The notes under the pieces are model-generated. The model made no database searches, was not told the DNA's origin, and worked only from the letters and a program-made list of their open reading frames with translations. The position numbers and the translations under genes were made by a program. A DNA stretch of 64,000 nucleotides, taken from positions 2,108,001 to 2,172,000 of the forward strand of contig CM119371.1 in the NCBI GenBank assembly GCA_051294905.1, written 5' to 3'. Position 1 is the first letter of the stretch, and each line of letters starts with the position of its first letter. This document shows positions 1 to 64,000 of this stretch, piece after piece. Source of the DNA: Botryllus schlosseri (taxonomy: Eukaryota).

Positions 1-563
1 TGAAGCAAATTTCAACGTCCACGTTTACGGTTAAATCGCTTGTATTCTTCACAACGCTTACACAGGATTGTCAGATTCCGACTAAAACAAAGCAAGCATA
101 GCAATTCGCCAACGTATATCGTCGGTCCCGCCATTCATCGTAATTTCGCCAATTCGGTTGTTTGCGAATAATAAAGGTATTGAGGGAATAGAACCAGATG
201 ACCATGATATAACGTGATTAATATAATGCGTATAAGCTTTAAAATCAAGTATTCAAGTGAAAAACAAGGGCGTGGATTTTAAGGAAATATTTTGGAATCA
301 TTTGACTGGTCCGGCCCGCGAGTGCTCTGAAAGTTTGACTCTGACCCGCGACGCCAGTTGAGTTTGACACCCCTGCTGTTGATGAACAAATTACCAGGAA
401 TCACGAACTCCGCAACTGCGGTGGATATCTCGGGCATGGAATAGAACTCAATCCATGTGGATGGGACTCGTACTGTGCGGCAGAACTCAATGATAAACGT
501 GCGATGGTGTGAGGAGAACGTTCAATATATCCAATGCAACTAAAACTGGATGATAAGTACTAC

Positions 564-731
564 CTTCTTTTGCTGACAAGCTTCTAACGTCTTCCTGAAT
601 TCATCTGCTTCATCAACGAAAAACATGGCATGGATATTACCGAAAACGGAAATCGCCGTCCTGCGCTCCAAAATTCGGCTGTAATCCTGGACAGGTATCA
701 AGCCATTCACGGCAATATCCAGGAGAGCCAA
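564..731 (-). CDS. Probable downstream exon (3' boundary uncertain: 641, 564 or stop at 540)
   Basis: ttttag|TTG acceptor in phase 0, LALLDIAVNGLIPVQDYSRILERR. Alternative donors G|gtaata (641) and AAG|gtagta (564). Confidence 0.55.
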
Positions 732-866
732 CTAAAATGCGAAAAAAAAGTTTATCCCAGACTTTAATATAGCCGCCGAAGAGATGATTGGGTTCGAAGT
801 CATATAATATGATAGGTAAATATAACTGCGTTTAAAATACTTTAGGAATAGAATCAGGAATCGTAC

Positions 867-950
867 TTGATACTTTTTCCAGCAAGTCTCAATCAACGAC
901 CAATCGATGTTTTCTTCTTCTTCTGTGCAACTGAGCAGGATCTTGCTTAT
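867..950 (-). CDS. Probable downstream exon (28 codons)
   Basis: tgtgttcag|ATA ... CAA|gtacga, phase 0-0, ISKILLSCTEEEENIDWSLIETCWKKYQ. Confidence 0.62.
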
Positions 951-2505
951 CTGAACACAATTGATTTCAATAGGTAATATGACGTAATTGCCTCGATGCT
1001 CTCCCATTTGAATAAATCTTCATATAGGTAAAGTTCAATACTGAGTCATAAGAATTCTTCGATTCTCCATAATGCATATGCTACGTCGGTTTCAGTGTCA
1101 TTCCAGAGTTTGATACCTTTTACAAATATACTTATGAATATTTTATCCATTATACAAACGTATTATATAGAAGGTGGTGCTCAAACTAGTCACCGTCGGT
1201 ACTCAAGTAGAAGTGAAAGTAGCGATATACAATTAAGTAAAATAAAATTATAGTAGGCCAAGTTTTGCGTAAAAATGAAAACTGCCAAATAGAAGTAGTA
1301 TGAAACTTAACCACTTGAGTACGTAGGACAAGTAGGATATATCTACCTGAAGTACTACGACAAGTAGAAGTACTTCGTTACTGACCACCTCTAGATAAAT
1401 GCTGTAAGGAACGCTGGATAGCCTATGTAGCGATGTCGCTTATGTGTATGCGAAGGATGAATTTTACCCGAACGGTAAAACACATTGGAAACTGCGTAAA
1501 AACTGGCACGGACAGAAGCATGCCCTATTTTTAATTTATTTACATGCTTTTGAAACCTATATTTGGAGCAGGCATTGGAGCATGCAGCGATCGAACATTA
1601 TTTAGTTGTCAGCCAATGTTATGAAGGAAATATGTCTTACACGTCAAGGTGGTTCAGATACAGCGTTCAACGGAAGATCCCCAGTCAGGGATTCATGTCA
1701 AAATAGGGCCTAGTGTAGTCCATTTCTTTAGGTCAGAAGTAAATCATGTCTAACAATTTTTTATACATAAACAATGTTTTATGCATAAGAATAGGACATG
1801 ATTTTAGACTACTTTCACGCAAAATTACTTACTTTTCACAGATTGAATTTTGAGAAATAGAAGGTAGTTTTGCGTTACGTTTATATCACTGTGATGCGTG
1901 AAATCGTCTAAAGAAATCGCAATATACATCATGGTAACTGTTGAATCTAATGTCCAAGATTATACAAATTAGCAATAATAATCATATTTAGTTAGTCGCA
2001 GAGACTCATCTTGCAATTTACAAAGTAACCGCTAGCGATAAATCACCAAACACTTACGAACGATCGACCAAAACTACTTTTCGAAACTCAAGTACTTACA
2101 AAGGCACTTTTCAAACTTGTCACTTTCTACCTCCACTTGAATTAGTTTTAACACATCTTGGACACATCTACTTCTACATATAATTGCATATAAAATGAAA
2201 AAGTTACTTCTACTTCTTCACGATTATCAATGCTGATTACTTTCACCACATCTACATACAATCAAGACTCGACTCGCAATACTAGAGATGCAAGTAGAGT
2301 AGAAATTGAGAATGGAAGTTTTTGTCGAACAGTGAGTAGTGGATTTGAAATTTTAAAATACAATTCCTCTTCAAATCCAGAATTAATTTTGTCTCAACTC
2401 CAAGTCCAAATCCGATTAAGGCTGAAATTTGTCCAAAAGTATCATGGAAATTGAACAATATCAGTAAATATTTTACAATAATATTATTGAAAATGTATCT
2501 AATAC

Positions 2506-2661
2506 CTTGTTTAATTTAAACTCGGATAACTTCTGCAAATCGTCCTGCTTGGCCATCAGTTGTATCTGTTCTTTAAATTTGATGAATTCAGCATCAAAAA
2601 GTATTCCAAGAAATACAACGTCTGCTACGGCATGAACCCGGTTGAACGATAGATTGGAATC
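2506..2661 (-). CDS. Probable downstream exon (52 codons)
   Basis: atttttattttgcag|GAT ... AAG|gtatta, phase 0-0, DSNLSFNRVHAVADVVFLGILFD...KLNK. Confidence 0.65.
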
Positions 2662-3165
2662 CTGCAAAATAAAAATGTCAGTTACGTCACAATCTGCACC
2701 AATAAGAAACACTCGGAGGCGCAATCATACATGAGCAGATTATTGTTACTACTGAAGACTAGTGCGGGTGAAGCGATGGCTATGATGCTTGTCCGTTGGA
2801 AAATGCGATGTGAAAGAAACATAATCCTTGTATTTTTTGAAATATTTAACGTAACATTTCGAACGGACTTGATAATTAAAGTACAGTGCCGACATTTTTT
2901 TTTATAGATTCATCATGTAAAAACTCTTTACTTATAAAATCAGCACAAATTTTTAGCTTACTATTCTCAAAAAAGCATCTCGTCTTCATGACGCTCATCA
3001 ATACGTCATAATCTACATCCTGGCTATACTAAACCTCAAGGTCATCGTTGTACGTGCCTAGTGTAGCTGACAGCTCCGTACAGTAAAGTCATTGAAATGA
3101 GCGAAACTTCATTCCAATCATTAGTATAGACTCGTTATCGAAGTTGATTCATCTTGATATCAAAC

Positions 3166-3327
3166 CTTGATGATGAAACGACCGTCAGTCTCGCCACTTA
3201 TATTGATGACATCTTCTTCGTTCTTCAATTCAAAATGCCTTCCATATTCTCCTACAGTCAGATTGACAACCTGAATATTATCCAGATGTGAAACTTGAGA
3301 TTGTGCATTATATCGATCATCCACCAT
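3166..3327 (-). CDS. Probable downstream exon of the same NLR gene (54 codons)
   Basis: gatag|ATG ... AAG|gtttga, phase 0-0, open frame MVDDRYN...LDNIQVVNLTVGEY...FIIK. Not in the ORF track (<60 aa). Confidence 0.55.
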
Positions 3328-3766
3328 CTATCGTGACGTCATATCTTACATAAAGTGACGACCGCATCATCACAGATCATCATGTGCTATACTTCTTTGA
3401 CATGGGTCACTGATTTACTGACGTTTTGCCGGTGGCGGCATTTTGTGACTTAAGTGGCTCGATATGTCCAAAAATACTCGTTTATATGAGTTAAGAAGTA
3501 TGATGGCGGAATCCGTAGAAAAAGTATGAGTATGGAGACGAATATATTTTGGGCAATATAGTTGACCTTTAATCAAATCGTAAGCACCCGGAACCGTGTT
3601 CCTGCATTGACACGAATTCATGAGCTAATTTCGTCTTTTTAATCGTAGCGCAAGAATGGACCGTTTACTGTTATGAGCATGTAAATCAGAATCACCCCAT
3701 GGACATCATAGTGAGTCCTATATTACAATGGGAATAAAACACTCCAGTAAAAAACGTTGTTGTAAT

Positions 3767-4261
3767 TAGGGCTGGCCACAATGATTCGAGTGCTCAAATC
3801 TGAATCGAATATCAATTTTAATGATTCAGGCCGAGTAGTAAAAGTCGATTTTGTCAAGTACAGAAATTGTGCGTTTGTCGACACGGAAAGTTACTTTATT
3901 GAGAAAAAATTGTAGTTTTGACAGTATTTTTCACTTTTGAAGCCTTGAAATCAAGATTGGTCACATAGCAGTACATCAAACATATTGTACAAAGCTACGA
4001 ACGTTACTGGAATAACATATTTTCAAAGTCATCGCCCAAAATTGCCACTAACTGTCAATTAAATTGGTATGTTCGAAAAAATACCGAAGTATCTTTATTG
4101 TGATGCATAACAACAGGCATTATATTATTTAAGGTGACATAAAAGGTGCATATTTAAACTTTTACATATTACATTCTGTTATGATGTCAGTCGACTCGAC
4201 TCAAAGCTTTATACGTGATTTAGAATCGAATCACTCAGATACTCGATTTTCCCCAGCCCTA
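3767..4261. mobile_element. hAT-type MITE (TAGGGCTGG ends)
   Basis: TIR TAGGGCTGG/CCAGCCCTA, TSD GTTGTAAT/GTTATAAT. Related ends at about 58966 and 62497. Confidence 0.82.
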
Positions 4262-4774
4262 GTTATAATCAGTGAACAATTTCGCCATGCAATGTCAAAA
4301 TCGTCGTGTTGGCCAGAAAATCAGATGCGCACTTTGTTGATTAGGAGTAGTAATATTCTGTTGCGCACTAATTCATGTCGACATGCATACTTTTGAATTT
4401 TGACAATGGTACTTTTTATTTACGCAGTGCATTTTGTAGGGGCACGCGCCGTTTGCTTACGCAAATGTGACATAATTTTTTCAAAATATTGATGAACAAT
4501 TCGATCATCGCCAGACTGCCTGGTATCAATCACACCAATATGAAATTTCATTACATTACATTCATTACATCCATTGTCAATGTAGTAGAAAGTCGATTTT
4601 TGTTGATGTGGTCGTGACATTAGATTTGCGCTCTTATTGCTGCCACTACTTTACATAATCCCCCATTTCACCAAATTCAATCACATAGCTCGATATTAAT
4701 GACACAGTGCGGATAATAAAACATCATATCAGTGAGTAAATACTCTACGGCTTCGGGATGAAAGCGGAGTAGGA

Positions 4775-5615
4775 CTGTTAAAAAAATTCTTCAGAATTCA
4801 CTGGCTATGTGATAAAATTGTTAGGTTGGTTGAAACAACGCTGTAAACCAAATTTGACTTCAAGTCCAACCGGTAGAAGCAAGATTTTTGCTGTTAAAAG
4901 TTTTGAATTTATAATTTAAAAAAATTCAAAGTTTTTCTTTCAACCCCATAAAATTGTTAGGCAATCAGCAGTGATGATGCATACCAAACTTGGCTCAATT
5001 CCAACCGCTAGGAGCGAAGTTCTTGCCGTAGTAATATTTCCAATTTTTAGATATAATTATAGCTTTCAATACAACATATATTGTAGTACAATATTTGAAC
5101 TCAAATACTTTCCGGCACTCTAAAGGGATTTAAATGGATTTAGAAGCAAATCCAAATCTGTTTAACTCCCTTCAGTGTGCCGTTAACACTTGAAAGAGGC
5201 AACTAAAAAGTCTTCGAGTTTAATAAATATTCTGCTACAATGGATTTTGTATTGAAAGTTATATTCAAGTTTTGTACCACGAATCAGCTATTTGAATAAA
5301 TAATTAAAGAGTTAGCCACCGTAAAATTATTTTATTCGAATCCACATTTTTCTACCACAATAACTTCGCTTCTAGTGGCTGAAATTGAGCCACATTTGGT
5401 GTGCATAATCTCTAGTGACAGCCCAACAATTTTACGTTGTTGACAGAAAAATATTAAAATTCAGTTTTTTAATGATAAATCCAAAATTTTCTACTGCAAG
5501 AAAATCGCTCCTACTGGTTGTAATTAGCCCAAAGTTGACGTGCAGCGTTGTTTTCGCCAACCTAACAATTTTATAACACAGACAAAGAAATCTGAAGGTT
5601 TTTTGAGCAGCCGAG
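4775..5615. repeat. Diverged fold-back (inverted duplication) centred on the hairpin GGATTT-AGAAGC-AAATCC (5136-5153)
   Basis: Arms are mirror images with indels. Internal GGAATTGAGCCAAA-type units recur at about 15560-15740 and 47600-47770. Confidence 0.75.
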
Positions 5616-5759
5616 ATGCAGAGAATGTACGTATACTGCTTTCTATCACCACCATGGTGTCACCAATCACGTGCGATCGTCACGTCACAAGTCTCCGCAT
5701 ACCCGCATAAAATTATAGTGGCTTGTTAGTACACAACCAAATCATAAAATCGATCTCAC

Positions 5760-5864
5760 TTCCCAATCCAATTTTCCAGACAGCGATTCAATCCGACGAT
5801 GCCCGAGAAGTGAACGCAGTGCTGTTGCTGAGAAATTATTGTCACACAAATCCACTTCCTTCAC
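5760..5864 (-). CDS. NLR LRR exon (35 codons)
   Basis: ttccag|GTG ... GAA|gtgaga, phase 0-0. VKEVDLCDNNFSATALRSLL continues the previous exon (CLENRIQ|VKEVDL) as an RI-like LRR. Confidence 0.8.
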
Positions 5865-6431
5865 CTGGAATGATGAATGAAATATGAAAACAATGTTCAT
5901 CAAATGCATTCGAACAGTTTTGAGCAAGTGAAAATGTAGCTGCGAACCAAAATTTTGTAATTGGTAGTTATTACGAGCTTCTTTACTCTTGCATTTATTT
6001 TAATTTTACTCACCTTTTCGGTATCATCCTTATTGCCTTACCAATTACATTTCATTCATCCTACTCAGCTCTGAGTATTCATTTGAGTACATTTCAATGA
6101 CTGTCTTGTATCCTATTCGCTATTAGTCGTTGCCAGTCGCTCGAACTTTTGATTGTTATTTGTTAGTAGTCGCTTATAACAATTTTCTTTTTTTGTATTT
6201 TTCAGAGCTCATGATTAGGAATAGTTCGAATACGTTCAAGTTATTTTTTCTAATTGAAGGTTATTCTACGTAGTACAATCATGAATGAAACATGAATAGC
6301 TTGAGATTGTTGCTAATTACGTCACTACAGTTGTCAAAGAGCACCTTTCTAGCGAATCAATCAGACTTTTACCAGTAATTGTAATTATAATTGTACTTAC
6401 TTACATGTTTAACAGTAATTGTAACTGTAGT

Positions 6432-6938
6432 CAGGGTTCTAAAGACTCGAGTCACGCTTTTCTGATGACTCGACTTGACTCGAGTAATTTTTGCAAAATT
6501 CTGAAATTACTCGACTCAACTCGAGTCAGTCAACCAAGTCATATGACTCGAGACTCAGACGGCCAAGATCGACATTTTATTGTAATCTCAAAGAATAGTG
6601 ACCACGCTATTGTGATTTCGTCTATTGGAAATGGTACTTCAAGATGTGACCAGAAACTGCTACAAGTGAGGAAAATTATTATATTATAAATGCAAACCAT
6701 TCAATATCACAAACTGGGTTATACGGTAATAAGTGGGTTACCAAGACTTTAACCGGAAGCTGAGGCGTCAACACAATGACTTGGACTCGAGTCAAAATGC
6801 CATGACTCGGACTCCACCCTCTTATTGCTGACTTGGACTCGGTGTTGAGTTGAAAATGACTCGACCTGACTCGAGTCAAAACTATGAAAATGAGATTAAC
6901 TTGTTACTCGGAGCCTTCGTGACTAGGTTACAACCCTG
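6432..6938. mobile_element. hAT MITE, GACTCGAGTC family, inserted in a GTAATT-rich element
   Basis: TIR CAGGGTT/AACCCTG, TSD ACTGTAGT/ATTGTAGT, colinear with 45053-45627. Confidence 0.9.
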
Positions 6939-8292
6939 ATTGTAGTTGTAATTTTATATTTTTAGCGTAGAGTAATTGTATTCATAAGTAATTAAAACAT
7001 GCAATAAAGTAATTGTAATTGAATTGAATCAAAGTAATTGATTCAACTCTGTAGGTGGTCTAATATTCAAATTATTACACAGTGTACTAAGGAAAAAATT
7101 TCAGTAGCAGAAATCTGCTATTATTGTTTATGTTTATATGGAAAAGATTTTGAGCGTACTTCAAGCCTTCAAAATTGCAGACCTAGAGCCATAGGCTATA
7201 TTAGAATTTCCTTCCGGACACAACTTTAACAGTGAAGTTCCGAACATGTCCGGGAAAATCCGGACGTATGGCAATCCGAATGTATACCTCAATCCACAAT
7301 CGCGGCAATACGCGTTCTACTGTTCGGGAACATGTCCCATATTCGAAATAACTTGAAAATTCCGGACAATCATCCGTGCGCACTTTTTTCAACAAAAGCA
7401 ATGTTATTGTGATGCAACGATGCGTTCAGAAAATATCCACACAGCACTGTGATGATCGAAATCAGTGGTGTCGAAGAAAACGAATGTTGAGTAATATTCA
7501 TAGGCCAAAGTATACCCACTAGTGGCAAAATGTGCGCAGAGTTTACAGGTTTATGTAAAAAATGTATCGCTATGTAGTTCCTCATAGATGCGAAAACGCA
7601 ATGCAAAACTGCTATATTCAGGTCATCCGTCACACGGAGAATAAAAATATCATTCTGATATCTGTTTTCGCAGCGCTATGCCAGTTTTGGGTCAAACGAT
7701 CCCTGGCTCACACAGAAACCTGAAATGGGTTTGAATATTGTTGAACCAAATTCCAACGTCACCGTTTATTATAGTTAAATCTATCTTATTCCTCACAACG
7801 TATAGTCACTACAGTTTTCACAACTCCGACTCCATCGCGAGAAAATTAGCCAAACTCCGACTCCGACTTCACATCCCTGGTTACAACCCTGTCATAATCC
7901 CGACTTGAATTATCCCATAATCCATGTTATATCGACTTTATTTTGATCATAGACATAGCATACAACGAACGTAGGATAACCAGGACGAACAGATGAACAC
8001 TAAACAGCCTTTAAAGTAAACACAATTTATATACATCCCATAGTTTTAGTACGCATTGAAATGTTGAATTACAAATTCCAAGCAACTTTTCGCCGTCCGT
8101 ATATTTCGCCCGCGGCCCGTCAAATGCCAAGGTCTGCTCTAAGATAATGTAACCCCTAATTTTCAGTCAGTCACTACAACCAAACCAACCACAGTACACA
8201 ATCAACACACATTTATTACATTACTTACATTGTGCGTCGGGTTAGTTGTGTTTTAGCTAGTTGCGGATTTTTAAAGGTCATTAGTTCTCGTT

Positions 8293-8717
8293 GGGGTTGC
8301 ATTTAAAACAAACGGTGTTTTAAAAAATATTGTCTAAAACATGTTTTAAACAGTGTTGTAAACAGAAGTCGTTGGAAATAAAATTGTGTTAAGTTATGCC
8401 ATAGGTGCGTTAATACTTTCCAAAAAACATTGTATGAGCCGAAGAACAATTACGACCCAATATAGCCGACGTATATCGATATTGGATGGTTGGAACTCTA
8501 GAAATAGGCGGTTCAACAGTAATAGTACATATATTTCGTCAAAGGAACTATATTCATCCTATATTTTCAATTGTCGATGCTAATCCAGTATGACGTCACA
8601 ATTGAATATTCGTGAAGTCGTGACTTGAAAAATAAAATAAAAACAAACATGCTTTAAACAAGGGCTTTGTTTATATCATGCTTGTTTTAAATTGATTTTC
8701 ATTTTAAATGCAACCCT
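8293..8717. mobile_element. MITE with GGGTTGCATTTAAAA ends
   Basis: Terminal inverted repeats. The interior recurs inverted at about 38540-38870. Confidence 0.7.
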
Positions 8718-10725
8718 AGTTTTAGTTATAGTTCTAGTTGTCAGTCATGAAAGTGATTTTTTTTAAACTTCAAAAATGATTATATTGGTATTTTCTGTCG
8801 ATGCTCATGAATGACAAGATTTGGAACATTTTTACTCTCAAAATCACACAATATGAACATTTATTGTTCGACAATAAAGCGCAAAATGGGAGGTAAGGCA
8901 CAGGACGGGACAAGCCTCCTTTATATTAGCGCAATAATCCATCGTAAATAGCTTTGAATCTATAACCGATATTAGTCGAATTGAATTGTCTCACTGGTCC
9001 CAAAAATCTAGATATTGATCGACTTCTCAAGTCTAAAAGTATTCGACGGTGACATAACGTTGCGCTATACGCCCACAATTTAGCGGCGGTAGTAGAAAGG
9101 TACTTTTAGCAATCAAGAACGTGGATATCGCTATGGTACTGTTTGTAAGTCGAATTTGTAAACGTGCATGTCACTTGCACGGCAGTTCATTTGTCGCAGC
9201 AGATCCAGACGAAAGTAAAGTGGGTCAATTCGATTGACAAATGATTTACGACATTACAGAAATTTCAGACTGCGCTAAGATACTATATATCAGATTTGTT
9301 TGACAAACACTGCGCACTTCCGCGTTTTCGATGTACGCGGATCGTGCAGCACGCGTGAAGATAGTTCTACTGGCATCCACCCGCAGTTCAAGTCTATAGT
9401 TCCAAGCTTTCGCCAAACCGGTATGATTACCTCTAGGGTTGGAAAATCTGTTTACTGATATAGTTTCATCAACTTTACTTCTCAATTCTCAAATTGGCCT
9501 GTAACAACGTTTTGCTACAAGCCCATATTTCAACGCCAGTGCAGGCACGTTATCTGACAATCACAATATGGATGGCTAGTTCCTAATTCGGATTAGTCAA
9601 CGTTAACATCACTTCCAAATGAGTTCATTTCTTTGTTGTGATTAGTACGATAATGAGGATTTGAAAATTGCATTATTACAGGGTCACCGCCATGTATGCT
9701 CTTCTCTGCGACGAATAAGCGTATTGTGCAAAACCTAATCCAGCCTTCAAAGCAATATGTCGTTGAAAGCGAAATACGGTTAGATATTGATTGCCTGCAT
9801 GACCGCAATTTTGATTTGTCAAACATACAAACTTCACATCGAACCCGATTTAGATTATTGATCGTTTGCTATAGACTAGAAGTATTTTGCGTAGAATTTC
9901 AAAATTTGACGAATCTCTCGCGGCACCCTCGCGAGACGTGAATGACACAAAATTGTGCCGCAGTACACCGGTTGTAAACCACTGCCCTAGTCGTTCGTTT
10001 GTTTTTTTCAATCCAAACAACTAGGTCGTCTAAATTCACTGTTGCAATTGTTATGTGACGTGGGCCTGCATTTTGGATCACAAATTTGCTGCTGTGTGCG
10101 ACGTTACTAGTTCCTGCACATTCAGAAAACAATATGGCTATGAGGTTGTGGGGTCATTTTCCCCTAATAGCAGGGCTGTAATGACTAGAGTCATTACTCG
10201 ACTCGAGTCACGATCAAGCCAATGTGACGTCTACTAGCGTCATATATTGCGCACAATTTGCCAATTTTTGCCGTCCAGCAATTACATTAGTTCAATCGTC
10301 AAACGCGCGATCGTTGATTGACTCTGGATTCGTTTTTTTGAGACAGCAGCGGATGTCTATGCTAATCCAGTATTTAGAGAATCTACGCTTCGAGGTACGG
10401 CCATCAGCCATCACTTTCGGTTCGTGATATTGATGATAATACTCCTGATATAGGCTATTCATATATCACGTATGTTCATTGAGCAGGTTGCTACTATATC
10501 GCTCCCATCGAATATGATTTTGAAAATTGCTATCTTTCCCGCAATAGGCCTAAGCGACGTGAAATTATGACACCGAAGCGATTGCCACGAACAGTGCATC
10601 GCCGCGAAAAGATGTGAATATTGCACCATATCTGAAGAGGATAGACTTTACAGTGACATGAATTCCAGTTCAACACATAATATAGTTTTCCTGCGAAAGG
10701 AATCATTTGAAGAAGTATGACTCAC

Positions 10726-11036
10726 TTGTATTCTATTTTCCAGACAACTTGCAATGATGCCCAGCAGCTCGTCGTTGATACTGCAGCTGGTTAAATTCAA
10801 AGAACCAAGGCTTTGATTCCTTGCTGCAAGCGATCCAACGATGTGAGCTTCATCGCGACTCAATGAGATATGAGATGCGTCGATAACGGAAAGACCTTTC
10901 ATAAGATTGTCGTCACCCGATTCGTAGATTGCTGTATATAGTTCCATGTGAATGTATCCGTCGTATTCTTTAGTCGTCTGTAGTCGCGAATGAATCGATC
11001 GAACAAGAATATTTCGCTTCTGTGTTTGATCCGAGA
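10726..11036 (-). CDS. NLR exon after NACHT: helical domain and first LRRs
   Basis: Acceptor ttgacag|TC (phase 1, matches the NACHT donor), donor CAA|gtgagt. Contains LRR-like LSVIDASHISLS and LGSLNLTSCSINDELLGIIASCL. Confidence 0.88.
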
Positions 11037-11214
11037 CTGTCAAGCAATGCACAATGTCGTTGTATTCTTAATTATTCTTGCTTTACCGTTTACGTAACAA
11101 TTGAATAATTCACGCGACTGTGATGAGACAGGGTTCAAATGGAGTCAATGAACTTCAATGTCTACCGGTAGTTCACAATAACAATATCATTTCATGCGCA
11201 TCAATATCGCACGT

Positions 11215-11421
11215 TCGACTAAGATCGGCTCCAGAATTCATACCTAAGTGTTGGAGGTTTATTTAGGCTCACCCTCCAGAAGCTGTATATTTCAAAAAGC
11301 TTAGAAGTGGGCCGTGCTACAAGTCGACGGATGCGAAACCAAAAATGCAAAAAATCGGCCTGGTGCAAATGACACCTTTAGTCGACAGACACCATAAATA
11401 CCCGAAAAAAACAAACAAACA
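11215..11421 (+). mobile_element. Diverged SINE copy in the intron after the NACHT exon
   Basis: TACCTAAGTGTTGGAGGTTTA...AGAAGTGGGCCGTGCTA...GTCGACAGACACCATAAATACC plus an (AAAC)n tail. Confidence 0.75.
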
Positions 11422-11684
11422 ATATCACATAGTGATCATCGATGGGCCCTGGTAGCGCTCACGTTCAATAATCTGCGAACTTATGCAGATATTAGATGTA
11501 TAGGTTTTATTTAGCCGACTGAATGTAAAGACTTATTTACCAGCCGTGTATGAATTTAAGATCTTTCGACTATTTCACCCATTCGATTGTGACAATACCA
11601 TCGAAGTCATGATAAACCATAAGCGACCCATAATAATCAATCGGTGCTGCGGCAGAATAGCCGCTGAAAACCATGATCACTCAC

Positions 11685-13196
11685 CGTTGTGAAGATCGCT
11701 AGTAGATTTCATGTAAACGATGCCTGTAACGAATCTTCGAACCACGGACCATCGTTTCTCATGCAGATGTTGGCCATTAAAGCGAGAGAACATATCGAGC
11801 TTCATTTCCGAGATAAAACCAGCCGCCAGAAATTCTTGCATGCTTTGATGACAGAAGAAGAATGTGAAGTCGCCTTCCATCAAGTGACGGCTGAGGATGT
11901 TGTTGCCAGGCACTTTCGTCATCAAATCCTGCACTTCGTCCGCAGAAACTCCAAACTGATCCAAATCTGCCTTGAAGAATACGACTCGTCCGTCTTTCAT
12001 GCCTTCAAACGCCATTGCCTTCAATTTGTTGATAATCGAGAGGATTTCCTTACGGTTTCGGATATTTTCCACACTCTGTAAGACTAACATGATCCTGCTG
12101 TACAGTTCTGTCACGGTAGACGGGGGAGGTCTATCAGGATCAATTCCCATCACCACTGCTATCAAAATCAGGAAAACCGGGACCGATAAAAGTTGTAATA
12201 ATCGTGGTGACATGATTTCAATCTTTTTCCACAGACGCTGCCCGTTGTCACAGAGCAGAAAAGTAAACAGTTTATAAGCGTCTTGCAGTGTTAGACCAGT
12301 AAGTATGATGATATCTTGCGGACGTGCCTCCGTCGGTAACTCGGAGACTTTGAACTCACGTGACGCCACTATGATTTTGACATGGTGAAGGATTCTGCGT
12401 GATAGGATATTGTACATGATGATCGAGGAGCTCGCTCTTTCAAACGTTTTGATATTTCGTACTGTAGACTCCTCAAAGTCCCACTTCACTTGATCAAGCC
12501 CGTCAAAAATGATAATTGCTTCAGATTGATTCTCGAGCAGCCATTTGAAAGCTTCATCCTCTTCATACTCAGTTTCAAACAGACCGCCGAATAAAAACTT
12601 CGATGATTTTATACAGTTCTCTTGTTTCATGCTCTTCAATTCGACGTAATGTATCATTTTTTCCTTTGGTTTCGGTTCGGAAGAAGTTCCGAGAGCCCAT
12701 CGGAAAAATCTACGAAATATGTTATATTTCCTCAACGGAACAGCTTCATCCTTTTCCTTAGCGGAGGGAATTTCGAGCGCTTTCCGTGCAATTCTACGCA
12801 CAAGAGTAGTTTTGCCCGATCCTGCAGAGGCGACAATTGCGGTGTAACCAACTTTATTGTCATGAGGTAATTTCTCGGACTTTGACAGCCATTCCATTAT
12901 CTCTTCCATTGTTATCGGTTTACCGTCATTTTCGGATTGACGGTAAAACCCGACTTCCTCTATCAACTGACTTTGAAAAGCTTTCCTTCTAGATTCAAGA
13001 CCATATTCATCATCTGAAGATTTTTGTGCGCGACGGCCTTTGTAGTAGTCATCTACATTGAACTTTTTCATCTGCGGGAAAACTTCGAAGTCAGGTTCGT
13101 GAGGAAATTCATTCTTGAAATCTTCGCGGATGCCATTTGCCGTTTCTTGTCGAGTATGGTCGTTTATAACCTTTATCAATTTCCAGTAATCTACGC
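11685..13196 (-). CDS. NLR-type gene, NACHT NTPase exon (phase 1 to phase 1, 1512 nt)
   Basis: 500-aa ORF with Walker A VASAGSGKTT, Walker B IIIFDGLDQ, sensor-1 IIVASR, helical-domain LSVPVFL and winged-helix FFFCHQSMQEFLAA. Acceptor ttttctgcag|GC at 13196, donor G|gtgagt at 11685. Confidence 0.93.
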
Positions 13197-16100
13197 CTGC
13201 AGAAAAATAAAATTATTGTAACTTTTATCAAGTATTGCGCAAAATTTAAAGAAGTAGCTATAAAACTATTGCTGGTATGGTTCTCTTTCGGTTCAGTTTG
13301 TTAGCAATTTTAATCAGTTCAATACACCAAGAAATTGCAATACAATGAAAACATAGGAACGGGGCCTACAATACTCACCCGATAGAAAGGTGTCGAAACC
13401 AATTGGAGTAATCTTTGGAATCAGACACCCACCTCACCTTGGCCTAGGTCAGGGCTGGCCTACCCTTTCGGCTAAAGGGCCACATGCGATTTACTAAGCA
13501 TTGCCCAGGCCACTTGGATGTCGATGTTATTTTAGTCGTGTGATAACAGCGAACCGGATTAGGAAAAGGTAAAAAGGAATTATATTACTATAAACAACAA
13601 AAACACGTATGTCACGAAAATTCTGTGTAGGTACATGTCGTAGCCGCGCGAAGCGCGAATTTTCTCAAAAGGAATGAAACATAGGTCAATAAAATAATGT
13701 TAGTTGCATATATTGGGGTGGGTCGTTCCTGTATAGGCTACTGCTGGGCTCATTTGGCCAGGACATGATCAATCAGCACTTGGGCATATCAATATCGAAG
13801 GTTTGCGTGAACATGCGTCTATCACTTAGTGCAAAGTTTCATCGCCAACGATCTTTCCGCGAGCGCAGACGCCCATCAGTCGCACGTCGGACCACACATT
13901 CTCGCATAATTGCCGATATAGTTACACTCAATTCCGTAAATTAGGCGGATTTTGGATTTCCATGAGAAGGCAACAATACTAAAAGCAATAAATCACACGA
14001 AGTGCTGAAAAATATTAAGTCAAATAATCTAATAAATCTGAAATATTCTAGTTTATGGTCATATACGAAGATCTACGAAAATGTGGATGACCCCTGGCTA
14101 CGCCGACACGTCGGAACTGATATTTTAGTCATGAACGCCCCAATGTCCACGGTCAGGCTAATCATATTTTCGATTGCACTTGCAAGTTCACAATAAATTA
14201 CCTGGCGAATATATTTTTTAGATTATAAGTAATTTTAAGAATTGCCTCGCGGCCCTCAAAACCTTCTCGCGGGTCACGGGTTGGCCAGCCCTGGCCTAGG
14301 CGATGTAAAGAGGAGACATGTACACTGAATGAGAAGTAAAACTAGTACAGAAAAAAGGCAAGCGGAAAAATGGAGTGGCATTTCACTCAAAACGAGATCG
14401 ATAGTCAGTAACAGTATCAGTATCAGTTCTGCTCGATTTTCTCAACAATAGGCCTAACCTATGTGATGGATTAGCAGCATCCTAATGATATCTATGGCGC
14501 AACGGTTTGCAAACAAGAAGTTTAAAAACCACATCCAAAGACGACAGTGCCTGATCTCTCTCTATATATATATAATATATCGCTTGATTTATTCACTTTC
14601 GTTTCAATCTGACGTAATTCACTCCGGACGCTCAAGCGAGACCGCTGACAATAAAAATTTTAATGGGTTACCTTTTCAGGCTACTGATTTTGTTAAAGTC
14701 GTGAACACTGCGTTTTGCTGCAATGCCTTGGGTCAAGTTTGCATATCTAGGGGGTTTCAAATGCGTGGTACTTTACTTGTTTTATGGATGTGCATGGATT
14801 TTCGCGGAAAATTACTTCCCCGGGTTGCGTTACTTTCTTGCTGCGTACCGGCAAAACATCTAAGTTTCAGCGGTTATGCCAGGCCGTTCGTGAAATAAGA
14901 AAGTACCATATTGGACAGCTCTCCGCGCATGAGGGGACAGAGGAATGCTGTCAAGTAGTTTCAAACCGAAAGAACATAAAATGGTATACATGATTGATTG
15001 AATAACGAAGAAAGAAGCTAAAAAACAGACACCCTGCAAATCTTAAACTTTTCGAGTATCTAATACCCTAATATATCAATAAATTATAGATGCAAATCTT
15101 TACTGCAACTTTCCAAATGCAACAAAAACTTTCCATAGTAATAATTAAACTTTATTATGTAGAGAGTATAGGGGTTCTCAATCGTTGGGCCATGGCCCAA
15201 TGGTGGGCTACATGAGTAATGTGAGGTCTATTTGGAAAATTGGAAAATTAGTTAAAGTTTCGTTATAATTTTTATCTTTTTATTATCGAATTATACGTCG
15301 GCTATTTTCCCATACAAGTCGAAGATGGGAGGGGAAACAGCGGATTTTGTCCCCTGGATATGACAACCTACGGCCAAAAGCAACGGCAATAATTTCGATT
15401 ATATAATAACTAGAAGTTATTGCTGTACAAGCAACCAAGTATTCCGGCACTGTCATACGTCGTATGCCATTCAAAAGGATTAAAATTAAACTCGGACTGA
15501 AATGCATTTGACGTAGATTTATGGTATCTTTGATTGGTGGATCATCCGATAACTATCCACGAAAAACTCACATAACTCCGCTTATACTAGTCGGAATTGA
15601 GTCAAATATGTTTTGCATCGGTTGGCAGAAAAATTTGAATTTTTTTTTCTTGAATTTTTTCCAATAAATGAAAAATTTCAATTGGATTTGCGGAGGGAGT
15701 CCTATACTTGTTAGAATTGAACCAAATTTGGTGTGCAGCGTTTTTTTTAGGGTAGCCTGGCAATTTAATAAGTGAATGCCTGGAATCCGGAAAAAAGGGT
15801 ATTTTTGAACAGCCCTATTATGCAATTAACGGCATTGTATCTAAACGACAGTAGCCTAGATAGCAGACAAAGCTTACGAGGCCAGCGACACAACATTTCG
15901 AGCACGAGGCCTATTACAGATGCGATTACTGAGGCCAACGGTTATGTCGTGCGCACCAGGTCGGTTGGAGATGCGACTGATTACGCAAGGGATTGCATCT
16001 TCCGCACAGGGCCTGTTGAAGATGCGATTGTTAAGGCATGTCGCTGACGCGACGAATTAGCGAGGATTGCCGCACACGCGTGCAGCAATGTCGTGCTCAA

Positions 16101-16480
16101 TGATGTAGTTTCGCTCGCGTACAAACGGCAAACCAACTCAGCAGGAGACCGAGTGCTGTGCTGCTCGGTAATTAGCAACACGCTTCTCGCTAATTGGCAG
16201 CGCGTTACACTGATAACACGAATTACTGGGCACGATGGCTGAAAGTGATGCGTGATTGGAAACAAACACAAAGAAAGGTGTGATTTCAAGTTTTTATAGA
16301 GGGAGATTTTTACAAGGCTTGTTGTACCCATGTATAATAAGCACCCCCTATGTTAGGGTGAAAATCGGTAAAATTTTGCGCATCAAGTCAGTAAGCATAA
16401 AGAAATAATCATTGGTATAGCAGCTATTGATGATATCAGTATAGCTTACAGCAGCTGTGTAGATCCGTGACAATACCTGC

Positions 16481-17420
16481 CAGTGTAGGGATCAATTCAA
16501 TAGCTTCGAGTCACAAGTAATTTTGAGTCATTGCACATTTTGACTCGAGTCAAGTCAAGTCAAGCGATTTTCGAAGGTGGCTCGAGTCAAGTCACGTCAG
16601 TCGATTTTTGGAGGTGACTCGAGTCAAGTCAAGTGAGGTCACGAGTCAAATCACAATTCAAGTCAAGTTTCCTTTTCGATGTAGGATGCATGATTACGTT
16701 ATTGCATTTTGCTAGCTGTCTGAAATACAGATTGAGTGGTGATTGATTTTGAATTGAACCGATGAACGAATATAGAGTTAAATATACATGCAATAAGGCG
16801 CTGTATCGCTCACATATACGTATAACTGCTAAACTACGTAAGCAACTGCATAGGCTCAGTTTATAGTTTCCAGCCAAAATAGACAATAGAGAAACGAATT
16901 GATAAGATGCAATACATTACCTATTAGAATATGGATATGATACAATTCGAACCTGCGCCAATTGTTGTGGACTATATAAACTAGATTCGAATTCAATTTC
17001 ATTAAAATAAAAGCTTTGATTAGGGTAAGAACAGAAAACAGAAATAGGCATTTCGCTAATAAATTACTTCACTATACCATTTTACGACAACGTCAACTGT
17101 AAGCTTCGATCACCTCGTTTGCTGTCGATTTATTTTAGCAATTGAGGCTCAGTAAAACGCACAATCATTGAGTGATTGGTCGCTCTCACAGATTACACCA
17201 GCGTTTTGTGAACAATTCGAACATATGCAAGATACCGTGATTTTTGTCGACACCGATTACTCATTACTCGATGACTTGAAATTGACTCGTGAATTCTGCT
17301 CCGAGTCACGAGTCAATCCAGATTTTCGATACGCCGAGTCAAGTCAAGTCAGTCATTTTAGCAAATATCTCGATTCAAGACAAGTCCTACGAGAAAGGTG
17401 ACTCGAGCCATCGAACACTG
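16481..17420. mobile_element. hAT-type MITE with GACTCGAGTC subterminal repeats
   Basis: Ends CAGTGT/ACACTG, perfect TSD ATACCTGC. Confidence 0.88.
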
Positions 17421-17559
17421 ATACCTGCTCATCATGCCATATAATGTGGTCGTACGGATTCATAAAATTACACAACACATTCATTAAGCTGCGTTCGATT
17501 TATATTCAATAAATCCTTTGTCCAAATACCGGTGAATGCCTCAACAAATCGACTTTTAG

Positions 17560-18231
17560 GGCGGAGATAATGAAGTTGGATTAGCAATAAAGTCGATTAG
17601 CCCCTTCGTCAGGATTTATCAACCCAGGATTAAGGAAACCGTTTGATCGCAGCGCATAAAGTTAGTGTTAATCTCTTCATTTAACTAACTGGAACAAACT
17701 ATAGATTACTAGTTAGAAACTAGGTAGCCTACACTGCGTAACATTCCTACGCCCAATTATTTCCGGCAATTCCGAATGTCTCCTTCTCCTAGCCTGGGTA
17801 ATGGATTCACCATGTTAACATTATATCTATAGATTCACTAAACAATCAACGAATTATGAAGGCCTAACCACCATTGCAGCGCGATATCCGTTTCTTAGCT
17901 GTACCGAATAGGACACGACATTCATTTAGCGATGAAGGATTGTGGAATCTATATAGTTTTATAGTTTCTATAGTTTTTATAGTTTATATAGTTTCGCATT
18001 ATAATGCAACAGTTAACGCCACTTGATCGAAAACTCTGGAGACCTCGACTAACCATCGCGCGAAACCTTCTTCAACTTTATGCGACGCCATTAGAAGTAT
18101 TTGATCACACGATTAGCATTCTTCCGGATCTGCAAACTTTATCATCTCCGCCTAAAATGGGTCCCAATCAACAGTTTTCTTATCACAAGATTAGCATTCT
18201 CCCAGATCAGTCAACTTTATTATCTCCGCCC
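17560..18231. mobile_element. Putative MITE with GGCGGAGATAAT(A/G)AAGTTG ends (Sola-like?)
   Basis: About 22-bp inverted ends, right end duplicated at 78-nt spacing, approximate 4-bp TTAG flanks. Confidence 0.35.
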
Positions 18232-18968
18232 TTAGTGCGTTATAATAATTATGGGCTACTCGTCAGTGAATTCTTGGAAGTTACTGATATTGGTAATCCT
18301 CGATTAAACTCAAACGACGAACCAGATATCAGCATCACTCTATGTAGCTCAAAACCTGCGATGTTCCTTCTTCCTTCCCATTCTAATCCAGGCTACGAGT
18401 TTAAAATTTATGAGGCATATTTATCTATCGCCCTCTCCTGCCTCATATCACTATTCCCCCGAAACATTTTGTTATATCCTAGCTGTTGTTGAAAGAAGCT
18501 TCCGACCCCGGCGGTAGATCAGTCTCCTCCACTGCAAAACCATTTCTTCGTATATTTTTCTAAAGAAACTGCTATAAGCAGGTTGTTGCTGTTGTTGTTG
18601 CCGGTACGGTACTCTCGAGTTATTGCATTATGACGTAACTCAGTTCACCGGGGGTTTAACCTTAGGTCACGGAAAAGTGATGCGGCGACCGTTCATTGCG
18701 CATGAATCACTTAGTTCAGGGGCGGGCAACTTCTCCAGTCGGCGGGCCGGATATAGGAAAATTAAGTACTTGGCGGGCCGGATTGCGGAATCGACACATT
18801 ATTCGCCCATTTATCCAAATACACAATGAATAAATCGTATATAATGAATGTATTTTAACGACAGTAATGTCACTTCAAAGCAATTTCTCGCCGATAATGA
18901 CGAGAATATAATGTGGATTTGAGAACAGCATTATCATACAGGCGCCGCCATGTCTGCTTCTCTCTGAT

Positions 18969-19625
18969 CATAGTGTCCTATATGGTATGGGCACAAGAAA
19001 ATCTCACGACGCAGTGAAATTGGTCTACGTCAAACTTTCCATATGGTCAAAGGCAATTTGACGGTAGTTGTTGACCGACTTGCCGAGCATTAAATTTGAT
19101 AAAACGGGTATCAATCGAAAGCTACCGCGGTGCTGGTTGCGAAAAGATAAATTCTATTTTGCTCGAGGTTCTGGAACCCCCAAAATCAGCCTTGAATGTT
19201 GTATTGTAACGGAGTTTGGTATTGTGACGCAGCCATGCCGTCTGAGCAGCTCAGGAGCAAGCGCGCACGAGAGTAAGAGTGTGAATGCTCAATCGGTTGC
19301 TCAACAATGGCCAATACGATTGCGGTTAACTCTGCTCTTCACCTGCTCCCAGACGGCATGGTTGCGTCACAATACCAAACTCCGTTACAATGCAACATTC
19401 GAAGCTGATTTTGGGGGTTCCAGGACCACGAGCAGAATAGCATATATATTTTCGCAATTAGTACCGCGGCAGCTTTCGATTAATAACCGTTTTATCAATT
19501 TTAATGCTTGGCAAGCCGGTCAAAAATTACCACCAAATTGCCTTTGACCAAGGGGAAAGTGTGACGTAGACCTATTTCACTGAGCCGTGAGATTTGCTTG
19601 TGAACACACCTTATAGGACACTATG
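18969..19625. mobile_element. Near-palindromic MITE with about 285-bp arms and 2-bp TSD
   Basis: CATAGTGTCCTATA...TATAGGACACTATG, arms complementary along their length, flanked by AT/AT. Confidence 0.88.
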
Positions 19626-20731
19626 ATGTGCTCAATCAACTCACGGCGCAATCCCAAATTATTATTTCAAGGTGTTCAATAAGCCCGGTACCCCAAATTT
19701 ACCAATATAACAATTCATTAGGGCAGAGTAGGTGATGAGATAGCGTCGTTGTTCATCTGTGTGGACTATTTTATCTCGATATTAAATTCATGCGGACCAC
19801 GGCATCTACGAAATTTGAAAAGTGGCCCGCGACCCGTTTTGAGTTGGCGTCCCTGGCATAAGCGGTGTCTTACAAAAGCCTACATTGTGCCGTGCGGTTA
19901 CGGAATCAAAAATTATAAATTATAAATGACCATTGTAGTCTACCAACACCATGATTACCACAAAAGATATTAGGGTTGAGTACATCGTAAATGCCGATAA
20001 TCCAAGTCTTCTCGCTTCGACGAACTTACGTGCCAGCTCCACTCGCATGCTACGCATACAAATAACATACAGTCACTAAAATTTGAGGAAGTAAGCATAT
20101 AGCGGGGTATCTCGGCAGACTGTAGCCGCGGGCCACATTATCATATAAGACGGAAAACTGTCCGCGGGCCGGACAAAATCCCTTCGCGGGCCGGATCCGG
20201 CCCGAGGGCCGTATCTTGCCCACCCCTGACTTAGTTTGTATATCAAACTCTATGCCAGGGCCGGCAACCCGTGGCCCGCGAGGTTACTTCCGAAATTTAT
20301 AATATCATCCAAAATGGATTGCACAGATTGTGAACTTGCAAGGTCAACCAAAAATCTGATTATTCTGGCCGCAGCACTTGAGATGAAATATCTGAATAGC
20401 TGAAATATCAGTTCCGACGCATTGGCAGATCCATCAGCCAGTCACATATTGGTATATCTTCGTACACTACAATAAAGCAGAATAATTTGCGATAGATTTA
20501 TCAAAAGTAAAAATTTTCTACAAGCTTAGTAGCGCAACATGTTTTCACTCGATTTCTTGTTTTTAATATTGTTGCCCCTTTGTGAAAATGAAAGGACGCC
20601 TAATGTATCAGATTAAGTCTAACTATATTCGCGATTACGAGACAAAGTGTCGTTCAACGTATGCGGCCTTGCGTTTGCGCTCGCAGTAAGACCGTCGACT
20701 AGGAAACCTAGGCACAAAATGATTGACGCAT

Positions 20732-20933
20732 TTCCTTTACCCAAGTGTTGGAGGTTTAACTAGCCTCCTCCTCGCCACCTCATCCGCGTAAGCGGTGTCT
20801 TACAAAAAGCCTAGAAGTGGGCCGTGCTATAAGTCCTCAGTTACGGAATATAAATGAAGAATATCGGCCTGGTGTTGATTAGATGACCATAGTAGTCGAC
20901 AAACACCATGAATACCTCAAAACCAACCAACCA
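20732..20933 (+). mobile_element. 5'-truncated SINE copy with (CCAA)n tail
   Basis: TSD ATTGACGCAT at 20722-20731 and 20934-20943. The uninterrupted host repeat is at about 48825-49430. Confidence 0.88.
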
Positions 20934-21287
20934 ATTGACGCATGTTGGTCGCAGCTTTCGATATCGATATGTCCTGGCGCCGAATATCCCAGTCCTCGCA
21001 AATTTAGCCCAGCGAAATACAGCAGGCCCGCAATATAGTCAAGTGACAATATTATTGACCTATGAACTTCAAATAATTTTCGCGCATGGCGCGGCTAGTG
21101 GCCCGCGTATTAGTTTGTCAATCGAATGTGGCCCTTTGGCTGAAAAGGTTGGCCAGCCCTGCTCTATGCAGATCATTTGGGCGGAATAAGGAATCAAAAG
21201 GCGAAATTGAATGCTGCTACGCGGCACATACATCGGGTGCGACTGCCAATTGAACCACTTAATAGTTCGTCTGTCACCGATCATAGA

Positions 21288-22386
21288 CAGGGCATGACAT
21301 GGTATGGTATGGTATGGATTATGGAATGAAATTTCAGTATGGAATATGGAAGAGTGCAAGTATGGTATGGAATGGAAATTTCCTAATTATGGTATGGAAT
21401 GTTCTTTCCATACTTCCATACTTTTCGATACTTAAGCAGTTTTGCCGGAATCAAACATATATACAGCTTCAATTCAAACATATATATTATAGCTTGTCTT
21501 GGAGCGACGTTACGATATGGCGACCTGCAACACGCATTAAACTTCATGAAGTATGGTTGTCTATGATAAAAGAATAGACTCCCTAATCTTGGCTAACGAA
21601 TCTAATGTGTGGACCTGACCCACAAATTGGCGGGAAAAATTGACATTTGATCCGCTGCACCATAATTATTGTAGTGATGTAAATTTATATTCTAAGATAT
21701 TCTAATGCGGTGGTTTCGAACCGGTGAATAATTTTAGGGGTTCCTGGTCGGGTATAGACTCACTTGTAAAAAATATTTACCTTATTAACCTCATTTATTA
21801 AACGTTAGAACGATCGTATCTCTAATATTTATAGGCTTATTAGCTCATTTGCAATTCAGCGATTCGTAATTTCACTTATCAGTGTCTCCAATTAGTGGGA
21901 ATCGACTGGACGTGGACTGGTTGCATGCAAAATGGTGAGACTGAAATCACCCGATTCGTTATAATAAGAGTTCATATGTATATGAATATTGAATATGTAT
22001 TTAGGGAGATCGCGGACTGCCTAATTGATAGCATAGCCGGACTCGTGTGTAGGCCTATATATTATACGTTTCGTCTTCGATGATTAGGCAACATACATTG
22101 CTGACGACATATGATGATAAGGAACTGCGAATATCATTGGTGCATCAGCGCTGTTTAAATGGGTGTTTTCATCCAAAATAATTAGAATAATAACGCTGTA
22201 AAATTTCCACGTACCAAAAATAGAATATCACTTGAGAGGTTGGGCAAGTCGCGAAAGTATGTAAAAAGTATCGAATATGGTATGGAAGAATGTTGCTATG
22301 GTATGGAAAATTGTCAAGTATGGTATGGAACGATTGGGCGGGTATGGAGTATGGAAAATTCCCATTCCATACCATACCATGCCCTG
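21288..22386. mobile_element. hAT-type MITE with (ATGGT)n subterminal repeats
   Basis: TIR CAGGGCATG/CATGCCCTG, TSD ATCATAGA/ATCATATA. Confidence 0.82.
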
Positions 22387-22549
22387 ATCATATAAGAGTC
22401 AAGTCGAGTCATTTTCAATTCACCACCGAGTCAACTCTGATTCCAAGTCATTGTGTTGGCTTCTAATTTTCTAGTTATAGACTAGTTACACCCACTTTTT
22501 ATAACTCTGGTGATATGGAATAGTTTTCACTTATAATATAACCTAGGCC

Positions 22550-22910
22550 AGGTGCACCAACACGCGGCCCGCGGGCCGCATGCGGCTCGTCAGGTCATAT
22601 TTAGCGGCCCGCGACATGATTTGAGATTTCGGAAGAAAGCTAAAAAACATTTTGAAATGCAGAAATTAGCGTGCAATGGCCCAAACACTGCCAATACCGA
22701 GACGCTTAGAAAACGGGTTAGGGCAATGGCTGCGAAACTGAGGGTGCGACCGCCTATGGGGGCGTGAAAGCATGCTGAAGGGGTGCGGAGCTGCGTTCAA
22801 TTGAATTTTATTTCGCGCTTGGCGCGATTTGCTTCGATTTCATAGTTATAGTTATTACTTTTTAAGTATAATCCGGAATTCATATCATAGAATTCTCTCA
22901 TCAACATTCA
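22550..22910. repeat. Charlie-like (GGCCCGCG-rich) MITE, with a direct copy at about 25045-25360. Many related fragments (about 300, 19790, 20120, 32910, 33120, 34213, 53360, 54070)
   Basis: CAGGGG/CCCCTG-type ends, GGCCCGCGGGCC cores and direct sequence match between copies. Confidence 0.75.
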
Positions 22911-23004
22911 TAACCTTCACTGTAAATCTAAAAGGTGGAGATTTCCTCCATTAGAAGTGGTTCACCATTTTGACCATTTCTGGTGGAATGCAACTCCACC
23001 CCCC

Positions 23005-23125
23005 ATCATGGTGGAAATACTTTCCACCCTATATGGGGCCATACCCTCCTCCCTATATGAGGATTACCTTCCACCCTATATGGAGGAATACCCTCTACCC
23101 TATATGGGGGACATACCTTCCACCC
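23005..23125. repeat. About 23-bp tandem minisatellite (TCCACCCTATATGG core, 4 units)
   Basis: Repeated CCCTATATG units are directly visible. Confidence 0.8.
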
Positions 23126-23249
23126 CAACCTATCTGTCAGCTGCCACACATCTTTGCTTTATGCAATACTGCAGAATACAAATCCAATTAAAACATACAA
23201 GCATGGCATTTCATACGTTTTATTATGCGTATTCAAACAGTCATTACTA

Positions 23250-23491
23250 TAGGGTTACCATATTACAGAATCGAAAAAGGAGGACAATTTTACCAATTCA
23301 GGAAAGTTAGTTGATCAAGACTGACAGCCGATTTTGCTATTTTTTGCTGGAAAACTTTTGGTGTTAAATGAAAGCGACGAGTCCAAAATTACCATATTTT
23401 TACTTAAATTTAGTCGTGTTGACTAAAATAAAAAGTCGGCACTGACAATCGACTTCGAATGACCCGCTTGAGCCTCCGTATGGTAACCCTA
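23250..23491. mobile_element. MITE with TAGGGTTACCATA ends
   Basis: TIR TAGGGTTACCATA/TATGGTAACCCTA, degenerate 8-bp TSD CATTACTA/CATACCTA. Another end at about 52027. Confidence 0.72.
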
Positions 23492-23539
23492 CATACCTAT
23501 GATGACAGTTCCATTGTTTATGGCAACATATTAGTAGCC

Positions 23540-26500
23540 CTCACAACAAGATTTGTCAGCTCTTTAGCAGGTATGACGAAAGGCACGTGAGAGTGTGCTT
23601 GATATTCTTCTGAAATTGTTCAATATCCAATGAGCTGCGATCAGAAGAGCAAGTGTTTCATCAAAACTTTCAATGTTTTTTGAGAAGACGATTCCATCCA
23701 AGTGCAGGCTCCATTGCGAATTGTAGACCATCGTTGGATATGGAGAGATAGAAACCTGAAAGATATATTATATTACTATGAAATCTTCGGACTTCAGATC
23801 ATTATGATATCGAGATAGGCTTAGCACATAGGACAATTTATATTACCACTGCTCAAGTTATAAACATGAATTTGTGTCACAAAATGTTGCTCATTTGATT
23901 TATGCTTTTAAAAATATCTTGTCACCAGTCTGTCTGCTGCAATGAAGTATATTTCAATCTCATGAGCCCCAATCCATTACTTAAGCTATGCGCGACGCCT
24001 GTACCAGGTCTACTGAAGCTTGCCACTTTCTATCGCTAGAAGTTGTAATGGCATGTAAGAAATATGGATTGACTTGATTTTGAAACACTGGTTTACCATT
24101 ATGGTCATTTACAACAGGCCGGTGTTCCTTATTTTTTAATCCGTGTTTGCTGACTTGTAGCACGGCTCACTTCTAGGATTCTTGTAAGACACCGACGAGG
24201 CGAGGTAGAAACCAGACTTGTACAAACTACTGAATTTTCAAAATCAGTAACTAGAACTACAACTACTGAATTTTCAAAATCACTAACTTGAGCTACAACT
24301 ACCAAATTTTCATTATCAGCAACTAACTACAACTACTGAATTTTCAAAATCCGCAACTAGAACTACAACCACTGAATTTTTAAAATCAGCAATTAGAACT
24401 ACAACCAATCGAAAAAACGTTAGCTAGCTGACCATCGACTAACCAACTGTTTAGTTTTAACAATGTATATTATACACCATCTATCTACGAACAGCTTACC
24501 TCTCCAATATGAAGAAAATTGTCGTATCCTTCTCCAAAAATGGTTGGTATACCAGCACGCCAATCCAACACTCCATCACCTATAAAGCAGACACAGGTTA
24601 TTAGAACTATCGATGATCACTTCTAGCATTCCAATATTTATTTTGAACGCGTGTAATTTTCGGAAATGAATCCGACGGTAACTGGCTGGTACGAGACTAT
24701 GTTATTGTGAAAGCCACGATTATTGGTGCGGCGCAAGTCAAACAAGCTTCTACAATTGCATCTCAACGGCAGAAGTTAGAGAGCCACTGCACTTGAATTA
24801 ATTCGAAAAAAGTTGTTAGCGGAAAATTTGCAATGCCACACAATTTCATGAAATAATATTCTCACCTAGTAATCCTTGTATAGTCTCGGGAACTTTAGGC
24901 CACTTCATTTTGGCCTGAGCTATATTGTACCGGCTCTGTGTTGTGCACTTCCCATCAAGGTTTCAGCCTCTTTCAACATCTTAATATACATAAGATATGA
25001 TACACCCGTGGCAAAGACAATTTATACTATAGACCAAATGTCACCGCGGCCCGCGACTTGATTTGAGATTTCGGAAGAAAGCTAAGAAAACATTTTAAAA
25101 TGCTGAAATTGGCGTGTAATGGCCGAAACACTGACAAGACCGAGGCGCATAGAAAACAGGTTAGGGCAATGGTTCTGAAAGTGGGGGCGCGTCCTCTAGT
25201 GGGGGCTTTAAAGCATTTGAAGGGGCGCGGAGCTGCGGTCAACTGAATTTTTTTTCGCGCACTGCGCGATTTACCTCGATTTCATAGCTATAGTTATTGC
25301 TCTGTGTATAGTCCCGAATTCATATTATAGAATTCTCTCATCAACATTCATAACCATCCACGCCGTTAAACTATCCGATTGCTAACAGTATGGGTACATT
25401 TTGTGATATGACGATAAGGGCGGGCGAAATATTTCAGTGTCATAAAGGTTTGAGAACCACTGGCTTAGGGTTTCCCCACAAGATCAGCGTTCCCAGGTAA
25501 CGTGCACAGCTCAGAGTTCAAAATAAAATGAAATTGATGAGAGTGATGTTTTGTTGTATTTTTATTCCTTCATTAAAATATTACTTCTTTTGTGGTCACT
25601 ATGTCCATCGCCTATGTTAGGTAGCACAGGGTTGTACTGACGTAGAGTTTTAAGTCGTGGTTGCCTACTTTATATCGATTTTGGATTCATGCGGCCCGCG
25701 GCCGCTACGAAATTTGATAAGTGGCCCGCGACCCGTTTTGAGTTGGCGACCCCTGCTATAGACTATTGTACATCCTGAAAAATTAGAGTTCAACTAGCTC
25801 ATCTTAAAACCAGGATATAAATTAACTGGACTTACAACCCTGGCTCTTTTGCATCTAGAGCTGCTGGCTCCTTCTTCCTCAATCACATTCTTTCGTTTTG
25901 TACCATGCTTCTGCTCCATCTGATTCACCAATTCAGCTTCCAAATGTCTTCGATAGTCCTTGAACTTCTGCCTCAAGGCAATATGCCACGAGCCCTGAAG
26001 AAATTGCAAATATTGTTGGACTCAACTCTGCAGAGAGTACTATTACTAAAAGCAAGGAAAAACCTCTAAACAGTCCACAAAGTCTAAAAATCGGCATTTT
26101 TTCAACAATGGCAGCGCCACGACACAATGAACATAACAATGGGTGGTTTGAGGTGGTTCTATTGCATTGACTTGATAAGCGATTTTTGGGTGACTCGACT
26201 TGAATCTAGTCTTTTTTTTTCAAATATGTTAAATGACTCGACTCGAATCAATTTTTCATTGCATCTACGAAGAATAGTTATTTCGAGTACGAGTCCTGAT
26301 ACTTGGCAAAATAGGGCCAGAAACTGTTAAGACTGAGGAAAATTACTGTATTCTGGATGCGAGCCAACTACACAAGCAGAATTGATAAAATGTGGATTGA
26401 GCTATACATGTCATTTTAAGGGTGTGTATCATACATGGGGGCGCACTATATTCGGAAAATTACGGTATTAGTCCGGAATTCACCGGTAACGGGCAAGGAC

Positions 26501-27330
26501 AGTATACTATGGATATCTGGCGTCCACATAGCGTATTATGACTATGACCATTGCCCACGACTGAAGTTACATGCAGCTTACCTAGCTGGAATTTTCTTCA
26601 TTATTGTCTTTCAAAACTGGAGAGTTTTTTTAATAATGCCAAGCATACTTCTCGATACTGATGCGCAGTGGGGTACCTGTTAGATAGATCCGCATATAGT
26701 TACCTGATATCTATATAAACTAACGAAATGCATGCACGAGTTTCAAAACAAAATAGGATGGATGAATTGAATGGAATTATACTTACAAAGTATATCGCAA
26801 AGGATCTTGAAAGATAATTGTCTTGATCTCTTCTCTCAGTCTTTATGGAATTACAATATTGCCAGCGCTCCCATGCACCAAGTATTGACGAAAAGCTGGG
26901 ATGTCGTAGACCACAGGCCATAGTTGTTATGAACGTGAAAGTGATGATTCAACTGGATCATCCGTCATAATAGATTCAGATAAAACCAGTAATGATTCAA
27001 CTGAATCATCCATTACATTACGTTCAGATGAATCCACAGTTAGGGAGTCGCTAGTGATGCTGCTGTCGCAAACGCTTGGTACATTTTCTAGGAAAATTAC
27101 GTATAGAGGTGAAGAAATTGATAATTGAAGCCAAGCCTAAACTTACCGGTAACAGGAACTCTAATCCGATCATTGCCTTTTACATCAGCATCAGACAGAA
27201 ATCAGTAAACTCCTTATCATAACACTCAATATTCAAGAATTCCGGCGCCAAATCAAATTTTAGTGCAGCAGATGATGGTATATCTTCTATTGTGCACGCA
27301 GTAATGATCTTGTTGTCGGTATTGAATGTA
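23540..27330 (-). pseudogene. Decayed multi-exon SAMD3-like gene nested in the NLR intron (possibly a transposon accessory gene)
   Basis: Exons about 27147-27330 (IECYDKEFTDF), 25836-25994 (GSWHIALRQKFKDYRR), 24866-24979 (AKMKWPKVP), 24500-24579 (GIPTIFGEGYDNF) and 23540-23755 (PYPTMV...LDG...FDETLALLIAAHWILN). GT/AG sites are present and phases match across the last three exons. Frameshifts in at least three exons. Family assignment is from motif recall. Confidence 0.55.
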
Positions 27331-30047
27331 ACTAAGTCTCATAATTATTTAGGACTGAAATCACAAGTTACAATTAGATATCAGAAGAGTTCCTTTCATT
27401 CAAACAAGATCTATCCTTGCAACAGTTATAATGAAAATCCAAATTCAAAATATGCAGCTACTGATGGTAAAACTAGAGCCAGTTTGAATACCGTACCCAA
27501 TAGCTCTATCTATGGTATGCATGAATATGAGAATGTAATCATCCTAGCTAATTTCTTGCATTATAATCACCCGTTGGCTTACTTGAATTACCTTCCCACC
27601 AAACAAGATATCATCTCGTCTCTCAGGTACTGCTAACTGCTTATGGCAATGGCAAGTTCATTGAATTTTCAGTCACGAGCGATACCGGTACTTCATACGA
27701 AATCGATTAAGCAGATGACATCACTTATGAACTAAAATCAACGATAATCATAATTGTGATTAACTCAAAATCAATGAATATAGATATATTTTTCTGTCGA
27801 CTCACTGAGTGACTGACTGACGACGCAGAGCGCGCATCCCCGTATATTCGAAATAGCAAATCGCCAGAGTCCCGGATGCTGCCGGTCACGGTTCATTGGT
27901 GAGAATATTGGCGATAATAATAAATACCTTAAAGGTTTTGGATATGCTACGGTCGTGCAGGATCTTGAAGTAATTATCACAATCCATTAATGGTATTCAG
28001 ACATTTTCAAATTTAATAATCCCTCTACTGGCTTAACCACTTGGAAAAAAACTGTTCAATATTTTATCAATATTCCAAAATGCATTCATTCATGTCTGAT
28101 GACGTTATTAACTATAAGCCAGTATCAACTGTTATGTTTTAATTGGGCAATACGACAGTTTGCAAACAGTCATTTCTGATTTCCACCATGTCAATAATTG
28201 TTTTCCACCAAATATGGTAGACTATTCATTCCCCCCTCTTTCCACCCTCTAAATTCCTCCATATGTGGTGGAGTTACGGTGGATAAAGGGAAGGAATGTA
28301 CCTTCATCCATTTTTCTACCATTTTTTCCACCTTTTAGATTTACAGTGTTCCATGCCATCAAACTACCCGTTCAAAACGCTAGCATTGTGGATGCATTTT
28401 GTGATATGACGATAAGGGGGCGCGAAATTTTTCAGTATCATAAAGGCGGGGTGTCTAAAAAGGTTTGAGAACCACTGGCTTAGGGCTTATACCTACAAGA
28501 TTAAGCATTAAGTGGGGATGGTCTTTCAACTAGTTAGGTATATCGCTAGCCCCAAAAAGCGTTTCCAGGTATCGTACACAGCTCGGAGTTCAAAATAAAA
28601 TCAAACTGATGACAGTGATCCTTTGTTGTATTTTTATTCATGTAATAAAATATTACTTTTTTGTGGTCACTATACCCATCGCCTATGTTAGGTAGCACAG
28701 CGTTGTACTGACGTAGAGTTTTGAAACGTGGTTGCCCACTTTATATCGATATTGAATTAATGTGCCGCTACGAAATTCGAAAAGTGGCCCGCGACCCGTA
28801 TTGAGTTGGCCACCCCTGGCTTAGGCCTACTAATTTTCCTCACTTTTAGCGGTTTGGGGCAGACATGCACAACTGAATATTTAGTTAGTTGATGGTAATC
28901 TAACTAACTGTTTTTGGGTAGTTTTAGTTCTGGTTCTAATAGCTGAATCCGAAAATTGAATAGTAGTAGTTCTAGTTTCGGATTTTGAAAATTGAGTAAC
29001 TCTAGCTTTAGTTCTAGTTGCAGATTTTGAGTTTTAATTCTAGTTATAAAAAAAAAACACGTGTGGTCGTTTTGGGTGAATTTCGATGTCGGGGTTATGT
29101 TGGATGATGTTTGTGCATGTGCACTGTGCAGCCATTGCTTTTTCAGGGCCATCACTGCCAACAGTGGCTTAGCCAGCGAGTGGCTTTTTTGCGTCGGAAT
29201 CGCTCACATTTCAAACTCGAAACACCGTTATTTTGAAATGTCGATAAAATGTCCGATATTTCCGATGAAATAAAAATCTATTTGATTACAAGGAGAATGA
29301 AATCAAGATCTGTACAGTTCTTAAGTTGACTTGGGAGCCCGTCTTCACAGATAGGCAACTATTATTTTTAGTATGATACGCAGAAAATACTTTGACGAGC
29401 TGAATCAAAAGATTGCACTACAATCTGCGTGCGATAATTTTTAATAACTAACTGGTAAGAGCTAGAAGCTGAATCCAGATTATTCGTAAATCAGTATGAA
29501 GTAGGGTCTTTGGGACGGATTTTATTTTTCTGCGAGGTATTCTCCGCAATTCCCGCGTATAGTTCATATTTGGCCTGTGGGCCATAAAACGCCCAGGTCC
29601 GCCCTACGCTAATATACAAGCGTTCAGCGAGCCCTTAATTTCAGTGAGTCACAAAACGAAAATACCATATGCGCGGTAATCTGTAGGACTACCAGTAAAG
29701 TTAGTCAGGCAGACTTGTACAACTTACCCATTTATTTAGTTGTTGGTTGGTCAACTAACTAACAGTTTTCAGTAGTTTTAGTTCTAGTTCTAGTTGCTGC
29801 TTTTGAAAATTGAGTAGTTTTGGTTCTCGTTCTAGCTGCGGATTGTAAAACTTGACTAGTTATAGATGTAGTGCCAGTTGCGCTGTTTCGAAACCAGGCA
29901 GTGTGCACAAGTTTGGTTTCTATAGTTGCATTTTCGAGTAACACTATACCAATAGACGAAATTCCATCAGTGCGGGTATACTTTACTAATCTTCGAAATT
30001 ACAATGCCATGTCGGTCTTGGCCGTCTGAGTCTCGAATCATATGACT

Positions 30048-31291
30048 CAGATTTGTACAAACTACTGGATTTTCAAAAAGTGCAACTATAACTAGAACTG
30101 GAACTACAACTAATCAATTTTTAAAACGCGCAACTACAACTATAACTAGAACGTACCGATATTCAAAATCCGCAATACAACTAGAACTAGAACTACAGTC
30201 AATTTTCCAAATCCGCAACTACAACTAGAACTACAACGACTGAATTTTCAAAATCTACAACCAAAACTAGAACCAGAACTAGAACTTTTGGCACGCAGGC
30301 CAGGGGTAGCCGATCCCGGGCGTATTCGATACTCCCAATAAAGTCGATATAACATGGGTTAATTTATGTCGGGATTATGACATAAGCATGCATTCAATCG
30401 GCTGAAGCTCAGAGAAGACGAATTCGGAAAACCTGTCAGCGAAGTTATCGAAACAACAGGACGATTTTATCAATAAGTTACACACCGCTCTGGATATAGA
30501 CCAAGCAGTAACATCCAATACATTTCGGTGTCTTTTAGAAAGATGTGTCTATCGATTGGTGTGATTAGAAGGAGTTAACTATGTTTCTTGTCTACCATTG
30601 TTTCGAATATTTACGTGGAATAAATATTATATTTGTACTTTGACTGTAAAATCTCAATTGACTAACATATAGTGATAAATCCTATCAGAAGCCTATGTTA
30701 ACCAAGTAATTCATTGCTTTCAATTTATAAATTATTAGAAATACAATCACTGCCGAATACTATGTATACTATAGTGCAAACTTTTGACTTAGCTAGCCGA
30801 TGTATTTCATGTCTGTCATTATCAGAAAATAGTTAGTTGCCTATCTGTGACGTAGGGGTTACTAAGTCATCAAAGGTTTGGAACCTTATAGAACTGGATT
30901 TCATTCTCCTAGTCAACACATTATTATACTTTATCGGAAATATAGGACATTGAATCGACATGTCAAAATAAACGGGGTTTCGAGTTTGAAATGGGAGAGA
31001 TTCCTGCCTCGAAAAGTCACCCGCTGTTCGCAGTGATGGCTCTGAGCGAGCAATGGCTGCACAAACATCATTCAAAAGAACACCGGCATGTCAATTCGCC
31101 TAAAACAACGACACGTTTTTTCTAGTTGTTCGGTAACTAGTCAATTCGCCTAAAACAACGACACGTGTTTTGTAGTTGTTCGGCAACTAGTCAATTTTCA
31201 AAATCCGCAACTAGAACTAGACTACAACTACCCAAAAAATCGTTAGTTAGTTGACCATCAACTAACCAAATGTTTAGTTTGTACAAGTCTG
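30048..31291. mobile_element. hAT-type element (CAGA(C/T)TTGTACAAAC ends, AACTAG/AACTAC repeats) nested in a GACTCGAGTC MITE
   Basis: Perfect TSD ATATGACT at 30040-30047 and 31292-31299, and the flanks rejoin into MITE sequence. Family fragments also at about 24215, 28905, 29710, 46380, 60850 and 62030. Confidence 0.85.
31090..31189. repeat. 50-bp tandem duplication
   Basis: GTCAATTCGCCTAAAACAACGACACG... x2. Confidence 0.9.
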
Positions 31292-31587
31292 ATATGACTT
31301 GGTTCGAGTCATGCGTAATGACTCGAGTCTAAGTCGAGTCAATACACAGCTTGGCTCGAGCATAGTCGAGTAATTTCCGTATTTCAAGAAAATGAATCAG
31401 GTCAAGTCTACTATTCAGAAAATCGCGAATCGAGTAGATACAGCGACTCGAGTCATTACAGCTTTGCCCCAGATATACACGACCTATGTTGACCATGTGG
31501 GGGAGCTGAATTACGGGAAATTTGACGATAATGACCATTGATTTAATAAAACAGGATGCACTACATAGCACCAGATAAAACACCCAC

Positions 31588-31737
31588 GTTGGTCAGGTGA
31601 AATTGCTTGAATTCGATAATCCATATTGTAATTGATGGTGGTCTTGCTCCCGTGAATTTGATCTCCTGCCACAACGTTGACCGAGCTGTTTATGATCCGT
31701 TGATTGATGTTTTCTCCTTCCGCCAAACTTGCAGATC
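31588..31737 (-). CDS. Symmetric phase-1 exon (150 nt) with RHIM-like motif, candidate N-terminal exon of the NLR
   Basis: gtgtctcag|GA ... C|gtgggt, open frame SASLAEGENINQRIINSSVNVVAGDQIHGSKTTINYNMDYRIQAISPDQ. Splices in frame to the NACHT exon. Confidence 0.55.
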
Positions 31738-33471
31738 CTGAGACACGCGAGAATATTACGTCCGATATTCCGATGCATACTCATTAGTAACCATCAAGTT
31801 ACGATCATGGAAACTTAACAGAGTTTTATACTAATATCAGATTATGCAGCACCCGAATGTTATTATATATTTGAATAATTTAAATATATGGTTCTTGGTA
31901 CAGAACTTGAATAGCTTTCAATTCATCCATTGTAGTATAATATTTATTGAACTCAAAGACTTTTATGGTGCCTCTTTTCAAAAGTTAACGGCACATCAAA
32001 AAGATTCAAACAGATTTAAAAGTAAAACCAAAAAGGCTAGGTATGACGCAGCAATCAAAATCACAGACCATGAGATTCTCAAACACAATATCGGTAGTTG
32101 ATTAAATAGTGAGGACATGGAGATAATCCAAACATTGCTCTGATGATATCGTACACGCGTCAGAACAGTAGCGAGATTTCATAGGCTGGTAGACCTCAAT
32201 AACAAATTTGTCAAAACTATAGAGATGAAAGTCGGTTATCCTGCTTCTTAGAACATGATTGAAATTTAAATCTGTGAGCAGCAATCTGTTCATATATTTA
32301 GTAATATCAATTTTGGTTCAGTTCCAGGACATAAAATGCTATCATAACCAGATTAGCTTCAAACACGCTTCTACTATGTGTAGATAAATAATAAATGTCC
32401 TAATAATACGCATACAGAGAACGAATCTACGTAGGACACGCACTGAAATAATTAAAACTGGAGTGACCAATCTGAAATCACACCCATGATCCGAATTATG
32501 TCAATCTCGCCCGCCCCCTTTGATGGTAAAATATTTCGTGCTCCCTTTATCGTCCTATCACAAAGCGCAACCAGGAAGCTAGCAAACCTAACTGATAGTT
32601 TGATGGCATGGAAGGTTATGACTGTGTATGTGAGTTTTTAAATCTGAAATTCAGAGTGAATACAAAGCAATAGTTACGAATGGGTTATAAATCGCGGGTG
32701 GGGGGGGGGGGGGTCGACATTTTTTTTAGTTGAGCTCAGCTTTGCGCTCCGTTTAGATGCTGTCACGCCCCAAGTGGGGTTCGCCCCCCAGTTTGAAAGC
32801 CCCTGCCTGGGAATTATCACGTCGAAATATACCAAGAAAGGGTTTAATCAGTTCCCTGCGTTAGTTCGATTTGAAGTACGCATTTAATCAATACTTTTAA
32901 TAGATTCCTTTAGACTCTCGCGGGCCGCACAGACCGGTGTGGAGGGCCGCATGCGCCCATGGGCCGTAGTTTGCCCACCCCCGGTATAGTCCAACACTTT
33001 TAAATGTAACAAAGATCTGTCTCGCGCAATGATAGTGAACATATTGTCATTAATTATGGTGTTGTGCGCAGGCGAGATTTTCACTGAAATGTTTACCAAT
33101 CGCGAAGCATTTGCTTAGAGCAGGGGTTCTCAACTTCCCTCGTATAACGGGCCGCATTTTCACACTAAAAGACGCTGCGGGCCGCAGAACATTATCACCA
33201 TGTATTTGTAGGCTACTATTAAATTTATGCCTATTTATCAGTCTTATTCGGGCATTTAGTACATTTCTATGTATTCTAAAGCTTTGATGGAGAGCGTTCG
33301 TAAGTTTGCAGTTGCTGTTTTTTGTGAGAATATTGATCATCAAGTGGCGCAAGTAAATCCCTTCATGGAGCGTACATTCCATCCGTTACCATGTCGGTAT
33401 AGTATATGCACCCTTCAAACCCTTCCACCACCAGAAAACCAAACTCTCTGTGTCAATGCGTGAGCGAGCAA

Positions 33472-33728
33472 TTATAAAATTACGGTGACTTTTTCGTTAC
33501 TGAGGTCATTATCACTTTGAGCTCTCAGTGATATGAGAAGAATTGAGACGTTAGGGGTCATTTCTGAGCAAATCAAGCAACTTTTCTCTTTTCCTTCCAT
33601 GGCAGGAGCCCTACACCAAAAGTTACAGAAGTCAGCTTTGTCAAATTGATGTCCTGGTCCCCTTCCCACGTTTGCCCCGTTAGCATTTCCTCTGTAAATA
33701 TGCCCATGCCCACTCTGATAAAAATCAC
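33472..33728 (-). CDS. Candidate exon with G/N/H-rich low-complexity motif
   Basis: attatccag|GT phase-1 acceptor, frame open to TAA at 33472: GDFYQSGHGHIYRGNANGANVGRGPGHQF... Confidence 0.4.
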
Positions 33729-33972
33729 CTGGATAATTAGCTATGCAATGTGTGTGCATTGTGTGCATCGATGGATAGTTCCAATGCTAGGCTAAAGTAG
33801 TCTACGCGGCAACGTGCGATAAAAGATTGACTGAGATCGCTGTTACTCTTCTGGTGAGTGTTGAATCAGACAACTGTAGCTTCGAAATTTGTCAGGTAAT
33901 GTAGGACTTGCTGCTAAGTTCCGGAAACAGCGAATATTCGCACAGTGCGTTAAAGTTTTATTGAAGTCATAC

Positions 33973-34410
33973 CTTCTATAGCAGATTCTTGGGTTTAGCG
34001 ATATTCCAAGCAGTTTTGACCAATGCGTCCGTCACGTCGTCGGCAATTTTTAAAATGATTCGAAATATGGATTGCTGGGCTTGAAACCATGCTAGCAACG
34101 TTTGATATGTATAACTCCAGATGAAACTATCGTGCTATCATTTCAGGGTTCTAGGCTTTCTTACAACAACCGTTCTTCGACAAATGTGACACATCGGTTT
34201 TCCATAACAATACAGGGCCAGTAGTGATTATATCGAAAGAGGCCGCGGGCCGCAAAAGAATCGTCTGCGGGCCGCATGCGGCCCGCGGGCCGCGGGTTGA
34301 GAACCCCTGGCTTAGAGTAATCTTCATAACAATCTATTTTGGCAGCTAATTTGCATTAGCGTGCGAGCTCTATACGTGGTCATTTGCGCAGGATTTTGAG
34401 CGAATCAATT
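33973..34410 (-). pseudogene. Decayed death-domain-like exon interrupted by a small MITE
   Basis: Acceptor ttccag at 34411 (112-nt intron after the MAEGG exon) and donor G|gtatga at 33973. Fragment YTYQTLLAWFQAQQ...DDVTDALVKTAWNIA resembles death-domain helices 5-6. Several stops and frameshifts, with a MITE at about 34213-34310. Confidence 0.35.
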
Positions 34411-34522
34411 CTGGAATATGCTGCTTTACACGGTCAAGCAATGAATGGATAACTTTAATATTATATCATATGTATACTATCGAGGAAATAAATGGATCTC
34501 AAATATTCTAGTAAATACTTAC

Positions 34523-34595
34523 TGCTTCCTTCGGGTAATAATAGTGAAGGCACATCAGCGACACCAGAAATCTTTGCTTCTCCCCCTTCCGCCAT
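34523..34595 (-). CDS. Candidate first coding exon MAEGGEAKISGVADVPSLLLPEGS
   Basis: atcATGG start context, MAEGG N-terminus, perfect phase-1 donor A|gtaagt. Confidence 0.6.
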
Positions 34596-34901
34596 GATAA
34601 CGATCAAGTAATGTTAAATATTCGCTATATCACAAAATACTAAAAATGCAAAAGATGGTAAATAGCCTACACTATTTGAGAAATTTTATTTGAGTACCGC
34701 GGTGAGACTAAAGGATTCGATTCGAGTCCTCGTATTCAGGAGCTGTGAATAACATTCACAACTTTGGAAAATACCATATAACCATATGAGCAAAAGAGAT
34801 TGATGAAATAAAATACACCAATTATCCATGAGGCGAATAGCTTCATATTTGGCAGGTCTATGCGGTATTGTAAGGGGTCGTTCACACTTCCATTTGTGTG
34901 C

Positions 34902-35665
34902 CTTGGAGGGGGGGTTGTATTCATGGTGTTTGTGGACTACTATCGTCATTAGGGCTGTTCAAAAATAACTTTTTTACCGAATCTTGCGGGCTCCGTGATT
35001 AAATCGTTCGGTTGCCTTGAAAAACGACGCACACCAAATTTGGATTCATCCCACTCAATAATCGCTGATTTCGTAGAGTTTGAAAATTTCAAATTTACCC
35101 ATAAATGCAAAAAAAAAATTTCAAATTTTTCGGTCAACCCAATTAAGTTGTTGCGCTGTCTTCAAAGACGATGCAAACAAATCTGATTCAATTCCAACCA
35201 GTAGAAACTGAGTTATTTGAGTTTTTCATGATATTTCTTGAATTATCCTTGATCGGTGGATTTGAATTTTTTTTAGAATTTATGGGTAAACTCAAAATTT
35301 TCAAACCTTACGAAATCAGCGATTATTGAGTGGAATGATTCCGAATATGGTGTGCGTCGTTTTTCAAGGCAACCTAACGATTTAAACACGGAGCCTGCAA
35401 GATTCGGGAAAAAAGTTATTATTGAACAGCCCGATGGTCATTTAAACCAGGCCGATATTCTTCTTATTTTCCGTAACTGCCGACTTATAGCATGGCTTTT
35501 GTAAGACGCCGCTGACGCGGATGATGTGGCGAGGAGGAGCCTAGGTAAACCTCCAACACTTAGGTATCGGAATTTGGAAGTCGACCTCGGTCGGACTCAA
35601 ACCCGCACCCATTGGTGTTGCAGCCACGGATTATACCACTGTGCTATCTCGCCACCTAGCTCCAG
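34902..35665 (-). mobile_element. Full-length tRNA-derived SINE (tRNA-Cys-like head), split by a MITE
   Basis: Head about 35582-35656 with A box TAGCACAGTGG, CT-GCA-A anticodon-like loop and B box GGTTTGAGTCC. Body matches copies at 11215-11421, 19860-19965, 20732-20933 and 24115-24205. Confidence 0.85.
34950..35433. mobile_element. Long-TIR MITE inserted into a SINE
   Basis: About 160-bp inverted arms starting TAGGGCTGTTCAA, TSD ATCGTCAT/ATGGTCAT. Same terminus at about 15815. Confidence 0.85.
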
Positions 35666-37051
35666 GCGGTATTGAAAGGGCCCGTTCACACTTCCATTTG
35701 TGTGCTTTAGAGTCGACTTTGAAAAAAAAAACACACCAGCCGAAACTCGGTCAAAAGAAGGAGTTCGTGTACCTCCTGGGAATAGTCCATTGAATGATCT
35801 CTCATTTGAAATTTTGTGCTAGCGACGTCGTGTTTTGTGATACGATTTTTGATATACAATGTTCTTTTCAGTTATCAACCAGTTCCTGACGATTACCAAT
35901 GACGAGTGTCAGCCGAAAATATTCGGGTCCGTTTCAATATGAATTTGAATATACTATTCAATTGTATACTGAAGTTCTGTAGCCTACCTCCAGGAGGCTC
36001 TTCAACAAATACTGGAAAGTAATATCAAGCCATGCGATGTTTTTCACTACCGCATATAACTGCTCATCCAGTCATTAAATATATAATGTGAACGGAATTT
36101 ACTGCTATCACCGATCGTTGTGCAAATGTACACACATAATGAGCAAGGCAGTGCTCAGCAGAATGAAATATAAACATGGTCGACTGAATCAAGAATTAAA
36201 TACCAAGCTCTGTATCATTGAATTCGTTTGATAAACTGCTTTATAGTTATCAGATTTCAACTTCATCGAATTCGATACGACTAGACATCCGCAGCATTAT
36301 CAAATAATCTGGATAACGATGGCCGTTACCATCAGTCACCATCACTTGAGCCTAAGATGCTGATAAAAAGTATCCATGATTACCTACGATGCGACTATTA
36401 CTCAATGAAACCAGCTCACTCAAAATGATTGATTTCGTGTAAGTCGTTGAATGATGCGTATCGCTGGCTTGCTTCGTAAATTTTGCATGGTAAAAGACGA
36501 GCGCAAATACTGAAATTGTTGAACAGCGAAAATTTGGTGACATGTCGAGTGTAATAGCAATAGTGCGGCTGCAATCATAGTCTCTGGAATATGCATGGTA
36601 TTTGTTCAAATTAGCATGCGAGTTTTGGATTCCCCACTAATTATTTTAGAGTGCGCCAAAATCAATCACGCTACATTGAAAATACGCAGTGAATTTTTTG
36701 CAAACGATTCAAGTACCGATATTTCCTAGGAACTGCTTTAGGCGTGACAAGATTTTAGATAGTCACTTTTTTATATATCCATCGCAAATAGATATCTTCA
36801 GTGACTGTATATTAATTTATCTTTACTAACGTCACATGCGATTCAATCTACGTGGCAGCAAATTATGTCTGAATAAACAATGGCGAATACGTAGCTTCCA
36901 ACTTTTGCAACTTTTCTAAATTTTTTCATGCAACATTTTGCAACTTCTTCTAATTTTATATGCGACTAACTATTTACATGAAATATTTTGCACTGTGTGT
37001 AAATAGATGGCTTGATTGTTTCACTGCCGTTTTAATTTGAGGTCCTTTCAG

Positions 37052-38042
37052 TAGGGATGGTGTGAACCTCTGAAAGGTTCAGGTTCGTGTGAACGTGAAC
37101 CTTTTTGAAAGGTTCTGTGTGAACACGAACGTGAACCTAGTGACGTCACGTGACGTCATATTGCTAATTCCGACCCTTTCTTTCAATGAAGTGATAGCCT
37201 AATATGCCCTATATTAATGTACACGATACCTAGCGAAGATTCGGCGCACATAATGCCACAATGCTGAAGTACATATCGGCGTTTCAAACGTCGCTTAATG
37301 TATCAACCACGGTAATCAAAGGATATATTAGTTGCATAAAATCAGTACATTCCGTCGCTTTGCCAACAATTTCGACGAGGACTTACCAAGGAATATAAGC
37401 TTACGCCTTAACGGTCTTAGCCAGACCGGACAATGTGTTCGTAGTCTGGGTATTGCTACATTGATATTGAGCAGAGTGTAAAACGGGTTTCTATACTCGC
37501 TACCGATACCACAAACAACAAGTTATGCAGCAGTATAGCACGCACCTTAATCGCACGGATTTGGTTTTAATGATACAGTAAAGATATGAAGTCAAGATTG
37601 ACCCAATACGACCGTTCGATTTTTTACATCAAAAGACGATATCAATGTCATTGATTGGTTGACTAAGCATCATTCGCTGACTACGTATATCGATTGCGGG
37701 TCAGGCTCACAGCAGAGCGTCACTAAATATTCACAAACGGAAAGCTGGATATTCCGATATAATTTTTGCAACAAAGCAAGTAAAACTTTTAAGGTTGTCG
37801 AGGTGCATGGTGCATGCTCGTTTAGTGTCGATTTTTTATGCTGCCCGCACCATGCATGGAGTGGCCCACAGTTGAAATGCAATAAATTTGAGCCAAAGAT
37901 CTTATAATGGAGTGAAAATTACAATTTACCAAAAGGTTCACAGTGCAGAACCTACCAGGGTTCTGTTGTGAACGCGAACCTCTAAATTTCCGAGGTTCAC
38001 ACACAGAACGCGAACGTGAACCTCACGTTCACACCATCCCTA
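37052..38042. mobile_element. hAT-type element with GTGAAC-repeat ends
   Basis: TIR TAGGGATGGTGTGAAC/GTTCACACCATCCCTA, perfect TSD CCTTTCAG. Confidence 0.9.
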
Positions 38043-41000
38043 CCTTTCAGTCATCGACTTGAAAATTGAACACCAAATGGGTCACAAGACCAATGTTCCC
38101 CCTAATTTTGGACGAGTCTGCGCACACTCAACCCCTCCCTGCGCGGTCCCTTGAACAACAATGCGTAACGACTGGAAAAAAGGTCATCATATCGGATATT
38201 TCGAGCGCAGATTAGATTTTCTGTGCGCAGAGACCGTTTCAGCACTGCCCAATTGCGCACATGCGCAGCGTAGAGGGAGCATTTCCTTAGACCAATGTTT
38301 GAAGTGGGGACGAATTGCTGTTTTGGTCCCGATTCTACCTACAACCGACGGCAATATGGTGTACAAGCGGGTTGCTGTAGCCCCAGGGCCAAATGTTGAG
38401 TAAAGAATTGGGAAATAACGATTGGCGCCCGTTTCAATAGCTACATTAAAATAAGATAAAGTGAACATAAAATTCTGGCTTCCACTTGATAGAGATACTC
38501 AAAACCGCTGTTACGAGAAATGGCAAAGAACTGTTTGGTTATGATTAGGGTTGGATTTAAAACAAAAATCAATTTAAAACAAACATGTTTAAAACAAGGC
38601 CCCTGGTCGAAGAATGTTTTTTTTTCAAACCATGACGTCACGACAACTCAACTGTCACGTCATAGTGAATAGACATTGACAATTGAAAATATACGGTAAC
38701 TCTAACTCCATTGACGAAATATATGTACTATTGCTGTTGAATCGACTATTTTGAGGGTTCCGACCATCCCCTATCGATAAACGTCGGCTATATCCCGTGG
38801 TAATTGTCCGTAGGCTCATACAACATGTTTTTGGAAAGTATTTACACAACTATGTCATAACTTTACATTTTTTTAATGGCATACTTTCAGTATTCGTGAG
38901 AATTGAACCTTCATTCAGATTCGGGCACATAAATCATTGCGCTCTGCCCCATAACCACGCCTCGACTGTCAAACTGTAGCAGCTATATTCAATTGCAAAA
39001 TATTCTCCAGTATACGTGCATTTGGCTTATTCACTATACCTGCGAGGCCAATTACTACTGTCGACAAGAACACATTTGTAAAGCCACCGAAGGCTTATAG
39101 CCGTTGCGCCATATCTAAGGTCATTTTTTTTTCTTGTTCTGACAGGGATAATTGTATACAGAGGCTGCTGTGATTTCGATTGAAGCTGTTCTGCTTCCAG
39201 TTATCCTCCTTGCTACGTGACTAAAATATACCGTGTCAAACTGCAAACTATGTTTATTGATTATTGATGCTGATGTAGACAGAAGGCAGTGTAGGTATGC
39301 AAGGCAATTAAACTAGGGATAGACCGTAATCACGTGATTGCAAAGTTAGTGCGGAGCTCGTGTTCCTTCCTATCTGTTATGGAACAATACTACATCACGT
39401 GACTTATCGCATAGTTATAACACAGTGCATATCAAAGATTGACTTTAGAGCATTGGTTCCCAACCTTTTTGTCCTCATTCCCCACTTCAGATTTATTCCG
39501 AGCCTCAATTCCCCACCAGGACCGTAAACGCGTGAAGCGCGAAAAATTTATATAATTCATGTTTGAATCGGTCAATATGATCGGGAACTGCATATATTTT
39601 GCTATCAATTTTTTATCCCCTCTCTGCTCACGTAATCAGATTTACCGGTAGAGCTGAGCGATATCTGTTGGAAAAGGTAGGACCCCTAAATATGAATTGA
39701 ACATCTTCGGGCAGACGCGTTGATATATTGACTTCGTTACACGATGCTATTTCGTGACCTCAAATATCTGCTATGTGAAAAGATATGGAAATCGCAAAAA
39801 TTAAAAGGCACACACGATTTCAAATTGGTATTGCTTTACTGGCAAATCATTTGTCCCTGCGGGATTGCATTTGTTCTGTGGGGTTCTGGTCGCCAGGCCG
39901 GGACCATTCGGCGCCAGCCATTTAGTCGCCTATGGATAATTAAACATATATGTATAAGTATAAGTATATTGTATATATAGCGAAGTTTGCGGTCACCACA
40001 AGGGCATTCCTTCTCGGCCAAGGTCTTCTCGCTGCTGATCGTTCTTGCACACTTCTCGGAGTCCCATGTTACATGGCCTATAACTTCATATGTCTTGGTC
40101 CGTCGTGGCGCAGTAACGGCCAACGCCAAAATCTCCATTTCTATAAATTCTACGTAATTTCATGGGGGAAGGGTACCCAATAATCAAAATATTAGGCAAT
40201 ATTAAATCGCTCGCCCAGCGCAAACAAAAAATTTGTATAAGTTACATAAATTTCCAAAAAATACTCAATAATTTATGTTAATTCACGAAATCATTTTGGG
40301 CCCCTTTCAGGTCGCCCCCCAATTTTGGGGTTAGGGGTGCGGCAGTTACGGCTCTGCTCCCCACAACCTAACACTTTTGTCATCACAGAGCAGCTATTTG
40401 CTGTTTTGACTACACAAGGCATACAACCACACCAGTACGCAAGACAATCGCCTATAACTGCAACATAAACGTATTGTGAACCGATACCAGTAACGCTTAA
40501 AATTTCGCGAAAGCGTTATTTCACGTCAAACTAGTCGTGTTGGATGCGTTTGCGACGCCATGATTGGCCATCCAGAGTTAAAAATGAGGTTTTATGAACA
40601 CCGTGCAATATAATTTTCGATACATACATTCCAGAGCAGTTAACTGGTAGCGGCAATTGCGCATCTGTCTCCGTGAATACGAAGACTGTCCTGTAAATAA
40701 TTCTGAGCAAATGCGTCTATTCCCCACCAGAAACCATTGAATTCCCCACCAGTGAGGAATTCCCCACAGTTTGGGAACCACTGCTTTAGAGAGACTCATG
40801 TACGGTAACTTACTGCTTATACCCGAATTGCTATAACCATCCGTACAATATATCTGGAAAAGCCAATTGTTGTCGTCTATTGAACTACCAGTCAAGAATT
40901 ACACGGGACGTTCGTGTCAGCTACTGCCAGTTAATTATATACTGTAAGCTGCCATCCGTAGGCCACGGACTTGCCGTATACTATCGCAGACTAACGAATA

Positions 41001-41280
41001 GCTCACCATCCCGCATCAGATAAGCAGCCAGATGTGGCTAGCAATATATGGTAGCTTCGTAAATGGATATGGCAGGGTTGAAATAACTCGACTCGAGATG
41101 TTATAGTGACTAGACTTGACTCCAGTCATTCTATAATATGGAAAATGACTCGACTTGTACCCGAGTCACTGCGCATGACTCGATCAAGTCATGAAACTCA
41201 AGACTCGGACATAGTAATCTAGCACATAATTTTCAGGATCGAAGTCATTGACTGGCGTAAAGTCGAGTCGCCTTGAAATC

Positions 41281-42180
41281 ACGACTCATGTCGGACTGGA
41301 GTCATTGCAACGCTGCCGATTTTTTGACTTATATATCGTCCAACGGTGCAGCCATTGCACAATGCACATGTCTCAGTAGATTCTTGTACATAGCGTCGGT
41401 ATAAAAGAGCAGAGCATGTTTGGAAACGAGATCGTCAAACATTCGCTTTTCTTTGATATTTTGTGCCTCTACCCTGAAACCTGTATTTCCTTGCCTCTCT
41501 TTTGCTCTCGATGCTTCCGTATGACTTTCCGCTTCTCGGACTGTTTTTTGAGTTTCCTTTGCAGGCCACTCTGCTGCTCAATCTGGACCCGGTCTCTCGA
41601 ATGGATGATTGGGTGACGGCAGTTTATTACGGCAGGCTGTCCTACAGTCACTACCTTCATACGGAACTCTAGTTGGATTTGAGGAACACTCATGACGAGT
41701 CGTTTTCGTGTTCTGCATTCCATAGCTGTGTAGTGTTTTCAGTTATTTCTCGTGAGCGACAGAATCTTCCAATGACTTTCTCTTGAAACGTTATCTGTTT
41801 TGAATCGATTTAGGATCGCATTATTCGACCAACTGATCTCTTTTTTAGCTCCTGCTTTGGGAGAAATTCGGCTTCACGCTGTTCGTTTATTTCGAACGCT
41901 TCCCTAGAATGTAGGAATCGGTTGATTTGACCGAAAAAAATGTAATTGTATCACGGTAACTTGATATATTAACAAGTAATAGTAGGCTACTTATTAGTAG
42001 GGTATGGCACAATGATTGGAGTGCTAGAATCTGAATCGAGAATTAATTTCAATGTTTCGAATCAAGAAGTGAGAAATGATTTTTACGGACACTGAAATGA
42101 TAAGCACATTGTCACAAATAGTTAATGTATTAATAACAATTGTGGTGTCGATACCATTTTCCATTGTGGAAGGCTGTATA
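41281..42180. repeat. About 0.9-kb dispersed duplicate, copy 1 (copy 2 at about 57988-58965)
   Basis: Colinear, visibly diverged homology that includes the 3' end of a GACTCGAGTC MITE and a decayed minus-strand ORF. Confidence 0.85.
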
Positions 42181-42484
42181 CATCGATCAATTGTGTCTCA
42201 GCAAACAAAACGTGAGACACAATGCTAAGAATGTTACTGAAAATGACTTCAATAAATAGGCTAGTCTAAAATCAAGAGGTAGTCAGTAACGAAGTAGTTC
42301 TACTTGTCTGACTAATTTGAGTAGATTTTTCCTACTTACACTAATTACCCGAGTGGTTATGATTTTAGGCTACTTCCACTTCTACTTGACAGTTTTCAGT
42401 TTGTTAGGCAGAGCTGGGCCTAGAACACCTACTCTTTCACCTACTTGTAACTCGCAATTTCTACCGTACTTCTATATGAGTACA

Positions 42485-44623
42485 AGTTCTGGCGGTTTTT
42501 CTAGATATAAGACGGGCATATGATATGGTGTGGCGGAATGGATTGATTGTAAAACTACAAAGTATGGGAATATCCGGGAAATTGTTGACGTGGATCAAGA
42601 ATTTTTTGCGTATTTGGACATTTCAAGTGCGTATTGGGTGTGCATTATCAGATTTGTGCCATCTGGAAAACGGCATTCCTCAAAGGAGCGTATTATCACC
42701 TATACTGTTTACAATCATGATAAATGACCTTCCATCAAACATAGGATCAAAAGTGGGTCTTTATGCTGACGATTGTGCAATTTGGGAATCTGGTTTAGAT
42801 ATTAATGAACTCGCTGCTGATATCCAGTCTAGCTTGGATGCGTTCGTCCGATGGTGTTCGAAATGGGGATTTGTGGCTTCGAGAGAAAAGAGTGTCGCCA
42901 TGTTAATCACAAGAAAGCGCAATTTTGATGCACCAATACTTCGGTTAGGTGAAGATGATCTAACATATGTAGACAATTTTAAGTATCTTGGAGTATACTT
43001 TGATAAGAGGTTGAACTACAAAATTCATATTGATTACGTTATAAAGAAGTGTGCCAAACGCATAAACTTGCTAAAAATGCTATCGGGCACCACCTGGGGC
43101 GGGTCTAAAGATGTATTGTTGATGTTGTATAAATCATTAATTCGCTCGGTGATCGATTATGGAATGGAGGCCTACTTTTTTGCCCCTAAAACACACCTAA
43201 AGAAAATTGAAGTGATTAGGAACCAAGCCCTGAGAATATGCTGTGGTGCCATGTGTAGTACGCCGATCTGTGTACTTGAAGTTGAAAGCAATGAAATGCC
43301 TCTTCACATGAGGCACTGGTACGCATGTTCCAAATATCGATATCAATTGACCACCCAGACGAACAACCCTACTTATTCGGTGTTGCATGAGTCGTGGGAG
43401 GATATGTATGCTTCTATTAATGAGCGATTCTCAACCTTTCGTACCTTTACTCATGTCAATGCCTTGTCTTGTGAGAATATTGCAGGAAACGTGATACTAT
43501 CGACACCACCATGGGCAACGTCACTTCCCGATGTAGATTCCTCACTATCACTCTCAATTAGTAAAGAAACATCTCAAGAAACTGTCATAGTACTCTTCAA
43601 GGATCACATATCTGCCAACTATGAAGAACGCACAGAGATCTATACAGACGGGTCTAAAACAGAAACGGGATGCGGATATTCGGTTTACGTTCCTGCACAT
43701 AATATAAATATTGCGTGCCCGCTTCCAAGAATTCTCTAGATCTTTTCAGTGGAACTCATTGCGATCAAACATGCCCTACTATGGGTACGGCAAAGTCAAG
43801 TTACTACGAAAGTTGCAATATTCAGCGATTCCTTGAGTGCATTGGACGCGATCAAACATTCGGGACTATATCACATGGCACTGGTGAATGAAATTATTGA
43901 GCTGAACCATGAGTTGCGAACAGCAGAAATCACCATATCGTTTGTATGGGTGCCTGGACACTCCGGAATACGCGGTAATGAATCTGCAGATCAATTAGCA
44001 AGGACGGGAGCTGCTAATACACACATGCGTCGGAATCATGCTATCCCACTCGCTGACGTACGGTCGTACTTGCTAAAGCGCTGCAAAGATGAGTGGGACC
44101 GCATTTATCAATCCACAGATACTGGGAGAGCGTACAAAGATCTGCGACCCTCGGTACATGACAGACTATCTGAAGTGGATACAAGGTTGGGAAACTCGAT
44201 TATGCTGCGGTTAAGAACGATGCATTGCAGACTAAACCACCATCTCAACAAGATTGGATGCATCGACTCGCAACTTTGCGAAGCATGTGGTATTGAGGAA
44301 ACCGTAGAGCATTATCTCATTAATTGTAGAAAATACCGCTATCAAAGAGAATGCTTACGACGCCATGCAGAGTCGAAGAATTTAAATTTCGACATGCCAA
44401 CCCTACTGACTGATCCACAAGTGCTGTGATATGTTGTTGAATATGTTAGATCGACTCGAGGAATATCGTAAAACCTTTTTATGTGCACATGTGTACCTAG
44501 CTTAGTTATATAATATGAACTTTCTGTAGCGTTTAACTTGTTTCTGTCCGTGGCGCAAAAAGCCTTCAGTTGTGATAAGCGCCACTCATGCCAATGTTTT
44601 TACCTATAATAATAATAATAATA
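42485..44623 (+). mobile_element. 5'-truncated non-LTR retrotransposon, I-group (RT + RNase H + CCHC), with (TAA)n tail
   Basis: RT motifs FLDIRRAYDMVW, PQRSVLSP and YADD. RNase H motifs YTDGSK, ELIAI, FSDSLS and WVPGHSGIRGNESAD. CX2CX7HX4C finger. One reading frame with nonsense codons at 43737 and 44427. TSD ATATGAGTACA at 42474-42484 and 44624-44634. Confidence 0.95.
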
Positions 44624-45052
44624 ATATGAGTACAGACAGTGACTTGTTTGACCTGTGTCTGGAACACTTTTTCACGGACAAATATATCTTCTACGCGATA
44701 TACTGATGTTTCGCACCGACTGTTATAAAAACTGCCAGATTTCAACTATTTCGCTGTAAAAACAGCGAAATGACATACTCTATACTTAGCTGTAGCCGTG
44801 ACGATTAGATTTATTAACATTAGATCTTAAAGCTGTCTCTCATGCAACATAATTTCTAGTAAGAAAAGTTTGAATGGCTTGAACAATGCCTCAAAAAAGT
44901 GAAGACTACTTCTCATGAATAGGGCAATTATCAGAGTACTTGAATCGAGTATTAATTCGAATGAAAGTCGAGCAGTGAATTTATGTGACGTTTGCCAATA
45001 GGGCTGTACAAAATCAAGTATCTGAGTGATTTGACCCAGAATCACGTATTAG

Positions 45053-45627
45053 CAGGGTTGTAATGACTCGAGTCAGACTCGAGTCAGATTCGAGTCACGA
45101 TTTTCTGATGACTCGACTTGACTCGAGTCAATTTCTCAAAATACGGAAATGAATCGACTCGAGTCAATGAGTGTGTATTGACTCGACTTGGACTCGAGTC
45201 ATTGCGAATGACTCGAAGCAAGTCATATGACTCGAAACACAGACGGCCAAGACCGATATTTTATTGAAATTTCGAAGAATAGTGAAGTAACCACCAAATT
45301 GGGATTTCGTCTATTGGTACTGGTACTTGAAAATGCGATCAGAAACTGCTAAAAGTGATAAAAATTAGTATATTATAAATGCAAACTATTCAATATCACA
45401 AAACAGAGTTATAAAAATTGAGTTTAGCAAGATTTTAGCTAGAAACTGAGTACATTGACTTGGACTCGAGTCATATTACTATGACTCGGACTCGAGCCTC
45501 TGATCGATGACTTGGACTCGGACTTGACTCGGTAGTGAGTTTAAAATGACTCGACTTGACTCGAGTCAAAACTATAAAAGCGAAATTGACTTGTGACTTG
45601 GAGTCTTGTGGCTTGGTTACAACCCTG
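45053..45627. mobile_element. hAT MITE, GACTCGAGTC family
   Basis: Same TIRs as 46508-48550, perfect TSD CGTATTAG. Confidence 0.93.
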
Positions 45628-45729
45628 CGTATTAGTCGAGCCGAGTTTCCGAGCATCGTTCATTACGACGAAATAATGGTAAGTAATATGTCAAAGTTCA
45701 TATTAATAGCTTTTATGCAACTGCGAAGA

Positions 45730-46240
45730 ATATAGTGCCTGGGCTTTTGTATTTTTCCGACCATACTGATTTCAATGCACTTTGTGAAAATGCTGTGAGT
45801 GATCATCACTTCGAGAATATGTTAATCCCGATTAAATTTGTAGCTTTGTACTACACGTTTTGTATGTCACGACACAACCAATTCAGGTTGTTTCAATGCT
45901 TCCAAATACTGCCGTAACTATATTTCTCGTTACTAATTTAATTTCCATTGATAAGGAGCTTATAATGTCAGTATTCCATAAATTGCTGAAGTTGACTCGA
46001 ATCATTAGATTCAATAATCGAAGTAATTTTGAGCACTCGAATCATTGCATCTATCCCTACTCACCAATAAGTGTTAATTGTGAACCGAAATGGTAGTAAC
46101 GATCGTATTGTTCATTGTGGTATCTTTGGAACTCTATTGGTCATATAACAGCTTACGAAAGCTGTTGTACAAAACTATCTTAGCGTAAATAACATATCCG
46201 TAAAGTCGTGATCAACCCACAGATTGTGCAGTAGGCATGG
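45730..46240. repeat. Three-copy dispersed repeat (others at about 60185-60570 and 62640-62900)
   Basis: Shared CCGACCATAC(T/C)GATTTCA...TTTGTACT...GGTCATATAACAGCTTACGAAAGCTG blocks. Confidence 0.75.
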
Positions 46241-46507
46241 TCAACAAAATACAATATTATATTTAATTTGACGTAGACGGCCAATATATTCTTTTGGTTG
46301 CATTGAATGTACATATTTGCACTTATCCAATTTTTTCATACTGTTTTTATCGACACTAGACAGAGCATGTAATATGCAATGTAGTTGGTTAGTTGTAAAT
46401 CTTTCATGGCTGTAGTTCTATTTCTAGTTACGCATCTCGGAAGCCCAGCCGTTTGTACAAGTCCGTCGGTTATATGCATTATTTTTGGAAGTGGGTGGAG
46501 TTTTATG

Positions 46508-48550
46508 CAGGGTTGTAATGACTCGAGTCAGACTCGAGTCACGATTTTTTTGTGACTCGACTTGACTCGAGTCATTTTCTTGAAATGGGAAAATGACTCG
46601 ACTCGACTCGAGTCAATGTTTGGATTGACTCGACTTGTACTCGAGTCATTACGTATGACTCGACTCAAGTCATTGACTCGGCTTATTTTATATGACTTGA
46701 AGGTGAAGAAATTTGCGAATTACAATGGCTAGATAACGCATGTGACTAATTCTGTCGACATCGCTATTTGTCACCACTGCTTTCGTTGCACTCGTCTGAT
46801 ATCAGATATGCCGCCGTAAAAACAAAAGACAATGGTACATAGTAGCAAAGAGCAATGCATTGTACAAAATAATCCCGTGGTGAAGAGGTAATAGTACTCA
46901 AGACTTTTCAATTATACAAGCAAACAATCGAAGCAAAGTCCAATTAGAGCCAATGAAATGACTCAGATGGTCAAGTAGCCTACTTGGAAGAGACTGATAA
47001 GCTCATGTGTAGATTTGAAGGCGATGATTCTTTGTATTTTTGGGCGACTAGAATGCTGGATGAGTATCTAATGCTCTTCGGTGTGGTTCAAAATTGCTTT
47101 TCAATTCCTGCATCTAATGCACCAGTGGAACGTGTATCCAGTGGATGTGGATTATTCTAAGGCCATGCCGCCTCAACATATATGAGAATCTCCTTTCCAC
47201 TTTAGTATTTTTCAAGAATAACTCATTGATTTGATCTGCTGTCTGTGAAAACACACAATACCCTCCGTCCATTTGACGTTTTGTTAGATATGTGCATTGT
47301 GCACGTGAGTAATAATGAATGGCTGATGTTGTGTGATGTTTGTACAATAGGGCCGATCAAAAATAACTTCTTTTTTATTCTACATGGTGGCTACTTGATA
47401 AAATTGTTACGTTGCATAAAAAGAACACTGAATCTGGCTTAATTTTAAATAGTGGAATCAATGATATGAGAGGAGAAAATATTGGATTTGAAAATACATG
47501 GAATATTTTTAGTGAGAAATGATTTCATATAATATAATTACATACTAGTAGTAAGTCGACTATTTTTTCATATTCAAAATATTCCACTCTAATAATGTCG
47601 CTTGTTCTAGTTGGAATTGAGCCAAAATCATACTTTTACACAATCTAACAATATCATGAGGTAGCCGGTAAAATTCGAAAGTCTCTTTGTAATTAATTCA
47701 AAATATTTTCTATTAGCATTGTTTTCTACTGGTTGGAATTGAGCCAAATTTAAGTTCTTTCAGATAATCTAACAATTTTAAGAAGTAGCCTCCTTTTTAA
47801 GATTCTGCCCTCATTTTTGAGAATTTTTGGTAAATGTAGGGAAAATTCGACTAAGATAACAGTAAATCAGCACTAAAGTAACGCTCCGGCGACTACTTCG
47901 GGAGCTGAGCAGGAAAGTTGACATTTTTCTGGTCAACCAACTGATTTAATGTGAAAGCAAAACCGTACCTCTACATAAACGTTTATTTGTTGATTCGCTA
48001 TCAGCTTGTATCTAGACGTGAATTCGTAGGTTCTCTATCAGTTAGTATGTAGACGTGAATTCGTTAATTCTCTATAACTTATTTGTGAGCGGTCGTCGAT
48101 GTGCTAGTAGTAAAAACTGAGTGCTTGCATTTGTGATATATCAGACTTACAGATATTTGATTTAAAGTTCTAAGATTAGTAAAGTTATCGTATTGGCGGC
48201 CTGTCTCCACTATCTGTAGCATCGGTAAATGAGGCCAGGAACTGTCCTTTATCTGCCTAAATAAACATGTGCCAAGACTATGATAGGGACAAAATAAGCA
48301 TGTTTGGCAAGCAAGGAATTCGATATCACCCAAGCAGGATTGAAAACATAAGTTGAACATGACTTCAATACTGTGACTTGGACTCGACTCGAGTCATAAC
48401 ACTATGACTCGGACTTGACCCTTCAAACGGTGACTTGGACTCGGACTCGAGTCGGTGATGAATTGAAAATGACTCGACTCGACTCGAGTCAAAATCACAA
48501 AAATCAGATTGACTCGTGACTCGGAACCATGTGACTTGGTTACAACCCTG
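46508..48550 (+). mobile_element. Internally deleted hAT DNA transposon with transposase dimerisation-domain remnant
   Basis: TIRs CAGGGTTGTAA/TTACAACCCTG, perfect 8-bp TSD GTTTTATG and GACTCGAGTC-rich subterminal arms. About 46950-47225 reads DSLYFW...FSIPASNAPVERV...(frameshift)ILRPCRL...LVFFKNN. Confidence 0.92.
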
Positions 48551-51500
48551 GTTTTATGCACATTGGACGAATGACGATGGTTATGTATTCTGGTTGGATG
48601 AAAATAAAGACTCTCTCCCTACTGATTACAACACATTATTTTACACTTTTGTTTTGTGACTCAATGAAAATTAGGAGTTCACCGAAGGCTTATAGATTAG
48701 CGTAGGGCAGACCTGGGCATTTTACGACCCGCGGGCAAAATACGGACTATACGCGGGAATTACAGATACAATTTCGAAGGGAAATAAAATCTGTCCCAAT
48801 AGACCAGGGCCGGCCAACCGAGAAGTAATTTCCGAAATTTCTAATATTATCAAAATGGATTGCACACATTGTGAACTTGCAAGGCCAACCAAATATCTGC
48901 TTATTCTGGCCGCAACACTTGAGATGTGATGACTAAAATATCAGTTCCAACGCATTCGCAGATCATGAGCATGTCACATATTGGTGGATCTTCGTACACT
49001 ACAATAAAGCAGAATAATTTGCGATAGATTTATCAAAAGTAAAAATTTCCTACATGCTTCGGTTACATGTTGTCACTCGATTTCTTGCTTTCAATATTGT
49101 TGCCCCTTTGTGAAAATGAAAGAACGCCTAATATATCAGACTGAGTCCAACTATATTCCCGATTATGAGACAAAGTGTAGTTCAACATATGCGACCTTGC
49201 GTTTGCGCTCGCAGAAAGACCGTCGACTATGAAACTTGATAGGCACAAAATGCTTGACGCATGTTAGTCGTAGCTTTCGATATCGATATGAGAAGGCGCC
49301 GAATAGCCCAGTCCTCGCAAACTTATCCCAGCGATATACAGCAGGCCCGCAGTATAGTCAAGTAACAATATTATTGGCTTATGAACTTCAAAAATTTTCG
49401 CGCTTCCTGCGGCTAGTTGCTCGCACAATAGTTTGTCAATCGGATGTGGTTGTGGCCCTGTGGCTTAAATTGGATTTGTTTGTGCAATAATCTGTTAGTA
49501 TGGAGTCTTTTCGCAACCGATGACTCCCGTAACATTACTTTACGCGTGCGACAAATTTGCATTTCAGCAGCAGAGACCAATAAGTTAATTTCATAAATTA
49601 ACTTCATCACTCAGCTAATTCTGAAGAGCTTCTTGGAAGTGGAACTTCAATATACAATTGAATAGTATATTCATATTGGAATGAGCCCGAATATTTTCGG
49701 CTGACACTCGTCAGGGGTAATCGTCAGCAACTAGTAGAGAATTGGAAAGAACATTGTATATCAAGAATCGTATCACAAAATATGACGTCATCAGCATGAA
49801 TGAGAGAGCGTTCAATGTACTATTTTTAGGTAGTACACAAACTCCTTTTGTTGACAGAGTTGTGGTTGCTGTATTTAAATATTCGGGTTCATTTCAATAT
49901 GAATATACTATTCAATTGTAAGCTAATTCTGTGTGCCAATAATTTTATACCCAGATTTCATGGAGAAAAATCTTCTACTGCTAGCCTACAAATCATCATC
50001 AATGATACAATGTTAATCTTATCGATACAACTAATCACTAGGGCAAGTTTTTGTTGTAGTCAAATCCGTAGAACGTTGCATTTATTTTTCGCAATAGTTA
50101 CAGTAAAAACTCGCATTTATTTTTCACAAAAATTGCATTACAATTTGCATTTATGGAAAAGTTCGTTGAAATTATTAGGGTATGAAATACTCAGTTCAAT
50201 CCGGATCCAAGGCACTGCAGCAAAACTCAGTGTTGGCGACTTCAACATAATCGATAGACTGTAAAGAGGACAAAATCTAAAAAAAATATGACAACGAGCG
50301 CTTTCCTAGAAGATAACGAATTGGTTGATTTGATCACGAAAAAATAGCCGCCTTTTAACAGAAAATTGATATGCTTTCAAAATCCTGAATCAAGTATGAA
50401 TTCAACTGATTCGAGTCGAGTAATTAGATATGACTTTTTTGAGCACTGATATCAAAAGCTTGCTGCTACTATAGAATTGATTAACCAATTGGCACTGGCA
50501 AGGCTTTCCGAAAACTTTTACTTCACTTTTCAAAACTGAAAAACACGAACTCAATGGGATACATCGTTGGACTCATTATGTTAACACCTAATCAACTATG
50601 CCAAGAAGCGAGAGGAGATCAGTTCAACCGCGTGTGTATATAATCGAAAAGACAAGAAAACCTAGTTGTGAAAATGTACACGTTTCGGTTACTTACTTAT
50701 AGAGTCCACTACGTATACGCGGTGCTAAAAGGTACATGTTGTTCGAACAAGACACGAGTGACTGCCTTCGCTCAACTTATGCAATCGATACTATCAAAAC
50801 ACTGCAGAGCGCTTGACCGTAATCATCAGTCTGACTGATGCGTCAGCCGGCTATTCAATATGATGTAGAACCGGCATCATATTGTTTCTGGTCGCATGGA
50901 ATGCACATATTAGCACTTCCCACATTTTCCAAACTGTTGTGATAGCCCTACTCATGAATACTACAAGGGGATTGTCAGTGGTTACCAACTCTCACAAAGC
51001 ACCATGTTTCTGGGATTCCCACAAGAATTGAACTTCAACATTTTAACACATGGTATAAGAGACCTTGACAGACGTATTGGTGAAGAAATTGTTTGGTAAC
51101 AATATAGTTCACAGATTTGTGATATATTCCATAAAATGCCCTTACTAATTCTAATGTCTTGATATAATAAAAGGGTGTGTCGATTTAAAAGAGTTTAAAA
51201 GGCATTATGTTTACTATTGTTTCGAATAACGGCGATGAATAAATATTCCTTTGTAAATTAACCGTTACTTTCTCCTTGTGTATCCTCAATATATCCACTG
51301 AGAAACATGTATTAACACTGTGATTTATTACTTTCAACATAGAGTATAAGTTGCGACAGCTTTTGTACATCGACTTGTCGCAGCTTCAAAAACATTATAT
51401 TACGGCACATTATGCCAATAATATCGGGCACATATATAGGCCTATCTCACCTCAAAACTAACGCATCAGAAATTCGAATTTCATATAAACGGAATATATG

Positions 51501-54500
51501 TAATAAATGGCTATCTCTGCTTATGTTCCCCACTGCATGCTGTCAACAGCGCTCGAAAATAAATATCTCAAATCATCACAAATTTCTCCTACTGATCTGG
51601 AGAATAATTGCGAAATAAGTCCTTCATGACACTAATTATATTCCCATTCGGGCTGACATTTAATTGCTGCGAATTCTAAGTTTGTAAATTTCACCCTACC
51701 ACAATTAACCTGCTTCAACGGCGTCCCTACCACTGTATTGTTCATAGTTACATTGCGCCGACCAAGTAATAGCGTTCTTGGAAAAGAATTCTAAGCCCCA
51801 TGCATTTCCATCGGTTACGCTGCTATGATCGCTGTGAAATATTGACACACGATATCTGTCACAATCCAGAATTGTAGTCTAGCGTGCAAGCGCTTCGCTT
51901 ATATTGAGAGTATATAATCACTGTTGAATTTGCTTGGTATGTCCGAGTACGAGATATTGCACGGGTTCTTCGAGAATCAAGACGCTGGTAAGTCGTTACG
52001 CCCATTGGTATTATTAGCGTATTACTTAGGGTTACCATATTTTGGAAATCTGAAAAGAGGACACTTTTCCAGAATTTTTGAACTAGCAATACCGGAGGGG
52101 AATCTTGAAATAATGGTAATTTTTTCACACTTCGTGGTCGACTGAATAAAACAAAAGGGTCAACTTCCTCGCTCACCGATATCCAATCTGGCTCCGGTCC
52201 ATGCTCCGCACTAGCGACTTCACGAAGTGTGCTATCTAAGAAAGACCTAGGCCGGAACTTTTAGGATGTGTCCATTGTGAATATAGCCACCCTGGATGGG
52301 CGTGACTGCCACACAATGCAAATGCCACCCGGGACCCCCACAGAGGAATCAAGACATTACTATTTGTGTGCGAATCTCGCGAAATTTTCAGTCTGATATA
52401 CGTTTGGACGACTACACAATATCTTTTGATTATATAACAGACGGGAGGTAACGAAATACATGCAATAAAGTAATTATAACAACATATAAGATGTTATAAT
52501 TGTGAATTACGTGCTCCCAGCTCTAACGGTAAATGTGACCATCGGGGGCTGAGAGAGGATTATAAATTATTAGTAATATAATGCGATTATCAACTTACTG
52601 AAGACGTTCGGTCATTGACCTGCAAATTGACGACCCTATCGGGCCCAAGACCAACGTTTGTGATGGGGGAGGAATTGCTGTTATGGTCCTGATTTTAACT
52701 CAACCTACGCTAACTAGTTGAATAAGCAGATGGTTATGGCGGCAGGTCCAGACGTAGAGTAAAGGATTGCTAAATAGCGATTGGCGCCCGTTTCAAGTAC
52801 AGCCGCATGAGTAAAAGATAAAGTGGACATAAAATTCTGCCCTCCACCTGACACAGACACAGCAAGCTGACCTTAAATGAAACAGAAAAGAATGGCTCGG
52901 TCCTGATACATATCAGAAGCTGTTGGTTTTGACGAGTAAAAAATTTCAAATCTTTGTTCGATGTACTTACGCACGTACATAGGCCTACTGCTAGCCAAGC
53001 AACATCGGTCCAACATCAATACGTGAGTAATTGAGTAAGCCTATATTAGAAACTAGGCGGAGTGATGATTATTGTCTTGCTGTGAGGTAGTGGCCTCTAA
53101 AGTGTATCGATAACCTGATATACAGCATGGCGAGTGTTCTTACAATCAGACTACAATGTACAATGTACATCGAGTACCTATTTACTAAGTGTTGAGTTGA
53201 TACAGTGGTACGCGAAGGTCTTCCAGGTGGTGTGGTGCTCGATTCAATTCTGTCTTTTTTCGATCGAAGGGAGTTATTAGTTCAGGTTAAGAACCGCTAA
53301 AACAATGGCATTACCGGCGATACAAGTAAACATATGTAAGTGTTCCCTTTGCTTCAGTCCAGGGGTGGCCAACCTGCGGCCGCAAGAGGGAATTTTTGAG
53401 GCCGTAGACACGCAATTCAATTAGTATGTGTTGGTGGCCGTCGACTTGCAACTCGAATTCACGAATTGACTCCCATTTCTTGAAAGATTTTAATTAATCT
53501 TGAAATTTTCTTTGGGCTGCGCGCGATTCAATGCGATTACATTTTCCGATTTTAATATACATAGTAGCACCCTTTGCAAACAGAGCCCTACAATACAGAT
53601 ACGAACATCAGTGGAAAATGATGTGACTCATATGGAAATAGCAGCTCGGAATCGTGTGCTCGTCACTATACTAAAAATCCTGATGGGAGGTCAAGAAATA
53701 ACAGCATGTTACAAAGTGACTAATGCCAATTGGCCCACCCGAAGATGAATCATATTTTATAACTTGATTTAAATTTTCGTAAACACCCCTACATCAACCC
53801 TATGCCAGTAAATCTGATCACACGGGATGAGAAAGGGTAAATGTTTGAGGGTAATATGTAAATAAACTACTAATATAAATGACGAAATTCATTGGTGAAT
53901 CTGAATTTTTTCGCGCTTCGCGCGACTATGGGAACTTCTTTCCTTAACATTACCAGTGACCACTCGCGATTTTGGTGCACATAGTAAGCCTATCATTAAA
54001 TACATCAGTCCGGAGTTCACCATAAATGGACATAAACACCTTAACCTGGGTATTAGGCGTCCAGCAGCTCGTTCATTACGACTATGCCCCGGAATGCGGC
54101 CGCGGGCTACACGCAGGTTACACGAGTGGTCGAAATGCGGCCGTGAATGGCAAAAAGGTTGGCCGCCCCTGCTTCAGTCATAATCTGGCGTTAGCCCTGC
54201 GTATGCGTTGCGATGAATACAAGATATTTAACTGTCAACGCGGACGTTGTAATTTGGTTTATTACTGTGGATGTGATGGATAATATAATCTTTTTTCAAT
54301 GTACTCAGAATTGCTATGCGGGCCGGATAAAATCGTCTGGCGGGACGTATATTTGACATCCCTGGCCTAGTTCAATAGAGTGTGTTTAATACACCTCGCA
54401 TAGGTCAAATACGTGATTATGACGTCATAAGTGGTGGAAACGCGAGTAACTATATAGCTGGTACGCGAGCACTGCATAAAACCTCAAAATGGTACGTGGG

Positions 54501-57500
54501 TGGAAAAAGGTTGGGAACCACTGGCCTAGGCGATGTGAAGAGGAGTCATGCACTCTGAATGAAAGTAAAGAAGATCGTATAGAAAAAGAAAGCGACAAAT
54601 AATAGGGCGGCATCTCAATTTCCTATTTATTCATTCAATGCCGATTAAGACGAGGTGTTTTGCATTTGATTTAGTCGTCATGTGGTACAATACGTCGTTA
54701 CCATTGTACTCCTTATACGGGGGAGGCGTTCTTTTTGTGTGTCCGTGTTCGGCGGCCAGTCCCGAGTCCGAAACTATAGCCTGTCGCACCAACATAAGAA
54801 TCACTATAGTCTCTTGGGAGGAATCCGACATTGCCAAATAGCTGAGACTTAGTTAACACGAGTCGTAAACACAGATATATCATATATCACAGACCATTAT
54901 TGCCGCTAAGTAGTTTTAACAAACTTATCTGACAGACACCGCAGCAGTTTTATGGCACATTATCTAAGTGGAAACGAAGCTGGCAGACGCTGCTGTAATA
55001 TAATAAACTTTCGCGCTGGCTTTTAATTTGAAATGAAGAATGATATCAAATAATAATGAGGGAAGTTACCAGTGGAAGATTCTATTAAAGAAAAACCTGC
55101 TGAGAAACCCGACAAGTAGGCCTACATGTGTTATCCTACCGATATGAAATTATATTGCACGATACATATTACCGTCTCGTCGCTTTAGTTTGTTAACAAG
55201 CTGTTTTCTGCCTTCGTGATGCTATGCTCGTAACAGCAGCATATCAGTTATCCCATCTTGCATGGGCTATACCAATTGCGCAGATCTTGCGCCAAGCTGA
55301 ATATTCGCAACATATATTGCCACTTCAACTGCACGAAACTCGCATATTGTGCTACATCGCTGAGAACATCATGTGCATTGCATCCTTTGATGATGATAAG
55401 TTCTCATGAATTTCGCCTATGAAACGCTATTATAGACGAGCTACCGTCCGATTAAAAACTATCGCCAATACAATGTACATTTCATCGTTACGACAAGTAT
55501 CATCGTAATATTTCAGTTGCCTGACGACATATATTGTTGCAATAAGCTCCATAAGGAGTAAATCGACATTGTCGTGTGACTGAGAGATTTTATGAGTCGT
55601 GAACTCATATATATGATAGATCAAATACCGATTCACGGTCAGATAGTTTTATTAAACTTAACTGTCATACATGGCAAGCAAAGTTACAGCACATTATATG
55701 AGTGGCACACGCTACCTCATCATAATGAATATTACGAAGGCTTTTGATTGAAGAGTGATATCAAATAATAATGTGTAAAGTAGTCATTACAAGATTCCAT
55801 AAAAAGAACTGCTGCAAAACCTATAATGCTATGTTATCTTGTCAATATGAAATTAAATTACATAATAAACATTACCAACACTACGCTATAGTTGTTCACT
55901 AACTGTTCTATTTCTTTGTGATGTTGTGTTCATAACAGCAGCATAGGTTATCCAATCCGGCATTGACAATACTAACTGAACAGTGCCTGTACCAGACTGC
56001 ATATTCGTCGCAAATACTGTCACTTTGCAGCACGACTCTCGGGATTGCGGTACATCGCTATGAACTGATTCCAGTGCGCGCTCAAAGGTCTGCATTTTAA
56101 ATCGATTTCACGCGTGAGTCAGCTTGCAATTGCTTCCGGAGTGCAAGTAACACGATCGTTTCTCGAACTGAACTATATATATATCCTATTACTTTGCATT
56201 TCACTACAGACATGCGACGCATTATCGTAGTATATTAAATTGAATACGTTATCGTAGATCGTAGTAAATGTAATAAATACCGATCTCTAAGCAAAATCTC
56301 TCCTGCAGTCAACAACTACCGAGAACAACGCTGTTCATACAGCTTGCTATATTTGATCACTGTCAGGAACAATCAATTGCTGCAGACTCTAGTTAACACG
56401 AAACATTATTCGTATGAAGCAGTGTTTTTCAACCTGTCTGACGGTTCGCACTGGTTCGAATGAAAAAAAAAATGAAGTGCGAATGACGAAGTTGGTGCAA
56501 ATGGTCCGAATGAAAAATCCGGATGAGTGCGAATGAAAATCGCAAAGAATAATTGTTCATTTTTCTGACGCGAAATAATTCAAATAAACGTAATAGGAAA
56601 TTCAAGGGCAGTGTATTTTTTGTAATTGCGGCGCAATTGTATCTTGTTTAACTTGTGACGCACCACTCGCAAGCCATATTGAATTAATATTTTCGCACTG
56701 TAATTATTACGTAGCCAAAAGCCTAGTTTGGAAGCTAGTGTAGTGGCAGAGATGCAATATCTCAGCCCATCTGAGCCTGTGACACGCTGAACTACTGACG
56801 TCAAATTGACTTTCTGCTTTCTTTCGCTAAACAATCATCATATTTTCGTAATAGCTGATCGATTAGCACGAGGGACGAGGATAGCATTAAATGCCATCAT
56901 TACAGACCCACGTTTGCAAGTTACTGTAACGCAAATTCATACCACTTCAAGGATCCGCAAATGTCATAAGTTTGGGTCGACACGGTGACATAGCTATCTG
57001 TTGATATGCATATGTAATATTTTTTGAGTCTATTGCAAAAGAAATCCTGCGATAGTTTTCCCATATCAAAGATCACTGTTACTGCAGCCAATAAGCGAGA
57101 CACGCGGAAAAACGATTTGATCATGAGAATCTGCCGACCTTTGGTTTAAATTCATGATAAGAGTGTCCTAATAGTTTTGTGGATAACATGGACGAAGAGA
57201 GTTGGGATGAACTAGTGTAGGGGTGTGTAACGAGCGAGTTCAGGCATGAAAGTCATGCAATACGAGGCCAACCCCTTCTGCGTCGGGACACATGAAGACA
57301 TAAAGCACTATTTTTTCAGGTGTTTGAAAATGTCCTCCGAGTACGCCTAAAAATCTGGTCCGGGCTCTGCAACTCGCACACCAATTACCCGAAAATGTGA
57401 AAAAATCGACCTAGTTTAGCACCAATAAAATGACCATAAAAATGATTTAATGCGGCGTTACAATTATTCGTTAGAAAGCCCAAACTATAGGGCAACAATG

Positions 57501-57987
57501 CCGCAAGATTACGAGTCACATGTAAACCTTAGTTTTTCGTATTTACTCGAGTCAAGTCTATTATTCATCCCCGAGTCAAGTCCGAGTCCAAGTCGTGGTG
57601 TGGGGGAGTAGTCCGAGTCACGGAATCGTGTTCAGTAATCGGTGTCTAGTTCTAGTTAGGTTGATCCCCATTATTTACAACTCTGCTTGAAAGATAGACC
57701 CATTCAGAATATGCCGATAATCATCGTTAAGAATTTCTGGCATAAATTTTGATGTACGACTACTCATAGACAGAATATCAATATTATGGAAATTAACAAC
57801 TTTTCACGGTTACAATTAAATGTCTCTCCTGGCTGGTCGAGTCACAATTCATATGACTTGCGCGAGTCATGCACAATTACTCGAATACAAGTCAAGTCAA
57901 TATAAGTTTGATTGACTCAATTCGTGTAGAGTCATTTTCAGTATCGAAGAAATTGTCTCGCGTAAAGTTGAGTCACCTAAAAATTGT

Positions 57988-58965
57988 GACTCATGTCGGA
58001 CTAGAGTCATTACAACCCTGCCGATTTCTGGACTTGCATATAGTCCAACGATGCAGCCACTTCACAGTGCACAGTGCACACGTATCAGTAGGTTGGTTGT
58101 ACATAGCGTCGCCATTAAATAACAACTTTCAAATGCGTCACGCATCAAACCCCAGACACGTTTTCGAGTCCACCTAATTGGAAAAGGCGTGGGCATGTTT
58201 TGAAACAAGATCATCGTGCACTCGTCTTTGATGTTTTTGTTCTCTACCCCGAAGCCTGTATTTTCTTGCGTTCTTTTAGCTCTTGATGCTTTCGGATGAC
58301 TTTCCGCTGCTCGGACTAGCTTTGAGTTCCCAATGCAGGCGCCTTTTCTACACAATCTTGCCCTGGTCTCTCGAATGGATAATTGGGCAACTGGAGTTTA
58401 TCACGGCTAGCTGTCGTACCGTCGCTGCCTTCATACGGAAGTCAAGTTGGATTTTAGAAATCCATAGATCGAGTCGTTTTCCTGATCTGCATTCCAGAGT
58501 TGTGCAGCGTTCTCAGTCTTTTCTTGTGAGCGATTGAATCTTACGATGACGTTCTCGTGCAATGTTATCGGTTTGGGTTGGATTAAGGATCGGCATCATT
58601 CGACGAACCGATCTTCTTTTTAGCTTCTGCTTTTGGAGAAATTCTGCCTCACGGTGTTCGTTGATTTTGAGCGCTTTAATAGAATGGAGGAATCGGTTGA
58701 TTTGACTGAGAAAAATATTCCTTGTATCACGGTAACTTGATATATTTTTAAAAATAATAGGCTACTTATTAATCGGGCTTCACACAATCATTGCCGTACT
58801 CGAATCTGAGTGGAGATTGGTTAATTTATTACAATGATTGGAATCGAAAAGTGAGACATGATTTTTCGGACACGAAAATGATGAGCTCATTGCTTCAAAT
58901 AGTTAATTCAATATTAAAAATTGTAGTTTCGTTGCCATTTTCCCCTGAGGATGGCTGTATACATG
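57988..58965. repeat. About 0.9-kb dispersed duplicate, copy 2
   Basis: Same as copy 1. Confidence 0.85.
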
Positions 58966-59187
58966 TAGGGCTCGGCACAATGATCATAACATTTGAATCT
59001 GACTTAAGTATTAATTCTAATGATTCGAGTTGAGTAGCGTAATTATGCGCCCCTTGCCAATAGGACCGTACAAAAATTGAGTACCTGAGGGAATCAATTC
59101 ATAATCACGTATCAGTCTACGAGTCGAGTCAAGTATTCGAGTATCACTCTTCACGTCCACTTGCGAATGAATATAACTCTATTAGTT

Positions 59188-59224
59188 ACACGAGCTTTCG
59201 AAGCGCTGCTCCTTCATCAGGTGT
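59188..59224 (-). ncRNA. Second minimal hammerhead ribozyme motif (sense to the PLE ORF)
   Basis: Reverse complement ACAC-CUGAUGA-A-GGAGC(AGC)GCUUC-GAAA-GC-UC/GUGU. Its one difference from the other copy gives a G-U wobble in stem II. Confidence 0.83.
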
Positions 59225-59959
59225 CAAAGCGAAAGTAACGCAAAAAGAGCAACGCAAAAATATTTTCAATTTGAACATATGCATATTATGACATCATAGG
59301 GAATGAGAAATTCTAGATTCCGAAACTTCGTACTCTATGACGTCATAGACACAAATATCAAATTTTGATTTGAAATGCAAATAGTGAGTTGTGTGCTTAA
59401 AATCGGATTGGATAAGGTGTTTATATGCTAATTTGAAAAGAACAAAAGGTGTTAAGTCAGGCATTCACGGTGTAGTGAGACAAACATCCTCTATCCATAT
59501 TCAGCCCTTGTCGAAAAGTATCAAATTTCTCGATTTAATTTTGTTCTGTAGCCTTGCGGAGAGTAGCGTCTTCCATGTTCCCGACCAATACATTGATAGT
59601 CATGTCGCTCTCCGAGTGCACAGCGGAAGAAAAATAATCACCGACAGGCTTCGATTTGTTACCTTTCGAGATATCATGTCGGTGACCATTTACTCTCTTG
59701 TGAAGAGGTTGACTGGTTTCTCCTACGTACCATGCATTCGTACATCCTTTTCGACAGCGAATCAAATAAACGAAATTACTTGATTTACAAGTAAAATGGC
59801 CCTTGATGTTGTGTCGGGCGGATCCTCTTGTAATCACGGGGCTGTGATCGAGAATAACACACGTCTTGCATGATGGCTCATTCCCTATGATTTCATAATA
59901 TGCATATTTTCAAATTGAAAATATTTTTGCGTTGCTCTCTTTGCGTTACTTTCGCTTTG

Positions 59960-59996
59960 ACACCTGATGAAGGAGCAGCGCTCCGAAAGCTCGTGT
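59960..59996 (+). ncRNA. Minimal type I hammerhead ribozyme motif (PLE type)
   Basis: ACAC-CUGAUGA-A-GGAGC(AGC)GCUCC-GAAA-GC-UC/GUGU. Core, stem II and stem I pairings are visible, stem III is a minimal palindrome, and predicted cleavage is after C59992. Confidence 0.85.
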
Positions 59997-60742
59997 AACT
60001 AATAGAGTTATATTCATTCGCAAGTGGACGTTAAATAGAGTGTGAAAGCTACCAAGGTCTTACGTTTATATATATCATATATGCTATCGGCGCAACAAAG
60101 TATTCAACTCTTGACGACGAAATACCAGTAAGATGTCAAAGTTCATATACCTATACCCTTTTAAGGTACTGCAAAGATTATAATGCCTGTACTTTGGTAT
60201 TTTTCGACCATACCGATTTCATTGCACTTTGGACAATGCTGTGGGTTGACCATGACTTCAGAAATATGTTAATCCCTCTAACATTTGTACTCGGTACTAA
60301 ATTAAAATTCATTGACAAGGAGCTTATAATATCAGTACTCCATAGATTCAATAATCGAAGCAAATTTGATTAATCGAATCATTGTGCCCATCTCGCCAAT
60401 TAACGTTAATTAATGAACCAGAATCGTAGTTACGATCGTATTTTCGAATGGAACTCTAGTGGTCATATAACAGCTTACGAAAGCTGTCGTACAAAACTAT
60501 GTTAACGGAAATGACATATCTGTAAAGTTGTGATCAGCGCACAGCATTCGCAATGAAATAGGCATGGTCGACATAATTCCATACTGTACTCAATATGATA
60601 TATAACCGGCATACAGGCGGCTGTAATTCACTGAAATAAGTGATGCAACTCCCAAAACAACTTTATACTTTTAAAAATGAAATTGTAAAAGGAGTTAGTT
60701 GGAAGTGGAATTCGTCAAAAACAATGGTTGGTAATCATGTGT

Positions 60743-60760
60743 CCAGCGCCCCCTGGTGGC
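60743..60760 (-). promoter_or_regulatory. CTCF consensus motif
   Basis: Minus strand GCCACCAGGGGGCGCTGG matches the CCASYAGRKGGCRS core. Function untested. Confidence 0.45.
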
Positions 60761-63700
60761 AATTTGTGTTTTGTAGGTGGCGGAAACACTCAGGGGTGTT
60801 ATGGGGGTGCTGGGACATTATAGGGGGCGCCGAAGAAAAATGGCGATTTAGTTATAGTTATTAGCTGTGTTGTTAGTTACTTGGTTAGGATTTTTAAGGT
60901 CGTTGTTTATAGATTAGCTGAAGCTGAAAGTCTTGCAATGTCAGTACAGAGTTTTCAAATCCACTAGTTTGTACAAGTCTGGTTGCAGCACCGCAATAGT
61001 GGATAAAAATTAATCATGGACGCAACTACACACGTTTTCCACACCATTCAGCGCGTTGATACAAAATGTCTCATTTCAAGAGGTCTTGAATTGGATGGAA
61101 GCATATCTGTTTGACATTTCCGATGGCGGATTTGATGGAGATCTGAATACAAGATAACAAAAACGTGACAGCAACGCATTCAAACACACCAATACATCCA
61201 TTAGTTGTACAGTGTACATACACCTGATGACTATACAACTAATGGTAATTCAGAGACACTACAGTAGATCTTGAACTGGGGTCTATATATACCTTGATGG
61301 TGTACAACTGTACTTGTTGAAGTGCCAAGTCGAGTCATTACACAGATTGACTCGAGTCGAGACATTTCAGTACTTTGAGAAAATGACTCGAGTCAAGTCG
61401 AGTCAGCAGAAAATTGTGGCTTGAATTGAGTTGAATTGAATTGACTCGAGTCATTGCAAGTTGCAACCCTGATTTTGGTATTACTCAAGTACAGGTAGGT
61501 TTGTCTACTTGCACTACCAACTCAATTCATTATGATTTTAGACTGATTCCACTTGTGCTTCACACTTTCATGTAAAGTTAGCCTACTTGCTTCTCAAACT
61601 TGATGGTTTGTCAAGTGGAAGGTAGTTTGGGGATGAGCTTACAGGATTTGTATGAACTACATTGGCAGGACACGTGGCCGAAATATCCCTGCATCACCGA
61701 CACCAAATATATTTTCGAAAATTGCACATAAGCTTATATATCGTGTCTTTGTCAGGGTACGTTACTCACGGAGATGCACATGCAATTCCGAAAATATCCA
61801 ACTTCGATTACTTGCTAATAGCATGCCCAACCATACGACTTTTTCAAACTACTTACTCGTGTAGTTTTCAGACCTTTCGATTATTTTTCGCATCAAGTTC
61901 AAGGACTGTGTGACACACATTACTCACCATGTTAGTGATAAGAAGAGGCATCAGTCTACACCACACAAGAACCACGTACAATAGATTTATACTGCCAATC
62001 TAGATTGTTGACGGTATACTAACTACAGGCTTCTTATAGTAGGCCTAGTTTTAGTTCTAGTTGCAGACTTTAAAAAGTGAGTAATCCTGGTTCTAGACTT
62101 TCGATATAAAAATCCAGATCTTACACGAGACTCGCGGACTGCCGACCAGTGATGCAATGAGACACACGATACAAAATAATCTCTACCTTGGCATCGTAAA
62201 TCTGGCCGTAAGACGAGAAATCCTTGACCAAGACGTCTTCCAAAAATAGACAGATTTCGAACCAACACCATCATTAGACGTCTTAGGATCGCGCTACTTC
62301 TAGAACTTAATAACCAAAAGCAAACAAGAACTAAGCTATTTTGCCAATGTCGCTAATTACGGTATACTGCCTGAGCAGCAATAATTCGGAAACTATAATG
62401 AAGTGAGAGACAAGGCGCAAATTTTCATTTGCATATTCCTGAAACGTTGAATTGCATAAATTCTCGAGGCCGTTTCATGCTATCTGGAACAATGAGTAGG
62501 GCTGGGCAAAATCGAGTACCCGAGTGATTCGATTCTGAATCACGTATTAAGCTTCGAGTCGAGTTAAGTATTCGAGTATCACTCATTATGACTTCACAAC
62601 AGAATGTACCTTTTATGCGACCACAAATAATATAATGCCGGTTATCGGTCACATTGAAGATACTTTGGAATTTTTTCGCCCATACCGATTCCATTGGAAT
62701 TTTTGGCAATGTTGTCCGAAGATCATGACTTCGGAAACGTGTTATTTCCGGTAACATTCGTAGCTTTGTACTATGTCACGTATGCTGCGACACGGCCAAT
62801 CAAGTTTCCAAGGCTTCCTCAGTGGAAATAGATTAACTTCATTAAATAAATTAACTTTCAAATGCGATGAGCGTATGATACCAGTACTCGAAAAAAAATC
62901 GTATTTTACTACTCAACTAGAATCACTGTACCCAGGCATAACAATGCATATAAAAATTGTGAGAGATGTATAGAGCAGACAACAAGATGAATAAAAAGGG
63001 CAACACAATTACTTCCACTGCAACCAAAACATAGTGCAAGGTAGAGCTAGGATTGCATTGACTCAACTTGAGTCGGACTCGAGTCATTATCTTGGTTATA
63101 GAAAATGACTCGACCCGTACTCCGGTCATTGTGCATTCCTCGGCCAATTCATAAGACTGGTGTATTAGTACCGATACTTGGAAAACAGGCAGAGAAACTG
63201 TGTTTATCTGTATTTATAAACATGCTAAAAGAGTGAGAAGAATGACTAGTGGTGGGTAGTGGCGAGGAAACGTAAATATTTGGATCTGAAATGATTGGTT
63301 TGTCAAAAAATATAATTCATATTGAACTCATTTTTCACCTCATATTTCATTTGGACATTGATGTTTGTCAGATTCCGACCGATCGATTGAGATTGTCGTA
63401 CAAACGTCCTTTACGAAAGAAATTCTGATGCACCAGAGGAACAGCCATTCAAATGAGATGTTATGTATGATGATCTTGTGATTGCGATCTACTGTAATAT
63501 AATCAGAAGTGATTGTATAAAGTAAAATCAACAAATCTATCTATAGATAGAAATCACAGCAGGCCCACCCGGCTATATTGATCTATTTCCTATGGTTTAC
63601 AGGCACGAATGGTCAAGATGTACTCGGTTTTACTCAGGTAGCAGTAATGTCATACATTTCTACTCATGCACAATTCTAATTAGAGTATGTTAGGTAGAAG

Positions 63701-64000
63701 GGAAATACCGCTTTTGCTCAGAAACTGAAAGCTGTTCATGTAGTTTAAGTAGACCAAAATCATAACCACTCCAATAATTACTGCTAGTATGCAAAACCTA
63801 TTTCGGATTATATTACTGTAAAAAATTTAAATGACTTCATTACTGACCACCACTGCTTGCATAGGACCATATCTAGTTTTCTAGTTTATTTCACGTCCAA
63901 ACATAGCAGTGGTTGTAACGTTGAGTTTGCTTGAAGCGAGATGAAATATATTATGAATATCACCTGTTACATCAGCATGATCAGCACAACTGTAGTTGTC

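Follow-up and report, generated by a model that had tools for sequence, protein, structure and literature searches.

The window, the whole 64-kb stretch of DNA that was analysed, harbors on its minus strand an NLR gene in which a start exon and a short cassette exon precede an exon encoding a NACHT NTPase. The gene models described here are readings of the DNA, and the public protein sets searched contain no annotated full-length protein with the cassette-encoded peptide. The features of the locus, in the direction of transcription, are the following (a caret marks an exon boundary).

34523..34595, minus strand: start exon, 24 codons MAEGGEAKISGVADVPSLLLPEGS plus 1 base; ATG at 34595, donor A^gtaagt, phase 1, from reading of the DNA
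31738..34522, minus strand: intron 1, 2,785 nt, enlarged by repeats, with a very high depth of repeat-derived contigs
31588..31737, minus strand: motif ("M") cassette exon, 150 nt, phase 1-1, 49 full codons, from reading of the DNA and a profile match
31652..31735, minus strand: conserved 28-residue core SASLAEGENINQRIINSSVNVVAGDQIH, from alignment A1, column counts, and dN/dS
13197..31587, minus strand: intron 2, 18,391 nt; the ~2 kb nearest the NACHT exon resembles paralogue introns and the remainder is a repeat-rich insertion
11685..13196, minus strand: NACHT exon, 1,512 nt, phase 1-1, with a pre-NACHT region, the P-loop GSGKTT, the NACHT domain, and a winged helix
10651..11067, minus strand: open piece with an LRR-like stretch LGSLNLTSCSINDELLGIIASCLEN, no Pfam match, and no repeat elsewhere in the window

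The motif exon is bounded on the minus strand by the acceptor ...tctcag^GATCTGCAAG..., ends in ...GACCAAC / CCTGACCAAC, and is followed by the donor ^gtgggtg. Its reading frame is flanked by 2 leading bases and 1 trailing base, and the in-frame translation (31589-31735, minus strand) is SASLAEGENINQRIINSSVNVVAGDQIHGSKTTINYNMDYRIQAISPDQ, which contains IINSSVNVVAGDQIHGSKTTINY; the conserved part of this peptide is hereafter called the tag. The original prediction of a 150-nt, phase 1-1 exon at 31588-31737 agrees with the AG/GT splice sites, the phases, and the recurrence of the exon in the genome. The same prediction had the exon spliced in frame to a start exon and to a NACHT exon. At the DNA level the phases fit, and an arginine codon is formed at each junction (A+GA on the start-exon side; C+GA on the NACHT side, followed by VDYWKL...). 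The NACHT exon itself is delimited by an acceptor, ...gcag^GA, at 13196 and by the end AACG^gtgagt at 11685.

The assignment of the gene to the NLRs, also part of the original prediction, is borne out by Pfam, in which the NACHT exon matches PF05729 NACHT (E 1e-13) and PF17779 NOD2_WH (E 6e-5), as is characteristic of a NACHT NTPase with a P-loop and a winged helix. About 115 residues of this exon lie ahead of the P-loop and include a conserved EPxFxVYPQM segment. The start exon and the motif exon together supply the whole N-terminus ahead of the NACHT exon, about 75 residues. The nearest named relatives of the NACHT exon are tunicate NLRs (Clavelina, Styela) with 26-29% identity; they are too short or too distant to be informative about the N-terminus. 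The LRR-like open piece at 10651..11067 is probably part of a downstream sensor exon.

Intron 1 contains a 104-aa open piece (33475-33786, minus strand) with a G/N-rich stretch, YRGNANGANVGRGPGHQF, which was considered as a possible amyloid partner. Since it has no Pfam match and is highly repeated in public runs, it looks like an intronic repeat. The "MAEGG" unit considered along with it is exon 1 of this NLR. Two adjacent plus-strand ORFs of 404 and 226 aa (42525-44429) have no relation to the NLR gene; by eye, they appear to be the C-terminal part of a reverse transcriptase and the RNase H from a retrotransposon of the non-LTR type.

The motif exon is one of many. A six-frame search of the 495-Mb genome identifies at least 150 similar exons, and a profile built from the paralogous exons has a single match in the 64-kb window, namely the motif exon itself (E 3e-30; the next match is at E 2). 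At 30 fetched loci, the paralogous peptides are likewise flanked by a ..ag^GA acceptor and a ..CAA C^gtgagt-type donor. The 5′ surroundings are shared as well: at least 20 paralogues keep, ahead of their motif exon, a MAEGGE... start exon together with ~300 nt of DNA upstream of it, and the start exon is usually 0.2-1.4 kb from the motif exon.

Conservation among paralogues had been set beforehand as a test of the motif. Across 27 copies, the 28-codon core is kept with pS 0.47, pN 0.15, and a dN/dS of 0.23 at a dS of 0.73, which indicates purifying selection on the protein sequence of the tag. The family consensus is S-A-x-L-A-E-G-E-N-(V/I)-N-Q-x-(I/F)-x-N-S-x-V-N-V-V-A-G-D-Q-I, in which L4 and D25 never vary, while A2, A5, S17, V19, N20, Q26, and I27 are each present in more than 90% of the copies. 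The rest of the motif exon is a variable linker. It is highly probable, in our judgment, that the motif exon is a real N-terminal module of an NLR family.

Animal NLRs are thought to signal via folded death-fold, TIR, or BIR domains. In the gene described here, the 20 largest open pieces on the minus strand of the two introns have no Pfam match to death, CARD, PYD, or DED families, and the AlphaFold (AF2) model of residues 1-200 of the NACHT exon (mean pLDDT 65) lacks a six-helix death fold; in the model, the pre-NACHT residues form one helix, an extended stretch, and a long helix. The statement in the original prediction that no intact CARD, PYD, or DD exon intervenes is thus upheld for both the introns and the pre-NACHT region. 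The family profile also detects no second motif exon closer to the NACHT exon in the window.

The direct succession of the two exons is best seen in a paralogue (L023), in which the motif and NACHT exons are in phase and separated by 430 bp that contain no open frame. The join, from a phase-1 donor to the acceptor tttcag^GC, gives ...ADQ-S-IKFRKL.... Since no open frame is accommodated in this intron, splicing in this family joins the motif exon to the NACHT exon directly. NACHT exons are as abundant in the genome as motif exons, with 85 scored candidates out of 215. For 37 of the 61 motif exons with E<=1e-3, one of the listed NACHT exons is located in the 45 kb downstream on the same strand, at a median distance of 10.9 kb; in the other arrangements, a NACHT exon is found upstream of 2 and on the opposite strand of 1. 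This survey of the exons that follow motif exons is a sample and not a census. Two "orphan" motif exons (L034 and L035) have no recognisable exon in the 10 kb downstream. The tag stands where other NLRs carry their signalling domain, replacing the death fold in well over a hundred NLR genes.

The tag is also found ahead of genes other than the closest relatives of the window's NLR. In three diverged NACHT clades (L040, L042, and L047), it is located 3-5 kb upstream of NACHT exons that match Pfam NACHT at E 1e-11 to 1e-15; compared with the window's gene, the tag core is 50-61% identical and the NACHT exons 21-26%. At least six tag exons are followed, 1.1-5 kb downstream on the same strand, by single-exon protein-kinase ORFs with Pkinase E values of 1e-38 to 1e-43. 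The two kinases compared with the PDB (L043 and L051) have IRE1 kinase-endoribonucleases as their closest PDB matches (E 1e-26 to 1e-29, the next family being at 1e-16 to 1e-22). At all three kinase loci read for this purpose, the tag-to-kinase join is in frame, with a phase-1 donor and a ..ag^GT acceptor whose two leading bases are positioned just inside the ORF. No KEN ribonuclease domain was found behind the tag-bearing kinases. The KEN exons present at one locus (L052) have their own kinase C-lobe and thus look like a separate gene.

A third association is positional. Contig C8 has a cluster of four tag exons, all located 4.3-8.4 kb upstream of the four best-matching NHL-repeat exons of the genome, and one gene of this cluster also has a MAE... 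start exon. Across NLR, kinase, and NHL genes, the identity of the core is 46-68%; the peptide is a conserved motif and not filler. A tag common to several gene families is as expected of a signalling or adaptor motif.

Several further observations concern these families. At one NHL locus (L039:1597-5755; G000 C8:3918996-3923154), what appears by eye to be the gag and pol of a Gypsy-type LTR retrotransposon, the latter with protease, RT, RNase H, and integrase, lies between the tag exon and the NHL exons. IRE1-type single-exon kinase ORFs of ~300 aa are numerous: a first look yields 212 candidates, and E is below 1e-20 for at least 53; they are strongly clustered on contig C3 (16.1-17.6 Mb and 20.0-21.7 Mb), and an upstream tag is detectable in some only. 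A separate region of the same contig (C3:13.05-13.79 Mb) has ~10 weak KEN (Ribonuc_2-5A) matches in ORFs mostly of 590-650 aa, which may represent an expanded RNase-L/IRE1-like family, distinct from the genuine IRE1, which is located at C16:2.82 Mb. At two loci (L026:1501-2252 and L048:39-1008), two diverged motif exons occur in tandem, ~350-600 bp apart, upstream of one gene; such an arrangement would mean either a double tag or mutually exclusive exons.

The window's own copy has a mosaic ancestry. Its start-exon region (34400-34800) is 87% alike at the DNA level to that of one paralogue (L003), and its motif exon is 82% alike at the protein level to the L003 subfamily. The NACHT exon together with 2 kb of adjoining intron (13144-17402) is 84-91% alike to a different set of genes, including L037 and L038, whose own motif exon is ~4 kb upstream and of a different subtype (58% identical). 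The NACHT-proximal ~2 kb of intron 2 is 84% alike to these ~4-kb paralogue introns. Because the 5′ module and the NACHT part are each closest to a different subfamily, the window's gene looks recombinant within the NLR array, and unequal crossing-over or gene conversion among the array's genes is the suggested origin.

Such an origin bears on whether the gene is intact. The motif and NACHT exons could be remnants of two genes that were joined by recombination, leaving a copy that is inactive or spliced otherwise. The split affinities of the two halves would agree with this, as would introns swollen by repeats and the read data, in which the start exon has zero coverage and no joints occur between 31000 and 35000, the depth there being derived mostly from repeats. 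These data are a small sample, consisting of one bulk RNA run, of which ~6% was read, and three runs of guessed RNA type; a few reads and contigs do lie on the motif exon at 95-99% likeness, with mismatches in some reads, and one of the contigs is a paralogue (NYIMNSGIEA). Against a defunct copy, all three exons have open frames, their splice signals are intact and their phases match, the window offers a sole motif exon and a sole NACHT exon, introns of 10-40 kb occur in other family members, and NLR expression is usually low, which a reading of ~6% of the one run confirmed as RNA could miss. We consider an inactive or differently spliced copy unlikely, and we infer that the window's copy is expressed and spliced across the 18.4-kb intron.

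The original prediction proposed the peptide as a candidate RHIM-like motif with a loose match, and this is the part that the sequence does not support. The RHIM core tetrad is (I/V)-Q-(I/V/L/C)-G. In the equivalent columns of the tag, V (25/27), N (25/27), V (24/27), and V (23/27) are followed by A and G; a Q-x-G at these positions occurs in none of the 27 paralogues, which have a nearly invariant VNVV-A-G instead. The Pfam RHIM family, PF12721, matches 0 of the 27 paralogous peptides at E<=10. Searched against all six frames of the genome, it scores at most 17.7 bits, where its cut-off is 20, and none of the matches falls on a motif exon. The family profile retrieves no RIPK or RHIM chain from the PDB; the best match, a Rossmann-type segment of the MthK RCK domain at E 0.25, is an unrelated chance match. 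The proposed scan for other amyloid motifs, run over Pfam-A with the 27 copies (E<=10), likewise returns no amyloid-motif family (HRAM/HET-s, sigma, PP/SesB), the sole match being a stray DHOR, and the ESM Atlas has no match above noise.

A diverged RHIM, homologous to those of RIPK1, RIPK3, ZBP1, and TRIF as well as to the fungal PP and bacterial BASS3 motifs, would have the receptor signal by amyloid templating. The features that invite this reading are a loose resemblance of IINSS-VNVV-AGD to RIPK1 and RIPK3 in the alignment of the original prediction, the occurrence of the tag on both sensors and kinases, an N/Q/V/I/G-rich composition, and an AF2 monomer model in which the tag alone is unstructured, with no secondary structure. 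The N-terminal position on an NLR also has a precedent in the RHIM-NACHT proteins of amphioxus, e.g., BF82280, described by Kajava et al. (PMC4262963). However, the same study reports that tunicates appear to lack RHIMs, with which the negative genome-wide PF12721 search agrees. Together with the failure of any paralogue to restore (I/V)Q(I/V)G and of the Pfam and PDB searches to retrieve a RHIM, this makes homology to RHIMs very unlikely.

What the peptide does instead has to be read from its distribution. The motif exon is a coding cassette of an NLR family that is very large and lineage-restricted, in a tunicate-like animal, and this cassette has also been placed before diverged NACHT clades, before IRE1/RNase-L-type kinase genes, and, by position, before NHL-repeat genes. 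We propose that the tag is a homotypic recruitment or oligomerisation module. Upon oligomerisation of the NACHT modules, the tags would cluster and capture other tag-bearing proteins, e.g., the kinases. A peptide of 28 residues that is rich in N, Q, V, I, G, and S, unstructured, under selection, encoded by an exon of symmetric phase, and N-terminal on both sensors and kinases behaves like such a module. The tag probably links NLR, kinase, and NHL-repeat proteins, and, by analogy, we lean toward tag-tag recruitment that is lineage-specific and RHIM- or CARD-like in its logic.

The main competitor is a peptide that binds something other than itself. The tag could serve as a docking or regulatory peptide for a common third party, such as a chaperone, an E3 ligase or degron reader, or SUMO (via V-x-V-V), or it could be an auto-inhibitory strand that folds onto its own protein body, its spread reflecting shared regulation. 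Short linear motifs are, like the tag in its monomer model, unstructured in isolation, and VNVV flanked by S/D presumably fits a generic SUMO-interaction pattern. The whole 5′ module (upstream DNA, start exon, and tag exon) is common to the paralogues, as co-regulation would predict, and this shared promoter, start exon, and tag exon could have spread by recombination for the sake of regulation; the dN/dS of the core, however, argues for constraint at the protein level. Moreover, conservation over ~28 contiguous residues exceeds that of a typical docking motif, and the position of the tag and the sensor and kinase families that carry it mirror known homotypic adaptor modules. A role in docking or regulation is, on balance, improbable, and homotypic recruitment is preferred.

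The nature of the contact within a homotypic assembly is a separate matter. Cross-beta, amyloid-like stacking of the tag is plausible from its N/Q/V/I/G-rich composition, and an amyloid-like tag-tag contact is put forward tentatively, as a possibility that we would not expect to prevail. Equally tentative, and in our estimate rather unlikely, is the fuller version, in which the tag would be an independently evolved functional-amyloid motif unrelated to the RHIM, through which well over a hundred NLRs of several NACHT clades would nucleate IRE1/RNase-L-type kinases and perhaps NHL-repeat proteins. The tag peptide is short enough for synthesis, which makes the amyloid question directly testable.

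Three known systems offer points of comparison. The RHIM (RIPK1, RIPK3, ZBP1, and TRIF; the Drosophila cRHIM; the amphioxus RHIM-NACHT proteins) is similarly a short non-globular motif in place of a death fold, similarly N/Q/V/I/G-rich, and similarly found at the N-terminus of NACHT proteins of an invertebrate chordate. It is also distributed over sensors and kinases, as the tag is over NACHT exons and in-frame IRE1-type kinase ORFs, a likeness of function and not of homology. In contrast to the RHIM, the tag has neither a RHIM profile nor a PDB match, its core is VNVV-A-G-D-Q-I and not (I/V)Q(I/V)G, its ~28 conserved residues are encoded on a cassette exon of their own, and its kinases are of the IRE1 type and not RIP kinases.

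The amyloid motifs of fungal and bacterial NLRs (HET-s/NWD2 HRAM, sigma, PP, and BASS) are motifs of 20-40 residues at the extreme N-terminus of the NLR, which lacks an effector domain. The same motif recurs on non-NLR proteins, and the NLR repertoires are expanded and fast-evolving, both as seen here. Unlike the adjacent receptor-effector pairs of these systems, the partners of the tag (the kinase and NHL genes) are located elsewhere in the genome; fungal effectors carry the motif C-terminally, whereas the tag is N-terminal on the kinases; no amyloid-motif family in Pfam-A matches the tag; and the host is an animal. In the CARD-based pairing of NOD1/NOD2 with RIPK2, an NLR and a protein kinase share a terminal homotypic module, and receptor oligomerisation nucleates assembly of the kinase, as is proposed here. 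However, the CARD is a folded six-helix domain of ~90 residues, whereas the tag is a 28-residue peptide that is unstructured in its model and has no death fold.

To our knowledge, NLR signalling through short motifs is found in fungi and bacteria and, among animals, only with the RHIM. N-terminal short-motif signalling in fungal and bacterial NLRs and the RHIM-NACHT arrangement of amphioxus are thus already known; the motif family itself, its tunicate-like host, and its partners, IRE1-type kinases and NHL-repeat genes, are new, and no description of the tag was found in the literature searched. A huge NLR repertoire equipped with a 28-residue peptide points to an adaptor module that has not been described before and, for an orphan NLR family, to concrete candidates for its downstream partners. 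It also illustrates that an exon of symmetric phase can carry an interaction tag between immune gene families. If the functional-amyloid reading is true, a prion-like immune relay of the NWD2/HET-S type would exist in an animal lineage reported to be without RHIMs.

Exon-sized ORFs with the motif are also present in other public assemblies. Among 1.84 billion representative proteins, the profile retrieves no full-length gene model with the tag; it matches 11 short ORFs that resemble exons and, spuriously, one bacterial MucBP. A Logan contig from another public run has a NACHT ORF with 49% identity to the window's NACHT and, 1.8 kb upstream of this ORF, a G/N-rich tag variant, ...SATLVDSGGGSVSVTNYGVINIVAGGNGG (L053:126-305). 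This variant is missed by the A1 profile, and the motif family is therefore broader than alignment A1.
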